A stretch of DNA of 63,065 nucleotides, counting the filler, from Folioceros fuciformis (taxonomy: Eukaryota): NCBI GenBank assembly GCA_049999805.1. It is 7 parts of 7 records of this genome, joined end to end, with 100 filler letters (N's around TTAATTAATTAA, not from the genome) between each part and the next. Parts side by side here need not be neighbours in the genome. Positions count along the whole stretch, not along the records: positions 1 to 26,274 come from JBNGIO010002064.1; 6 more parts are not named here. One strand, given 5' to 3'. Shown here in pieces: positions 1 to 63,065 of the stretch. The notes below the pieces were generated by a model. It was not told where the DNA came from. It worked only from the letters and a program-made list of their open reading frames with translations, and did no database searches. Both the position numbers and the translations under genes were made by a program. Positions within the stretch are counted from its first letter, which is position 1; each line of letters begins with the position of its first letter.

Positions 1-3000
1 AAAACCAACTAGACGAAAGGGCGATGAGGAACTTTCAAAACCAACTAGACGAAAGGGCGATGAGGAACTTTCAAAACCAACTACTTGCGGATGTAAGGCA
101 TATAGGATGGGAGCAAATCCAGGGATTGGGAGTGTCAGTAGACTTGATCATTGCCGGGTGGGAATGTCAAGGCATGTCATTGGCAAGAGCAGGAAGGGGA
201 TTGTTGGATCCAAGGTTAGCACTATTCTTTGAGTTGACAAGGATCATTAGGTTGGTTCAACAAGATCAGCAAGAGCCATGTGGGTACATTCTTGAGAACG
301 TTCTAGCAATGTTTGACAAGAGGCAAACTGTGAAGGCAATGTTTGACAAGAGGCAAACTGTGAAGGACAGCTTCAAACAAATAAGAGGAGTAGTGGGTAT
401 GGAAGTATATCTTGATGTTGTGCAGTTTGGGTCACATGTACGTCGACTAAGGTGCATATGGACAAACATGATGCCTAGAGAAGCATTGATGACATGCAGG
501 GATATCACAATGTTGAAACGGTGCAAGTGAAAGACATCAGGTTCGGAGACAGGCATCCTCAAGAAATCATGAAGTATGAAAGTATGCCGTACTTCGTTGT
601 GAATGAAGTGGGAAAACCAAGGGTAGCATGGCCAACCTTTGTAAGTGCAATTGGCTCTTATGCTTTTGGGTATGCTAACTCACCAGGCAGAGTGATGAGC
701 TCGGAAGGAGATGATATAGGAGAGCCAAATACACTCGAGTGAGAGTTAGCCATGGGATATGTCTTTGGAGCTACAGACATGGAAGGTGTGACTGAGAGAA
801 CAAGGTGAAGGTTATTGGGGCAGTCCATGGATGTCAACATGTTGACGTAGTTGTGTAGCACATGTGTAGCTTATCAATGGAGTAAGTACAAAAAGGGCAA
901 AACAATCGTTGTGGTACCGCAAGCTAGGGCAAAAAAAGCAAAGAAATCCAAGCTTGTCGAAGCACAAGTCAAGCGTGAAGATCAACCCAAGTTGATGGAG
1001 TGGGACGTGAACAAAGAGCTAACAGTTGAACAACAATAGCGAATGCAAGTTTTCTTGGATGCACACAAGGATAGCTTAGCATTTCCCATGAGTGATCTAG
1101 GTTGTTGTACCAAGTCCAAGTTCTCTATTAAATTGTAGAATGAGACACCATTAAGGATGTGGCATCATAAGCTTAGCAAGGTTGAGTGGGACATTGTGGA
1201 AGAATGGTGCCAAGAACTGCTCAAGGCAAGATTGATCAAGGTCTCAAATTCTGATTGGATGCCGGCTATTGTGTTACCATTAAAGAAGAATGAAGCTAGA
1301 AGAATGGGTGGACCAACGAATGTGTGAAGATTATCGTTACTTGAATGCTATCAGTAAATTGCATGGGTATCAAATGCTTACTCCTGATGAAATATTTGAT
1401 GACATTAGAAGTGCTTGCTACTTCTCCACATTGGATCTTAGGAAAGGCTTTAACCAAATTGACATCGTGGAGGAGGATCAATGCAAGACGGCATTTTGGG
1501 GAAGAGATTCATTATATGAATGGCTAAGGATGTCATTTAGACTAAAGAAATTTGTTGTGGTGTTTCAAGAGAATACTGATGGTACATTGGCAAATGTGCC
1601 TAAGGCAACGTGTTATGTGGATGACATCATTATCTTCACTAAGACTTTTGAAGAGCAAATTCAAGTGGTGGAAAAAGTCTTTGCTAGGTTGAAGGAATGG
1701 GGGCTTAAATGTCATCCTCGTAAGTGTACGTTTGCGTACAACAAGATGTTGTACTTGGGGCATGAGATAACTCCAGAGGGCATTTCACCTTACATGGCTA
1801 AAGTGGAGGCCATTATGAAATTGCCCAAGCCAATTGACATTTCCAAGTTACGAACATTTCTTGGACTTATTAGTTATTATGAAAGGTACATACCTAACAT
1901 GAGTGCAATTGTGAGGCTATTGACGCTATTGTTGAAGAATGGTCAGGAATGGTGTTGGGAGTAGGAACAAGAGTTGGCATTACTAGAGGTGAAGAACAAG
2001 CTATGCAACAGTTCAGTTTCACGAAGACTAGACTTTACCAGGGAATTTTTGTTGTATACTGATTAGAGCAAGCTTGGATTGGGTGCAATGCTAGCACAAG
2101 TTTTTGGGGATGGAGAAGAACACCCTATTGCTTATGCTAGTCACAGTACGAACGCTACTAGTAGAGGCAAACTATTGTTCTTATGAAGGAGAGTGTCTAG
2201 CACTTATGTGGGCAGTGATGCATTTCCGAGTTTATCTACATGGACGAATATTTGAAGTCATCACAAATCATCAACCATTGCATTGGTTGATGACAAACAA
2301 TAAGTTGACAAGGAAACTTGCTAGGTGGGCTATGATCTTGCAAGAGTTTGACTTCACTGTAACACATTGTATAGGGAAGACGTATTTGAATGCTGATGCG
2401 CTATCCAAGAACCCAATGGAAAGTAGCATGGATCTTAATGAGGTGCGACATGATTGGATCATGACATTGTAGGTCATCACTGTGAGTCGCAACTTGGCTG
2501 AGCTTGCAACGTATGAACTAGACGAGGAAGTCTTGGAAGATCTTGAAAAACCATAGGTTCCCATTGTGAGGGCCAATTGTGTTCGAGATGCATGGGCAAA
2601 TCAGCAGTTAATGGATTATGTTTAGACTGGCCAAATCGCTGAAGGGATTAGTCAACGGTGCAAGGATCAACTGCAGCACAGGGCAAAACGATACATGTGG
2701 GAAGATAGCAAGTTGTACATGTTGCAGTATAATGGTCAGCGTAAGGTGGTGCTAGCACCAATGGAGCGTGAGGCATTGATTATGCAAGTGCATGAGCAAC
2801 TGGGACGTTTTGGTGTCAAATGCACATTGAGCATGTTGACGCCATGATATTGTTGGGTAGGCATGCACAAGCAAGTGCAGGAGATTGTTGCCAGGTGCAA
2901 ATCATGCGATCGAATCAAGGCAAGATTTACAGCGGATGATATAGTGTTTCATTCTTTGCCTATAAGAGGATTATTCTACAAGTGGGGAGTTGACTTGTTG

Positions 3001-3225
3001 CTGAAATTGCCAAGGACCTCGTGAGGAAATCGTTACATGATGTTGATGATTGAGTACTTCTCCAAATGGATTGAAGTTGTTGTCTTTCATGAGAAGATGT
3101 CGTATAACACTGGCCAGGCATTTTGCAATGTATGTTGTCAAGGTTTGGTGCATGTGTTGAAGTTGTGACGGATCAGGGATCAGAGTTTAGAGAGGAATTT
3201 CAACAGCTTATGGACAAGGCGCTCA
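1..3225 (+). mobile_element. Decayed Ty3/Gypsy LTR retrotransposon pol, copy A: C5-DNA methyltransferase, RT, RNase H and integrase N-half (continues in the inverted segment 4039-4853)
   Basis: RT motifs RMCEDYRYLN, LDLRKGFNQI and YVDD (1290-1964). RNase H NYCSYEGECLA..ITNHQPL..ARWA..NADALS (2104-2472). Integrase Zn-binding HEQLG..C-x2-C (~2790-2910) and core WGVD..VVTDQGSEF (~2980-3190). Many stops and frameshifts; the 5' end runs off the window. Confidence 0.93.
24..850 (+). pseudogene. Retrotransposon-borne C5 cytosine methyltransferase domain (DNMT3-like), copy A, frameshifted
   Basis: Motif IV-like DLIIAGWECQG (141-173), motif VI YILENV (~285-302), motif VIII DVVQFGSHVRRLRCIWTN (~415-467), motif IX E*ELAMG (~737-757), motif X RLLGQSMD (~808-832). 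Motif I lies outside the window. Confidence 0.88.
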
Positions 3226-3750
3226 GATTGGATGGCCTTTTTCCATTTTGCAGCATCAAGGCTACTCAAGGCTTCTTCGTAAGATGAGGCTCTATGGGAT
3301 CAAGAGCAATAGCATGTACAGAGGGTGTCATAAAATCTTGAGACTGATAATAATCTGGTGCCCGTCTTTCTCTTGCCGGATAACGGCGCACCGGTTCAGG
3401 TACATCCTCATCATCAGGGTCAAGATCTAGATTTGGATCAGGACCATCATCGTCATTAGGAACAAGGGGTTCAGGATCAACAGCACATGAGGAGGTGGAT
3501 CCTGTATGTCAACAACAAAATCAGGAACTGCTAATTCATCTGCCTGCTCTACAACTTGTCCATCATTTTGCTGATTGTCTTCCCGCCCTGCAAGACCAAA
3601 CTCCTCATGTGGAAAGTTAGGAAAAACTGTGATGTCAGAAAGAGTAGACAAATCAAAAGCCTCTTGGGAGGTGGGAAGTGCTCCCACTGGCTGCCAAAAA
3701 CGAGTTTCATCAAAAGTCAGGTTGTGAGCTTGCCCGTAGCCCCATAAGTC
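3226..3750 (-). mobile_element. Ty1/Copia integrase-to-RT linker fragment (inverted)
   Basis: Minus strand reads LTFDET near 3715 and SYEEALSSLDAAKWKKAIQS ending at 3226, the typical Copia pre-RT motif. It joins EYDSL at 4854 once re-inverted. Confidence 0.8.
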
Positions 3751-4038
3751 TCATGAGCAAAAGGGATGAAAATATGTGTCGTGTTCTGCTGCTAAATATT
3801 GCACTCATGCATGGTTCATTAGTTAACAATACTCACACCATGCCACATTACACACAAATTCAACACTGCATGATGGTGCTGCAGCTCTATCCCCCCTACT
3901 AGTTAGTACTCTGCCAACACATATATGTTGTAGCACTACTACAACATACTAAGAATTCAAACATACATGTAACTCTTGAACAAAACATCAATCATCCATC
4001 AACTAGTATTACTTGTTAATGAAGATTAGGTTGCTGGC

Positions 4039-4853
4039 TCATGGCTTTGGCAACTTCGCACAGTTTGGGCAAAACCAATCTTCTTGCAATACTTCTTCCA
4101 AGGCTGGCTGTAGACAAAACAGGTGATACTCTTGATTACAATGGTTACACAAGAGCATGACATCTTCTTCATCAGAGTGACTACAAATGCGGCATTCCAA
4201 GTCCTTAGGTGGTATCCAAGTGCTAGGTTGTGGCTCTGGATCCAAATATGGCAAATGACATGGAGCTAGGTTCTTCAAATGATCTTTCTACCTTCGTCCA
4301 TCAGATCCCTCCAGCTCCACCACCCCAACGTCCTTGACAACAACCACCTGCAGAATTATGCGCCCAACACTACTATCAAGTGTATCCGAAGGTTGTTGAG
4401 CCAAGTATACATAATCACCAGGTTCAAATCGCCGCACTTTGAGCTTCCAACTTCCTCCTTTTGTATAAGCATAGCGTAGTCTGTCCCTATGTTGTGCAAT
4501 GGCCAAATTTTCCATTGCCATTGGCATTATATGCTGAAACAACATTTCCCGACTTTGCAGCTCTCTGATGCAGCCATCCACATCTTGCCATGATATTGGT
4601 CTTTCCATAGCAGCTTGCTGCACATTAGGCAACTGTGGATGTCTCCCAAACAATAAAAAATACAGAGAAAAGTCGGCAAGCGCGGCTTGATTGCTTGCCC
4701 GATAGCCCAACAACATGTATGCCACCACTTCATCCCAGCCTTTCGTGCTATTTTGCAAGCAATACTTACATAGAGCATGCTTGACAGTTTGCACTCCCCT
4801 TTCAGCCAAACCATCTGCTTGTGGATAATCCCTGCTTGTGCGACGATGATCAA
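4039..4853 (-). mobile_element. Gypsy integrase C-half plus C-terminal PHD finger (inverted piece of copy A)
   Basis: DHRRTSRDYPQADGLAERGVQT..LLFGRHP..FEPGDYVYL, then a C4HC3 PHD: CRICSHSDEEDVMLLCNHCNQEYHLFCLQPALEEVLQEDWFCPNC. Confidence 0.9.
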
Positions 4854-6384
4854 TGAATATGATTCATTGATAAAAAATGGAACATGGGAATTAGCTAAGT
4901 AACCTCCTGGACGCAAGCCTCTATCTTGCAAATGGCTTTTTAAATTGAAAGTTAAAGCAGATGGCACCTTTGATCATTATAAAGCTCGGCTTGTTGCCCG
5001 AGGCTTCTCTCAAGTGCCAGGTCTAGATTACCTGGAAACATATGCTCCTGTTATGAAGTTGGCCACTTTTCGCACTATATGTGCACTTGCAGCACACAAT
5101 GATTATGAGTTAGATATGTTTGATGTAAAGACAACTTTCTTACATGGAAAACTGGACACTGAAATTTACATGCAACAGCCACCTGGGTATGAGGTGAAAG
5201 GAAAAGAAGATTGTGTCTTACGCTTGATTTAAACCCTATATGGGTTGAAACAATCTGCCCTTGAGTGGAATGTTGTTCTTGATGAAGAACTGCGATCCCT
5301 AGGTTTTGTTAAATCTGCCTTAGATGGAAGCTTATATGTTTACAGATCTAAAGTTGTAGTATGTTACCTGGCTATATATGTAGATGATCTCATATTGGCC
5401 TGTAACAGTCCTACCTTCATCAAAGACATAAATAAGGTGTTATCAACCAAGTTTGAGATGACACACCTAGGTGCTCTACAAAGTTGCCTTGGCATATTGA
5501 TTCAGCGTGACAGGCAGAAAAGGACTATTTCTTTAACATAGCCACGATACGTATTAAATAGTGCTGAACAACTTGGTTTGAAGGATGCCAAACCATTAGC
5601 TACTCCTTTACCTTGTGGACTGAAAATAAGCAAATCAATGTGTCATGACACACAAACACAAAAAGATCAAATGAGAACAGTACCCTACAGATAGGCTGTT
5701 GGAAAACTTATCTATGCTGCAAATACTACAAGACCAGAAGTAGCTTATGCTACGAGTGTGCTTTCACAATATTTGGAAAATCTAGGTCAAACACACTAGA
5801 TAGGTGTTAAAAGAGTTTTCATATATCTAAAAGGCACTCATAACATTGGCATAAGGTATAGAAATATACCTGGAGTACCTTTATAGCTGGATGTCTTCAC
5901 AGACTTAGATTATGCTGGGGACATAGATACACGAAAGTGAGTTTCCGACTATGTAGTAATGATAGCAGGAGGACCAATCTGCTGGTCGAGTAAGAAACAA
6001 CCTACTATGGCCTTATCCAATACAGAGGTTGAGTATCGTGTGCTTAGAGCTGCTGCAACGGAAATAGCTTGGTGTAAATCGATGTTCAAGGAGCTTGGAT
6101 TACCACTTCCAACTTGCACCACAATTAAAACAGACAATTAAGGATCAATGAGTCTTCCTCACAATGCAGTATTTCACTCTAGAACCAAACATGTGGAAGT
6201 TGAATACCACTTTATACGTGACTTGATCAAATCTGGACAGATTGATCTAGAGTATGTGCCAACAGCTGAAAACCTAGTTGACATTTTAACTAAGTCCTTA
6301 GGAAGGGAACTTCACGAAAAGCACATGAAAGTTCTTGGCATGGGGAGCCATGAAGGTAGCCCCACTACCATATCTAAGACCTAG
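4854..6384 (+). mobile_element. Ty1/Copia RT-RNase H, decayed
   Basis: EYDSLIKNGTWEL, YKARLVARGFSQ, DVKTTFLHG, YVDDL, WSSKKQ..ALSNTEVEY, HSRTKHVEVEYHFIRD. Several in-frame stops. Confidence 0.95.
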
Positions 6385-7880
6385 CCAACCAAGCTAGTCA
6401 CAACGCCAATCATTGTTGTCGTCATTGCTTGATTTCCCTGGTGGAGATTGGAAAGATTTCCTGCTCTCAGAACTTGTTGAGTCAGCAAATTTTTCCCAAG
6501 AATCATAGTCCATAGACTCTGAAGAGAAAGTTTCATCTTCATTGCGAGGAGAAAATGTTTTCCTCCTCTCCTGATAAGAAATTCTCTCCTTTGTCTCGAG
6601 GATATTCTCCTCTTCAGATCTATCTTCAGATCCTGTTGATAGACTGTGGAAGCATGGTTCACAGACAATTGACATAGGTCAACAGGGGGTTAAGACCTTT
6701 CCAGGTCATACACAAAGGAAAAAATCAGACTATCTACACTGACTGTTTTAAGCACAAAAGAACAGACTCAAACTAGTGTGAAGACATACTATGGATACTG
6801 ATGATGTGATCTTTGTATTCCCGGCATAGCTGTAGCTCAACGTGTTTCATCACCAGTTCAGTAGATGTGCAACTGTACCAAAGAGGGCTTTCGGGCGTCT
6901 CCCAATTGCCAGGGGTTATGATTCTTGTTTCTGACATCACACCTGTGGGAATTGGGAACCTGGGCGGAACAGGAGGGCGTTCATTAGTATCGGCATACTC
7001 AAACTCACCACGATTGAAGCGGCGCCTTTCCACTGTTGCCTGAGAATGGATATCTTCACATGACCTGCCCCTCAAACCTCCCATGGTAGTAGTTGGTGCT
7101 GTGCGGGATCGAGGTTGAGGCGCGGTTGCTGTAGGTTGTTTAGTCCTGGTGCCTGAGGTCAAGCGGGTATGATGAGAAGACGTTGCCGCCACCACTGTCA
7201 CTGTCTCTGATGCTGCTTCCAGGCGTCTTGCTTCAAGCACAGCCCTGGCGGTGCCTCGGGGTCTCCCTCACGGCCACCCTGAGCTGCTTGCTCTTCTTGT
7301 ACTTTGTATCATTGTTTGTGCAGGCTGATGCGCTCTCACGCCTTCCTCAAAGACAGTTGCTTTAGCTGTTGCTAGTGCGAAGCGCCCTAGCTGATCTCTT
7401 GAGTAGATGCGCCGCTTTGCACGAGACGTGCTTTCCTCAAACCTTGAAAATGCCATGTTCTTTGAAGAATTGAGCTTGTGCCCTATGAGCCTAGCCGCTA
7501 TATGGCATGGGGCGTAAACAAGAGCTATTAAAACAACGAACCTGTACAGAGCTGGCTTCACACTATCCCGCTCCATTGGGAGCTTACACCATATAGAGTA
7601 CACACACACGCTCAAGCAAGAAGCCCAGCTGAACTCACAGTCTCCATAGGCTACTCGCGAAGGAGAAGACTGACCGACCCATAACAATCAGCAAGTGGGA
7701 GTGATGAGAATAGGTGCTGATTCATTAGGGTTCAGTAATATCAGCATTTATAGTATGTGTGTAAATAGATATTATTATTCTAAATATCCCTTCATTAGAA
7801 TTACTCCTTTAGTGATAGTGAAAGGTCATGTGTGTTCATGTTCATAATAACTTAAATTCGGTTAGCGTCTTTTGACATGC
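6385..7880 (+). mobile_element. Long 3' region of the Copia element with antisense ORF remnants; candidate PPT at ~7693-7701 followed by an AT-rich LTR-like stretch from 7702
   Basis: Minus-strand ORFs 7268-7687, 6773-7240 and 6394-6675. AAGTGGGAG|TGATGAG resembles a PPT/LTR boundary; the LTR end was not found. Confidence 0.4.
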
Positions 7881-7949
7881 GCTTTTATTGTAATATTCTT
7901 TGATTAATAATGTAATTGTTTAAAAAAGCAATTGGTCTACACCAATCCA

Positions 7950-10900
7950 ATCCAAGTACATGGCTTCGCCAATCACATGGAAGATTTCTTCTAGAGTTGG
8001 CATGAGATATCTTTCCATGGGTGTCACGCTGTTTAAAGCCCGGTAGTCTCCACACATACGCCTGTCCTTCCATTCCCTATTCTGATCCTTTTTTAACGAC
8101 AAGGCTATCGCCACCGCGTATTAAGACTTCAACTTTCTGATCAATCCAACAAATGCAAGCTCTTGGCATCGTTTGTCGACCAGGTCCCATTCTATTGGAC
8201 TTAGTCTGTGCCTTCTTCTGAACACTGATTCTTCGGTGCTAGTGTCTATACGAAATTTAATGCGATCATACTGCCCCAGCTCTTCCCAACTGAACGCAAA
8301 AGCATGTTTGTTTTGCTCCAACAGCATTCAGAACCCTTGCTTGTCTTCTTTGCTGAGCTCTTCGCATATCTGCCATTGATGTTCATTTCTTTCTTTGCTT
8401 CCCATGCACGGAACCTCTTCCCTTTCCTCATTTAGTGCCTTCTGCTGAGGATCCATTGGAAAGCTTGTTCCTGGCTCTAGCACTCGTAAGTGCCGTTTTC
8501 TTCTAGGGACACATGCAAACATCTGGGCTACCAGCCCTACACATATTAACCAATGTAGGCAAAACAAATCAAAGGCCTGCCCTACAAGCCTACTTCTGTA
8601 CGAGTTAGACACCCCTGGCGTGGTTGTGCCATTCAACCAGAACCCCATCGCACGTTCTCTTTCTATGATTACTGGTTCACCAACCTCCTCTCCTTTCTTC
8701 TTTAATACCATTCCATTGCCTTCATGATGAAAAATGTATGACTGAGATTTACTGACCAGTGTGGGCCATGCTCTTCTTGGCTTTCCTACAATGTTCAAGG
8801 GAAAGTTGGGCAGCCGTTCTGCCCTTCTTACTTGTTGAGACACCCCGGGTATTAGAGGAAGGAAGGGTCCCTTCCTTGCTCTAATATCTCATCCACTTGT
8901 TGCTGCGGGGGTTTGGTGCCTACCCTATGCTGCTTGAAGACCTCGACACTGGCCACGTTGGTCCAAAAACTTTGCACTTGGTGTGCATATGAGCCCACTT
9001 GAGCGGTATCAATAATGAATTCGCTCCCCAGCCATCGTCTAAGCTGTTCATAATCCTGCCTGATGGTCTCCCGCTTGTCGAAAGCACCACACATTTTCTA
9101 GCAAATACCAACAATTGGGATTCAACTCTTGCACCAACTGCAGCACTCGTATCACTTCCTCGGCTTGCCTTAGACCACTCCCCGTTCCCTTGCCTGCCCC
9201 AGAAAATGCCTTGCATTCCCAACCTGCTATCACCAGATGCACACGACAGCCCATGGACTCCAACTGTTGTCTCCCTAGCATCTCAATGTCTTCTGAGAGC
9301 CTGCTCTGACACCCGTTCATGGCCGATACAATGAACTGGGTGGGAAAGAATCGCTGCAAATCTTCAACGCGTGCCTTTGCGACTGCATGGGTTTTAGCCT
9401 ATCGTTCTACACAGGTGTATTTTTTTATCCTTATTCTGCATCGCAGCACTGCTTCCAACCCAATGCTGATCCTTGCACACAACTCAACTAGATGGATCCC
9501 TTGATCGGCTGGCTTCCATTGAATCACCTTCTTATCAATGCGAAGCTCCTCTCCCTTGAGCCTTTTTTCCATTTGGTAGGCAACTCTCTGGACACATGCC
9601 CGAGGCCTGCCAAGGCTTTGGCTTCTCATGTCGATTGCGTTCTCTGACCAATGCCTGCTCCAGTTCTTGTGTGGCCCGTATGCACATGCCAGTTCTACTC
9701 TCGTGTGACTCTTGTGTTTCTTCACCCATCATCTCTTGAGTTTCTGTCCACATCTCATCTCAATCCAGACTCGATGCCACATAACTACCCAGCGCTGGCA
9801 CATTCCCTGCCTTTGCGCCGCGCCTTCTCATTTCTAAAGGAATTCGGGCTGTCCAAGTGAAATCCCCATTCTGCCACCCTGGTCGATAGAATGCCACCAA
9901 GTGTAATGGGTCCACTCCCGTTGCGAGACCGTGTGTTGTATCAGCCCTAAGCAAGACATCGTAGTTCTCTGCCTTCGACACAAGACAGTGCACTCGTCTT
10001 ATACATGCATCCGGTGTGCCTATTTTGAATTCTATCTGAATTGGCTCTCATGTTACCCCTCATACCCTGGTGCTTGCGGATGTCGCGATTCTTACATGGC
10101 TGGGCCTGATTCTCTCCCCATACAGCTTCAGTTCTTGTTGCACCCGGGATCCCAGCATCATTAGGTTTGCGCCAATGTCTATTAGTACCCGTTCAGGGGC
10201 AAATCCATTGAGCGTGACATGTCTGTCCATATTTTTCACCATTGCAATTCCACCTCTTCCTCTGGATTCAAGTTTCAAATGATCTCCTCACAGGCTTACC
10301 ATCCCAATCACCGTTCCCAATTCATCAACTTCCTTTTTTATCCACGCTTGCATAGCACGCTTGAATGAACTAGTCTGGATCCCAAGATCTCGCAGACTGA
10401 CCATAGGGGCGTTCATGGCCTTTTCAAACAAAATATCAGCATTCGGTTGCTTGCATTGAGCTGGCACAACTGCCTCATCATCTTTCATTTGCCTGAAGGA
10501 ACTTGGCATTCTAGATTGCTGCTTGTCCTCAAACTGCCGACAAAAAACCCTCTTTCCAAAATTCGTGATTTGTGTTTGTGGCTCACTCGTTCTTCCTACT
10601 GTGAGCGCACTCACATTTGCCTCGTCGTCTGAGTTGTCTTTATTCCACCCTGGCGTGCACGGTGCAGTGACACACTCATTGCCAATTGTTCCTGTAAGTG
10701 CTGTACTTCACTCAAAAGAGCTATGGGTGTGTAGTTAGCCCTATGCTCTGCTTTCCCACTCTGCTCGTTCACTATCTTAGGCTTGAGTTCGGGGTGCACT
10801 TGCTAGCATGCGGCCTCAATATGTCTTGGTTTGCTGTAAGGCCGTTACACCTCCTTCTCCTTTACCCCTCCTGCCCGATAGTCACATGCACTAACTCGGT

Positions 10901-11830
10901 GTGCTCCTCTGCACTTCGAGCATTTGCTGGCATTTTGCTCACCACAGCACTGTTGACTGATCTCTCCTTTGAGGGTGAAAATCTTCTCAGCCCAGCTAAC
11001 TGTGTCTGCTCGCGATATGTGTCCCTACGGCCAACCTTCGAGGTGCTAGTTGTTCCGGAATGCCCTCTGCCTACATGATGCTCCTCCCAGTAAGCATTGG
11101 TTACTGCATCACCTTTCATCACTCGCTCAACCATCTCATAAGCCTGCTCCAGCTCATAATTTGCTCCATGTAACATGTGTAGGAAGTTGGTGATCACTCT
11201 CCGCAGTCAACCAGGAAGTGCTATGATGTATATTTGTGCTGCCTCATGCATTCTTTTTGCCTTGTTGTCCTTCACTAGCTGTCGGAGCCTTAGATACATT
11301 GACCGAAGAGGTTCTTTTGGCTTGATAACAAACTTGGACAGCTCTTGGATTTTTTCAATGGACGAGACCGGAAACATCTCAGCAAAAGAGTGAAACATCT
11401 CATCCACCAAGCACGTTACCATCTCTTAGGGTCTTGCAACTCTTGCTTCATCATCATCTTCTTTGAGTGACTTGCCCATTCTTCTGGTCCTGACCAGCAC
11501 TCGTGCATTCTCCATGATCTTCTCCTTGGAAGCTGGATAACAGGTGAGTGCTTCTCCAGCTAGAAACGTGCTCATCTTTTGAGCGCCATCTTCGGCATGA
11601 ATTCCGACTTGCACTTCAGTACCATTTCATCTAGCGACCACTTGAACTTTTCCTCGAAGTATGCCAGTGACATGCTGTCATGCCTACCAGTGAGCACATC
11701 ATTCTTGCTCAAGACTGGCTCTTGGTCCATTCTTCCTACCACCCGGCTAGAATCCCCAATCCAACGTCCTTATTAGACTGTGACTCTAGTGAAATCACCC
11801 ACTGTTCTTGTGAATGGATGGATACGAACT
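7950..11830 (-). mobile_element. Decayed Ty3/Gypsy LTR retrotransposon, copy B: gag, protease, C5-DNA methyltransferase and RT N-terminus (3'-truncated)
   Basis: Gag-like ORFs 11614-10862. Degenerate Zn knuckle SKPRHIEAAC*QVHPELKP (~10830-10780). Protease VLIDIGANLMMLG (10278-10060) and YDVLL. DNMT motifs follow, then pre-RT FRRRHRLSPIEW and RT RMCGDYRALN..YLMPTLEEIF (8327-7950). Confidence 0.9.
8560..9510 (-). pseudogene. Retrotransposon-borne C5 cytosine methyltransferase domain (DNMT3-like), copy B, complete motif set but frameshifted
   Basis: Motif I IHLVELCARISIGLEAV..IKKYTCVE, IV HLVIAGWECKAFSGAG, VI YLLENV, VIII IDTAQVGSYAHQVQSFWTN, IX ERERAMGF, X RSRLVGQAFD, all in canonical order. 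Confidence 0.9.
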
Positions 11831-13564
11831 TGCCTGTGTCTCGATCTGCTGCACCGGAGTAGCTTCGTTTGTTCACCCAAACGCAACACCACCATCTTCA
11901 GTCCCAGCCCCTGCGAGACACTATGTATGGCATCTTATCAAAATCTACGTTAGCACCTTCCTGAGTCCAGTGGCCAACCACAATATCAAATCGATTGCCT
12001 CTATCCACAATCGCTGCCACAATTCCTCAGCTGTGATGTTTAGTAACTCGGCTAGTTCGCTGATGGGTCCTCCGACAAACACTTGTGAGAAGTTCATGCT
12101 CACTTGAAGCATGCTCAGATTCCTAATTGTCTTTGTCGCTTTCCGTGCACCGCTGACACTCCTCTTCATCGTCATTCACACCTACAGAGGGACTGCTTGA
12201 TGTGAAAATGCTCTGTGCTAATTGCCAAATATCTCCTTCAAAGCTTTGACAATTCCCGGATCATTGCCTTCCAAAGGGACCTCGCCTGGCTGTGCTTACT
12301 CACGAACATCGAGCAGTCCACCCATTAGGGTAGGGCGGCTGCTCTTTATCTTTACTAGCACCGACTTAACATATTATGGTGATTATCCGTGAATCGTGCC
12401 TCTATTTGATCTCCCAGGATCCTCGTCCTACTTCTATATTATCTATTCCGGTCAGGCTTATAAGAACATACCTATGTGTGGTTCTGAACACTACCACCCA
12501 CTTGCCCCATCATGACAAACCCCTTGTGTTGGAGTGACCTGCCTTTATCGCATAGATAATTCCGGATTGCCAAAACTAATGGCTAAACATGGGCTACATT
12601 TTGGGTCTCATGGTAAACTCCGACCTTGAACACCTTCTCGACTTGGCACATTGGGTTTGGCTTCATAAGAACCTAATCTTAAGTGAGGAGGGGTTTGGCC
12701 TCATGTAAACCCTCTCTTGAGTGAGGAGTAAAAGGATTAGGAAAACTTGTTTGGAAGTCGACTTCTACTAGCTGGAACGTTTTTTTTAATGGTGAGGAAT
12801 AAATAGTAAGCAACAGCAGCATTGACTATGACTATCAAGATGGTCTTCCTTGGAGTGGCAAAATCATGGGCAATTTCTAATGGCCCTTGGCAACGTGTAC
12901 GATGGAATACTTCTACAAGCGTATAGGCCAAAAACGTATTTTTAGGGCATGAGTTGCACTGGAATGCAGGGCACAAGTTGCTCGAAGTTGTCCTGTGCTG
13001 TCCAAATTCGTGAAGGTTACGTACGTAGTATTTAGTCCTGTTATTAAGAGTGGGGAAGCTCCGCGCGGGGTTCGAGGTTTCGTTATAGGCACTCCGCACT
13101 CCTATGAAGGACATTTGGATAAAACCTTCTTCTGTGTGCGCCGGATGTGGGTATCTTGCTGTCAGCTACGACTTGATATGTTTTTTGGGAAGCCAGGTCC
13201 GATTTTGGAAAGTTAGGCAACTAGAGCAAAATGCAAGCACTCTGACCAGTTCCCAGTACGAATAGAAAAATTCGGGACACCACAAATCCAGAACAACAAC
13301 CCTCAAGGTTCATGTCCCTCTCGACCTTAGGTGAGAGGCTGTGAACCATTGAGAGAAGGACTTCACGACAATGTTGTGCTTGAAGATCAAGTTGTGCTTG
13401 TCCTTGGTCTTCTGGGACATCACTGCCCCACAAATCCATGTATACATCCGTCTTGTTCATGTGATGGACTAAATCAGAAAAACTTTTCTCACATCGTGGA
13501 CATCCACAGCAATGTTGTTGATGGCGTTAAGAAACTTCTTGCATAGAAACACCTCCATCCAGGA

Positions 13565-14071
13565 TCATCCAACTTGCCACTGCCAAGGAAAGGCGCAACA
13601 AGTTAGGGAATGTCTCAAGATACGGAAGGAATTTTCACAAGTACCTGAGATGCTGCGCGCATATTGCGTATGTCAACAACCTCCTGAGGGTGCAAACCTA
13701 CCCGGAGAGCAGGCTCGCCTCGATTCGGAGGAGGAGCAGGTTTCGAAGCAGCTTCGATGGCCTTCCGAGCAGCTTTCCCTCCAGGAGATTTGTCGAAAGC
13801 ATCAAGGCTGTCAATCAGTAAAGCCACGCTCAGTCTACACAATGCTCACGCATTTGTTGTATCGCACCTTGACATCCTGCCAAGTGCAAGTGCCAGTTTG
13901 CTCCTGACTCAAATACAGAATGCAACTTGCCACAGTTGACTAGGACACAAGCAGCCTGCACCGTTTCTGTGCTGCTTCTGCTGCTTTGGCTCTAGCATCA
14001 GCGATGCTTGCCTCCTCTGCCTCCAGATCGACGTCCTTGTCCCCCCGAAAGCAAGAGCACAAACCCCCCAT
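13565..14071 (-). CDS. Small SVIP-like (small VCP-interacting) lipid-anchored protein, 3 exons
   Basis: Exons 14071-13962, 13807-13702 and 13579-13565 with GT-AG introns give MGGLCSCFRGDKDVDLEAEEASIADARAKAAEAAQKRLDAFDKSPGGKAARKAIEAASKPAPPPNRGEPALRWQVG*. The MG..C.C start suggests myristoylation/palmitoylation. Confidence 0.75.
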
Positions 14072-14554
14072 TTCGTCGCTTTCAGGGTGGAATAAACACA
14101 GGGAACACCGCGAATTTACAGGCGGATCCTACAATCGAAACGTATGCCCAACAAAGGCCAAGTTGAACAGGATGCCCAGCGTCGCCAGATAAAAGGATTT
14201 CATGACCCGAAGAACCCTTCAGGGCCAGCAGAACTTCAACATTTTTCGCCAGTGACTGAACATCTGTCGATTAGGGTTAAGGTACACATACGAAATAGTG
14301 TAATAATTCAACTTCGGAAGGACTACTGGCAAATGGGACCGACGAAGTCCGATGGAGTGAAGTACAACTAACTCTTAAGCGGCAGACGGCATTCAAGCAG
14401 AATCGGCAGCCACATCGAGCTGTCAAAACAGAGATGAGACAGAGTGAATTGAGTAATGTACTGTCCTTAGCGCTGTATGTCAACCAATATAGCTACCTAC
14501 GTGACGACCTCCAGCGAGAATCTCCATGACAGTGATCACTACGATGTACACTTC

Positions 14555-16882
14555 TCACAAAAAGGCATCTTTCTCTAGCAGCTTCAACACATCCTTTTGG
14601 TTGTTGAGCTTAGCAACATCAATGGCAGTCTTGTTGTCCAAGTTCCTCAACGTTCTGCATTCAGAAAGCATCAAGTCTCAGGCACCACTGTAAAACCTCA
14701 CATGCAACTGAAGGACACTCATAAACTGTGGGTTTCACTTACACGGCAGCCCCGTTCTTCAGCAGCAGCTCAACACATTCCTTGCGCCCATAACCAGCTG
14801 CGTAGTGCAAAGCTGTGTTGCTGTTCTTGTCAAGGGCATCCACAGCTGCTCCAGCTTCCAATAGAACTTCAGCGCACTGAAGCTGTGAACCGAACACACC
14901 ACTCCAACTACCATGTCAGTGGCAAAAATGGCAGTAGGAACAAGGATCTGCTACCTCTCCAGCATCGAAAGAAGAAACTTAAGGCCAAAACTCACTTCAC
15001 CATAACCACAGGCGAAATGCAAAGCTGTCCTTCCTTCAGAGTCCTTCTCATCCTTATTGGCACCACCAGCAAGGAGGGTCTTCAAGGCCTGTTCACCAGA
15101 CAGGACAGACCCAAAAGTTAGAAGAAACATGAGTCTGTAGACCAGAAAGCAGGCAGAGAATTGTAAGGAACTGTTCTGACAGAGATGACGAGGACTACCT
15201 CCACGTCTCCAGTGCTAGCTGTAAGATGGACAGTAAGTTCGTCCTCTTCCTCATCTCCAGCATCATCAACTTCCTCTAGAGCACCATCCGTGGGTAAACC
15301 AAACGGCATGCCTTCAGCACCAGGAGCACCAACACCCATAGCTCGCCCTAGCTTGCTGAGCACCACGGGATCATTCCAGTACCTGCAGGGTGCAAACAAG
15401 AAAGGGTGTGAGCAAGAAGCCACCCCCCCAGAGACAAAGACAGCACAAACGAGAGAACACAGAAAAACCGACGACTTCCACTTTGCCCCATACTTCATCA
15501 TGGCCGCTGGACCTCCAGTCTCTATCTCCTCAAGGACGGGCTTGAGAGTTGGGTCTTCTCTGACTTGTGCCATACGAGCCTCAAGCTGCTCCTTGTTTGC
15601 AGGGTTTGATATATTTTGCAGCATACCGGACATCGCTGGATCCTGCAAGTGAAACAAAACTCCGTCAGAAAGAAGATCTGCACGGCACAACAAATGAGAT
15701 AGCGACGTTCACACCACGCCTCACCTGCATCAGTGCATTCCCAAGTCGCTCAGCCATAGTCATAAACTGAGGGTTCTGCATAACTTGCTGCATTGCGTTT
15801 ATGTACTGGTTGGAGTCAAGTTGAGGAACACCGTCTGTCCCGACAGTGTGCACCGATCGTTGCAGTTGCTGTGCCATCTGGCTGAAGGCAGGGTCCTTCG
15901 CAATCTGCTCTGCCATCTCTTTGATGCTCGGATCCTTCAATTTAGACATACGATTGAATCAGGATGACTAAGTCCAGTTCGTGCCAAGTGAGCGACGAGT
16001 TCGCTCATGACACACCGAGCTGAACACTTTGAGCACGGGGAGATTTAAGATTCGTTCACAGGCTACATCCTCGAGAAGGAGGAACAACGGAAGGACCAAA
16101 ACTCACATTTAAAAGTCCCGTCATAGCAGAGAAGTCGAAAGGATTTGACGTTATCGAGGGCTGTGCAGCAGCACCAGCACCAGCACCAGCAGCAGCAGGG
16201 GCAGGGGCAGGAGCACTGGAGGCCGAGTTCCCCTCATGGGCGTCACTGGTCTCGGGCTTTTTCTCTGGGAATACAAAGCCATCACAGGAATTAAAACGAA
16301 TCGCATTCAACTTCAATCGCCACTTTCCTCATTATACAAGCCATCCCACACCGCAATCTGCACTTTGCGCTCTGCCTCTGAGCTAGAGCCGAGAAAGAAC
16401 ACGTTAGAATGGGCGATCGAATAACCTAACTCATATCTGCCACAGCCAGCAAGCGGGGAAGCAAGAATCTCATAAACAAAACCAATGGCAAAATTGGCAG
16501 CTCATCGGCAAAGCTGAAGTTCAGAGAAATCATCTGACAGCTGAAGAAAATCCTCCCACGAAGAGGAATTCACGGATGAAAACCAAGAAACCGATACAGT
16601 CATCAATCATTGGATCAGCCCCGTCCTGGAGACATGACGGTAGCCATAAAGACGGACCAGAAACGATTCCAATGCACCGACACAGTGTCCTAAACATCCA
16701 GAATCCTCACCACAGGCAGCCAGCCGGCAAGACAGAGGCACCCCAGGGTTCTGCGAAAACTGCGCAACCTAGCTACTAGGAGGAGCAAGAGCAGAAGGAG
16801 CAGCACAAGAGGAACAGGAATCCATGAGCAGCAACCACAGACGAGAGAGGGAGACAGATTTGACACCTCCAGTACTGGCCAT
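14555..16882 (-). CDS. AKR2: Ankyrin repeat-containing protein 2 (STI1/ankyrin chaperone), multi-exon
   Basis: MASTGEKKP.. [53 protein letters not shown], ankyrin [14 protein letters not shown]-terminus KLLEKDAFL*. Confidence 0.9.
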
Positions 16883-17317
16883 GGCGCTGACGGCTGTTGC
16901 ACGCTTGCTAGACGGAGAACAACTACTCGTAGCGCGATCCTCAGCACGACGTTGCGGTGCCACCGCTTGAACGTCTCGTCTGACCTTAGACCTACAGGGT
17001 TCGTATCGGCTTTTAGCCAGGAAAGAGTTGCGATTTAGACGGCGTCTGATTTTGATGGCGCGGAGCGAACTGGGGATTGGACATGATCCCTCGACCGGTG
17101 CCACGTCTGATATAAGCATTATCATCTTCACCATTTGGAAGCATAAATTCGGAAAAGGCGTCCCAGGACGTAGCGGAACTGTGAGACGGACAGTGTCCGA
17201 TTTCCCGGCTGCCACATCGAAAGAGTTATAAAATGCCGCCACATCGACAGCTGTACACGTGAGTCTCTTTCACAAGATGAGGAGCCAATTGGTGCTCCAG
17301 TAAGCATATCCCTGGCA

Positions 17318-19616
17318 TCATCCGCCAGGTTGCTGGACACATTCCCCCACGAAGACGCTTCCAGACTCGCACCACCCGACCAGGACGTCCGATTTTGCCT
17401 TCTGCTTACGTACAGTACAAGGGAAAGGAAGCCGTCAGGCACAGGCCATAAGCTCTGCCAGTGTTTCAATTTTATCACCATGCCACCTTGAATCCTGGGT
17501 TTTGGATACTTACCGAGCAAGTTGTCGTCTCCATGCTCAGCCACCGCGAGTCACCCCGAAAACCAAACAACTGGCCCATTTCGCCTCCTACAGGATTCCA
17601 TCGTCCACAAACGGTCTGCAAGCAAGTCACGTGGAGCATCAACGCATCTCATCTCTTTTGTAGGATAAATGCAAAAACATTGAGGCTGAGGCAATTACTT
17701 CGTAGTCAAGACCGTGAACATAGAGATGATTGGGGCTAACTGCTGAGAACGAGAGACCCATGATCTGCGAACACGATTTCAACTATCATCGACCTCGAAA
17801 TAGCGACTGATGCCAAGGTACACAGAATCCATGACGGTTGTCCTCATCATGAAAAGAGGGGTACCTCGTACTTCAAGCAGTTTGTCCACCTCGCTGATGC
17901 ACTCCACCTAACATTTAGTGCTACAAGGTTAGCTGATAAATTCCTGGGGTTTTCAGCCTACAACGCATGGCCCGACCGAGGGCTTGCTTTAAATCACACA
18001 AACCATGACTACCCGCACCTTCGGGGATCAATAACTGTTGCAGTGCGACATGCGCCTCCAGCAGCCAACAGTCCATTGCAGGAGCTACTGAGAGCATAGA
18101 GAGGGTGTCCACTGTAAGCACTAACAACGGTTTGCACCAATCCTCCGCGTTCACTTACTCTTAGATCCCAGACAGTCAACTGCACAAAGAAAACCGAACT
18201 ACGTCAACAACTATGGAAGAATCAACTTTGATGTTGAAATGTGCATTCTACTTTGATGCCGGACAAACAAAGATTCATGCATGCTGTACATAGGACAGTC
18301 ATTATCGCACCTGAGGGCCCCCCGCCACAGCAAACGTTGAGGAAAATCCTGTGCCAAACAGGCCACCCCGAAGAAACGTGAGCGCTGCTGGTTGCTGGAG
18401 GCTGATTGCCAAAAAACAGATAGAAAGTGGCTGTTTAGAGGACGAATGCAGTGGGAGCAAACTCATACATTTTACCACCAGAAGCAGTAAGGTCACAGCT
18501 TACCAACTTACGTGCGCAGAGTACGAACATGGATATCCTTGTCATAAACATCAATGGTCTTTGCGAAGCCCCGTGCAACCACAGCCTTGAATTGACATCA
18601 TAACGTCAGCACAAAAGTATAAAGCCTGAAGCTTCTGAAACAAGAATTGTACATCTGGACAAACGCCTTACCAGCGTAGGTTGGCCCTCAGCGAAGGCTA
18701 GGCCAGCCCAGCTGCCTTCTCCGACTCCAGCATCTTGAGGTACGACGGTGTAACCTATAGTAAAATGAGTTAGCAAAGAGCTGTTTGAGGAGGTGCAACA
18801 GCTAGTAAACAAAAAGAACTTGCCCTCCATCACAAGTAACCTTGAGTAGGGACATCGAGACGATTGACCATGAGACAACCATAAGAGTCCACAGAGCCGA
18901 GCATAAGACCTCCATCGTCTGTAGAAGGAGAAACAGTGAACAAGAAGAATAACATCTTTGCAGGCAGACTGAAAAACAATAAAAGAAGCAAAGCTTACAG
19001 GAACATCCCGTAAGTGCCACACTCTGTATTTCAGCACGGTGGGAATACTGATCAAGTGCCCACGTCTCCAGACTCTGTGACCAACATAAACTGGAATAAG
19101 AAATGGAATAAAGAATAACGGAAGGAGAATCCATACATGGGCTCTTCTCTGTCATAGAGACTCGCAGGCGCATAACACACAAGAACCAGACATTCTGGGG
19201 ATCGAGAAAACCTGCGCCACTGCAGGTACGAGCAAATCCTCCTTTCCTTTCTGAACAGCAGCACTGGATAGTGGTACCTGCAAAACAGGGACTGACATGT
19301 CAGCAGTCCCGTCAACTGCACTGTAAAGTAGAGAAAGGGAGAAGAGTCCTACCTTGAAGCCGTAAAGGTGGATTCCGGAAGCGAAGTAAGCGGTGCAAAA
19401 CAAGCTGCCTTCGTTGTCAATCTGTAGACCACATGAATGTGAGCTGGCTAGCCTGCCCACCTAAGTACCACCGAGTTCTTGGACGCACGCCGCGAGGGGT
19501 AAGTGGAGGCTTACATGCACAGCCAGGCGACGCGAATACGGGTATGCAGGAGAAGGATAATCGAGGAGATGAGAAGGCAAAGTGGCCCGCTGCAGCGATC
19601 GCATGCGCAACGCCAT
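17318..19616 (-). CDS. Conserved plant WD40/transducin-like protein, multi-exon
   Basis: Exon peptides MALRMRSLQRATLPSHLLDYPSP..RRLAVH|gtaag, YFASGIHLY, WSASARWTNCLKYE, FGFRGDSRWL, DVLVGWCESGSVFVG. These resemble a conserved uncharacterised plant WD40-like family (from memory); internal exons were not all resolved. Confidence 0.65.
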
Positions 19617-19973
19617 TCCCGGCAACGCGGCCTTCCCATGTGCCCTCACTCTTTCCTTCGTGCGCAACAACACATAGAAAACCCAAGGGGTTAAGTTGTA
19701 ACGGCACTCGTATCGGATTCGAAGGTGGAGGGAAAGTCCGGCACGCTGCTGGGATACTTGTGGTGCATCGCCCTTGCGCGGAAGTGTGGACGAGACTGGA
19801 CTTAGCTGAGATCTTGCAGCTGCGGCTGTGGCGTGGGGTTGTTGCGCTGTGGCCATCGGCACGCTGTTTATCGCGAGTCATGGTGCACACGGAGCAGCTG
19901 GTAGCGCAGGGCACGTCTTGAGGTTTGGACAGTGGCAGGTGGCGGGTCGCTGTGCAGGCTTTTTGCAGCAGAC

Positions 19974-20890
19974 ATGGGGATGTCGGAGAGGGCATGGATC
20001 CTCTTGCTTGTGCTGGCGGTAGCTGCGGTCGGGGCACCCATGGTCTACGCCGGAAACCAGAACAATGTGTACAGCCCTTGCAACGATACCAAAGTGCAGA
20101 AAAACGATGGCTTCACCTTTGGTCTCGCTTTCGGAAGCAATGGAAGCTTCTACGACAATGATACTCGAGTCTCCCCCTGCGACTCCAGATTTCTGGAGTT
20201 GTCTGGTGGAGCTGTGCTTGCTGTGTTTCGTCCTAAGGTGGACGAGATCACCTTGCTCACCATCAACGAGACCGACCTCGTGCCGGTCTGTGCGGTTGTT
20301 GCTGTTTTAGAGGATGTGGCCAGCTGCAACATCCTGTCTGCCTCTGAGTCCTTTCGTTCTTGTTCATGTGTGCAGGAAAACGGAAATGGATATGTTGTGG
20401 CCTTCTCAGGTGTACAATATGCCGCTGCATCGTTTGTTAAGTTTGTGGCTAACAATTCTTACATAGTCACCAGTCTGACTCTGGTAAGCAACTTGTGGGT
20501 TTCCTTCTCTGACTGGACGGATGGATGGAGTAAGCTTGCTTGCAGTTCCGGTGGAGTCTAACAGCTTTCTTCCTCCAGGTGTTAGACTTCAACAATGGAC
20601 GACTGGCAAACTACCTTTGGAAGGATGATAACTGCGGCGCGTGTCAATCAAGCACTTCCTTCGTCTGCATTAACGGGGAAGATTGTGCCATACCAACCGA
20701 AAAATGCATCGCTCGTGGTGGCAGTGTGGACTGCAGTGTGAGTATCCAGGTGACCTTCTCTGGTGTTGACAAGAGGGACGCGGTTCTCAACTCCTGGTAC
20801 CAGGTCAAGAATCTTCGTCAATATTCCCTTTATTCGCTGTACGATAACCTGAAAAACTCCCTGACAAGCGATTTCAATCCATTTGGCTAG
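19974..20890 (+). CDS. Secreted Cys-rich plant protein (At3g11800/At3g44150, 'Expp1'-like family), 3 exons
   Basis: Signal peptide, then NNVYSPCNDTKVQKNDGFTFGLAF, SPCDSR, VFRPKVDEI, LDFNNGRLANYLWKDDNC, QVTFSGVDK..LNSWY..LRQYSLYSLY. Confidence 0.8.
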
Positions 20891-21268
20891 AGTAGCTGGC
20901 TCTGGTTTGTGAGCCGGTTTTTCGTGTTCCAGCATTTGAGGGAGGCACTATGGCCCCCGAAGTTGATCAAAGATTTCTGTTTGGGTCATCTGTGGATCGA
21001 TCGAAAACTTGGACCAAGAGGGCCCGGAATGCGCGAAGCAAAGGACAGAAGCTGACAATTGCCCAGGATGGGACGTACGTACATATGCATAAGCATAGAT
21101 TTTCCCGCGTTTGGAATCCTACGAACTGTCCAGACAAGAGATAGAAAACCTAACGGACATACGGTACTCGTTGGCGGGCTTTTTTCGTTTCGCGTTCAGG
21201 ACTTGGCATGAGTTCCCGCCCTCGTACAGCTGAAACTGGAGAGGGTCGTGACAAGCCAGTCGGCAGCC

Positions 21269-24169
21269 ATGGGTATCAAGGTGCGATTTCTGAAATTCCG
21301 AATCGCCTGCAATAAAGTCCATAGAACTTACTTGAAGAGCTCGCAAGCTTGCGCGTCGGGTGACGAATCACAAAGGTTGTGATTATCTTATGCTGCAGGG
21401 TCTGACGAAGCTGCTGGCAGATAATGCTCCCACCGCTATCAAGGAGGAAAAGATTGAGGCCTACTTTGGACGTAGAGTCGCCATAGATGCTAGCATGAGC
21501 ATCTACCAGTTTCTGGTTTGTCTCTTACCGTAATAGTCGAAGGAGTTGGTGGTTGCGAGTGCTCATCTTCGTTTCTCACACGAGGGTCTGGTTTCGTAGA
21601 TCGTGGTGGGACGCACGGGGACTGAAACGCTCACCAATGAGGCTGGGGAAGTGACCAGGTATATTGAAATGTCTCGCCGCTCCTGCGCAGCTGTCAGGAA
21701 TTCGCTCCGATTATGCTTTCCCCGGTGCTACTCACAAGCTCCGTTTTCGTTGTCGATTTTACGGTCTTTGATTCTAACACTGGTGTGCGCAGCCATTTAC
21801 AGGGTATGTTCAACAGGACTATCCGACTGCTGGAATGTGGGATGAAGCCGGTGTGAGTGCCTACCTGTGCTTTGCCTCCATGTTATCTGCCTGAATTCGG
21901 CTGTTTCCACTCACTTTATGGTTGCGTGTAGTTATGTTTTTGATGGGAAACCACCAGAATTGAAGAAACAGGAGCTCAGCAAAAGGTGAAAACTGGATCT
22001 AGCCTATGCCCCCGATGGTTCACATGTTTCATGATCGCATTGAAGTACGAACTTTTCTAACCTACTGTTTGTTCTCCTATGCAGATACGCGAGAAGAGAG
22101 GATGCAACCGACAATCTTGAACAAGCCCAGGAGGTACAGATGCCATCACACGGTCGTGTCGTCCCCTATTTGCCTTTGTCAGGTCAGCCTTTTCAGCGTC
22201 TATCGAGCTATATGTCGACAGGCTGGGGAGATAGCGGACATCGAGAAATACAGCAAACGCACTGTGAAGGTAGAAATAGTCTCTCAGCCCTTGTTCAGTT
22301 CCTTTAACCGGGCTTAACCAACCAACCATTCTTTCTTTTTGCTTTCTACGGCCAAGCATATGTCTCACTTGACAACTTGCTCCAAAAGGTTACAAAACAG
22401 CATAATGAAGACTGTCGCAAGCTTTTGCGGCTGATGGGGGTTCCTGTCATTGAGGTCTGTGCACTGTTGTGAGCTTGTGATCTGAGTCTGCGTCATTACT
22501 GTGTGCTCCGCATGGCGTTTTGGTGTTCAAAATGGTGATTCTTTGTTTTTATGCAGGCTCCTTCTGAGGCGGAGGCAGAATGTGCAGCACTTTGCAAGGC
22601 TGGTAAGGTCAGTGCGATGTGTGTTCCTCCCTGAACATCATAGTATTCTATCATGTTGGCGATTACAGTCTTTATCTTTGCGGAAGTTGGTCATGCTTCT
22701 TAGAAGATCTTGATTTTTTTTCAAATATTTCATTAGGTCGATGCAGTGGCTTCTGAAGACATGGATTCTCTGACCTTTGGAGCACCAAAGTTTCTCAGAC
22801 ATCTCATGGAGCCAGCTTCAAGGAAGATTCCTGTCATGGAGTTTCAGATTTCCAAGGTAGTTTCAGCCAATGGAGGATGCCACTGTGGTGCCTGCCTCAG
22901 TCAAAGAACTTATACATGCGACCCACCGATGCTTTAATGTCGATTGCTCCTCTCCCTCAAATTGCAGGTCTTGTCAGGGTTGAATCTTACGATGGATCAA
23001 TTTATTGATATGTGCATTTTATGTGGGTGTGATTATTGTGACACTATTCGAGGTACAGCCTGATTGACAATATCTTAGTTTTTTTACGGTTCCATGATAT
23101 CTTTGTCAAGTAACTCGATTGCTACGCTCCTTGTACACTTCCACTTATAGGTATTGGCGCTCAGACAGCACTGAAGCTGATTCGCCACCACGGTTCTCTT
23201 GAAGGAGTTTTGGAGAACCTCAACAAGAGTCGGTATGGCAGCCCTCTTCCTTGAGCAAGTATCATCAGGCTGCTCGCCGTTTTACCGGTTCTATTGTGAG
23301 TATTTTACTGACTAGGTAAGACACCTGTTGCCAGCTACCAAATCCCAGAGCCTTGGCCGTACGAGGAGGCACGCCGTCTTTTTAAGGAACCGCTAGTTAC
23401 GCCTGCAGATGAGTTTCCAGAGCTGAAGTGGCTTTTTCCTGATGAAGAGGTTTCTCCTCAACCTTTCTGAGTGCATGAGACAGTGTTCAATATGGTCCTG
23501 TTATCAGAGTGGTTAACGGTTGTCCCATTACAGGGACTGAAGAAGTTCCTTGTTGAGGACAACGGTTTCAACAATGACAGGGTTACGAAGGTGAGTGTTG
23601 ACGGAGTCTTGTTTCCTTGTGCTTCTTGTACATATTTGACCTTGATTACTTATGCTTTTGGTGTTGAATAATGAAGCGGGGTTCTCCTGCGAGCCATCCT
23701 GAAATGTTTGCTGCTGAACTGCGTAGGCAATTGAAAAAATCAAGGCTGCAAAGAATAAGTCGACACAGGGACGGTGAGTAACTGCTTTTTCCACTGCTCT
23801 CGGTGGATATGAAGCTTTGTCTAACATTTTGCCTCTCATGTTTCGTCCTTTGATGTTGCATAACAGGCTGGAGTCGTTCTTCAAACCATCTGGGACTGTG
23901 TCTTCCACACTTAAAAGAAAAGTAAGTAACCCTAGCCCTATTCATCTCGAGGGCAGATTGTCACATGTACTCTCCAGTAACTGCCTGTGATTGTAATTGG
24001 ATCAAAGAATTGTTGAACTGGGGTTCACTCATCGAGTTGTTGTGATGTTGCTTGGTGCTTCATGTGTTCCTCTGATGAAGGTTATGTGCAGGATGCCCCA
24101 AACCCAAAATCTACAGGAGCGCAGAAAAAAGGAAAGGGTGTCGGTAGGGGTGCAAAGGCCAAGAAGTAG
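21269..24169 (+). CDS. FEN1: Flap endonuclease 1, many short introns
   Basis: [70 protein letters not shown] box QGRLESFF, basic C-terminal tail. Confidence 0.97.
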
Positions 24170-24790
24170 AGCTGTGTGTTTACCATCCCGTCTTTCGATT
24201 GTTGGCCATACGATTGCTAAAAGGTTAGCTGTCGTTAGCTGTGGTTCACACCTGCCGATGGACGCATTTGTTGGCGATGCATATCTTTCCATGGACGCGA
24301 GCCGCCGTCCATGGCTACTGACTGCTCTGCCAATTTTGCACAAATGCGAGATCTGCTCGAGAACTATTGCTTGGTCAGAAGTGGAAATCGCGGTATGCCC
24401 GTCAACTTTCAAGCTCTTGTATCGTCATGTACATACAGTTGAGGTCCTTTACATAAAAATAGTCGTGACCAGGTATAGGTAGCGTGGAAAGATCGTGAGA
24501 TACCTTTTTCATCAATCTGTCCTGCGAACGGCGTGGCATGTGCCTACTGTGTTACATGGCAATCTAGCTTGCAGTTTGACGGTTCCAGCGAAGGACATCG
24601 TCCTAAGCTCCAACGCACCGAAGAGACGACTGTTCTGGCCACCACACCGCACTCGACACATAACCCAACCCGCCCCCCCCACCTTCCCCCTGCCCCTCCC
24701 ACTCCCAAGGGCCTTTGTGACGGGCAGAACGCGGAAAGCTCAATATCTCCAAATGACTGCCGCAGCAAGTCAAGTCCCAAACTACATATT

Positions 24791-24944
24791 GTATGTATGT
24801 ATGTATGTATGTATGTATGTATGTATGTATGTATGTATGTATGTATGTATGTATGTATGTATGTATGTATGCATGTATGTATGTATGTATGTATGTATGT
24901 ATGTATGTATGTATGTATGTATGTATGTATGTATGTATGTATGT
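24791..24944. repeat. (TATG)n microsatellite
   Basis: About 38 tetranucleotide units with one variant unit. Confidence 0.97.
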
Positions 24945-25589
24945 GCTAAGGCTAAGTTAATGGCATGCATTTGTCAGGCGGGAAAGAAAACAGTTCTGCA
25001 TCATCTGGTGATCGCTACATGACATGAAAGGAAACTCGATTGCTCGTACCGCTCGCTAAGGCGTTCCCTAGCAACGTTTCAGTGTAGCCGAAAGTAAGAG
25101 CGGGCCGTGAGGGGTGTGAGTTGCAAGGTCTTCAGATCATCACAATCCCAGGCAGGTAATCACTGGATGGTACCTTAGTGTACCAACGACGACAAGTATG
25201 TGGGCCTGTCCTCGTCGGTACATGGAGTCCACCACGCCGCATACCGGTAGCCTGGCAATGTTCACATGTGAAGGGCTGGAAGCAGGAAGATAGTGATTCC
25301 GCAAACTGGAGTAACGATCCAAACTGTGACAATATTACATTACACCTGACTTTATCTGACATACAAGTGTCATGCGGAAACGTGAAGAGGTCTAAATCGC
25401 GTGGACTTAGAAGTTACACGTGCGGCTGACGAAAACATGTCCTGCAATCAGCCATGCCTGTGCCTACTTCGCAACATAGCACCTCATTCTAGCCTGTAAC
25501 CTTGGGATTATCACAGAATCGCGTATTTGTCTGTGTTGAACAACCACTTGATAAGAAAAAAAGAGGAGAGACTCTCCAACAGCATGCCA

Positions 25590-26274
25590 CTAGGACAAGT
25601 AACGGACCAGAAACAGAAAGCTCGCAATCGCGGAAATGGCGCCCCCACGCAACATGTCGCTGAAGCCAAATTCGGAGCAGAGAAATGAGTTGCAGGTACC
25701 AAAGCTTCCGATGCCTTCGTTCAATGGAGGGGTATACACTATCGGTTCCGTTGGTGGAAGAGGAGGGACAGTTGGAAAGTCTTCTATGGGAGGGACTGGC
25801 GGTACCGGTAGTGATGGCAAAGGCGACGCAGACGATGAAAAGACCTCAGGTGTTGATGATGGCAAAGGCGATGGAGACGGTGAATGGACCACAGGTGCTG
25901 GTGATGGAAAAGGCGACAGAGACGGCGGAAGGACCTCAGGTGCTGGTAATGGCGGATGGCCCGCGGTTGATGGCGCTGGCTGTGGCGATTCTTCATCGGG
26001 AATCTCGGATCCCGACGGATCTTGGTCAACCTCAAGCATGCCTGTCCCTACCGGATGATGAAGCCCGATGAAGACAGGTTGTACGTCGCGCTGAGAATTC
26101 TGCCAAAGTGACTTCGAAGTAGATGCAGCGATCGATGTAGTTAGCCTCCTCTCCTTGACGTTGTTCAGGTCCACGTTCATGGAATCTGTTGCATGAAATC
26201 GACCATTCCAAATAACATGGCTGTTGCCAGTGCTGGTGCTCGCTGCTTGACTGATCTCTTGGCGTGCAACCGCC
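25590..26274 (-). CDS. 3' part of a Pro/Ser-rich, probably GPI-anchored cell-surface (AGP-like) protein; 5' end lost in the gap
   Basis: SP/PP/AP-rich tract followed by a hydrophobic C-terminus GGAISAIASFLFLVRYLS*. The ORF appears to extend to the N gap. Confidence 0.5.
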
Positions 26275-26374
26275 NNNNNNNNNNNNNNNNNNNNNNNNNN
26301 NNNNNNNNNNNNNNNNNNTTAATTAATTAANNNNNNNNNNNNNNNNNNNNNNNNNNNNNNNNNNNNNNNNNNNN

Positions 26375-27538
26375 GTTGATGTTGTCTCGCCACACTTTCC
26401 TACCTAGTATCCGCCAAACCTTTTTCAGTGCTCCGAAAGCGTCCTCAACGACCATACGAGAAGAGGATAGCTTGAAGTTAAAAGCCTCTTTGTCTGCCAT
26501 CAAACATCGACCAGGAAAGAGGATGATCAACCATGGAAGCAAAGGGTAGCCCACATCTCCAATGATATACTCACGCACTTCCTCGTTATACACGAGCATG
26601 GATGGTCCATTCAGCCATGCACCTGCATTGACTTGGTGATAGAACTTTGAGTTGTATAGAATTCTCGTATCATTTGCAGCTCCTGGCCAACTTGTTACTA
26701 CATCTAAGAACTTCTTATGAGGGCCTACTATACCCTGCATTGGGACTGAGAAATCTTTGTATCTTCCTCGATACTCCCATTGGTTTTCTCCTACATGTAG
26801 TTCCAGCCGAAAATGGGTCACATCGATGGCACCACGACAGTTCATGAAGCCATGTCGTTCAAAGAATCCTACCTTCACTTCCTCCAATTGACCTGCTGAT
26901 GGCTAGGCAAGGTGATGCCTAGCCTTCTGTATGATTGCTTTGACAAAACGGTGAGTAATTGTGAAGGTAGTTGACTCTCACACTCCAAAGCTTTCACCTA
27001 AAGAGACAAAGCTATCACTTGTGGCCAGTCTCCCTAAGGCAATGGCAACCTATTTCTGCACAAAGATAATCATCCCGGTGATGTTCACAAATCCAGGAAC
27101 TGGAGTTGGGTCAAGAATGTCATGAACTCGATTGCAAAGGTACGTAAAGGTTGCCCATGGGAATCGATAGAAATGGGCAAACCTTTTTGGATCTTCTTGT
27201 GCCACTTGAAGGTATAAAGTCCACATGTCTTGTATGCGGGGTTTCACATAGTACGTTGATAATTGAATGCCTATTAGAAATCCCCTTCGTAATTGTCTTG
27301 TACGGGTTGCAATTGCAAGAGCAGCCTCCAATTGTTGACATGTCAGAACAATGTTATCAAGAGCATCATCTAGAAGTCTCTGGTCATCCATGCTCAGAGA
27401 TCTTAAAGATAGCCCACAATCGGTGATGGCAGCATCACTATTCCCCTCAAAGTAATTCAGTAAATAAAACAAGTCTCGAACTACACTTAGTGTAGCAAGG
27501 GCTACACCGTAGACGACCATTTGCTCCACATTGGCCAT
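26375..27538 (-). mobile_element. PIF/Harbinger transposase (HARBI1-like DDE), interrupted by stops
   Basis: FAHFYRFPWATFTYL, LGRLATSDSF...FGV..ST, CRGAIDVTHF, WPGAANDTRIL, IIGDVGYPLLPWL, FNFKLSSSRMVVEDAFGALK. Confidence 0.9.
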
Positions 27539-27602
27539 AGATTGTCAATCCCTAAGCTTCAACCTAAAACATAGATGCTTGCTTCAACCTAAAATATAGT
27601 TG

Positions 27603-27862
27603 TGTTAAAATCCTAGCAGTAGGATTGCATCTAATCTACCATGATTAGGATTGCATCTAGTCTAACATGATCAAGATGCAATGCTCAGAGAGATATTTTA
27701 TGTTAGTCTCTAAAAGGTGTATACAAAGTGTGTCTTAAATAGCGTCACTGGGTGTCTCTTCCGAAGAGGCACACCCGTTCGTAATTATTAAATACTATTA
27801 ATTACGGTCTACGGTAACTAGCTGGTCAACAGGGTTACGGGCAGATTATCCATTCCGTAACA
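27603..27862 (-). repeat. Putative 3' LTR (260 bp) of the gag-PR Copia element
   Basis: TGTTA...TAACA termini. On the minus strand it is directly preceded by the PPT AACTTAAGAGGGAG. Confidence 0.7.
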
Positions 27863-29283
27863 CTCCCTCTTAAGTTGAACGTAACCTAACCAGTCGTGGG
27901 GGTTATCTCCCATGGAGCGCGACGCTCCTCTTTGATTCGCTCCCTCTAAAGGCTAATGAGAGCCTGTACATGCCGTCTTGACGTACGGCACTGAAGAGGC
28001 ACAAGTCAGGATTTGTAGTCCTAAAAAGGTAGCATGACCCCTATGAAGCAAGCATCTTAAGATCGCCTTGCTTTAGCAACTAAGTCATGGAGACCAGGTT
28101 CTTGCCCATCTCTGGGACTAGGAGCATAGGCTCCAAGGTAAGCACCGAACCGTCCTCAAGGAGAAATTTGCAAGTGCCTTGTCCCATGATTGGCAAGCTG
28201 GATCTACTCTGTTCGTCACCGAGTAACACCCTTTCCTTGAGAGGATGAGTATCCAACTTGGTGAATAGAGTACAATCGTTGCATATGTGGGCGGTGGCTC
28301 CATTGTCGAGATACCACCCCACATCCTGATGCAACTGGGTTGACGCAAGCCGTAAGTATCTTTACGGTTCTTGTCTCCACTGTGCTGGCGTTCCCCTTAA
28401 TTGCAATACTGGCTACTTGTCACAAGTCAGCCTTTTGCGGCTCTCCGGCCTCTTTCTTGCGGCACTCTCGTGCCCAATGGCCGGCAGCTCCACACCAATT
28501 GCAGTTTCTAGCTCGGCGAGGAGGGACAGAGGTTGAGTCAGCTTTAGGGGTGAAGTTCGCCTCGCCGTTCGAATTCCTCCCAGACGTGAAGTGGGTGGAA
28601 AGCGCCCTGTCTGCCTCGGGCTTGGACCCTCCTACAGAACATAAGCGGCTCTGCTCCTGCTGATACAGAGCACCGATGATGTCCTCCACTGTTAGGGTGG
28701 GGGCGGTACCTGCCTTACCCTGAGTTGATACCAACATCATGCTGGTAACAAAATTCTGGTAAGACGATGGTAAGCTCATTAGCAGCTGTGCAGCGGCATC
28801 GGTCTCCAACATGGTTGAGCAAAGGGAGGCGAGCTGCCCTCGCAACTGTCTGAACTTCAAAGTGTGAGCAGAGATTGTATCTGCCTCCTTCATCCTTAAG
28901 GAGTTGAATTCTTGCCTTATACTGTACAAGGTTAGAACATTGGTAACATTGTAGGTGTTAGACAATTGGTCCCAGATGGTAGATGCATCTGAGAGAAATT
29001 CAACACTAGGCACAAGACTTGAATCTAGGCTGCTGATTAGGAGTGCTACAGCTATCCCATTCAAATAGTTCCATCTCTCAAAGACGGCGACTGGTGGGGG
29101 TGGAGTGGCAGAAGGGTCGGGCTTTGGAAGGGTGCCGTCGACGATCTTCCAAATGCCCCGGCCAATAATGATCGACGTCATCCGAACGCGCCACACAAGG
29201 TAGTGTTGGCCGTTGAATCGGTCTTTCTCTCTAATGTGGTCGGTGAAGACGGGAGTGGAGCTGGTGGAGAAAGTACTAGCCAT
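27863..29283 (-). mobile_element. Internally deleted Ty1/Copia: intact-looking gag plus protease, no INT/RT/RH
   Basis: Gag FNGQHYLVWR..IWDQL..LLMSLPSSYQNF with Zn knuckle CNWCGAAGHWAREC (28420-29283). Protease WYLDNGATAHIC..KNLVS (28080-28334). The PPT lies about 210 bp later. Confidence 0.88.
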
Positions 29284-30750
29284 GGCAGTCGGAGCGTTAA
29301 TTGAAAGCGAGTTGATCCCAGAGAGTCAACGTGTTGACCGAGGTGTTTGCTTCTGTCAGCTCCTCTGCCAGGTCGAAAAAGGGGTCCTTGGGAATGCTCA
29401 GCAACAGGTGAAGGAGGCTCGATCTTCAGAGGTGGATTATGATCCTCATGATGATCTAAGGTGCTCGGAAGATGTGTTCACCCTGTGGCTTGAGCTAAAT
29501 CACAAGCAGGGAAGGGATCAGTAATTTGAGAGCAAAAAGAAAGCCGATTGGAGGCATGTAAGTGTGAACCGGCACCAATTAAAACCGGTTCCGAGCCAAT
29601 ACCCAAAAAGACTGGGTTCACATTGGTAGGGGGTGCCAAATTAGGCCCTCCCCCCTGCGAAAAGGCAACATAAGTTGCCTTTTCGCGACGCCGCCGTTTC
29701 GCGGGCGGCCGCACCTCCTCGGGCACGCACGCGGCTGCGGTGAGGTGGGCAGCCTCCACAGCGAGCTCCCGCTCAACCGCGAGCGCCCGGAGGAGCTGGT
29801 CCTCCTTGATGCCTCCAGATGTTGGCGCCCTGAGGGTTGGATGCCTTGGGGCGCTTCTGTCCTTAGAATTGGAGCCTGAAATCACGGAATTTGGGGCCAG
29901 ATCTGCCGAATTGCAGGAAGCAAGGCGCTCAAGATTGGGCCCAAATCCTTGGCCAATTCTCCTGTGATTGTGATATCCTGAGGTGCTCCATCGACAGGAA
30001 GAGGCAGAGGGCTTCGTGAAGCTCCCAGGGACAGGTCATCCTCAGAGAATCCGTGCTGAAAGCAGTCTTCTCGAGAAATCTGCGGAGATGGGCAAGTATA
30101 GGCACGGGAAACACGGGGAGGCAGTTGTCCAGCCCTCCCTCTGAGGGGCAAATGCAGGAACTCCTCTCCCAGGTCTTGAGCTGCAGATTGCAGGGGTTAG
30201 GTAGCCTCCTGGAATTCCTGGGCCATCCTCCGTGAATCCGTGAAGGGGACAATCCACACGGGGGCTGGAGGATAGAGAGCAAGTGCAATGTCATCGGCGC
30301 CGTCTTGTCAGGGAATTCGCACACTGGCCCTTGCCCGCCGGCGCTTGAGCAATATGAGGTGCCTGAGATACTTGCGAATTTTAGTGTAGGAGGATTGTCG
30401 GAGGGTGAGGTCGCGGCGCCGATCCATCGCGATGGTGGGCTGAGGCGCAGGAACTGGAGGGGGACGAGGGAGGTATGCCCCACCTGTCCCCCGTCTTCCC
30501 TTTTAAATCCATATATGGGTCTGACCCTTTATATCTTAAATCTAAAAACCTTAAGATACAAGCCCAAAGGATAGTGGGGATTGGTGTCGCAGTTTGCATT
30601 AGAACTCCGTGGTCAAGCGCCCTGGGGCTTGATCAGGTCTCGGATAGAGGNNNNNNNNNNNNNNNNNNNNNNNNNNNNNNNNNNNNNNNNNNNNTTAATT
30701 AATTAANNNNNNNNNNNNNNNNNNNNNNNNNNNNNNNNNNNNNNNNNNNN

Positions 30751-32940
30751 CTTCATATCTAATCTTGTTACACATACTTGTTCTCATTTTCTTTAACACT
30801 TTCATATCATCATGCCTTGTTACAAAGTCTATTTATCCCTACCAAATTTAGAATAAAATAAAATAATTATTTATATCCACATATAAAGACTTTATGTAGA
30901 TATGTGGAAAAATGAAGTTAATTGAAAAAATTATTAAAATAAATAAAGAAGTAGTAGTCACATATTTTATTTAAGATATTTCTTACGTATAATAGTGAAT
31001 GAGCACATAATGTATAAATAACTAATTCGTTCTAAAAGGATCACAATGTAGTTGCAATTGTTTGTCAAATGGTTTATCAAAAGACTTTAGTGCAATTCGA
31101 AAGATGCCATTGTGATTTGAAAGATGCTGCTGTAAATTCATTAATTGATTGAAGATTTGTTTTTTTGTTAAAATTTACCTTTACATTAGTCAAATATTTT
31201 ATTTCATTAAAAATATATTTTTTCATCTTCAATGAAATTCCTTTTCATCACTTAGTAGCAATCTCTTACTAGTTAATAAAGCTAGCTATTTTATGTGAAG
31301 GTTTGATAGAAATAACTTCCAATATTAGTGGGCTATATTGTCCTACGGATGAGTATATTTATGAACCTTCTTTGTGGCGCATTCTTCAGTTACTCAATCT
31401 AAAAGGTTGATAGTGACAGTGCTCATACATCAAGACTTTAAATTATAGATAGTTAAGTAAATATATAGAACCATATCTCTATAAGAGTTCTGTAAATAAG
31501 ATGCTCATCCCTTTTAGTACATTGACTATGATTAATAATTTTATTATTTAAAAATATAGTGCAATTTTAATGTTTTATAGTCCAATGCTACCCATGACAA
31601 TGAAGAGGTCTTTGTGTTGAATTCATATGGGCAAAGTTGAGCCTCAATGTGTTCAAAGTCAAAAGGCATGAAAAGAGATAAAAAGATGTGTCTCATCACA
31701 ATTGGTTGTGTTCTTCTAAATGTCATGTTATCTAACTATAACCTGACTGGAGACATAAAGGATTTTAGTAGTAATATTAATATATTTTTATTGAAAAGAG
31801 ATGGAAATCCCTTTATCCCAAACAAGAGTGCTAAGAGACTAGAATGTCATTTTCATCACGTACGAAGCTTGATCCCAGTCCCCCCGCAATTGGAAATTAA
31901 GCTTAACTAACTTAACTAGATCGGGAATTCATGATGTTTGTTGGTTGTCTAACGGTCAAGTCATAAGTAGAATAATTTTTCTACTATAAGTTTTACTTAA
32001 ATTACCAAAGAGGACAAGAGTTTAAATTGGCCAAAAGCTAATAACTGTCTAAACCATTTTTCATTTCTGCAAGGGAAAATTGTTTTCCAAGTTTTACAAA
32101 CTCCTAAGGTTATGTTTGCATTTCACTTTTTTATCAAATATTTTAGAGGTCTTTAAATCCTTAAACACTAACTTTGAACGTGATTATCTCAAGCAAATTA
32201 GCATAGTTTCTCTTATAGATTATGTTGTTGAACATGTGAAAAGAATGTATAAAGTTGATAGAGTGAGTATGGGGAGTATAAACCTTTTCTATTTTATTAA
32301 AAAATTAAATATAAAGTCATGGAGTGTAGATGGGTTTTAATATATCTAACTTCTTTTGAAAGTGAAATAAGTTCTTCTATAGCTAGTGGGAACAAATATG
32401 CTTTAGATTTTGTTGATGTATTAAATAATAAGTTTCGTTGGTCTTTGCATGCATGTTGTCTATTCAATCATAAATTTTATCCTAAAGGTGTAGATGAACG
32501 CATATTATTAGTCAAAACATTGTTGGAGGTATTGTTGAAAATGTTTGAAACTATATCTTTAAATACAAATACTAATGTAATAAACCTTTTGTAGTTTATG
32601 AGTTGAGTCAAACTAAGTTGCTAACATTTGTACCTATCTGGAAGTCCTATGAAGTGAGTCAAGCGAAGTGAGTCAAGCAAAGTTGCTAACATTTGTACAT
32701 ATCTTGAAGTCCTCTTATGTTCAATTCACTACGTTAGCAACTTACAAAATGTACTCAACATCTCGAGAGTGGGTAGTATTGGCCAATGTATGTTATATCT
32801 TTGGGAATTATGCCTAGTCATAGCCTGCAGTAATATGTGACCTAATAACATAAGAACTAATCTTAATATTCCCACTCTTAATGCCTTGATGAGTAATCAT
32901 AGATTGGGATGGTATTTTTAAAGCTTGGAAAGAATAGCCT
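30751..32940 (+). mobile_element. Highly decayed AT-rich DNA transposon, probably hAT-like
   Basis: Sharp AT-rich island with remnants HDVCWLS (DVRWLS-like, ~31930) and RTNLNIPTLNALM (dimerisation-domain-like, ~32855-32892). No long ORF. Confidence 0.4.
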
Positions 32941-32946
32941 TGATAG

Positions 32947-32948
<2 letters not shown>

Positions 32949-32977
<29 letters not shown>
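32949..32977. repeat. (TA)n microsatellite
   Basis: Direct reading. Confidence 0.9.
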
Positions 32978-32980
<3 letters not shown>

Positions 32981-33633
32981 TATTATTATTTAAAATATAA
33001 TTATTTATTTACAATTTATTACATACAAGCAGTGTCCTTGTTTTGTCCGGGCCAAGTAGCAAAGCTAGGTGGTCCCTAGGATTGAAATAATAGTTTGTAA
33101 AATCACACTCTTCAAGAAACCTAGAGAAAGCCAAAAAAAAAAAGGAAAAAGGAATAGCTCCCAAGAATTTTAATAGCTAGATAATGCATCTCATATATAT
33201 TATGGTAAATTCTATGATATATATTAAATTAAATGGAGGGAGAAAAAGGAAAGCAAAGATATATTGCGGACAGCGAGATGCAACTTTTGAAGCCGCACGC
33301 TTCGCTACGTTATGCCGTGCAGATGGTGCGAGGCCGTTTGTCTGGCACCCACATAAATGGCAACGGGGAAATCGAGAACGCTATGGCCACCAGAGGGCTG
33401 TTGAGTGGTCATGACGGGATGGGTGTGAGATGGATATCGAGGGGGTGGGGTATCAAGAGACAAGGGGGGCCGGGCTCGTCCTCGTCCTCGTCCTCGTCCG
33501 CCCAGGGATCCTCACCTCACCTCCTCCGGTTTCACGGAGTGTTAGTGACCTGACCCTACCTTGCTTGTACGCGGCGACAGTGCTGACATGACCTGAGTCA
33601 AGCAGAGAGCGGCCCGCTGCTGCTGGCTGGGCC

Positions 33634-34680
33634 TGCTGTGCTGTGCTGTGCTGTGCTGTGCTGTGCTGTGCTTTTCTCGCTTCGCTTCCGGCCCGGGGCC
33701 CAAGCTCCGAGGCTACGACGAGGCTATAGCTAAGGCTCCGAGTCGGAGTGCCCGGCTCGGCCCGGGCTGAAGATTTTCTTTTCGTTTCATGAATGTCACT
33801 CACTGGTCAGGATCGAATCCCCCGGATCTCCCTCCTTCCTTCCATCCTTCCATGCTTTTTCTCCGGCCCTGAATGGTGTGTACTTTCTTGGCGCCTGCCA
33901 TTTTATATAGCAGTAAGTTGGCGGGGTCAGCATACGTCAACGACATTATTGGTGCACTAATCGGGAATGATTTAGGCTGTAACAGACAGTACGTCGTGAT
34001 GAGGCCTAATGAACGCTTCGCTCCAGGTACATACTGTTGGGAAGTATGTTTTGCGTGTATGTATGTATGTATGTATGTATGTATGGAGTAGAGTGTAGGT
34101 CGGGCGGGCTCAAGGCTAGGTTGGGGCTGGGCTGTGATTGGGGCCGAGGTTGCAGCCAATCCCAGGCCGCGGGTCCCGTGTGGTGCAGCGAGGTGGTTAT
34201 GAATTTGTTTCGGGACCGCAGGCCCATGTGCGTGGAAAGCTCGACTTTCTATTCCAAGGGCCGGTGGGAAAAGCAGCCACCCAAATGCGGGCTCTATCTG
34301 GTGGCTGCAGCCTCGAAGGTATCTCTATTCGCCGATTCTGCTGATCTCGCGCGTGTGAAGGGGGGCGCGGGGGGGTTCGAACCCTCGTCTTCCAGCTGAG
34401 AGGCCGGCAGCTCTGCTAACTCGGATGGCGAGACGGGAGACATATCTGCGCACTGTTGCACTCCAGTCTGACACACGAAGATGAGCGTCACAAACGGAAC
34501 CTGACAAGGGTGTTGAGTGCGAGAATTTCGAATTGCGTGCTTCTACAGTCGCAGGTTGTCGGAGCGGCCCTCCGACCGTCTGCACAAGAGGCAGAAGAGA
34601 AGGCAAGGGATGCGAAGAGCAGAGAAGAGAAGAGAAGAGAAGAGAAGAGACGAGAAGGGAAGGGAAGAGAAGGAAGGAAG
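33634..34680. repeat. Cluster of short microsatellites: (GCTGT)n ~33634-33670, (TATG)n ~34057-34085, (AGAAG)n-like ~34620-34680
   Basis: Direct reading; intergenic GC-rich region. Confidence 0.8.
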
Positions 34681-36509
34681 AGGTTTGGACGTGTTGTGCC
34701 AGTCCCTGTGCTGTCTGTCACACAAAGAAACAGTCACGGGTTCTTCGGTTGTTCCGATCCCCGACGCTGCTGGTCTGCGGCTCGGGGATTGCGGCTCGGG
34801 GCCCGGACGCTCGGCGCTTCATGGCGCCCGTGGCCGTAGCCGGGGCCGTTGCCGTTGCCCGAAGCTGCAGCCTAGGGGGGGCCTGGCACCTTGCGTTTGT
34901 CCCGGCCCCCCTTGCTTCCTCTTCACATCAGTGGCTTGTCTTGCATGTGCGGCCAGCTCTCGGGCAAAGAGAGATGCTACCGTTGTGAGACGGGACGTGA
35001 CGACAACGCGCCTCGCTGCCTGCTGCGTACAGAAAGAAAAACATGCATGATGTGTGCGTGCTCACGGGAGACAGAGAGAAAGAGCGCCCAGCAGCGGGTG
35101 CCGTAGGACCAGCCGCCCAGCTCCCGATCGGGCACACCACGAAAGCCCCATCTCATGCACTCGTCGATGCCGTGGTGGGCACGCCCTGGCTCGCCTCCGC
35201 TTCCATGCTCTTGTAATAGTAGTAGCAGCAGCAGCAGCTCCTCCATCGCTCCTGCACTGTGCGGGACAGGCGGTGCTGTTTGAATCCGATTCGTTTTCAC
35301 CCAATTGCACGGCCTGGCCGGTGCGCAGTGCCAGTCGGACTGCGAGGCCTGGTAGCCCCCCCCTGTCGGTTGCTGCCACCGCCCAGCTCGCGCATTTGTT
35401 GTAGGTGGGCGGTGGTGGAGCAGCAACTGCGCCGGCCGGGCCAGGGCCCCAGGGCCGTGCCGGCGGGATGCCTTGCCCTTGTTGATGCAGGGGAATTTGG
35501 TGGGAGATTAGGGCGGAATTTAGTGGGCGATTGGGCTGGAATTTGGCAATGGTGGCAAGGGTAGGCGGGGTGATGGCCGCCCTCATTGCGGGGGAATGCA
35601 GTTGAGTGGTTGGGGACNNNNNNNNNNNNNNNNNNNNNNNNNNNNNNNNNNNNNNNNNNNNTTAATTAATTAANNNNNNNNNNNNNNNNNNNNNNNNNNN
35701 NNNNNNNNNNNNNNNNNCGCTTTTTTTCGCAAACGACCTAAACATAGCGCAAGGGCACAAGCCACACCGTGGATCAAATCAACTATTGGGCCCTTCGGTG
35801 AAAGTGAAGGTCGTACACAATATATCATGCCCTCTACGATTCCTAATTGGCTGCTTCGTTCTGGCGCAAGGAGGGCCTCACCCCTCACCCTCGACCACTA
35901 CCAGGTAGTAGCATGGCAGCGACCACACCACGGGCCCGGCAAAAGTACCACCTCACCTGATGAGAAACAGTTGGTATAGCAGACAGAGTTCTCATAAAAA
36001 ACCACCCATGACGGAGGAATCCAAAGGTTCTATGGAACGAGCGAAAAGAACGATCAACAAGGGCCTCAAACGCTAATCAACAAACTGCAAACCTCACAGC
36101 GGCATGGTGTACGGATCTCTCCCTGTCGCCTGGCAGGCACATAGTGGCAACAGAGCTTCGTCAGCTAATTTCACCAGAAATCTCCTTCAGGTTCTCGATC
36201 CTGTTATTTTAAAGCCATCTGAAGATGAACGGACATTTGAACGCATCTGCTCAACTGTTTCAAAGGCACTCTTCAGGTTTCCTGTGCTAGTTGGAGCTAT
36301 GACCAGAAGGGGAGCTGATTATCCTCCGTTTGAGAACAATTACAAACGAGCACACCCATCACAAGGATGACAGAATCTTGGAGCCAAATGATACCGCCCA
36401 TATTTTTTTCGGTGGACACTCACATCTACTGCAGGACATTACGACACCATACACCCATATGTTTTGTGCTGTACAAGTCCGCAGTCCCAGCTTCTGACCT
36501 GGGAATATT

Positions 36510-37926
36510 CTATAACTTTGATCGAACTATGTAACCAGCCTCCTGCTTTCTTCTTCGCTCAGCAATCTTAGCTGCTTTGAACAGCGTGGAATGCACCTCC
36601 TCAAAATGGGGAGCCATGGCCGTCTGTACTCCTGACATCCATCGCTGTATCTTTTGATGATGACCAAATAAGTCGGATCGCATACCTGAGTCCAGCAACT
36701 GGCCACACACGAAACTCACACAACCAGGTCAGAAATGTCACAAGACGATACCACCAACTCACTTGAAGAAGCAATGGTTTCCAGCCTTACATCAAGTTGC
36801 TTCAGTTCACAGGCTAGACTTAAATCAGCAATTGATGGCTGTAAGCTGCCAGCCAAGAAGCGTGTGTGCCCTTTCAGCCATACTGTTTCCATTTTCAAGA
36901 GTGAGCCTCTCAGCGTCTTCTCAGCATTCTTCAATGTTGCTTCATTACTGGGCCGCCCCAATGAGGGATTTATTACCAGGTGCAACACAACGTCAGCTGC
37001 ACTCGAGAAGTTCAGCACTCATAGGAATTAGAGGGGAATCCGCCAGAAGGTCCCACACCTACTGGTACAGTCACTGATGCAAGCCTGACAGAACAAGTGC
37101 AATCATTCGGGACCTACCACAACCTCGCCTTAGGTTTGAGTGGTGCCAATCCAGCACGGAATCAATTCTTGCTCGTCTGGAAACGTCGGTTGGATACCTG
37201 AGAGTCGTGAAGGCCCATCAGACGGACCCACTATACGATATGACCTTGGACTTGGTCAAAGAAGAGCGACAGCCAAGTACCTCACCAGTGATCTTGGACT
37301 CCTGGGCGCGTACAGGCCAGGTAGCGAAGAATGGCATGACTGCGAGAGCAAGACAAGGAAATAATGTCATCATCCTTCACTAAGGTGGTTCTTGACAGCG
37401 ATTCAGCAGGAGTCACACATTGCTCTTCAACGAACTGTAAGTCGACAGACCGAAGAGCCAACGTTCCTGACTAACAGATACCTTTCAAAGAGCTTGAATC
37501 CAGCATCATCAATAGCAGGCACTTGGGCCATGGGATTAATGGCTGCAAACCAGAACAGAGGTAAGGTGACAGCCCGGCACACTGAATCATCACTCTTCAG
37601 CGTAGGGATGGTGGGAATCCTACGCACCTTTAAACTCCTCTGTTCTGTTTTCTCCTTTCAATATGTTGAGCAAATGAACTTGGGCATCGATGTCGTTCAT
37701 CCTGAGGACAAGCGAATGTAACCACAATACCAGAGCCCGACTAACATAAAGGCCCTGCCGAAGAAGCCAGAAACCTGCGATTGTTGCCCTCACGAACCAG
37801 CCCAGAAAGTGGGCAAATCATACAAGATTGACAGACAGCGTGAGTTTGAGAATACCTGCAGAAGATGAGGACGGCCCGTGAGGGCTGCGACATCCTGTCC
37901 ACGTACAGATGAAGCTTTCCGTCCAT
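36510..37926 (-). CDS. GSTT: Glutathione S-transferase theta class, multi-exon
   Basis: LYVDRMSQPSRAVLIFC, INPMAQVPAIDDAGFKLFES, HAILRYLA, INSVLDWHHSNLR, PSIADLSLACELKQL, APHFEEVH. The C-terminus is SKL (PTS1-like). Confidence 0.92.
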
Positions 37927-38074
37927 GACGGCAAATCAGAGGCGCCCACAGACAACGACTTGCTGTTGCAAAAAAGAACCCCTTGGAACTGCTGTACCCA
38001 GCAAAAGCCGGGAAGGAAATCGGGACCAGTCGAACCGAAATAGCAAATTTTGTAGCCGGCTGCTGGACGGGTCA

Positions 38075-39442
38075 TCAGAAATTGTCATCGCTGCTGTTAT
38101 CCTGCAAATCTTGGTTATCGCCCCCATCCATCTCGAGAAGGTCGGAGTCATCAGCCTCCAGCGCTGGCGAAGGTGTCTCCCTCTCCGAATGGTTGAGGGA
38201 TGCCTGGATAGACATGATACCTCTTGCCAAGCGCTCCTCGCTTTTCTCCAGCCGTGAGGAGAGCTCCGACGCAATTGCGTCTGCTCGGGGTTCGCCCATG
38301 TTGTGGCTGGAAGTCTTCCTGGATCCTCCAAGGCTGCCGCCCTTTGAGGAGACGTCAATCTTGAACATGGCTTTGGAGGATCCCGATCCGGTACCCTTGA
38401 GGGAGGTAGTGCCCCCGCGGAACCAGTTCCAGAAGGTGCTCCCCTCCGCCTCTGTCCCTGCCTCTGCCTCCGATTCAGACTCATCCTCAGAGCCCTCAGG
38501 TTTGAACATGGCTTTTTCAGGCACCTCCTCTCCTCTGAGGATTCTCACCTCTTCATTCTGCATGCGGCGTTGAAGGCGTCGCATCTTCCGCTGTGCTTCC
38601 TCCACCTTCTCCTGCTCCTCGCGGCTGTGGATTTCCATCTGCGCTTCCAGCCATTGCAGATTCCGGTGCTTCTCCAAATACGCAGCGAAGAGCCCTTTCA
38701 GCTGCTTTTCCAGAGCTTCGTACTCGTCCATGTAGGATGGTCTCACGTTCTCCAGCGTGCTCAGCCGTTTCTCGCTCCTCTCCAGCTCTAATTTGCGCTT
38801 CTCGTACTGCGCCTGCAGAGTTTTCTCATCATTTTCAAGACCCACCAGTTCCTCTTCAACGGCGGCAATGTTTTCCTTGAGTGCGTTGGTGGCATCCACA
38901 ACACTCTTCTCGATCTCATCCATGTCCGTATTGAGGTTTGCGGCCACCCATCTGGCCTCGTACAGCTCTGGCTCCTCTGCCAGGCAATCATAGAACGCAG
39001 CCCCGCACTTGGTGATCTCGTTCACCAACGCTCTGGTGGCCTTGGTCTCAGAGACTTTTATGGTGGGGAATTGCTCGGTGCGTACCGGCTCATTCTCTTG
39101 CTCGCTTGCAATGGTCATTGCCTCGGCTAACACGGAAGCAATTTTGAGGAGCTCCTTCACAGCAACCCCATCTGCAGAGTACAACCTCCTGGGGTTCAAC
39201 TTGATTCTGCCCTTTGAAAGCATCAACTGGGTTGCACTCTTCAAGAAAGCCACCCTCTTCTGCTCAGTGGAGATGTCTGTTTCTAGCTCGGCTGTATTAT
39301 CATACCTTGACACCAACCAATGCAGACAGTCAGCCACCAATTCGAAGTTTGGAGATCTGAAGCTGTCCATAGAAATTGCTCTTGGATACCCAAGAGTCCT
39401 CATCGTCACCACGAACTTTCTCATGTCAGAGTAAGACATCAT
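38075..39442 (-). CDS. CLUAP1: Clusterin-associated protein 1 / IFT38 (intraflagellar transport B), single exon
   Basis: MRTLGYPRAISMDSFRSPNFELVA, KLNPRRLYSADGVAVKELLK, ELERSEKRLSTLENVRPSYMDEYE, acidic tail ending DDNF. Confidence 0.93.
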   Translation of the reverse strand: MMSYSDMRKFVVTMRTLGYPRAISMDSFRSPNFELVADCLHWLVSRYDNTAELETDISTEQKRVAFLKSATQLMLSKGRIKLNPRRLYSADGVAVKELLKIASVLAEAMTIASEQENEPVRTEQFPTIKVSETKATRALVNEITKCGAAFYDCLAEEPELYEARWVAANLNTDMDEIEKSVVDATNALKENIAAVEEELVGLENDEKTLQAQYEKRKLELERSEKRLSTLENVRPSYMDEYEALEKQLKGLFAAYLEKHRNLQWLEAQMEIHSREEQEKVEEAQRKMRRLQRRMQNEEVRILRGEEVPEKAMFKPEGSEDESESEAEAGTEAEGSTFWNWFRGGTTSLKGTGSGSSKAMFKIDVSSKGGSLGGSRKTSSHNMGEPRADAIASELSSRLEKSEERLARGIMSIQASLNHSERETPSPALEADDSDLLEMDGGDNQDLQDNSSDDNF

Positions 39443-40583
39443 GGATTGAGCATATACCCTACTGCGTTCTTCCAGATGTTACTCAACACTGCCGATGGAA
39501 AATGTGCGAACAACTCCTGAACCACTACGAATGGACACTCCAGAAGACGGTTGTGTCCTACATCCGTGCAAGCTTATTATCCCTAACTGCCTCATCTGCA
39601 ACGATGGAACAAGGCAGGAGACGATGGAGGGGCAATGAGCCAAGCTGTTGTCTTCTGAATCTTCTCTCTCGTTTAGGTCACCTTTGCAGCGTCGAAAGGC
39701 ATGTAACCGTCAAGTCTTTCTATTCTGACTATGTACACAGTCTCCAGTGAAATGTCTCACCCAGCTCTGACTGATAAGTTCACCAAGAGGATGGAAGATG
39801 GCTATCCTTTGCTCAGGGGGCCCTTCCGTTCGAATGCCGTTTTCTCCCCATGAGAGACGAATTTTGCTGCTCTGACTGTCTCTAAGATGGGCAATAGCAA
39901 AAATTACTCGCTCGAACTGATGTTCAGATGCTAAACCAGAAGATCTAGACCAACAAACATATTCATTCGCAAATAATCTTGCCCTGAACTTGGCAGTCCT
40001 GCGTGTCGTGCACGCACTTGTAGTTTCGATCGTCCTGAGGTTAGGAGGACTCGGGTTGGCAGGTGACCCTGTGGCAGAGCATCGACGGTGGGAGGCGAAA
40101 ACGGGATGTCGTCGAGCAGGCCAATCCTGTCCGTGGCAAGGGATCCCAGGTCTACAAAGATGATAAATTGTGCAAACTGTGAAGACACAAGATGCAACCA
40201 ATAGTTCGGTAACTGAGTCACATTATTATGGGTTGCGCGGCTTGTGAGCATATAACATGAAACCATCGTCAGTACAGCAGCTGGGATCGCTTGAAGGAGC
40301 CCGTCCGGTGCGACTTGCCGGGTAAGCTCGTCACAGGATGGATGTACCCATCGAGGACCAATCTCCAGGGAAAACGTGTTGTGCCATTTCTGGGACAACA
40401 GACCTGACGGGTGAGGCCCCCCGCCCATAAGTTCGCCTAGATCCGTCCATGTCTTCGATGCAGAACTCTCCCAGAAACCGGTAGCGGTTGAAGCGATGAC
40501 TATTTGGAGCGTGGCAATTATATCAGTTTAGAGCATCACGATTCGTTGAGGCGGCTGTCTTTCTTGACCCAAACAAATGGTTG

Positions 40584-43022
40584 ATGGGGTTAATTGCTAT
40601 CCCAGCAAGAGCTCTTCCCGCCCACCTGACTTCATGCAAGCAAGATCTGTCAAACAACGACGATTTCAAGTGTGGCCCTTGGCCAAGGAAGACAGCCGGT
40701 GAACGGGGATATCTGGGTGGATTGGGACGTGGCCGGGGGCTCTTGTGGCAACCATCCTTCTTGTATCGAACATACTGGGTGGATAACAGGGAAAGTAGAA
40801 GGAGCTCCAGTTTGAGTCTGGATGTCTTGGGGCGTGGGCAAGTCCAGGAGGTCTTCTGGTTAAGCAACCTCATCAGGCCTGCAGGATACGAAGGTGACCT
40901 AACGGCTGAAACTGTGAGCAAGCTGTGTCAGCAGTGGGAGCTTACACAGGCTGTCGAAGCCCTGGGTGTTCTTGTGCACACAGACTATCCTACTCCCAAA
41001 TCACTTTTTTACACGCTCCTAAAACAATGTATGGGTCAGAAGGATTTGTCTCTGGGTCGCCGGGTTCATGCCCTCACCGTGAAGCAGGGTTACGAGATGG
41101 ACACGTTCTTGTGCAACCACATCCTGCGGATGTATGCCTCCCGTGCCAGGTTGCGAGAAGCGATGGATGTGTTCACCAATGTTTCCAAACCAGATGCCTT
41201 TACCTGGTCCGCCATCATCTGTGCTCATGTCCAGCACGGACAGGACAAGCAGGCCATACAACTGTATCATCGTATGCGCGGGTCAGGTGTGAAGGCAGAT
41301 GGGCATGTGTTTGTAGCAGCTCTTCAGGCTTGTGCGAGGGGAGCCGACTTGAAAGCCGGGCAACAGGTGCATGCTGATGTCTTGGCTAGTGATGTCGAAC
41401 CTAAGTTGTTTGTTTGGAATTGCTTAGTGGACATGTACGCCAAATGTGGCAGCCTGGAGGAGGCTCACAGAGTCTTTGACGGACTGCATGAAAAAGATGT
41501 GGTGACATGGACTGCCATGATAGCAGGATATTCCCAGCAGGGCATGGGGTGGGAAGCCCTTCACCTGTACAGGACAATGCAAGAAAACAGTGTCGTACCG
41601 AATTCTGTGACATTTGTGTCGCTCCTGCAGGCATGTGCAAGTGTGGGCAGCCTGGCTTTGGGGAGTGGGAGGCAGCTTCATGCGCAGATCACAGACCGAG
41701 GTTATCAGGCTGAGTTGTTTGTAGGCAGTAGTTTGGTAAACATGTACGCAAAGTGTGGCAGCCTAGAGGATGCTCAGCGTGTGTTCGACGAGCTTCCTCG
41801 CAAAGATGTGGTCACGTGGAATGCCCTGATCGCTGGGTATGCCCAGAAGGACAGGGGGCTGGAAGCCTTGAGCCTTTACAGGGCCATGCAGGATGAAGGC
41901 AATGTTGCACCAAATTCGGTGACATTTGTGTGTCTCCTCCAGGCATGTGGAAGCGAAGGCGAGCCAGCTTTGGAGAAGGGAAAGCAACTTCATGTACACA
42001 TCACAGAACAAGGACTTCAAGCGGATGTGTCTGTGGCCAACAGTTTGGTGAACATGTATGCCAAGTGTGGCAGCCTAGAGGATGCTCAGGGTCTGTTTTG
42101 CAGGCTTCCTAAGAGAGATGTGGGAACGTGGAATGCCATGATAGCAGGATATTCTCAGAAGGACATGGGTCTGGAAGCCCTTCGTCTTTACAGGGCTATG
42201 CAAGAAGAAGGCCTGGCAGCACCAGACCGGGTGACATTTGTATGCCTCCTGCAAGCATGTGCAAACGTCGCAGCATTGCATCTGGGAAGGCAGCTTCATG
42301 CTCAGGTTAGAGAACAAGGGCTGCTCACCGACGTATTTGTAGCCAGCAGCTTGATAAACATGTACGCGAAGTCAGGCAGCATGTTCTATGCGCAACAGGT
42401 TTTTGATATGTTACCTGAAAAAGACGAAGTCACCTGGAATGCATTGATTTCGGGATACACCTCCCAAGGAGCCAGTGACGAGGTCTTTGACTTGCTTCAG
42501 AAGATGAGAGAAGATGGGAAGCAACCAACAGAGTCCTCGTTTACCAGTGTACTAACGGTATGCAGTCACACTGGCCTAGTGAACAAGGGCCAAGAGTACT
42601 TTAAGGCTGTGAGACAGTATGGCATCACCCGCACGGTGGAGCATTACACGTGTATGGTAGATCTCCTCGGTCGTGCTGGCCAAGTGAATGAGGCACTAAC
42701 TGTGGCGACAACAATGCCTGTACTACCCGATGCCGCAGTTTGGAGCACTCTCTTGGCTGCCTGCCGAAAGTGGGGCAATGTGGAGGTGGGACGCCGAGCA
42801 TTTGATGAAGCAGTCCTTTTAAACAAGGAAGATGCAACACCATATGTGTTGATGTCAAACATATACGCCGGCGTCCACATGTGGGAGCAGGCAATGGAGA
42901 TGCAGGCAAGGAGAACAGGAAATGGGGCGTGGAAACAGCCTGGGCAGAGCTGGTGGACAGATACCGATGGGGTGGTTCATAGCTTTCGGTCTGGGAATTA
43001 CACCCATCCACTGTGTGAATAA
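40584..43022 (+). CDS. PLS-class pentatricopeptide repeat protein with E domains and a truncated WW-type DYW start (organellar RNA editing factor)
   Basis: Repeated LVNMYAKCGSLEDA / DVVTWNAMIAGY / PNSVTFVCLLQAC triplets, HYTCMVDLLGRAG, VWSTLLAAC, YVLMSNIYA, WKQPGQSWWTD..VHSF. The true start codon is uncertain. Confidence 0.93.
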   Translation: MGLIAIPARALPAHLTSCKQDLSNNDDFKCGPWPRKTAGERGYLGGLGRGRGLLWQPSFLYRTYWVDNRESRRSSSLSLDVLGRGQVQEVFWLSNLIRPAGYEGDLTAETVSKLCQQWELTQAVEALGVLVHTDYPTPKSLFYTLLKQCMGQKDLSLGRRVHALTVKQGYEMDTFLCNHILRMYASRARLREAMDVFTNVSKPDAFTWSAIICAHVQHGQDKQAIQLYHRMRGSGVKADGHVFVAALQACARGADLKAGQQVHADVLASDVEPKLFVWNCLVDMYAKCGSLEEAHRVFDGLHEKDVVTWTAMIAGYSQQGMGWEALHLYRTMQENSVVPNSVTFVSLLQACASVGSLALGSGRQLHAQITDRGYQAELFVGSSLVNMYAKCGSLEDAQRVFDELPRKDVVTWNALIAGYAQKDRGLEALSLYRAMQDEGNVAPNSVTFVCLLQACGSEGEPALEKGKQLHVHITEQGLQADVSVANSLVNMYAKCGSLEDAQGLFCRLPKRDVGTWNAMIAGYSQKDMGLEALRLYRAMQEEGLAAPDRVTFVCLLQACANVAALHLGRQLHAQVREQGLLTDVFVASSLINMYAKSGSMFYAQQVFDMLPEKDEVTWNALISGYTSQGASDEVFDLLQKMREDGKQPTESSFTSVLTVCSHTGLVNKGQEYFKAVRQYGITRTVEHYTCMVDLLGRAGQVNEALTVATTMPVLPDAAVWSTLLAACRKWGNVEVGRRAFDEAVLLNKEDATPYVLMSNIYAGVHMWEQAMEMQARRTGNGAWKQPGQSWWTDTDGVVHSFRSGNYTHPLCE

Positions 43023-43519
43023 ATAAACCGCATGCGCAACGTCTGGGCATTTCCCGTCTGGGCATTTCCGCTACTGGAATCCAAGAGGCTCTCGTGCTGG
43101 CACGTCCATAAACGGGGCGGGGTCCTCGTTCACATCTGTGTACCAAAGACAGAATGGAACTTAACTTGTGTGTACGCAAGTCCGAAACACCTCCGACAGA
43201 TCATCTGCCAGCAAGGTACGTCGTTTCCACTTCAATCATGGTCCTGGCATAGCAAAATGACGAATGCCAAAATCTGCGGAAAGGTGAAATTAGTGAACTG
43301 CAGCTAGTAACTGCGGTAAGAGAGATTGAACAAGACTCAATCATTAGTCATCTGTGCGCACTGTTTCTGGTTGCAGTGCCGACCTGTGGTTCGGTGCATT
43401 TCGTAAACACGCCAGGAACGAAATGGCCCCACACCGTTGCATCATGCTCAGCAAAGCCTCACGACGTTCATGTCCTGCCAATGGAAAAATGACTGATGAG
43501 AACCTACATACACAAAAAA

Positions 43520-44865
43520 GGTCATCCACCGCATGTAGCAGATGTTCAATTGGCATTCCTCATGAACCTGATCTGCAGCATGCAAACGTACTGGGGTCTG
43601 TGCCACGCTCGGAGAGCATCATAGGCTTCCAAGACTTCCTTGAATTTCAGCTCCGACTCCTCTGTCATGAAGAAAGCGCTTGTCAGCGAAGCGAGTGCAA
43701 GCAACGGATTCCAACAAAGTGGGTAAGGTATCTAAGATACCTTTGCGGGACATGTTCCGATCAGGATGATGCTCCATGGCCCTTGCTCTAAAGGCCGCCT
43801 GGAATGAACGTAGGGCCCAAGTTAAGAGACAGACAGGTTGTCCAGAGATACAACTTAACCCAAACCAGAGTACCTTGATTTCCGCTTCAGAATACAGCGA
43901 GTGCCTTTGCCTGCCGCCACAGACAATCGAGATCAGATTTCCACCATAACGTCTCACACGCAGGCAATTCATCAGGGCACGTGGCAGAAATGTGAGAGAC
44001 AAAATTCGAGAGAGAGATCTGACACCTACGCGTCCAGACCCAAAACTAAGTAGTAATGTAACAGCCCAGGTTTTCTTAACGCATGTGAATCATGTCCTGT
44101 CCCTGTTCCCCTATCCTCTCGGGTCTTTTCTTCCCGATCATTCTTAGCATTCCATCCTGCATGGCGTTGGTCGTGCCATTTCTCGTAGCTCCCAGCATAC
44201 CGCATCTTTTCCCTGTAGAAAGCCTCCTGCATTCTCCGAATTCGCTCCTGCAAAGAACGGACACTGGTAAGTGTTTTAGTTTCCTCCGCTGCTAAAAACA
44301 TGTGACTAGTTGTCCCCTACCTTTCTCATCTCATTTTCCAAGTCCTCTCGCCAAACACGCTGATTTCGTGTGGAACCTCCTGCATCCGTGGAGTGTGTGT
44401 TCCCGTCCCATTTCCTTCTACTCGTGTTCCCATGTTCTCCAGGTTTGTACGAACTGCATCCCTTCAACAACCAGCTTGAATTCCATCATTTCGTTCGGAC
44501 AAGCTTCTCATTTCTCAACCAAGTAGCCTTCCATACATACCTGGCAATCGTGAACAGCTTTCTGCGCAAGACAAGAACGTTTCCTAACTGCGAAAGCGAC
44601 ATCACAGAGTTAGAAGCATAACCAGAAACCCTATTTTAGCTGCGAGAAACATGAACAAGGAAAACAAGTACTGTGATGAGCTTACAGCGATGGCCGCCAT
44701 GAAGAGGACTCCCAATTCCAAAACAGACCTACGACGGAGGTTCGAGGAGTCATTCTTGGCCTTAACATTCTCCAGCTCGGAACCCGCCATTCTTTGCTCC
44801 GCGACATCATCTGCAGAACAGTTCTTGTTCCCTGGAACCAAAGGGCATCCGGCAAGGACAGGCAC
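43520..44865 (-). CDS. J-domain (DnaJ type III) protein with a short N-terminal hydrophobic segment, multi-exon; ends approximate
   Basis: ERIRRMQEAF..HYYLVLGLDA | RHSLYSEAEIK | AAFRARAMEHHPDRN | EESELKFKEVLEAYDAL. Confidence 0.8.
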
Positions 44866-45209
44866 CTGCTGGAGGGATCTTCAGCGTGTGGAAGGACATC
44901 TTGCCGCGCTTGAGCGTATGGGTGAAATGGCACTTATTTCTTGACAACATTTTAGTGGATTTTAACTTGATTTTCTTCTCAGCCATTCCACCCCTTGTAC
45001 AGGAGGAAGCTGCAAGCAGGCATCGCGATAAATCCAAACTTTGGCTCGGCTGTGGCGATTCCGACTACTGATGCCCTAAACCTACCAGAGTTTGTGCGTC
45101 TCGTTGAGTGAATGGCTTGTGGAGCCCGCATCCCTTTGTCGGATTGAAACCTTTGTGCTGGAGCCCATCTTCGAGATGTTCATTTGAGTGGAAAGTTTCG
45201 TGTGGAAGT

Positions 45210-46248
45210 ATGAATTCCTTTTGTAGGAGGTCATTTGCCTTGCTGCGCAAACACTTATCGGTGCGCGTCGGACCTCTGTAATCTACTGAAGCTACTGTCC
45301 GCTTACTCCGGTGTTCTGTTCTCTGACTGATGGAATAGTTTGGTGTTTCGTTTGAGGACAGGTTGCCCAGCATCGCAATTTTAGTGACGAAGTCTCTGCC
45401 GCCGCTGCTGTCAAAGACGAGTGGTGGTCTGTAGATGGACTGGTCGTTCGCATTCGAGATGGAGAGATTATTCGCCCGAAGGAAGAGTATGAGCTGGTCC
45501 CGAATCCCAAGCCCATGAATTTGAAGAAGATTAGGATAGACAGGATAAAACGAGCCGCCGAAACGAAGATCAAGGACCGAACGGTTGGTAACACGGCCTT
45601 TTTTTTGCATCTCGCATTTGCCCTGCTCACCATCTTCGTAACCCTCGTCTCCTTCTGGGGATAGGGACAATCAGCCTACTGGCAAAGTTACCTGAAAAAC
45701 CTGCAGTTCGCAAGGACGGAGTGGGAAACTCTGTGCTACGAGGGGCCTCCGAAGGAACAAGTTGCTGTCAATTTCAATCTCCACATTGATCACTACAGGG
45801 TTCTGGGGATAGAGAGGTTTGCACCGTCGTTGTAGGAGCACGTTCTCTGTTTCTGTGGGAGAAGTTTGCTTCTGACGGGCTCGTTCTCTTGTGTGGCAGG
45901 AGGAACGAACCTTTCTCCTTACAACAGCTGAAGGTTGGAAATGTACTTCTTGGTTTGGGTTGCAAAATTCGCAGTGTGGGATCGACTCATGTTTCCTGAC
46001 TGGCTTTATCTGCAGAACGCCTTTAAGAGGAGAGCTAAGCTCTACCAGCCGGATCCAAGGGAACGCGGGAAGTACAATGGTAATGTTAAGGCATGCTGAG
46101 AATCAGCAGCATTCGTTGGTCGCTTTTTATACCTGAAGAGCAGTGACTCACTCAATGTATTTGGCTGTTTACAGCTGGAGCAGCAGCTAAATTCAGGCAA
46201 CTTTTTAATTCCTACAAGGCCTTGTCCTCACAGAAGAACAGGATATAG
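45210..46248 (+). CDS. J-like protein with HPD changed to QPD, about 6 exons, possible mitochondrial presequence
   Basis: Spliced reading with GT-AG introns: MNSFCRRSFALLRKHLS | VAQHRNFSDE..WWSVDG.. | GQSAYW..HIDHYRVLGIE | RNEPFSLQQLK | NAFKRRAKLYQPDPRERGKYN | GAAAKFRQLFNSYKALSSQKNRI*. The first exon is tentative. Confidence 0.72.
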
Positions 46249-47228
46249 GTAGTTAGGTCTGCTCTGCTCGAAGCTCGTGTAGGTGTGAATCGCCGTGTCA
46301 CTTGGTTTCCGTTTCCTTGTTGTAGAAAACTGAGATTTGTATTCCCGCTCCCCTCCGAAAAGGAGCCAGTCGCAATCTCACCATTGAAGTTGACGATGTC
46401 CTGTTAGTGGTAGATGCAGAGGAACTCTGGGTACTCGTATGGAAGAGGAACTATGAGTGCCTTGTGGCCCTATAATATTATAAAGCAAGAAGAATATATG
46501 GCCAGTGAACTCAGTAGGAGGAGGAAGTATTTTGGGTACTCCTACATACGAAGAACTCAGGGTACCTCGCCTACTGCCCAGTAGGGAGTCCAGTGCAGAA
46601 CATTCACGGAGGAAGGGTGATTTCTTTTTCCTGTCTTTTACTTCTAAACTATACAATTCAATTATATTGCAATCCAATTTTCCAAAACACTCATAAGTCA
46701 CTAGAGCTTGTTATCTTCACTCCGAGAAATATAATGCATGACAACTTCACTACAATGTTCGTGTGCTAGATGCATAAGCAGCTACAATTTAGACATAAAG
46801 CATTTGCAAGCTGTATCTCCTCCTTACAGGCCTTCTTTCAAAGATGCCTCACCTTTAACCGTTAGCACTTGAGTAATTTTGCAAGCGATAACTGAGGCAG
46901 ATAATACAGAATTAAGATTAAATACGAACATAGCAACTTTTAGGTTCCGCGCTTACTATTCTCGTCCAGTTAGGCAGCAAAACACGAAAGATTTAAATAA
47001 AAATACTTAAAAATGAATAAATTTGCTTCAAAAATCATAGATTCTAACCGTGATCGATCCAGGCCGGTGCCAAAGCAAGCCAGAAAAACCTGCTGCAGGT
47101 TACTCAACTTGTGGACGTCTCTAGGCGCAACTCTCACCGCTGCTTTAATTTGCAGTGCATATCTCCTTTAGTCACCCACCCCAGTGCAGCGGTGAGAAGT
47201 ACACCTTCAACAGTTCAGGTCGAGAGGG

Positions 47229-50200
47229 TTATATTTGAAAATCGATCGGTGCTGGACTGTTCATCTCAGCCGTCTCAATTTGCTGCAACGTGGGAGACCC
47301 TGGCAACTTCTTCGTCCTGGATCTTGGAGAAGACGTCGTCGAGGATGTTCTCTTGGGCGACTTGGGCGGATCGCCTTCCCCGGTTGAGATAGTCTTCGGG
47401 GATCTCGGGCTTCGAGGAGATCGGGGTTTCTTTTGAGGTTTAGGCTCCTTGGTCTCTTCCAAGGCAGACGGTGGACCCACGGGCAAGACCTCAATTTCTT
47501 CAACGGCCATGGTACCAATACTGGCTACGCTCTCCGCAAGAACCGCAGAAGCGCTAACTGTGGCATCTGAGAACGTCGTGGGACATTGACGTACCAGATG
47601 ATCCTCCTTTTGGCTCTGAGTTTCATCCACCAACGGCACAGGGTCCAGTGTGCCAGGCCTCGTCACACAAAGCCACTGACGGGGTGCAGTTATGTCGTCT
47701 CCTCCAGCTATCGGGAAGTGAAAGCCACCGCTCTCCGATTCCTGTGAAACTTCAATGTTAGTACGCAGCGCAAGAACCACATGCGTGGCAGGTTCAAAAC
47801 ACAAGTCGGTACCTGGATCACAATGGAATACGGAGGTGGCATGTGGAACTCCACGTCGTCCCTCTTTGAGATCGTGAATCTGACCTGAAAATGAAAAATG
47901 GTTGTTGGAAACTGAAATTTAGAACAGCTTGACGATTCAGGTCTCTGCTCGACTAGCGGACAGTCGCACAGAACATGATACCTGGTGTCGTTCTTTCCAC
48001 TTTGGAAAGAAGTCGGTTCCCAGGAGTTGAAACAGGTGATCACGCATTTCATCGTTTGTTACCAACAAACACTTGCATCTCACTGCAGCATAAAGCCAAT
48101 ACCTGCGAACCCATCAGGATGAGAAAAAAATACAGGCCAAAAATCTAGCAACCTTTTTCTCTAACACTTGCCTAATAAAAACAGAGAAACACGCACCAAT
48201 CATCGTTTGATCCTGTCGGTGTAGTAAATATTGTGTCCGCAACCCTCCACGCTTGCAAACACTGTTGTCCATTTGGAGTCATTGCAGCTCCGTCTCTTGT
48301 CCGCTTGTGATGTAAGACAATGAGAGGTAGTTTCTTTGAAGGACTCAATTTCTGCACTCCCTTCACAACAGCATTAACCTGCAAGAGGAGGAGTCACCGC
48401 AGGTGGTCAGAAAAACTACAGCTCTGAGCTAGAAGGATCACACCAATGGCTTCTTCTGACCTTCCACCACGAGAGACGACAAGCAAACATGGACCATAAC
48501 AAAAGAAGAAGGCTTTTTCGTGGCAGACCTGCGTGAAATTGAATCCCCCTTCACTGAAATTCTGATTCAGCAAGCCCACATTTGCAGCGTCCACAATCGC
48601 ATCATAGGGGCCATGACGGTCCAGCCATGACTGCAACGACAACCAACGTGAATATTGGAAGGCAAAGCCACAGGTCATACGCCACACTACATCACTCGTG
48701 TCAAAGGAGGAGATGACCAGGCTTGACAGTGTTCTGTGGAAGAATTGACACTCCTGTTCAAGACAACGCCTGTACCTGAAAATTTTTGAAATCCGCACGG
48801 GCTTCTCTAGAGCAGGCAAGGGTTGCAAGAGACTCTGCAAAGCTCTCAGTCTCCCGTGGGTCAATGTCAATGGTTACTAGCTTCTCTTTACAGCATTGGC
48901 AAATTCCGCTTTTATCGAGGGTGGTGTAATCAGCTTTCCAACGACCCTTCCCAAGCCAACCCAGACCATGCCAACCCCCACCACCTGCTTCTATTGCATG
49001 CTGTATTTGGTCCTGCCCCGGCGGATGAGGCCATCTCTGTTTCCCCAACTGATCAGCCCCCTCGTGAGTGAACCATCTATGGACAATGTCAACTGTAGCA
49101 GGAGACAGCTCCCGCATATTCTTTCGTAATCTGTGTACAAGAGCGTACACTCTGTCTTCCAAGCCTGTACTCACACTGAGTTCCAAAAGTGCCCGCAGCT
49201 CATCTTCTTCCGGCTGAACACCTGTTTCATCCATATGGGCATACACTTCAAATGCTTTCTCCACTTGCTTGAGTTTACAGTAAGTGAAGAGAGCAGGACC
49301 ATAGGACCGAAGCTTAGGGGCGATCTTCAAAGCAGCCATCTTCTTAATAACCTCAAAAGCCAGATCGCCATCCTCAATCGCAACCGCTAGCCTAGCCACC
49401 GAGGTCAGTGTTGGTTCGCCTGCAGTAACCCCACTAGCTTGCATGTGCTTGTATATCTCAAATCCTCGTTCCTGAGCTGTTAGCTTGACTTCATCCGTGA
49501 CCTCAGTCAGATTCCACGTCCATTTTACCTGATCGCTCCCGTCTGCAGGCTCCTGCAACGGGTCTACGGGAACGGACAACTCGTTCCCGACACTTCCCTT
49601 CTCCCTACCACTCTTTCCCGCCTTCAGCGTGCCCAGTGCAGCCGAAGAACACAGATACAAAAGCACATTGTACGCGTACTGGTCCAGTCTGATAGTTCCC
49701 TCCTTGACCACTTGGTCATAGAGGTTCAACGCATACAACAGATCCCCGAACTTGGAGCACATGTCCAAATTCCTTCGAAATTCTGACTCTGCGGAGTACT
49801 TTTTCTTCTTCCTTCTGCTTCCTCCGTTCTGCTTGTCGCCAGGTCTTTTCAGGGATCCTTCTACCTGGTTCTCCATGTCCTCTGAATCCCCAACAACAGA
49901 GCTTTCTGCCGGGCGGACGTTGTTGGGTTCAACGGCCAGCTCTACAACGCGCTGCGTCGAGGATGCCTTCTTCTCAGTGTCCAACACTGTCTGTCCCGAG
50001 AACCGACTGCGACTAGAACGACTGGAACCAACCCCACCAACAATGCCAGTCGTTCCAATATACAGACTTCTATTCGAGCTCGAACTCTCGTAAGCACGTC
50101 CAGAAGACTCTATCCTAGGATTGTATCTATACTTCCTCGTCCTGACATCCTGAGAGGACTGCGGCTTCGAAGATGCCGAATCCCGATGAAGCTGCGATTT

Positions 50201-50641
50201 CCCGGAAACGGCTCTTCCTGTCTCCACTTTACGATTCACATTCCGCGGAAACCTGCGCTCCTCTGTCCGTACCCCTGACCCAGCATCCGCAACCTTGATG
50301 TTCTGACCCAGCTTTTCCACAGCCTGCCCAGGCGACTCTGAAGGCTCTCTCCTCCAAACAGAATTCCTATACCTGCTACTAGCCTGAGACCAGCTCTTGG
50401 AAGACTCCGCCGGCGGATCAGACGTTTCCGACTGGGAAACAATGCTCCTGGCCTGCCAGCGACTTAAGGATATAGGCTGACGAGAGAAGAGCCAAGGGCA
50501 AGAGGGCCACCGAGGCAATGTGTGCAGACCCAGCTGCAGGTCCAGCTTCAATCCATTGCGCGGAACTGCGAAGCAACGTTCAGTGAAGCAATTGCAGCAG
50601 AGAAACATTGTCCTGATTACGACACAAGAGCTTACCTTCAT
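47229..50641 (-). CDS. PRORP: Proteinaceous RNase P (PPR plus NYN nuclease), multi-exon, long N-terminal extension
   Basis: LDMCSKFGD, YNVLLYLCS, PKLRSYGPAL, GGGWHGLGWLG, CQCC Zn site, DAIVDAANVG, TPTGSNDDWYWLYAA, VTNDEMRDH-like, MPPPYSIVIQ, QWLCVTR. The start is uncertain. Confidence 0.93.
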
Positions 50642-53600
50642 TGCCTCATCCAGATGGACTCCAGAATTCCCAGCCACTGGCAGGACCCAAGCTGCGGGCC
50701 TTAGGGCTTTTCTAGGGTTTAACCCATCTTGAGCTCCCACTCTGCTGTATACACTACATTGTCAGAAATTCATCCTTTCACAGGCACAAATTAGCTCACA
50801 GACTCGCTATTAGATTTAACCGCGAACCATAGACCCCAAGCATTTGGGCGGCGATGGCATCGGGCCCGCCTGCGATCCATCCATGTAAGGACATCATTTG
50901 TTCTACCAGGAACGCTTCTACAGGTCATATTAAAACAACTATATATTACATTATTTTATCATTTATATCGATTCAATAAAAATATGCATAAAATCATAAG
51001 GAAAGAGAGTATAATCAAGCATGAAAAATAACTTGGAGCCAATCACGAGAAAATGGGAACTACTAAAATAGAGAAAATGGTAGAGAAAATAACTTTGATG
51101 GGAGCCATATTTTTGTAGAGAAAGATATTTTGGACAAGGGATGATCTACGTTTTGTTCTCACACTTTTGGACTACGGTTATAACTTTATTCATACTCAGG
51201 ATGACAGACGAAAGAGTATACTGAGTCGGAGGGAGATTGTTTAGAGTGGAAGGAGGTGCATGAAACCACACTTGTTACTTCAAGCACGCGACGGGTGGGG
51301 ACTCATGATTTGGTGGACGAGGAATACTTTGTAAGGCCGGCAGGACTGGCAGACACGAGATACGAGGCTTACAGGGATGGATCATCCTCGGCAGGAGACC
51401 GTGATCAGGCAAGTCATGAATGATGTGAGGTCCTTGGTGCACATAGCGAGCCCTTGTGTTTGATGGTGTTAATGAAGTGTTCAAACAGTGTCCACAAATC
51501 CCATGACGATGGCTGTCAGACTGTTGATGGGAGTTGCGATTCTTCGCGCCACTCCCTCACGGTGAGGTGGCTGCTGCATGATCCTGATACGTGCACTCTG
51601 CAACAGGCCAGATATGCATGCGTAAGGCACGGGAAGATTTTAGTTGCAAGTTGGCAGGAACCGGCAAATTCTAAGAGGTGAAGGTTGTGAGATTTCCTGC
51701 TGCCGTGCCTGAAAGTATGCAGGCAGTGGAAAGCTTATATCTAGTGTGGGAAGATCCTGTCAAGTCCACGAGAAAGGCTAACGTCCGGTGAGATGGAAAC
51801 CACATCTCCACTGCCAGTTGTTGTGGATGTTTCTTGAGATAGCAGGCTCATGTAGGCTCTCTTGCTTTTGGGGGATAGATAAATTGGGGAATTTGGACAG
51901 GGGACAGTGTGATCTGAGCGCACAGAGTTGATGCATGTGGGCGTGAAGCGAGGGCAGCAAAATGCACATGACGGAGGCATGCGTCAGAGAATTATGGCGT
52001 TTTGTGAGAGTAGCACGTTGCTGAAAAATTTTGGCGATGGCAGAGGAAAAGAGGATGGCAGTTGCAGTTTCACGTGAGCTTTCTGTTGGTGCACATGCAG
52101 GTGATCACTCCCTCCTTCATATCGTTACGAGTGGCGAGCGGAGAGAGAGTATGAAGGAGAGGCGGCACCCGAAATGCTGAGCAGTCGGACGGTGTGACGG
52201 TGACAAGCAGCATGGAGGTCTCCCGGAGCTTCACACCTAAGACGTGCTTGGAGTAGGACTTGGGTAGCTTTCCGTGGTGCTGTCGCGGAGGGAGATCATA
52301 AAGTGGTGTCATCCAATCCAGTAGGGTCAGGGTCAAATTTCTCTTTCCGATGGGAGACGGTGGTTAAGGCTGGACGATGGCTAAGGCTGGACGATGGCAT
52401 AAATTTCAGTCCAGGCCGTCTGTCCGATGGCAACAGCCAAGCCATGTGAGTGATAGTTACACACAGTGTGACACATATGTACATGATTTTGTGACGCAGG
52501 TTAAGAGGCGTCAAGTGCAAGCAGATTCTTGTTGAAGGTACTCAGTGGCTCGCTCGCTGGCTCACTCAATCACTCGCTCATTCACCAGTGCGTTGCATAC
52601 ATGTAGTGTAGGCATTCGATTGTGGGATCCGGGAAGGTTGAAGGGTGGCACGTATAGATCAGAGGGGCATGGAGAGGACTGTCCCGAATCTGTTGGGACG
52701 TTTTCGCACGGATCCGGGTCCCGGCCCTGGCCCAGGCCCAAGCCCCGGTCCCGGTTCCTTCCAAACACGGAAAGGAATGCTGAACGTCGAATGAGAGGGG
52801 TTCTGGGATGTTGAAGATGAGAAACCGTTACAGCCCACCCAAATGAATGCACAGATTCGAGCCAAACGGGAGGCCAAGTCCCGGGCTCCTCACCTCCTGA
52901 GCTCCTGGGCTGCGGTGCACGGCACGAGGTCGACGCCATGATCAGGCGGTAAGTAGACGTGGGCAAGCTTGGGAGTGTTGGGCCCAAGATCAAGATATGC
53001 AGCACAGAGACACAAGAAACAGTGGGGTGTCCGTGATGAGGAGGGCGGGCAGCATAATTGGATTTGGATGAAGGCGAGGGCCCGGCCATGGCATGACAGT
53101 GCAGTGCAGTGCAGATGGCATTTGTAATGAGTGCAGCAGGGCAGGCACCGACGAGTGTGAGGCCGGCGACTGTCGGGGTGGCAGAAACAAAGTACATACA
53201 TATGAGGCTTTACCTTGCTGGTATTCAGTACATACAAGTATTGGTACTTGTATGGCACAGCATCGTTGTAGCCAGTGATGGAGGTCTGGAGGGACACGGA
53301 CATGTGTGGTGCAGTAAGTAGGAATGGCCATTTGGAGGTAGCGGCAGGGAATGGCGGTGAGCTGGAGGGGGAGCTGGGCCCCGTTGGCGTTGCCTGTGCC
53401 TGTGCCGATGCCGGTGTCGGTCCCGGGACATGGACAGGGCCAGGGACAGGGACATGGACAGGGCCAGGGACAGGGACAGGGCCAGGCGTACTGGTACTGG
53501 TACTGTGGTGGGACGCGGGGAGGTGCAGAGATTTTTTTGTGGGAGGCGAGCTGGTGCCGTTGCTGGTGGTGGTGCTGGGCCTGCCCTGAGATCTGCCCTG

Positions 53601-55224
53601 CCCGGCCCTGTCCATGGTTGGCCGATACCAGTCCCACTCTAATGGCCCATCAGCTTTGGGGAAGCACAGCACGGCTCGGCCCGATTGGGGCTGCGGGCGA
53701 GAGTCAGGCTTTTTAACGCTTTGCAGCTATCCGGTGGCACCGACCTACCCACCCAACCACCCGCGCTCTTCTTCCCATTGGTGGAGTACGCCCTATGGGC
53801 AGCGTGGAGTGTGGAATAATGGGGAGTTGCGAGTTGCGAGTATCGAGTCCATTCCCGCTGGCCTAGGAGACTTGTGTACATACATGTTGGTTTTTACAGG
53901 CAGGCGCGGAGGAGGGGCGGAGGGGAGGCGGGGATCTGCATCGCTCTTTTTCCCAGTGCGCACTGCGCAGTGCCGGGGCCCGGTGGCGTGTGACTGCATT
54001 ATCCAGGGGTGGGTGTTGCGGTTTGATGGAGCAATAAATGTGGGCAAGAAAGGAGTCCCAATTATGCAGTAGGCCTCGTGGTGGGTAACTTTCGCAAAGC
54101 CTGTGGGCGGGGACTGTGCTGCCGTTTGGTGGACAGAGGAGTATGCTGAGGTTCGAAGCATCGTCCCTCTCCCTCTCGTTGTCCCTGATGAGCCTGTCCC
54201 TGTCCCGGATCCTTTGCCTTTGCATTTGCCTTTCCCTTTCCTGCTATCCAGGTGAAGTAGGAGCCTGATATTTGCCCTTAGAAAAGGGCCGGGGCGTTGC
54301 CTTGCCTTGAGGGCCTTCGGTAGGGGCGGGCCGAGGGCACGGCGTTTTATGGGGCGCAGTAGTAATTGTAGTAACGTGAGGTGGGATTGTCCTTGCAAGA
54401 GCCAAAAAGCAAGGGGTCGTGCAGTGCAGAATCCAATCCTGCACAAAATGCGACGAAGCCTGGGGCTGCGTGGTCCCCCTCGGAAGATGGGGGGCAATTG
54501 CATGAGCTCGAATTGAGGGAGCTGGGTTGTGTTAATGCATACCAAGAATGATATAGAAATTGGGTTTGTTGTCGGCATTCCAGCTCACCCACCGTCAGCT
54601 TGTGACAAACCAGTGCGGGCCGTGGCGGGTCAGACAAGTATCTCCTATACGTGAGAGGCGAAGAGAGGGACAAAACATGAGGTGCACTACTTGTGGGCAT
54701 GGTAGTCCCAGTCCCCGTCCCCAGTCCACAGTCCCACTGGAAAGATGGCTCTCCATTTCATTAGGTAGTCATCCAGGCCAGGTCAGGCCAAAGCTTCACT
54801 TCTTTCGACAACAAGTCGGAGCATGAAGTTAGTGTAATGTACATGGCACCACCACGTTCTCAACGACACAACAAAACACCCCAGCCCGCTCCCCCCCGCC
54901 CGGCCCCGCCCTCCCCGACTGCGATCACGCGCAAGTGTGCCNNNNNNNNNNNNNNNNNNNNNNNNNNNNNNNNNNNNNNNNNNNNTTAATTAATTAANNN
55001 NNNNNNNNNNNNNNNNNNNNNNNNNNNNNNNNNNNNNNNNNTGAGGTACCGGAGCTAAGGGAAGAGGAGTCCCTTCCACTCTGCACTCCCGGATTCGGCT
55101 CCGACACCCACACCACCCCACGTGACCACCTCGAGGATAGCTGGGGAGCTTCTCTCCCACTCGGCGAGGCTCCTCCTCCCGATTCGTCCCCGGACCTAAT
55201 CACAGAGTGCCCACCACCTACACC

Positions 55225-56716
55225 CGCACCCCTGGTTGCTACGTGCGCTCGCTTGCTTGGACCTCCTGTCCAGCAACGGCCATCGCTAGGTCCCTGCAAG
55301 GTCGACTGTTTGGCTGGTGCTTGTTGATTCCTTAGGCCTCCAAACCGGCCTCTTGTACACGGTGATGGCGGTTTTTCCGCCATAAAGTCTGTCAGGCAGG
55401 GGAGCTGTGCTCCTAAATTCTGAGCGACTTAGGTCCAAATAAAGCACGCTAAAAAAAATCCTATTCTAGCCTGCATTTACTGTCGCCGTTTTCCACGCCG
55501 CTGGCGGCTTCCTCCTGGCCTTTGCGTGTCACCCCTTGCTGTTCCTCCTCTCGCTCTTCTGCCCCTCCATTGGTCCGGTAGATCCTCCCAAAGGATCTCC
55601 ACATCACTGCTGCTGCTGCTGGACCTGGCTGGCGGCGTCGGTGGGTCCCGCCGCTGTGGTCCACCACCCCTCCTCCTTCTCTGGTTGCTAAGGACAGCCA
55701 CAGGCCCCCGTTCTACCCAGCGCTAGGCCTCCTCTTCCGTCAGTTCCTCCAGAGCTGCCTCCGAATAGCAGTGGGGCAGTCCTGTCACCCACCATCTGTA
55801 GTGGTAGAGTCCCAGGCGCGTCCTCAGCTGTAGGACGTAGCCCCGCGTCCCTCCTGTGCCCATACGTACATACAGAAACAGCTTCAGAACTCTGGCCCCT
55901 TCTACATACAGGCCTGGCACATAGGAGGCCTCCTCCTCATACTGCAGCACAATCCGACCTTTTGTCATAACAGAGGTGCTTACCCTGTCCTCCCTTGGGC
56001 TACCTTGGGTTGCCTGCTCCCCCTCCTGCTGGGTTACCTGAAGGTTCTCTGCCTGCCCAGCTGTTGCCTCCTCCGGCTCTATCCTCCTAGTACGGGTCAC
56101 CCTCCTGGAGCGCCTAGGGGCAGGCGCCCCTACTGCTTTCTCCTTCATTTCCAGGGTTGGTTCTTCCGCTATCCTGGGCCTTGCTGGGCCACCGGTAGCC
56201 TCGTCGGCTACCTGACTACCGGTAGTCCCCTCAACTACCGTTCCCCTGGTTCGGCTACCAGTAGCCCCTTCTGCTACCGAGGGCACCGACTCACTCGGTC
56301 GCCCAACCTTGCTCTTCCCCTTCACTCTCTCTGGCCTCATCTCGCTCCCTCTTGTATCTATCAGCCAACTTCTGAGCCTGCTCCACAACGGCTATCTCCA
56401 TCTCCCGTGCCCTAGCCATTTCCTGTTTCATCTCCAGGTTAGTCTCGTGAGCCTCCCTCACCTAAGCTAGCAGGGTCCCCTGTTGCTCTTTCAACGCCTG
56501 CACTTCAGCCCTCGCCTCGCGCGCCTCTTCCTCGGCTTGAGCCTTCTCCCTGTCCAGGACCCGCTGCTTCTCCTCCAACAGTTGCCGCGCCATCTCTGAC
56601 TCCGCCAGTTACTTCCTTGCTTCAGCCTCTCGCTCACGAGCCTTCTCCTCCTTTCCCCAAGCCTTGGCCTCTCGCTCCGCTTGTACACTTAACCAGGTCA
56701 GGGCCCTAGCAGCCTN
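55225..56716 (-). repeat. Copy 1 of a duplicated retroelement-like accessory ORF region (coiled coil, low complexity)
   Basis: Near-identical to ~59471-60911; truncated by the N gap at its right end. Confidence 0.85.
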
Positions 56717-56815
56717 NNNNNNNNNNNNNNNNNNNNNNNNNNNNNNNNNNNNNNNNNNNTTAATTAATTAANNNNNNNNNNNNNNNNNNNNNNNNNNNNN
56801 NNNNNNNNNNNNNNN

Positions 56816-57944
56816 GTTCAGAGGTGTGATAGAACATGGTTTGTATAAGCTGGATATTTATGCCGTTCAGCATAGTGTATCCGCTATTACAAAACCATCC
56901 ATGAAACTTGCTGTCCTATGGCATGCAAGGTAGGGCACGTCAACAAACGTAAGTTACTTGACATGTCTTTGGAGGATTGTCATGAAGAAAGTCTACCTCA
57001 AGTATTCAAGAAGCTACCTCCTTGTGAGGCTTGTATTGTGGCCAAGCAAAAGGAACTGCCATTTCCTCAAACAACATCTCATCGTGCTATTGAAATATGG
57101 GAATTAGTCCATGCTAACATTTGCAGAAAAATACAAGTTGCTTCATTAGGGGGAGCAATATATTACCTTTGCCTCATAGATGATTTCTCCAGATAAACAT
57201 GGACATACCCAATTCACCTGAAAAGTGACACTTTCACCATTTTTCAGGATTGGCTCCAAATGATTGAACGCCAGACGGGCAAGCAACTAAAATGTCTTCG
57301 CACTGATAATGGTTCCGAATTTGTGAACCATACGTTTGATTCCCTCTTGCAGGAATGAGGAATCCAACGTAAGCTTACTGTTCCTTACACTCCACAACAA
57401 AACGGAGTTGCTGAACGAAAGAATCAAACACTCCTTTCCATGACGAGAAGCATGCTACTATGGGCAGGTTTACCACAAAATTTTTGGGCAGAAGCCATAG
57501 TTTCTCCGACCTACATTCTGAACAGACTGATTACTAGATCTCTTACCTCCAAGACACCATATGAAGCAATGTGGCACCGTAAGCCTAGTCTGCTACACCT
57601 TACAGTCTTTGAATCCAAGGCTTGTGCTCTCGTTCCAGGGGAGAAATGCAGGAAATTGGATCCTCGAGCCCAAGCCCTTGTCTTTGTGGGTTATAGCAAG
57701 CAATCCAAAGTGTACAAGTTATATGATTCTGCAAATCAGAAAGTGGTGTTAGCAAGATCTGTCACTTTCGTGGAAATTACGGAGCCAATCCTCTCAGATC
57801 ATTTGACGAACATCACACCCTCAGAAGACCTACCTCCCTTTACTTCTGCTGCAGACCTGTTGATGCAGTTTATCCATCAGAGGATGCTATTGACGATGAA
57901 TATATTCCTGCCATAGCACCTATAGAGAATACTCAGGAGCACCA
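56816..57944 (+). mobile_element. Decayed Ty1/Copia GAG-pre-integrase and integrase
   Basis: LWHAR*GHVN, CEACIVAKQ, LVHANIC, KCLRTDNGSEF, TPQQNGVAERKN, FWAEAI, KLDPRA..FVGYS. Confidence 0.92.
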
Positions 57945-58126
57945 TGTTAAAGTAATAATTGGTTTAACCTGCTTAGGTTACACATACATTTATACTAGGG
58001 TATAACCCTGACTAGGGTTATCTATACACTTGACTATTTAAACATTATGTCTCTTAGTTTTATTTGAATTGCTATTATGAGAAAAAGTGTTTAGTCTATT
58101 CTTAGATATTTACATGGTATCAGAGC
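57945..58126 (+). mobile_element. Short 5' LTR (57945-58114) plus tRNA-iMet primer-binding site of a nested element
   Basis: TGTTAA...TTTACA immediately followed by the canonical TGGTATCAGAGC (58115-58126). Confidence 0.75.
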
Positions 58127-59470
58127 TCTGACGATTGCTCTGAGATCTTCTGCTGCAATATTCTAATTTGTCTTTATGCAAATGTAGAATCTAAGTACAG
58201 AAGAATGGATTGTCAACCCATTCCTCTTTTACGTTACAAGGAAAAGTAGGCTAGTTGACAACCCGCTTTCACGCAGCTTGCACTAAGCATGTTAGAACTT
58301 ACTGTTCTTGTTTCCTAAATGATTCTGAGTAGTATCACTTTTCCAATCATCCTGAACTGCCTCGGAAGTCTAGAAATCGGTATTATGTACCGTATGTTGG
58401 GGAATCAGTTCCCTGTCTAGATGGGGCTAGACCTCGGATGTCAAGATTTGTCTTAGAGCTAGACTGCAGGGTTGAGGGTGAAGGCGGCCTTCCTTCAAAC
58501 GCCTGCACCTGCAATTGTCACAAAAGACACCAATAGTTTGCTTGCAAGGAAAACGGTGTTATATCTATTGAAGATTTTGACAGGAAATTGGATGCAAGAT
58601 TGAAGATCACAGCAGCACATTTGGTGAAGACTTGAACTCATTCAACTGCTAGACTACACCTCATTAATGAAGCTCTTAAGACACTTCAAGGGGCGCTTTA
58701 GCAGTGATCTCTTCTCGTTGTGGAGGCAAAACCCCGGGCACTGATTGCCGACGGGTTCCACCTTTAGTGGCCACACTTATCCCACTGTCGTTGAGACATT
58801 GGGTTTTGTTCCCACGAAGGAGCGATAGGGTTCCTTGCTGCTGTGGATGGAGGGTCGGACTTGATCGACTCGATGATGGATTCAAGGGCTCCCCTCCAGC
58901 TCCGATCAGGCGTAGGACAGGCCTCGCTGTCCAGCGGTCAGCTGCACCTCTCTTGGTGCCCACAAACTCACTCCAGTCACTACAATGACTCTAACCTCTC
59001 AGATCTGCGACTTCCCTCACTCACTTCACTCACTCTCTCACTCCAGCACCAACACCAGCAACTACCAGCAACGACACCACTACCTTCTACACTTCCCTGC
59101 TGACTCCCCCTACCCGGCAAGAGTCACTAGACTAACCCCAAAAAAGAAAGAAGGGAACACACTCCCCTCTTGGGTATCTCCTCCCCACAACCTTACCAAA
59201 TGCCATGAGACATGGCCGGCCTACAGCACTTGTCCAAGCAAGGAGCAAGAGTGGACAGGTCGAGAGAAAGACACATCCTTTACAATCAAGAGCTAGGGGC
59301 AAGCCCCTTCACCCTGGTCATTACACCTTGTGATCCTACCAGACACTATACAACCGGCAACACGCTGCCCNNNNNNNNNNNNNNNNNNNNNNNNNNNNNN
59401 NNNNNNNNNNNNNNTTAATTAATTAANNNNNNNNNNNNNNNNNNNNNNNNNNNNNNNNNNNNNNNNNNNN

Positions 59471-61890
59471 CCCAGGTTGCTACGTGCGCTCGCTTGCCTA
59501 GACCTCCTGTCCAGCAACGGCCATCGCTAGGTCCCTGCAAGGTCGACTGTTCGGCTGGTGCTTGCTGATTTCTTAGGCCTTCAATCCTGAGCGACTTAGG
59601 TCCAAAAAAAGCACGCTAAAAAAAATCCTATTCTAGCCTGCATTTACTGTCGCCGTTTTCCATGCCGCTGGCGGCTTCCTCCTGGCCTTCGCGTGTCACC
59701 CCTTGCTGTTCCTCCTCTCGCTCTTCTACCCCTCTGTTGGTCCGATAGATCCTCCCAGAGGATCTCCACATCACTGCTGCTGCTGCTGGACCTGGCCGGC
59801 GGTGCAGGTGGGTCCCGCCGCTGTGGTCCACCACCCCTCCTCCTTCTCTGGTTGCTGAGGACAACCACAGGCCCCCGATCTACCCAACACTGGGCCTCCT
59901 CTTCCGTCAGTTCCTCCAGAACTGCCTCCGCATAGCAGTGGGGTAGTCCTGTCACCCACCATCTGTAGTGGTAGAGTCCCAGGCGCGTCCTCAGTTGTAG
60001 GACATAGCCCCGCGTCCCTCCTGTGCCCATACGTACATACAGAAACAGCTTGAGAACTCTGGCCCCTTCTACATACAGGCCTGGCACATAGGAGGCCTCC
60101 TCCTCATACTGCAGCACAATCCGACCTTCTGTTATAACAGAGGTGCTTACCCCGTCCTCCCTTGGGCTACCTCGGGTTGCCTGCTCCCCCTCTTGCTGGG
60201 GTACCTGAAGGTTCTCTACCTGCCTAGCTGTTGCCTCCTCCGGCTCTATCCTCCAGGTACGCGTCACCCTCCTGGAGCGCCTAGGGGCAGGCGCCCCTAC
60301 TGCTTCCTCCTTTGTTTCCAGGGTTGGTTCCTCCGCTATCCTGGGCCTTGCTGGGCCACCGGTAGCCCCGTCAGCTACCGAACTACCGGTAGTCCCGTGG
60401 ACTACCAAACTACCGGTAGTCCCCTCAACTACCGTTCCCCTGGTTCGGCTACCGGTAGCCCCTTCTGCTACCGAGGGCACTGACTGACTCGGTCGCCCAG
60501 CCTTGCTCTTCCCCTTCACTCTCTCTGGCCTCATCCCGCTCCCTCTTGTATCTGTCAGCCAACTTCTGAGCCTGCTCCACAGCGGCTATCTCCATCTCCT
60601 GTGCCCTAGCCATTTCCTGTTGCATCTCCAGGTTAGTCTCGTGAGCCTCCCTCACCTGAGCTAGCAGGGTCCCCTGTTGCTCTTTCAGCACCTGCACTTC
60701 AGCCCTCGCCTCGCGCGCCTCTTCCTCGGCTTGAGCCTTCTCCCTGTCCAGGACCCGCTGCTTCTCCTCCAGCAGTTGCCGCGCCATCTCTGACTCCGCC
60801 AGTTGCTTCCTTGCTTCAGCCTCTCGTTCACGAGCCTTCTCCTCCTTTCCCCAAGCCTCGGCCTCTCGCTCCGCTTGTACACTTAACCAGGTCAGGGCCC
60901 TAGCAGCCTTATTCAGGAGGTCTGCTTGGGCCTGTACCATCGCAGCAGTCAGCCCGGGTAGGTCCACCTCCTGCACCCCTCCGGTGCCCATTCCTCTCGC
61001 CGTGATTTGTCTGCCCAGGAATTCTCGTAGCTTGTCCAGGTCCCCCACCTGCAACCTGTCTCTTTGAGGCCTGCACCTGAAAATGTCTTTCAACCTTGAG
61101 GAACCCTCCTGTGCTGAAGCGTGCCCTAACTTATCTTCCTGTCTGGAGGAAACTGTGTCGGCTGCCATCACTGATCCGGTGGCTCCTCGGGTCTTGTCCC
61201 ACCCTGACCTTGCTCCTCCAACCTCCGGTTCTTGATTCCCTGGACAGCTGGTTCTCGTTCTGCCTCCTACTGACCTATCTGCTCCAGGGCTGTCCCCCCT
61301 TCCTCCTGATCAGCCCCCATGCTCACACTTTGTCCTCTGATCCTTTTCCTCCTGGCAGGAGCCTTCTTTTGTGGGGCCACCCTCTTCTTGAGCTTGACTG
61401 GGGTTTCCTCCTGTGAGCTATTCCCACTGTCAACTTCCCAACTGCTGGAGGCAGCCCTTACTGGCTCAGCGGGCTTCCACTTCACATCACGAACTTGCTT
61501 CCACAGGTGCAGCGAGGCCAGCCTTTCTAGCTCAGTGACCAGGTTAGCGTAACTGTACACGTGGATTAGAAACGGGGAAATCATAGAAGGTTCAGGGGTG
61601 GGTCGGATCAGGTTCTGCCTCTCCTCATCCATCTGGGTGTATAAAATCCTTCCCCAGTCGATCCTGGTGCCCTTCACTACTTCATGCACAAACAGGAGCA
61701 TCTGATCGGACAGATAATCCTACTTGCGTACCTGGAAGAAGCTCAGGAACCACCTGGCCAATCCCAACAGCTGATGACTTGCCATGTCGCGCACCAGCCA
61801 CCCGTTCGCTTCCTTTCTCGTGCCTGCCTTGAGCAGTGTTTCCGCAGCTCCCGTTCCGCCACGCCTTTTCAGGGACTCCAGCACCAGTTA
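59471..61890 (-). mobile_element. Copy 2 (longer) of the retroelement-like accessory ORF: transposon-protein-like N-part, coiled coil, GATGS repeats; frameshifted
   Basis: GWLVRDM..LARWFLSFF..YLSDQMLLFVHEVVKGTRIDWGRILYTQM, then ORFs 60449-61171 and 59644-60534. The assignment to Tat/Ogre/Athila-type extra ORFs is by resemblance only. Confidence 0.55.
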
Positions 61891-62775
61891 ATATAGACAT
61901 ATAAAAACTAAGTGCATGGTAATCATACAATATGGGTATGATCGTTCCTACAATACGGCTAGACCGTTCCTAGTGCCAGGTGAATCTTTGGGTTCCCATG
62001 TCGAATCAATTAAGATACCACCTTCCGCTTTGCAACATGTGGTGATGGTTGGGTGGAGTGCGGAAGGACAAATTCAATGATTCCAAGAATGGTGAAGCCA
62101 CGGGGAGGACAAACTCAATGATTCCAAGAATGGTGAAGCCTGGTTTTCTGAGCGTTTCCTGCGATCAATCACACCACCTAAGATCAGTCTGGCCGCGCAT
62201 GTGTTGATTTGATTGCCACAACTCCGCACAGAGGTTGATTACCGCTGCCCGGCCACAAATTGGTGCTTGCTGTCTTGTTCACAAGAAATCGGTGGAGCAG
62301 GAGGAACAACTACTCTTTCTATTTGAGGCCATACTTGAAGGTGCCAATCATATTCTTTGCTTGCAAACTTGGATGGAACGTCTACAGGCCGTCTGCAGCT
62401 AGAGGGCACTTTCTTTGGCTTTTGCTTGATCCAGGCACTACCATGTTGACAGTTTCTACATGCGCTAGGTGCGCCTATCATGGAAAATGAGAAGAGTGAG
62501 AAATATTTCAGCATGGATCGGTGTTTGTTTCTCCAGCATTTTCTGATTTTGCAACCAACAAGAAACGTAGATCTTACAACACAAGATTGGCAGATGCTGA
62601 GGTTAAGGCAATAAGAAAACCTTCTCTGCCTGGCCTTGAGCAGCTGTAGTAGCATGTCACAACCCAAATCTCCAATGCAAGGATTGTGCAACTATGGCAT
62701 ACCAAAGGGGATACTCTCTTACTATACATTTTTTTAATGCTTTTTCATGGGTATCTACCAAAATATTCCTCGGTA

Positions 62776-63035
62776 AACCCTAAACCCTAAACCAAATCGG
62801 ACTCCATACCAAAGAGGATAGAAAAAAAACACCACAACTCTTCGTTTTCATGTCCACAGGTTTCCTATCCCCTAGGGTTGGATCTTCATAGAATATTCTC
62901 TGTTTAGGGTTGAATCTTTGCAGAATATTCTTTTTAGGGTTGGATCTTCATAAAATATTCACTTTTTAGGGTTGGATCGTCACATAAAATTCTCCCAACT
63001 TGATTTAGGCAGAATATTCCTAAATTTAGGGTTTG
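62776..63035. repeat. Telomere-motif-containing minisatellite
   Basis: AAACCCTAAACCCTAAACC at ~62776, then 4-5 units of about 30-33 bp with consensus TTTAGGGTTGGATCTTCATAGAATATTC. Confidence 0.7.
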
Positions 63036-63065
63036 CATGGTATGGCATGGGGATGGATGGCAGGA

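Follow-up and report, generated by a model that had tools for sequence, protein, structure and literature searches.

Does a land plant carry the remains of a retrotransposon that encoded its own cytosine methyltransferase (DNMT)? The question is raised by positions 1-11830 of the stretch of DNA analysed here (63,065 nucleotides, hereafter the window). A cytosine methyltransferase on a retrotransposon reverses the usual picture, in that the parasite writes the silencing mark of its host, and the cases presented in the main text of de Mendoza et al. 2018 (PMC5890265) come from Symbiodinium and one streptophyte alga. The literature searched, from which subscription papers and supplements were excluded, yielded no report of a land-plant DNMT-bearing retrotransposon, and neither methyltransferases nor PHD fingers are named in the survey of plant LTR retrotransposons that underlies REXdb. 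If relics of this kind lie in an embryophyte, land-plant genomes, whose CG/CHG/CHH methylation is elaborate, have encountered such elements too. As argued below, the region probably holds two separately inserted, dead relics of one Ty3/gypsy lineage that includes KnitGypsy-Dnmt3 and has the order gag-protease-DNMT3-type-RT-RNase H-integrase-PHD, the host being most probably an embryophyte.

Two decayed copies with a methyltransferase domain upstream of reverse transcriptase

Both copies lie where the original prediction had placed them, and the motifs quoted there are present in the sequence (A, 1-3224 on the plus strand; B, 11626-7932 on the minus strand). For copy A, the proposed order DNMT-RT-RH-INT was read again over 1-3224 (+) by Pfam and by tblastn with database relatives (P numbers); its proposed end at 3225, however, had to be abandoned, as the integrase runs on along the opposite strand (4857→4288) and is followed by a PHD finger.

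Features of copy A:
1..850, plus strand, DNMT3-type C5-methyltransferase domain (PF00145; tblastn to P0318 residues 998-1142 and from 1182 on)
851..1283, plus strand, DNMT-RT linker (tblastn, P0318 residues 1182-1450 and P0025 residues 1162-1414)
1284..1964, plus strand, reverse transcriptase (RVT_1, E 9.4e-21; 42% identity to the RT of P0318)
2095..2472, plus strand, RNase H (RT_RNaseH, E 1.2e-19)
2587..3224, plus strand, zinc finger and beginning of the catalytic core of the integrase (tblastn, P0318 residues 1727-2079)
4288..4857, minus strand, remainder of the integrase core, inverted (tblastn, picking up at P0318 residue 2079 with 0 residues lost)
4030..4287, minus strand, PHD finger, C-terminal end of the integrase, inverted (PF00628, E 8.8e-12, match 4287-4039)
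3225..4029, minus strand, non-coding tail past the PHD finger, within the inverted segment (position only)

The methyltransferase domain of copy A contains motifs IV-X (AGWECQGMS, ILENV, GSHVRRLRCIWTN and E*ELAMGY), motif I lying outside the window, and is read in frame 3 until about 503 and in frame 2 thereafter; it carries two tandem duplications that keep the frame and is interrupted by two in-frame stops. The linker that follows is homologous to the equivalent linker of intact relatives and aligns in tblastx to 8459-8076 of copy B. Although the Integrase_H2C2 zinc finger at 2626-2847 is weak when taken alone (E 0.055), intact relatives align the integrase in tblastn up to 3224, which is an inversion breakpoint: P0318 residue 2079 maps both to +3224 and to -4857, where the breakpoint sequences were read directly, and P0318 residues 2079-2354 match 4857→4030 with 47% identity and two stops, a match reproduced in tblastn with P0025, P0052, P0057, P0062 and P0102. 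Since the integrase resumes on the opposite strand without a lost residue, about 1.6 kb of copy A is inverted, splitting the integrase. The tail at 3225..4029 could hold a 3' untranslated region or an LTR. On its 5' side copy A ends at the window edge and may extend further in the genome.

Features of copy B:
10862..11626, minus strand, putative gag (phmmer match to residues 114-228 of the Closterium relative P0015)
9835..10287, minus strand, aspartic protease (PR) with the motif LIDIGAN (tblastn, P0318 residues 652-791 and P0016 residues 1021-1133)
8547..9500, minus strand, DNMT3-type domain, motifs I-X, over three frames (tblastx to copy A; tblastn, P0318 residues 917-1473)
7932..8546, minus strand, DNMT-RT linker and first ~50 RT residues, RMCGDYRALN... 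(tblastx to copy A 917-1421)

Copy B had been described as gag-PR-DNMT-RT, of which the part from PR through DNMT to the start of RT is upheld by tblastn and tblastx, whereas gag is only putative. The read-through translation of the gag stretch, which has three in-frame stop codons, one of them closing it, matched no Pfam family and gave a single phmmer match, local in extent, to the N-terminal part of P0015 (E 2.7e-4, library of about 220 sequences); it is the weakest, barely supported part of copy B. The protease is a weak Pfam match to Asp_protease_2 at 10060-10287 that falls short of the cut-off (E 0.015), but in tblastn it aligns to the protease of the relatives. In the methyltransferase domain motif I is degenerate (VELCARISIGL) and motif IV reads AGWECKAFS. 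The PF00145 search called for on both copies succeeded for A (window 3-530, frame 3, E 1e-10; 42 bits, cut-off 22) and failed for B (17.2 and 15.3 bits), and copy B was accepted as probably of PF00145 type because of its homology to copy A and to the relatives. Its linker and RT start also match P0025 residues 1196-1467 and P0318 residues 1172-1473 in tblastn, and at this point the element is truncated.

From motif IV to the start of RT, copies A and B align by tblastx in six colinear segments with 30-53% amino-acid identity (joint E 5e-56), and blastn finds no DNA similarity between them, in agreement with the prediction of two diverged copies carrying the methyltransferase at the same position; the window contains no further copy. 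The assignment to Ty3/gypsy rests on RVT_1 and RT_RNaseH in A, the integrase detected there by tblastn, and the protease upstream in B. Both copies are dead, as had been stated: copy A shows 14 in-frame stops over 1340 aligned columns and changes frame at least four times, copy B five stops over 695 columns and at least three such changes. They appear to be relics that were inserted separately, are deeply diverged and have long been inactive; neither is functional today. A repeat search over window positions 1-20000 gave no direct or inverted repeat of at least 40 bp, and hence no LTR or other terminal repeat for either copy, so that the boundaries of both elements are not set; we attach little weight to the missing LTRs because both copies are truncated or cut, and absence is expected. 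Rfam gave no family over the whole window.

Relatives, phylogeny and origin of the lineage

Database relatives numbered 438 at E≤1e-3, of which 82 reach E≤1e-10; a word-index search with the copy A fragment gave two matches only, and long relatives were collected by the same kind of search with the family alignment A1 among proteins of 1491-4255 aa, a range that leaves mid-length relatives and cellular DNMT3 outside. The alignments indicate homology to more than 100 polyproteins carrying the same module. Among 160 relatives examined for domain order, 27 have the order of the window copies, PR-DNMT-RT, and 46 have RT-RH-DNMT-INT-PHD; the remaining 87 (86 DNMT-only fragments and one ambiguous case) are assignable to neither. 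The nearest intact relative, P0318, is a single 2358-aa ORF reading PR-DNMT-RT-RH-INT-PHD in Pfam, whose sequence also shows a CCHC zinc knuckle, and the window copies are colinear with it and with the other intact single-ORF relative, P0025. These relatives support the view, already advanced in the original prediction, that the methyltransferase is a family trait and no chance capture, and the PHD finger on the integrase is likewise a regular feature of the lineage. A metagenome scan with P0016 gave no match; one with A1, too general a pattern, gave a locus of the RT-RH-DNMT-INT-PHD type (L001), whose 11-kb contig shows no terminal repeats, and 79 other loci that resemble common prokaryotic methylase genes, to judge from how their contigs are named and from their weak, partial matches.

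In a FastTree phylogeny of 129 DNMT rows, A and B fall in a 26-tip clade in which 18 rows have the order of the window copies, six are unassigned and none has the other order, and which also holds the DNMT domain of the Klebsormidium element. In an IQ-TREE phylogeny of 40 rows, the pair A+B (97/87) forms a polytomy with a Klebsormidium clade, a Closterium clade and P0318/P0003, which gives no order among these sub-lineages, and the RT-RH-DNMT clade is supported at 100/97. Both trees were built without cellular DNMT3, DRM or DNMT1 references. The pairing of A with B could reflect long-branch attraction between decayed sequences (end branches 1.02 and 1.04). On this placement, the window elements share one lineage with the published KnitGypsy-Dnmt3 (Klebsormidium GAQ93235.1, P0122), a grouping that rests on the DNMT domain, as P0122 is partial and without RT.

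The organism-named relatives are all algae (Mesostigma, Klebsormidium, Closterium, Scenedesmus, Haematococcus, Chlamydomonas eustigma and Cymbomonas), which makes the lineage much wider than one alga (Mesostigma, Klebsormidium, Closterium), with a sister architecture in chlorophytes. Land-plant names occur in none of 30 looked-up clusters and none of 61 long relatives; this is weak evidence, since transposon ORFs are usually stripped from land-plant gene sets. The exclusively algal names would suit a horizontal transfer of the lineage into the plant, from a green alga or another organism, in place of unbroken vertical descent from a streptophyte-algal ancestor, as would the estimate, a rough one from stop-codon density, that the copies died after roughly 5-10% neutral divergence, much more recently than land plants arose, which would make the family mobile late in this lineage. 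However, A and B nest within no algal clade, and their lack of DNA similarity and their 30-53% protein identity, combined with their pairing in the tree, fit a long diversification inside one host lineage; we therefore regard horizontal transfer as somewhat unlikely. Vertical inheritance from a streptophyte-algal ancestor is put forward tentatively, as a possible and still doubtful history in which a land-plant lineage outside mosses and liverworts kept a mobile DNMT3- and PHD-bearing gypsy element until geologically recently, and intact copies may persist in this genome or in its relatives. If this is true, it offers a land-plant system in which a transposon brings its own de novo methyltransferase and histone reader, and the gypsy capture of DNMT3 would date to early green-lineage evolution, not to the Klebsormidium lineage.

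Affinity and active site of the methyltransferase domain

The proposed DNMT3-type character of the domain was tested at the family level, and family profile, predicted structure and motif order agree on it. The copy A fragment alone gave only weak PDB matches (M.HaeIII and M.HhaI), and because of this weakness of the single-sequence search a family profile was needed. The profile A1 matched DNMT3A at 5e-25 and DNMT3B/3C at ~1e-23, followed by tobacco DRM (3.6e-11), M.HhaI (1e-8) and DNMT2 (5e-3), DNMT1 being absent among the PDB matches listed. With the AlphaFold2 model of the relative P0002 (pLDDT 92), ranks 1-49 among the Foldseek matches listed are all DNMT3A/B/C (TM 0.6-0.8), and the ESM Atlas returned for P0002 generic PF00145 clusters only, two of them viral and one streptophyte-dominated. 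The motif order I, IV, VI, VIII, IX, X in copy B and the relatives is canonical, unlike the DRM rearrangement. At the level of the family, the domain is therefore predicted to be closer to DNMT3 than to DRM, DNMT2 or the bacterial enzymes.

In most members of the lineage the active site has Glu-Cys instead of Pro-Cys, the Pro of the catalytic loop being replaced by Glu in both window copies, which have the Cys and ENV, and in 75 of the 127 relatives. This replacement, together with the finding that KnitGypsy-Dnmt3 gave no methylation in yeast, a result judged inconclusive by its authors (PMC5890265), could be taken to mean that the domain is no working DNA methyltransferase, and that it methylates RNA instead or is a pseudo-enzyme whose role is to bind DNA or chromatin. 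On the other hand, the catalytic Cys is kept in 125 of the 127 relatives; ENV, the arginines of motif VIII and the glutamates of motif IX hardly vary among them; and the same article reports Ka/Ks <0.2 on the Klebsormidium domains and the failure of human DNMT3B, too, in that yeast assay (PMC5890265). A loss of DNA methyltransferase activity from the lineage is thus unlikely, and a DNMT3-type methyltransferase is the reading retained below.

Host of the elements

The land-plant host assumed in the prediction is probably correct, given a CLUAP1 tree and a pentatricopeptide repeat (PPR) gene with an E motif. The CLUAP1 of the window joins seven moss and liverwort rows in a 100/100 clade, as sister to those, in a tree that has no hornwort, lycophyte, fern, other vascular plant or Coleochaete rows and that, taken alone, is also compatible with an alga closer to land plants than Chara. 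The E motif of the PPR gene scores 42 bits against a cut-off of 27.3, and C-to-U editing is, according to PMC11135702, not found in algae. As far as these genes tell, the most probable host is an embryophyte that is neither a moss nor a liverwort. A PRORP gene is also found among the window genes, beside PPR and CLUAP1.

The window joins seven records whose parts need not be neighbours in the genome, and positions 1-26274 come from JBNGIO010002064.1; the N blocks between the parts, in uniform 44+44 pairs, do not look like scaffold gaps. The embryophyte-type genes lie at 38-51 kb, with N blocks at about 26.3, 30.7 and 35.6 kb between them and the elements, and the named relatives are algal, so one may ask whether the first 12 kb are an algal contaminant or mis-joined to plant sequence. 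Such an origin is very unlikely: the gap-free stretch 1-26274 carries, besides both copies, plant-type copia fragments and an Expp1-like ORF whose nearest Atlas clusters are Streptophyta-dominated (score 0.91, of low recognition value and a lead only), and GC content and CpG depletion shift gradually along the window. The chance location of a host DNMT3 pseudogene beside gypsy fragments is ruled out by two independent copies with the same order, both colinear, from PR over DNMT and linker to RT, with the single-ORF relatives P0025 and P0318.

Proposed mode of action and comparison with known systems

For the living members of this DNMT3-bearing gypsy lineage, of which a probable embryophyte holds two dead relics, a mode of action can be proposed in which the protease may release the DNMT, or a DNMT-RT unit, to act beside reverse transcription. 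The released DNMT would then methylate de novo the freshly made cDNA or the DNA surrounding the insertion, as hypothesized for retrotransposon DNMTs by de Mendoza et al. 2018 (PMC5890265). The PHD finger on the integrase might, like the chromodomain of chromoviruses, anchor integration at histone H3 tails. In the PDB, the solved PHD fingers nearest to that of copy A are those of KMT2C, WSTF, KMT2D, KDM5, ATXR5, BAZ2A/B, UHRF1/2 and CHD4; the PHD fingers that it most resembles are readers of H3 unmethylated at K4.

The lineage is worth comparing with several known systems. With the catalytic domain of cellular DNMT3A/3B/3C, its best profile and fold match, it has in common the motif order, the motif VIII form AH-R-R-[FY]W-N and the motif IX/X region, but it lacks PWWP and ADD, shows ~23% identity, mostly has Glu before the catalytic Cys and resides inside a polyprotein. 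In chromoviruses, too, a histone-reader module is fused to the integrase C-terminus of a gypsy element and presumably steers integration; there it is a chromodomain, in the window lineage a PHD finger. The chlorophyte gypsy elements of the type RT-RH-DNMT-(G-patch)-INT-PHD, such as the 'pol' KAF8056149.1 of Scenedesmus sp. PABB004 (P0102), with the same type found in proteins of Haematococcus, Chlamydomonas eustigma and Cymbomonas, have homologous DNMT, RT, RNase H, integrase and PHD; however, their DNMT follows RNase H, whereas that of the window copies precedes RT, and they form the separate, well-supported clade of the DNMT tree. SymbioDIRS-Dnmt3 of Symbiodinium also has a DNMT3-type domain within a retrotransposon Pol, for which de novo CG methylation was demonstrated in yeast, but it is a DIRS element with a tyrosine recombinase and, according to its authors, an independent capture (PMC5890265). 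In KnitGypsy-Dnmt3 of Klebsormidium nitens, described by de Mendoza et al. 2018 (PMC5890265), the Ty3/gypsy polyprotein likewise encloses a DNMT3-type domain whose motifs are not rearranged; GAQ93235.1 reads zf-CCHC-protease-DNMT, the same order as in copy B. In contrast to it, the window copies have Glu-Cys (Pro-Cys in Klebsormidium), occupy their own branch, are dead and probably reside in an embryophyte; DIRS-like repeats were described for KnitGypsy-Dnmt3 (PMC5890265) and no repeats were found for the window copies, and the PHD finger that follows the integrase in the window lineage has no mention in the 2018 main text on that element (PMC5890265). Altogether, the present finding would extend a known kind of element, described in a green alga, to land plants.

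Copy A, copy B and their decay

Coding sequence of the retroelement type was found at both sites named in the original prediction, split over several frames in stop-to-stop open reading frames (ORFs) and three-frame translations. The 5′ part of copy A lies beyond the window edge, and its remaining domains are as follows.

Domains of copy A
3–530 (+), C5 DNA methylase (PF00145), E 1e-10, 42 bits; cut-off 22 bits
1284–1964 (+), RVT_1, E 9e-21
2095–2472 (+), RT_RNaseH, E 1e-19
2626–2847 (+), integrase zinc finger, weak match
4857–4288 (−), remaining integrase core, inverted (tblastn)
4287–4039 (−), PHD finger (PF00628) at the end of the inverted piece, E 9e-12

The end first assigned to copy A proved too early, the integrase and PHD finger continuing in inverted form from the region of 4857. 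In tblastn with intact relatives, the integrase reaches 3224 (+) and resumes at 4857 (−) with zero residues lost; inspection of the breakpoint sequences places the break exactly between two integrase residues. Residue 2079 of P0318, a database protein related to the copy A DNMT, falls on both inversion ends (+3224 and −4857), and the same break is seen with the related proteins P0025, P0052, P0057, P0062 and P0102 as queries. Because the inverted piece holds the rest of the integrase and the PHD finger, copy A is reconstructed as DNMT-RT-RH-INT-PHD carrying a 1.6-kb inversion. A 9-bp palindrome (about 4851–4871) lies at the right end of the inversion (3225–4871), which is abutted by a 5′-truncated copia element (RVT_2) starting at ~4862. 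The methyltransferase domain contains two in-frame tandem duplications, with 36-bp and 30-bp units, at 1–88 and about 294–392.

Copy B, which ends near 7932, carries a protease followed by the DNMT, the linker and the beginning of RT. The predicted PF00145 match held for copy A but not for copy B alone, whose methylase pieces (−) score only 17.2 and 15.3 bits. Its protease motif, LIDIGAN, is weak in Pfam, yet aligns with the protease of relatives in tblastn. The gag proposed for copy B held only in part: 10862–11626 (−), translated through stops, matches no Pfam family. Its one weak local match (E 2.7e-4) is to sequence on the N-terminal side of the protease in a relative from Closterium, and the stretch is regarded as a putative gag.

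By tblastx, copies A and B share six colinear segments (30–53% identity, joint E 5e-56) that span motifs IV to X, the linker and the first 40 RT residues, and blastn detects no nucleotide similarity between them. On this protein-level colinearity without nucleotide similarity, the two copies are judged from sequence to be old members of a single lineage that diverged separately, and not to have originated by recent duplication. No third copy was found within the 63-kb window.

Both copies are dead, as had been anticipated, with 14 in-frame stops and at least four frame changes in copy A (1340 aligned columns) and five stops and at least three frame changes in copy B (695 aligned columns). As a rough estimate from stop density, neutral decay since inactivation amounts to ~5–10%, and the time elapsed, equally roughly, would be far below the age of land plants. 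The CpG observed/expected ratio is 0.35–0.54 in the copies versus 0.63 in the whole window, and TpG/CpA is in excess, a pattern consistent with decay in a genome that methylates CG.

Relatives and the two architectures

Used as the query of an exhaustive HMMER search, the copy A fragment matched 438 proteins at E ≤ 1e-3, 82 of them at E ≤ 1e-10, with a top identity of 46%.

Position of the DNMT in 160 relatives
27, between protease and RT, the order of the window (local domain mapping)
46, after RNase H and before integrase, in many cases with a G-patch and usually with a terminal PHD finger
86, DNMT-only fragments
1, ambiguous order

The window's order in 27 relatives is confirmed by Pfam in P0025 (full length; zf-CCHC, PR, DNMT, RT, RH, INT) and P0318 (a single 2358-aa ORF; PR-DNMT-RT-RH-INT-PHD, with a CCHC zinc knuckle visible by eye in the sequence), bearing out the view of the DNMT as a lineage trait rather than a chance capture. 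The commoner architecture, RT-RH-DNMT-(G-patch)-INT-PHD, occurs in P0052, P0057 and P0062 (RT-RH-DNMT-INT-PHD by Pfam), in P0102 and in the metagenome locus L001 (1475–7483). Cluster look-ups (30 clusters, 10 with organism names) identified seven Closterium-strain relatives, P0011 from Mesostigma, and P0102 as ‘pol’ of Scenedesmus; P0122 is K. nitens GAQ93235.1, zf-CCHC-PR-DNMT by Pfam. The search of long proteins (organism names on 12 of 61) extended the list to Haematococcus, Chlamydomonas eustigma and Cymbomonas, whose proteins share the RT-RH-DNMT order, and to distant Prorocentrum matches. No land-plant name appeared among the 10 named clusters and 12 named long proteins. Where a row has an organism name, streptophytes alone show the window's order and chlorophytes alone the RT-RH-DNMT order. 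What is described here on how widely the lineage occurs, on its two architectures, on the PHD finger and on the Glu-Cys motif concerns the relatives rather than the window.

In a FastTree phylogeny of the DNMT domain (129 rows), both copies fall inside a 26-tip clade containing 18 rows with the window's order, six unassigned and none with the RT-RH-DNMT order. IQ-TREE (40 rows, including the long-branch rows P0145 and P0092) pairs A with B (support 97/87) in a polytomy with the clades of Klebsormidium and Closterium and with P0318/P0003, and unites the RT-RH-DNMT elements in one clade (100/97); this tree is midpoint-rooted, because the domain set lacked the three Prorocentrum rows meant to serve as outgroup.

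Type of the methyltransferase

The class of METHYLTRANSFERASE was judged at the family level, with a 26-sequence family profile compared with the PDB, the lone copy A fragment giving only weak matches there to bacterial M.HaeIII and M.HhaI.

Family profile against the PDB
DNMT3A, E 5e-25
DNMT3B / 3C, E about 1e-23
Tobacco DRM, E 3.6e-11
M.HhaI, E 1e-8
DRM2, E 2e-8
DNMT2, E 5e-3
DNMT1, not among the matches listed

An AlphaFold2 model of the relative P0002 (pLDDT 92) was compared by Foldseek, in which ranks 1 to 49 among the matches listed are all DNMT3A/B/C (E down to 1e-20, TM 0.6–0.8). The motif order I, IV, VI, VIII, IX, X is canonical in the transposon DNMT, whereas that of DRM differs. 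Profile ranking, Foldseek ranks and motif order thus uphold the predicted DNMT3-like character at the family level. Of 127 relatives, 125 retain the catalytic Cys. Glu precedes it in the two window copies and in 75 of the 127, many of which have long open reading frames (alignment P0002–P0333); in about 36, Klebsormidium among these, the residue there is Pro.

Host genes and other features of the window

Host genes
38075–39478 (−), CLUAP1/IFT38, full-length ORF, 467 aa
40500–43022 (+), PLS-type PPR, 840 aa, with E motif (PF20431, 42 bits; cut-off 27.3)
48758–50761 (−), PRORP (protein-only RNase P) exon

A CLUAP1 tree of 30 rows places the window protein, with one other sequence, as the sister group of mosses plus liverworts (99/98), all within a 100/100 clade that leaves Klebsormidium, Chara and Mesostigma outside; the tree holds no hornwort, vascular-plant or Coleochaete rows and is also compatible with an alga nearer to land plants than Chara. 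The CLUAP1 ORF has no intron and covers 97% of its best relative. A flagellar gene without intron is unusual in a land plant, and this one may be a retrocopy. The PLS/E class of PPR is regarded as a land-plant trait. An E-type PPR is a sign of C-to-U editing in organelles, which PMC11135702 describes as not found in algae. An Expp1-like ORF shares a gap-free stretch with both elements, its Atlas neighbours being mostly streptophyte (a lead only). The host is very probably an embryophyte outside mosses and liverworts.

Other features
about 24800–24950, long 4-bp microsatellite, CMYV or HTYI repeats across several frames
26327–26902 (−), ORF, candidate PIF/Harbinger-type DDE transposase by appearance
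28420–29325 (−), copia gag (Retrotran_gag_2, E 6e-27)
55723–56391 (−) and 59644–60585 (−), two similar long ORFs starting PLWSRLRSWL, part of a repeat
57359–57916 (+), copia integrase tail (SH3_retrovirus, E 1e-22)
60449–61309 (−), ORF adjoining the PLWSRLRSWL repeat, no Pfam family
26275–26374, 30651–30750, 35618–35717, 54942–55041, 56716–56815 and 59371–59470, pairs of 44 N with 12 bases between

The six N pairs look more like masking than scaffold gaps; the parts of the window are joined by 100 filler letters.

Proposed working and comparison with known elements

The element kind is already known from KnitGypsy-Dnmt3, described in Klebsormidium nitens by de Mendoza et al. 2018 (PMC5890265); what is new here is the host group. 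A search of mainly open-access literature, covering main texts, turned up nothing beyond the 2018 paper and later work that cites it for ‘streptophytes (Gypsy-DNMT3)’. In REXdb's survey of LTR retrotransposons from plants there is no mention of either a methyltransferase or a PHD finger.

From the domain content and order observed, we infer how a living element might work. The protease would cut the polyprotein, and the DNMT3-type enzyme, made beside RT, would methylate new cDNA or insertion-site DNA, as the 2018 paper (PMC5890265) proposes for retrotransposon DNMTs; there, CG methylation in yeast is shown for the Symbiodinium DIRS enzymes, and the Klebsormidium enzyme gave zero methylation in yeast, a result its authors call ‘inconclusive’.

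The nearest solved relatives of the PHD finger are those of KMT2C/D, WSTF, KDM5, ATXR5, BAZ2A/B, UHRF1/2, CHD4, PHF21A and AIRE. Most of these read the H3 tail unmethylated at K4, and by this analogy the PHD finger would steer integration to H3K4-unmethylated chromatin, as the kinship suggests. Chromodomains play a similar steering role in chromoviruses.

Follow-up and report, generated by a model that had tools for sequence, protein, structure and literature searches.

The window analysed here, a 63,065-nucleotide stretch of Folioceros fuciformis DNA with filler included, encodes a PHD finger on its minus strand, behind the C-terminal region of a retrotransposon integrase. Pieces of two Ty3/Gypsy copies and of a Ty1/Copia neighbour surround it, as follows.

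30-856, plus strand: C5-DNA-methyltransferase-like domain (family HMM, tblastn), with one frameshift and stops; 5' end cut by the window start
962-2153, plus strand: start of the second pol part and reverse transcriptase (RT 1305-2153; tblastn with L067 ORF2 residues 11-414 and P0002 residues 1-319)
2161-2454, plus strand: RNase H (tblastn with P0026 residues 680-776, the RT_RNaseH region by Pfam)
2557-3225, plus strand: integrase zinc-binding domain and first part of the catalytic core (tblastn with P0002 residues 321-659 and P0026 residues 1260-1458)
3226-4853, no strand: inverted segment; when it is turned back, the integrase halves and the two Copia pieces each join in frame
3226-3719, minus strand: Ty1/Copia polyprotein fragment, the stretch just before RT (frame translations); it adjoins the Gypsy copy but does not belong to it
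3720-4038, minus strand: 3' tail of the Gypsy copy, non-coding and with no protein match, reaching to the Copia junction
4039-4041, minus strand: closing stop of the PHD frame, 12 residues beyond the last Cys
4042-4287, minus strand: open frame holding the PHD (ORF table and translation)
4060-4194, minus strand: PHD finger, C4HC3 (Pfam, PDB phmmer, AlphaFold2, Foldseek)
4288-4290, minus strand: in-frame TAG, behind the integrase C-terminal region and ahead of the PHD linker (ORF table, DNA)
4291-4853, minus strand: second part of the integrase core and integrase C-terminal region, INT-C (translation, tblastn)
4854-6300 (end approximate), plus strand: Copia RT and RNase H, continuing the 3226-3719 fragment (Pfam RVT_2, E 3.6e-57, nt 4876-5610)
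7944-10197, minus strand: second, strongly diverged and truncated copy of the same element type (tblastn with L067 ORF1/ORF2 and 10 relatives; family HMM)
10197-9862, minus strand: protease of that copy (tblastn)
9524-8523, minus strand: methyltransferase-like domain of that copy (tblastn; family HMM, E 1.2e-50)
8420-7944, minus strand: start of RT of that copy, then truncated (tblastn)

The initial annotation had claimed a complete C4HC3 finger, and the claim holds. The Pfam model PF00628 matches at 4060-4194 on the minus strand (residues 32-76 of the frame) with an E-value of 8.8e-12 and 45.3 bits against a cut-off of 24, covering model positions 1-47 of 47. Translation of the minus strand over 4039-4863 gives the ligands in C4HC3 order with canonical spacing (C-x2-C-x11-C-x2-C-x4-H-x2-C-x14-C-x2-C). 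Over all six reading frames, the 63-kb window holds this strict pattern once and none of 100 base shuffles holds it, by which we rejected a chance motif. All eight zinc ligands are kept, together with the Trp that stands two residues ahead of the seventh ligand; ligands and Trp are likewise invariant in 56 of 56 relatives. The window finger deviates at four near-invariant positions (in the relatives D in 50/56, G in 51/56, P in 55/56 and G in 46/56), and two further Glu residues stand at family Gly positions.

The placement of the finger also proved correct. Read on the minus strand, the integrase C-terminal region is followed by one stop, the TAG at 4288-4290, and then by an 82-residue open frame with the PHD, in a single frame throughout. 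Where the window copy has the TAG, the 56 aligned relatives have a sense residue, hydrophobic in most cases. INT-C is 53-55% identical by tblastn to P0001 (residues 220-486) and P0002 (residues 659-925). When Pfam was run on the 3.3-kaa read-through frames of 3001-13000, the PHD was the sole match; long frames rich in X make Pfam less sensitive, and we therefore used tblastn with relatives and a family HMM instead.

To which element does the finger belong? If 'copy A' of the initial annotation was the minus-strand methyltransferase copy at 10197-7944, the assignment was wrong: the PHD lies in the inverted 3' end of the plus-strand copy at 1-3225. The tblastn alignment of relatives and the loose-end joins both reject membership in the minus-strand copy. 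A 1.6-kb segment (3226-4853) is precisely inverted, and the integrase-C/PHD piece therefore reads on the minus strand. The integrase of the plus-strand copy stops abruptly at 3225, which is the breakpoint. Residue 659 of P0002 is the last aligned on the plus strand, at 3224, and the first aligned on the minus strand, at 4857. The translated frame opens with three residues of the neighbouring Copia fragment; the integrase sequence proper begins at 4853 rather than 4863. The Copia frame behaves in the same way, ending at 3225/3226 on the minus strand and resuming at 4854-4858 on the plus strand, and in a contig holding another Copia copy 3226-3719 is continuous with 4854 onward. Moreover, the loose end after 3225 is the reverse complement of 4846-4853, and the one before 4854 agrees with 3226-3253, read in reverse complement, in 24 of 28 letters. 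None of the 24 pieces listed bridges the right join of the inversion (253 more exist). The inversion may be biological or an assembly artefact, and the supporting runs may be the assembly's own data. A very high-depth repeat (depth 759) lies in the Gypsy 3' tail at 3792-3882, with loose ends at 3719 and 3801.

Once the inversion is undone, the plus-strand copy fits the Ty3/Gypsy Pol order of protease, RT, RNase H and integrase, with the protease supplied by the second copy and by L067, an intact relative. The window copy is a dead fossil with many stops and no function left: there are two stops in the RT alignment to P0002 and at least seven across the RT-integrase alignments, the TAG before the PHD being extra. 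Self-comparison of the window revealed neither an LTR pair for the element nor another copy of it at the DNA level; the plus-strand copy begins beyond the window edge. No LTRs were found in the 9.3-kb contig of L067 either. Within the window the minus-strand copy lacks both an integrase and a PHD, and it shares no DNA-level similarity with the plus-strand copy at E 1e-10.

Across the family the finger is constant. By precomputed Pfam matches, 57 of 61 homologous polyproteins have PF00628 in the frame of the integrase, and 56 of the 61 carry the strict ligand pattern. The five misses are P0020, P0024, P0058 and P0060, which break off within the finger or ahead of it, and P0005, whose tail is out of frame. 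A query with integrase only, the PHD left out, returned 1548 representatives at E<=1e-3. Among the best 150 of these, 124 had at least 85 residues behind the match; the PHD pattern follows the integrase match by 30-50 residues in 110 of the 124, and 14 are without the strict pattern. A motif about 25 residues upstream of the finger, A-P-C-H-L-P, is conserved alongside it. Sub-threshold leads from the protein atlas comprise integrase+PHD clusters with scores of 0.83-0.89, for which Mollusca and Chlorophyta are the commonest recorded taxa.

The PHD is under purifying selection. Between loci L065 and L067, the sole pair with unsaturated dS and enough differences (13 of 15 stop-free pairs are saturated or nearly so), dN/dS is 0.03 for integrase and about 0.04 for the PHD (7 non-synonymous and 19 synonymous differences). 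In a second pair, L003 and L028, the PHD ratio is 0.28 from 9 differences, and one ligand is lost in L003. The C-terminal PHD is a constant, selected hallmark of the lineage, and steadier than the methyltransferase.

The methyltransferase domain is present in both window copies according to the family HMM, which matches the plus-strand copy frames (1-3300) with E-values of 7e-31 and 6e-28 over HMM positions 51-322. PF00145 is matched at E 1.8e-13 in L067; taken by itself, the window ORF falls short of the cut-off (E 0.0036). Against the PDB, the domain of P0026 gave weak single-sequence phmmer matches to a plant DRM-type chain (0.015), HaeIII/HhaI (0.02-0.1) and DNMT3B/3C (0.2-0.3). The window sub-lineage runs from gag through protease, methyltransferase, RT, RNase H and integrase to the PHD. 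In L067 an in-frame TAG divides this order into two ORFs, gag-PR-methyltransferase and RT-RH-INT-PHD, the latter stopping 13 residues beyond the finger. As in the window copies, the methyltransferase is upstream of RT in three proteins, and it lies between RNase H and integrase in 38 of the 65 proteins holding RNase H and the integrase zinc domain.

A chromatin reader and a DNA-methylation writer in one polyprotein had been proposed, and the two do co-occur: methyltransferase and PHD share one ORF in P0007, P0018, P0026, P0042 and P0054, among others. Because they share single ORFs, with the PHD in frame in intact relatives, the finger is neither missing from DNMT-bearing copies nor out of frame with integrase. 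However, it is not tied to the writer, since the long-N-terminus members P0021, P0028 and P0167 keep the PHD without a methyltransferase domain. The methyltransferase is a separate module, gained at two places or moved between them, and missing in some members.

Which histone state might the finger read? By sequence and by predicted fold, the window PHD resembles readers of the unmodified H3 tail. A phmmer search of the PDB gave a best match of 1.9e-15, and the top sequence matches, among the 60 listed, are KMT2C, WSTF, KDM5 PHD1, ATXR5, BAZ2A/B, UHRF1/2, CHD4, DPF and PHF21A; the H3K4me3 reader TAF3 reaches only 1e-3. The AlphaFold2 model has a mean pLDDT of 81 (87-94 in the finger), and the top Foldseek matches of this predicted fold are BAZ2A/B, ATXR5, ORC1b and UHRF1, with BHC80 lower. 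PDB entry titles describe BAZ2A, ORC1b and UHRF1 in complex with unmodified H3, and ATXR5 with histone H3. The unmodified-H3 readers BAZ2A/B, ATXR5, ORC1b, UHRF1, BHC80/PHF21A and KDM5 PHD1 match the window PHD with sequence E-values of 1e-15 to 1e-7 and, for most, a Foldseek probability of 1.00 with an rmsd of 1.3-2 Å over 47-52 columns. An acidic loop and an M/L-L-L-C-D strand are common to these readers and the transposon PHD. The readers are cellular regulators, whereas the transposon PHD is an integrase appendage with a putative ligand. Their likeness leaves specificity unfixed: several of the nearest PHDs read other features, and the Foldseek neighbours also include DPF (H3K14ac) and a tandem-PHD complex with H3K4me1.

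Binding of an unmodified H3 tail had previously been argued from acidic residues (including a DEED) before the first Cys pair. The DEED actually lies between the first and second Cys pairs. That loop is acidic family-wide (34-70% per position), but the Glu before Cys1, on which stress had been laid, is unconserved and acidic in 4% of relatives. The nearest solved PHDs do read the unmodified H3 tail. Because of this resemblance, tethering of integration to H3K4-unmethylated chromatin is plausible.

Known elements offer several comparisons. Gypsy-DNMT3 (KnitGypsy-Dnmt3) was described in 2018 as a C5-methyltransferase inside a Ty3/Gypsy polyprotein in the green lineage, and the legend to Fig. 4 of that source gives it a DIRS-like terminal repeat arrangement (de Mendoza et al., PMC5890265). 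The window family is likewise a Ty3/Gypsy Pol with a C5-methyltransferase and matches the published Gypsy-DNMT3 type, the likeness being to its description and not to a published consensus. In contrast to KnitGypsy-Dnmt3, the window copy is dead, rearranged and set in a genome with land-plant-type genes. A partial Klebsormidium nitens protein, P0003 (GAQ93509.1), has a PHD and 46% identity to the window integrase-C/PHD; the fragment holds no methyltransferase. The main text of PMC5890265 has no occurrence of PHD, although its Fig. 4c or supplements may show one, and full-text searches, figures and supplements aside, found no literature text describing a PHD on the Gypsy-DNMT3 integrase.

The PHD sits where chromoviruses hold their chromodomain, as had been supposed. 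Chromoviruses are described as Ty3/Gypsy elements with a chromodomain at the integrase C-terminus (10.1101/2021.11.30.470311; 10.64898/2026.05.21.726589). They likewise carry a histone reader there, presumed to be a chromatin tether; in the window lineage the reader is a PHD, and its likely ligand, judged from sequence and the model, would be the unmodified H3 N-terminus and not H3K9 methylation. Pfam finds no chromodomain (PF00385) in the 61 relatives or in the window frames.

Reader-bearing transposons have been reported elsewhere. Chlamydomonas Gypsy-7a_cRei, in the passages devoted to it, is a Gypsy Gag-Pol with a PHD, like the window family, and the PHD is proposed to help avoid harmful insertions (bioRxiv 10.1101/2022.06.16.496473). 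By its legend, that PHD lies between RNase H and integrase, an arrangement that among the window relatives occurs only in P0061; unlike the window family, Gypsy-7a_cRei is given no methyltransferase in those passages. The same preprint refers to other PHD-bearing Chlamydomonas transposons, citing Perez-Alegre 2005 and Craig 2021. EpiLTRs, as presented in bioRxiv 10.64898/2026.05.21.726589, are LTR retrotransposons that likewise join a chromatin reader and DNA methylation in one element. They pair a chromodomain with two methyltransferases, one for adenine and one for cytosine, the latter grouping next to DNMT4, whereas the window family has a PHD and a single C5-methyltransferase; the preprint treats Gypsy-DNMT3 as a separate acquisition. 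The concept is already known, as these sources describe it, from Gypsy-DNMT3 (PMC5890265), PHDs in Gypsy polyproteins and reader-transposon fusions (10.1101/2022.06.16.496473; 10.1101/2021.11.30.470311).

We propose that the window feature is the Pol C-terminal end of a dead Ty3/Gypsy element, from a lineage whose integrase ends in a PHD that serves as an H3K4me0 tether; this is probably correct. In live members the PHD would remain joined to mature integrase and would dock the integration complex where nucleosomes present an H3 N-terminal tail free of modification at K4/R2. Such docking would steer new copies away from active promoters, and the finger would play the role of the chromodomain in chromoviruses, with another histone state. 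We infer histone binding, target choice and any coupling to 5mC deposition in the lineage. A broader proposal is tentative, and we hold it to be doubtful: a widespread Gypsy lineage (streptophytes and many metagenome eukaryotes) would use the PHD tether in place of a chromodomain to read H3K4me0, the state in which DNMT3 is licensed for de novo DNA methylation, would have captured the methyltransferase at least twice or moved it, and would carry a 'read H3K4me0, write 5mC' module that settles in and reinforces silent chromatin.

The finger could instead serve the element's methyltransferase, placing or activating it by ADD-like reading of unmodified H3K4 while integration goes untargeted. The ADD of DNMT3 reads the unmodified H3 tail state, as do the nearest PHDs. 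Because the methyltransferase directly precedes integrase in the commoner order RH-DNMT-INT-PHD (the 38 of 65 proteins above), a processed DNMT-INT-PHD protein is conceivable. We nevertheless consider this alternative unlikely. In the window sub-lineage the methyltransferase is upstream of RT, and in L067 it is encoded in an ORF of its own, set apart from the PHD by RT, RNase H and integrase. Moreover, the three members without a methyltransferase retain the PHD, the PHD stands 30-50 residues behind the integrase C-terminal block, and no DNMT3 ADD chain appears among the 60 PDB matches listed.

Nor do we give much credence to a non-histone target, such as a host protein whose N-terminus resembles that of H3, or to a structural part in the intasome, either of which would make the finger uninformative on chromatin state. 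The UHRF1 PHD, a fold neighbour, has also been solved with the non-histone PAF15, and the conserved A-P-C-H-L-P upstream hints at a larger unit; however, the closest solved relatives in sequence and fold are overwhelmingly H3-tail binders and the family retains the acidic loop that separates Cys pairs one and two, which leaves this reading quite improbable. It is very improbable that the PHD frame is a host exon or domesticated gene beside transposon debris. Liverwort and moss annotations do list relatives as genes (Mp_7g09570 'PHD-type domain'; a Sphagnum hypothetical protein), but these are methyltransferase, integrase-C and PHD pieces of the element. The window PHD is in frame with integrase, the integrase-C/PHD matches transposon polyproteins over its full length (query cover 97-99%), and the window frame is interrupted and decayed. 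We rejected the host exon on the ground that the relatives are transposon polyproteins and the annotated genes are pieces of the element.

Chromoviruses target integration through a chromodomain; should the PHD indeed tether integration to nucleosomes free of H3K4 methylation, the lineage would have solved the same problem a second time and independently. Taken together with the cytosine methyltransferase that it encodes, the lineage would then be a compact natural model of a mobile element that both reads and writes host chromatin. The methyltransferase itself has two alternative positions in Pol. Bryophyte annotations such as 'PHD-type domain protein' are pieces of this PHD-bearing Gypsy transposon. 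Intact candidates for experimental work exist, in the locus L067 and in the single-ORF RT-RH-DNMT-INT-PHD proteins.

A complete PHD finger lies on the minus strand of the window, in an 82-residue open frame behind the C-terminal region of an integrase. PF00628 matches this frame over the full model (E 8.8e-12; 45.3 bits, where the cut-off is 24). Across all six frames of the window the strict zinc-ligand pattern turns up a single time, and 100 shuffles never produce it. The finger is thus real, and it sits where the initial annotation had put it, one stop downstream of the integrase. The elements concerned are a Gypsy element on the plus strand from the window start (the + copy), a second element on the opposite strand (the minus copy) and an interleaved Ty1/Copia element:

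30-856 (+), methyltransferase-like domain of the + copy (family HMM, E 7e-31 / 6e-28)
1305-2153 (+), reverse transcriptase (RT) of the + copy (tblastn of relatives)
2161-2454 (+), RNase H of the + copy (tblastn of relatives)
to 3224/3225 (+), first part of the integrase of the + copy (tblastn of relatives)
4857 down to 4057 (-), integrase-C/PHD piece (tblastn of relatives)
4863-4039 (-), integrase C-terminal region, stop and 82-residue open frame (translation)
4288-4290 (-), internal stop TAG before the PHD frame (DNA read)
4060-4194 (-), complete C4HC3 PHD finger, frame residues 32-76 (Pfam PF00628)
4039-4041 (-), terminal stop of the PHD frame (ORF table)
from about 4854 (+), Copia RT (Pfam RVT_2, E 3.6e-57)
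10197-7944 (-), second element, truncated and strongly diverged (tblastn)
9524-8523 (-), methyltransferase-like domain of the minus copy (family HMM, E 1.2e-50)

To which copy does the finger belong? In tblastn, residue 659 of the homologous polyprotein P0002 closes one integrase block and opens the other. The same two breakpoints interrupt a Ty1/Copia polyprotein, whose pre-RT stretch lies on the minus strand and reaches 3226. Flipping 3226-4853 restores both reading frames exactly, and the integrase join matches the family consensus again. The segment 3226-4853 is a base-precise 1.6-kb inversion in the assembled sequence, and because the flip rejoins both the integrase and the Copia frames, the integrase-C/PHD piece belongs to the + copy. 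The same rejoining rules out the finger as the end of the minus copy, with which the + copy shares no DNA similarity at E 1e-10 in a self-comparison of the window. If the annotation's "copy A" meant the minus-strand methyltransferase copy, its assignment of the PHD does not hold, since P0002 residue 659 joins the piece to the + copy.

Contigs from public runs bear on the two joins. In one, the eight letters that follow the part matching up to 3225 are the reverse complement of 4846-4853. Another matches from 4854 onward; of the 28 letters ahead of that point, 24 agree with the reverse complement of 3226-3253, and this contig is a different Copia copy whose order is collinear. The inverted left join, with 29 letters to the left of it, appears in contigs at 3196-3463 from two runs of one sample, runs that may have supplied the assembly itself. 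None of the contig pieces listed bridges the right join. As one sample holds both the inverted left join and the 8-letter un-inverted continuation, the two forms, or a second near-identical copy, may coexist. Contig depth over 3792-3882, in the Gypsy 3' tail, is 10-50x that of neighbouring bins (759 against 9-86 in X1) and marks a very abundant short repeat.

The finger is a constant feature of the element's relatives. We searched with the 274-residue integrase-C/PHD stretch (stop as X) among longer proteins and obtained 61 matches, the majority being RT - RNase H - integrase - PHD polyproteins at 97-99% query cover. Named sources are the liverwort Calypogeia fissa (55% identity), Klebsormidium nitens, Marchantia polymorpha and Sphagnum magellanicum; the remainder come from metagenomes and other assemblies. 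Precomputed Pfam assignments place PF00628 in 57 of the 61 and a chromodomain in none. The strict ligand pattern is present in 56; four of the other five end inside or before the finger, and the tail of P0005, which misses the pattern, reads like an out-of-frame finger. Because this query itself held the PHD, we ran a second search of 1.84 billion cluster representatives with only the 191-residue integrase part as query, which gave 1548 matches at E<=1e-3. Among the best 150 of these, 124 extend at least 85 residues beyond the match, and in 110 of the 124 the strict pattern starts 30-50 residues downstream (14 are without it), so the PHD is a constant appendage of this integrase lineage. It is a hallmark of the lineage, and a steadier one than the methyltransferase. 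An A-P-C-H-L-P motif about 25 residues before the finger (4240-4257, minus strand) is also nearly invariant family-wide.

A scan of metagenome contigs gave 80 loci of close relatives, 77 with a match. In 46 of the 77 the alignment runs from core to PHD without a frameshift; only six of those are stop-free, and the other 40 hold 1-11 in-frame stops. This suggests decay by point mutation, for example deamination of methylated cytosines, rather than by indels. The window copy has the same look, with at least seven stops in the RT-to-integrase alignments and one in the integrase-C/PHD block. Among the six stop-free copies the sole pair with usable divergence, L065 and the intact-looking L067, has a dN/dS of 0.03 in the integrase part and 0.04 in the PHD (7 non-synonymous and 19 synonymous differences). 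L003/L028 gives 0.24 and 0.28 from few differences, and the other 13 pairs are saturated or nearly so. These values, with ligands invariant among relatives at 35-55% overall identity, show purifying selection on the PHD in live lineages.

Which kind of PHD is it? Against all PDB chains, phmmer returned 81 matches at E<=0.01, the best being KMT2C (1.9e-15), WSTF, KMT2D, Lid/KDM5 PHD1, ATXR5, BAZ2A/B, UHRF1/2, CHD4, DPF2/3, PHF21A and AIRE. The H3K4me3 reader TAF3 reaches only 1e-3, and the 60 of the 81 matches listed include no DNMT3 ADD chain. An AlphaFold2 model of the 82-residue frame (37-row alignment) has a mean pLDDT of 81, with 87-94 across the finger. Near the top of its Foldseek matches are BAZ2B, ATXR5 with H3, ORC1b BAH-PHD with unmodified H3, BAZ2A with an unmodified H3K4 peptide and UHRF1 with unmodified H3; BHC80, CHD4/5 PHD2 and KDM5B PHD1 follow lower down. 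In H3K4me3 readers the residue two places before the His ligand is a cage Trp; in the family this position is Gly in 51/56. These similarities support a putative reader of the unmodified H3 N-terminus. The acidic residues at the first Cys pair, previously offered in favour of such binding, are partly a family trait. The loop between Cys pairs 1 and 2 is acidic in 34-70% of relatives per position, and the Asp three residues before Cys1 is D/E in 61%; the Glu directly before Cys1 has an acidic counterpart in only 4%. At four near-invariant positions the window departs from its relatives, with N for D (50/56), E for G (51/56), L for P (55/56) and E for G (46/56), so its acidity is partly decay.

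The methyltransferase is less constant. In several single-ORF relatives Pfam finds PF00145 between RNase H and integrase, the whole reading RT - RNase H - methyltransferase - integrase - PHD. A family HMM made from 19 domains of this kind detects one in 26 of the 61 first-search matches. RNase H and the integrase zinc domain occur together in 65 of 199 proteins, 38 of them with the methyltransferase between the two; it lies upstream of RT in P0007, P0124 and P0160, as in both window copies, and the HMM finds none in P0021, P0028 and P0167, which have long N-termini. L067 has a first ORF of gag - protease - methyltransferase (PF00145, E 1.8e-13) and, past an in-frame TAG, a second of RT - RNase H - integrase - PHD that ends 13 residues beyond the finger. 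Single-ORF relatives and the L067 plan thus bear out, for the family, the proposal of chromatin reader and methylation writer in one polyprotein; the modules are nevertheless separable, and the PHD is the steadier. The TAG (L067:5083-5085) separates the two L067 ORFs, and P0007, P0124 and P0160 are continuous across this point; it may mark programmed read-through or be a lone mutation. Of 144 aligned methyltransferase domains, 56 have W-P-C-Q as catalytic motif IV and 24 have W-E-C-Q; both window copies have W-E-C-(Q/K). The Cys of this motif is kept in almost all domains and motif VI, E-N-(V/T/A), is retained. Pro-to-Glu next to the catalytic Cys is unusual among C5-methyltransferases.

On the best-supported reading, the PHD would remain on the mature integrase and tether the intasome to nucleosomes without H3K4/R2 methylation. 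Chromoviruses follow the same tethering logic; the proposed element would differ in reader and in mark. The main rival, that the PHD guides the element's own methyltransferase as ADD guides DNMT3, is conceivable where the order is RNase H - methyltransferase - integrase - PHD. However, it fits poorly with the window order, in which the methyltransferase is upstream of RT; moreover, L067 has the two domains in separate ORFs, and members without a methyltransferase keep the PHD.

A Gypsy family with a C5-methyltransferase, Gypsy-DNMT3, has been known from K. nitens since 2018 (PMC5890265); the main text of that paper makes no mention of a PHD. A 2026 preprint (10.64898/2026.05.21.726589) refers to 'streptophytes (Gypsy-DNMT3)' and sets them apart from its own elements, which have a chromodomain and two methyltransferases. 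Chlamydomonas Gypsy polyproteins carry PHD fingers, proposed to help them avoid harmful insertions (10.1101/2022.06.16.496473), in one survey PHD and Chromo were the commonest readers in fusions with transposon domains (10.1101/2021.11.30.470311), and the Gypsy-integrase-like Ginger1 transposases also bear a PHD (PMC2836005). The window element is decayed and rearranged and probably belongs to the published family, and the idea of a reader-tethered integrase is already established. The initial interpretation is thus borne out in part. We found no description of an integrase-terminal PHD of Gypsy-DNMT3 in the full texts searched. What the analysis adds is the PHD as a selected lineage hallmark, its probable unmodified-H3-reader type, as suggested by similarity, and a methyltransferase at two alternative positions, or absent.

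The window also holds a further Copia element and three host genes, which taken together point to a land-plant-like host that has flagellate cells:

28420-29325 (-), Copia-type gag with zinc knuckle (Retrotran_gag_2, E 5.7e-27)
38075-39478 (-), Cluap1/IFT38, a cilium protein
40500-43022 (+), PPR protein with E motif
48758-50761 (-), PRORP-type protein-only RNase P

Direct repeats of about 1.4 kb (55230-56715 and 59471-60909; 93-94% identity) lie 4.2 kb apart in the window, with filler between. They sit in different joined parts and are probably the LTRs of a further element, with a weak integrase match between them at 57023-57592. Each part join (26275-26374, 30651-30750, 35618-35717, 54942-55041, 56716-56815 and 59371-59470) is a pair of 44-N runs with 12 bases between, and several of these six pairs fall at repeat edges.
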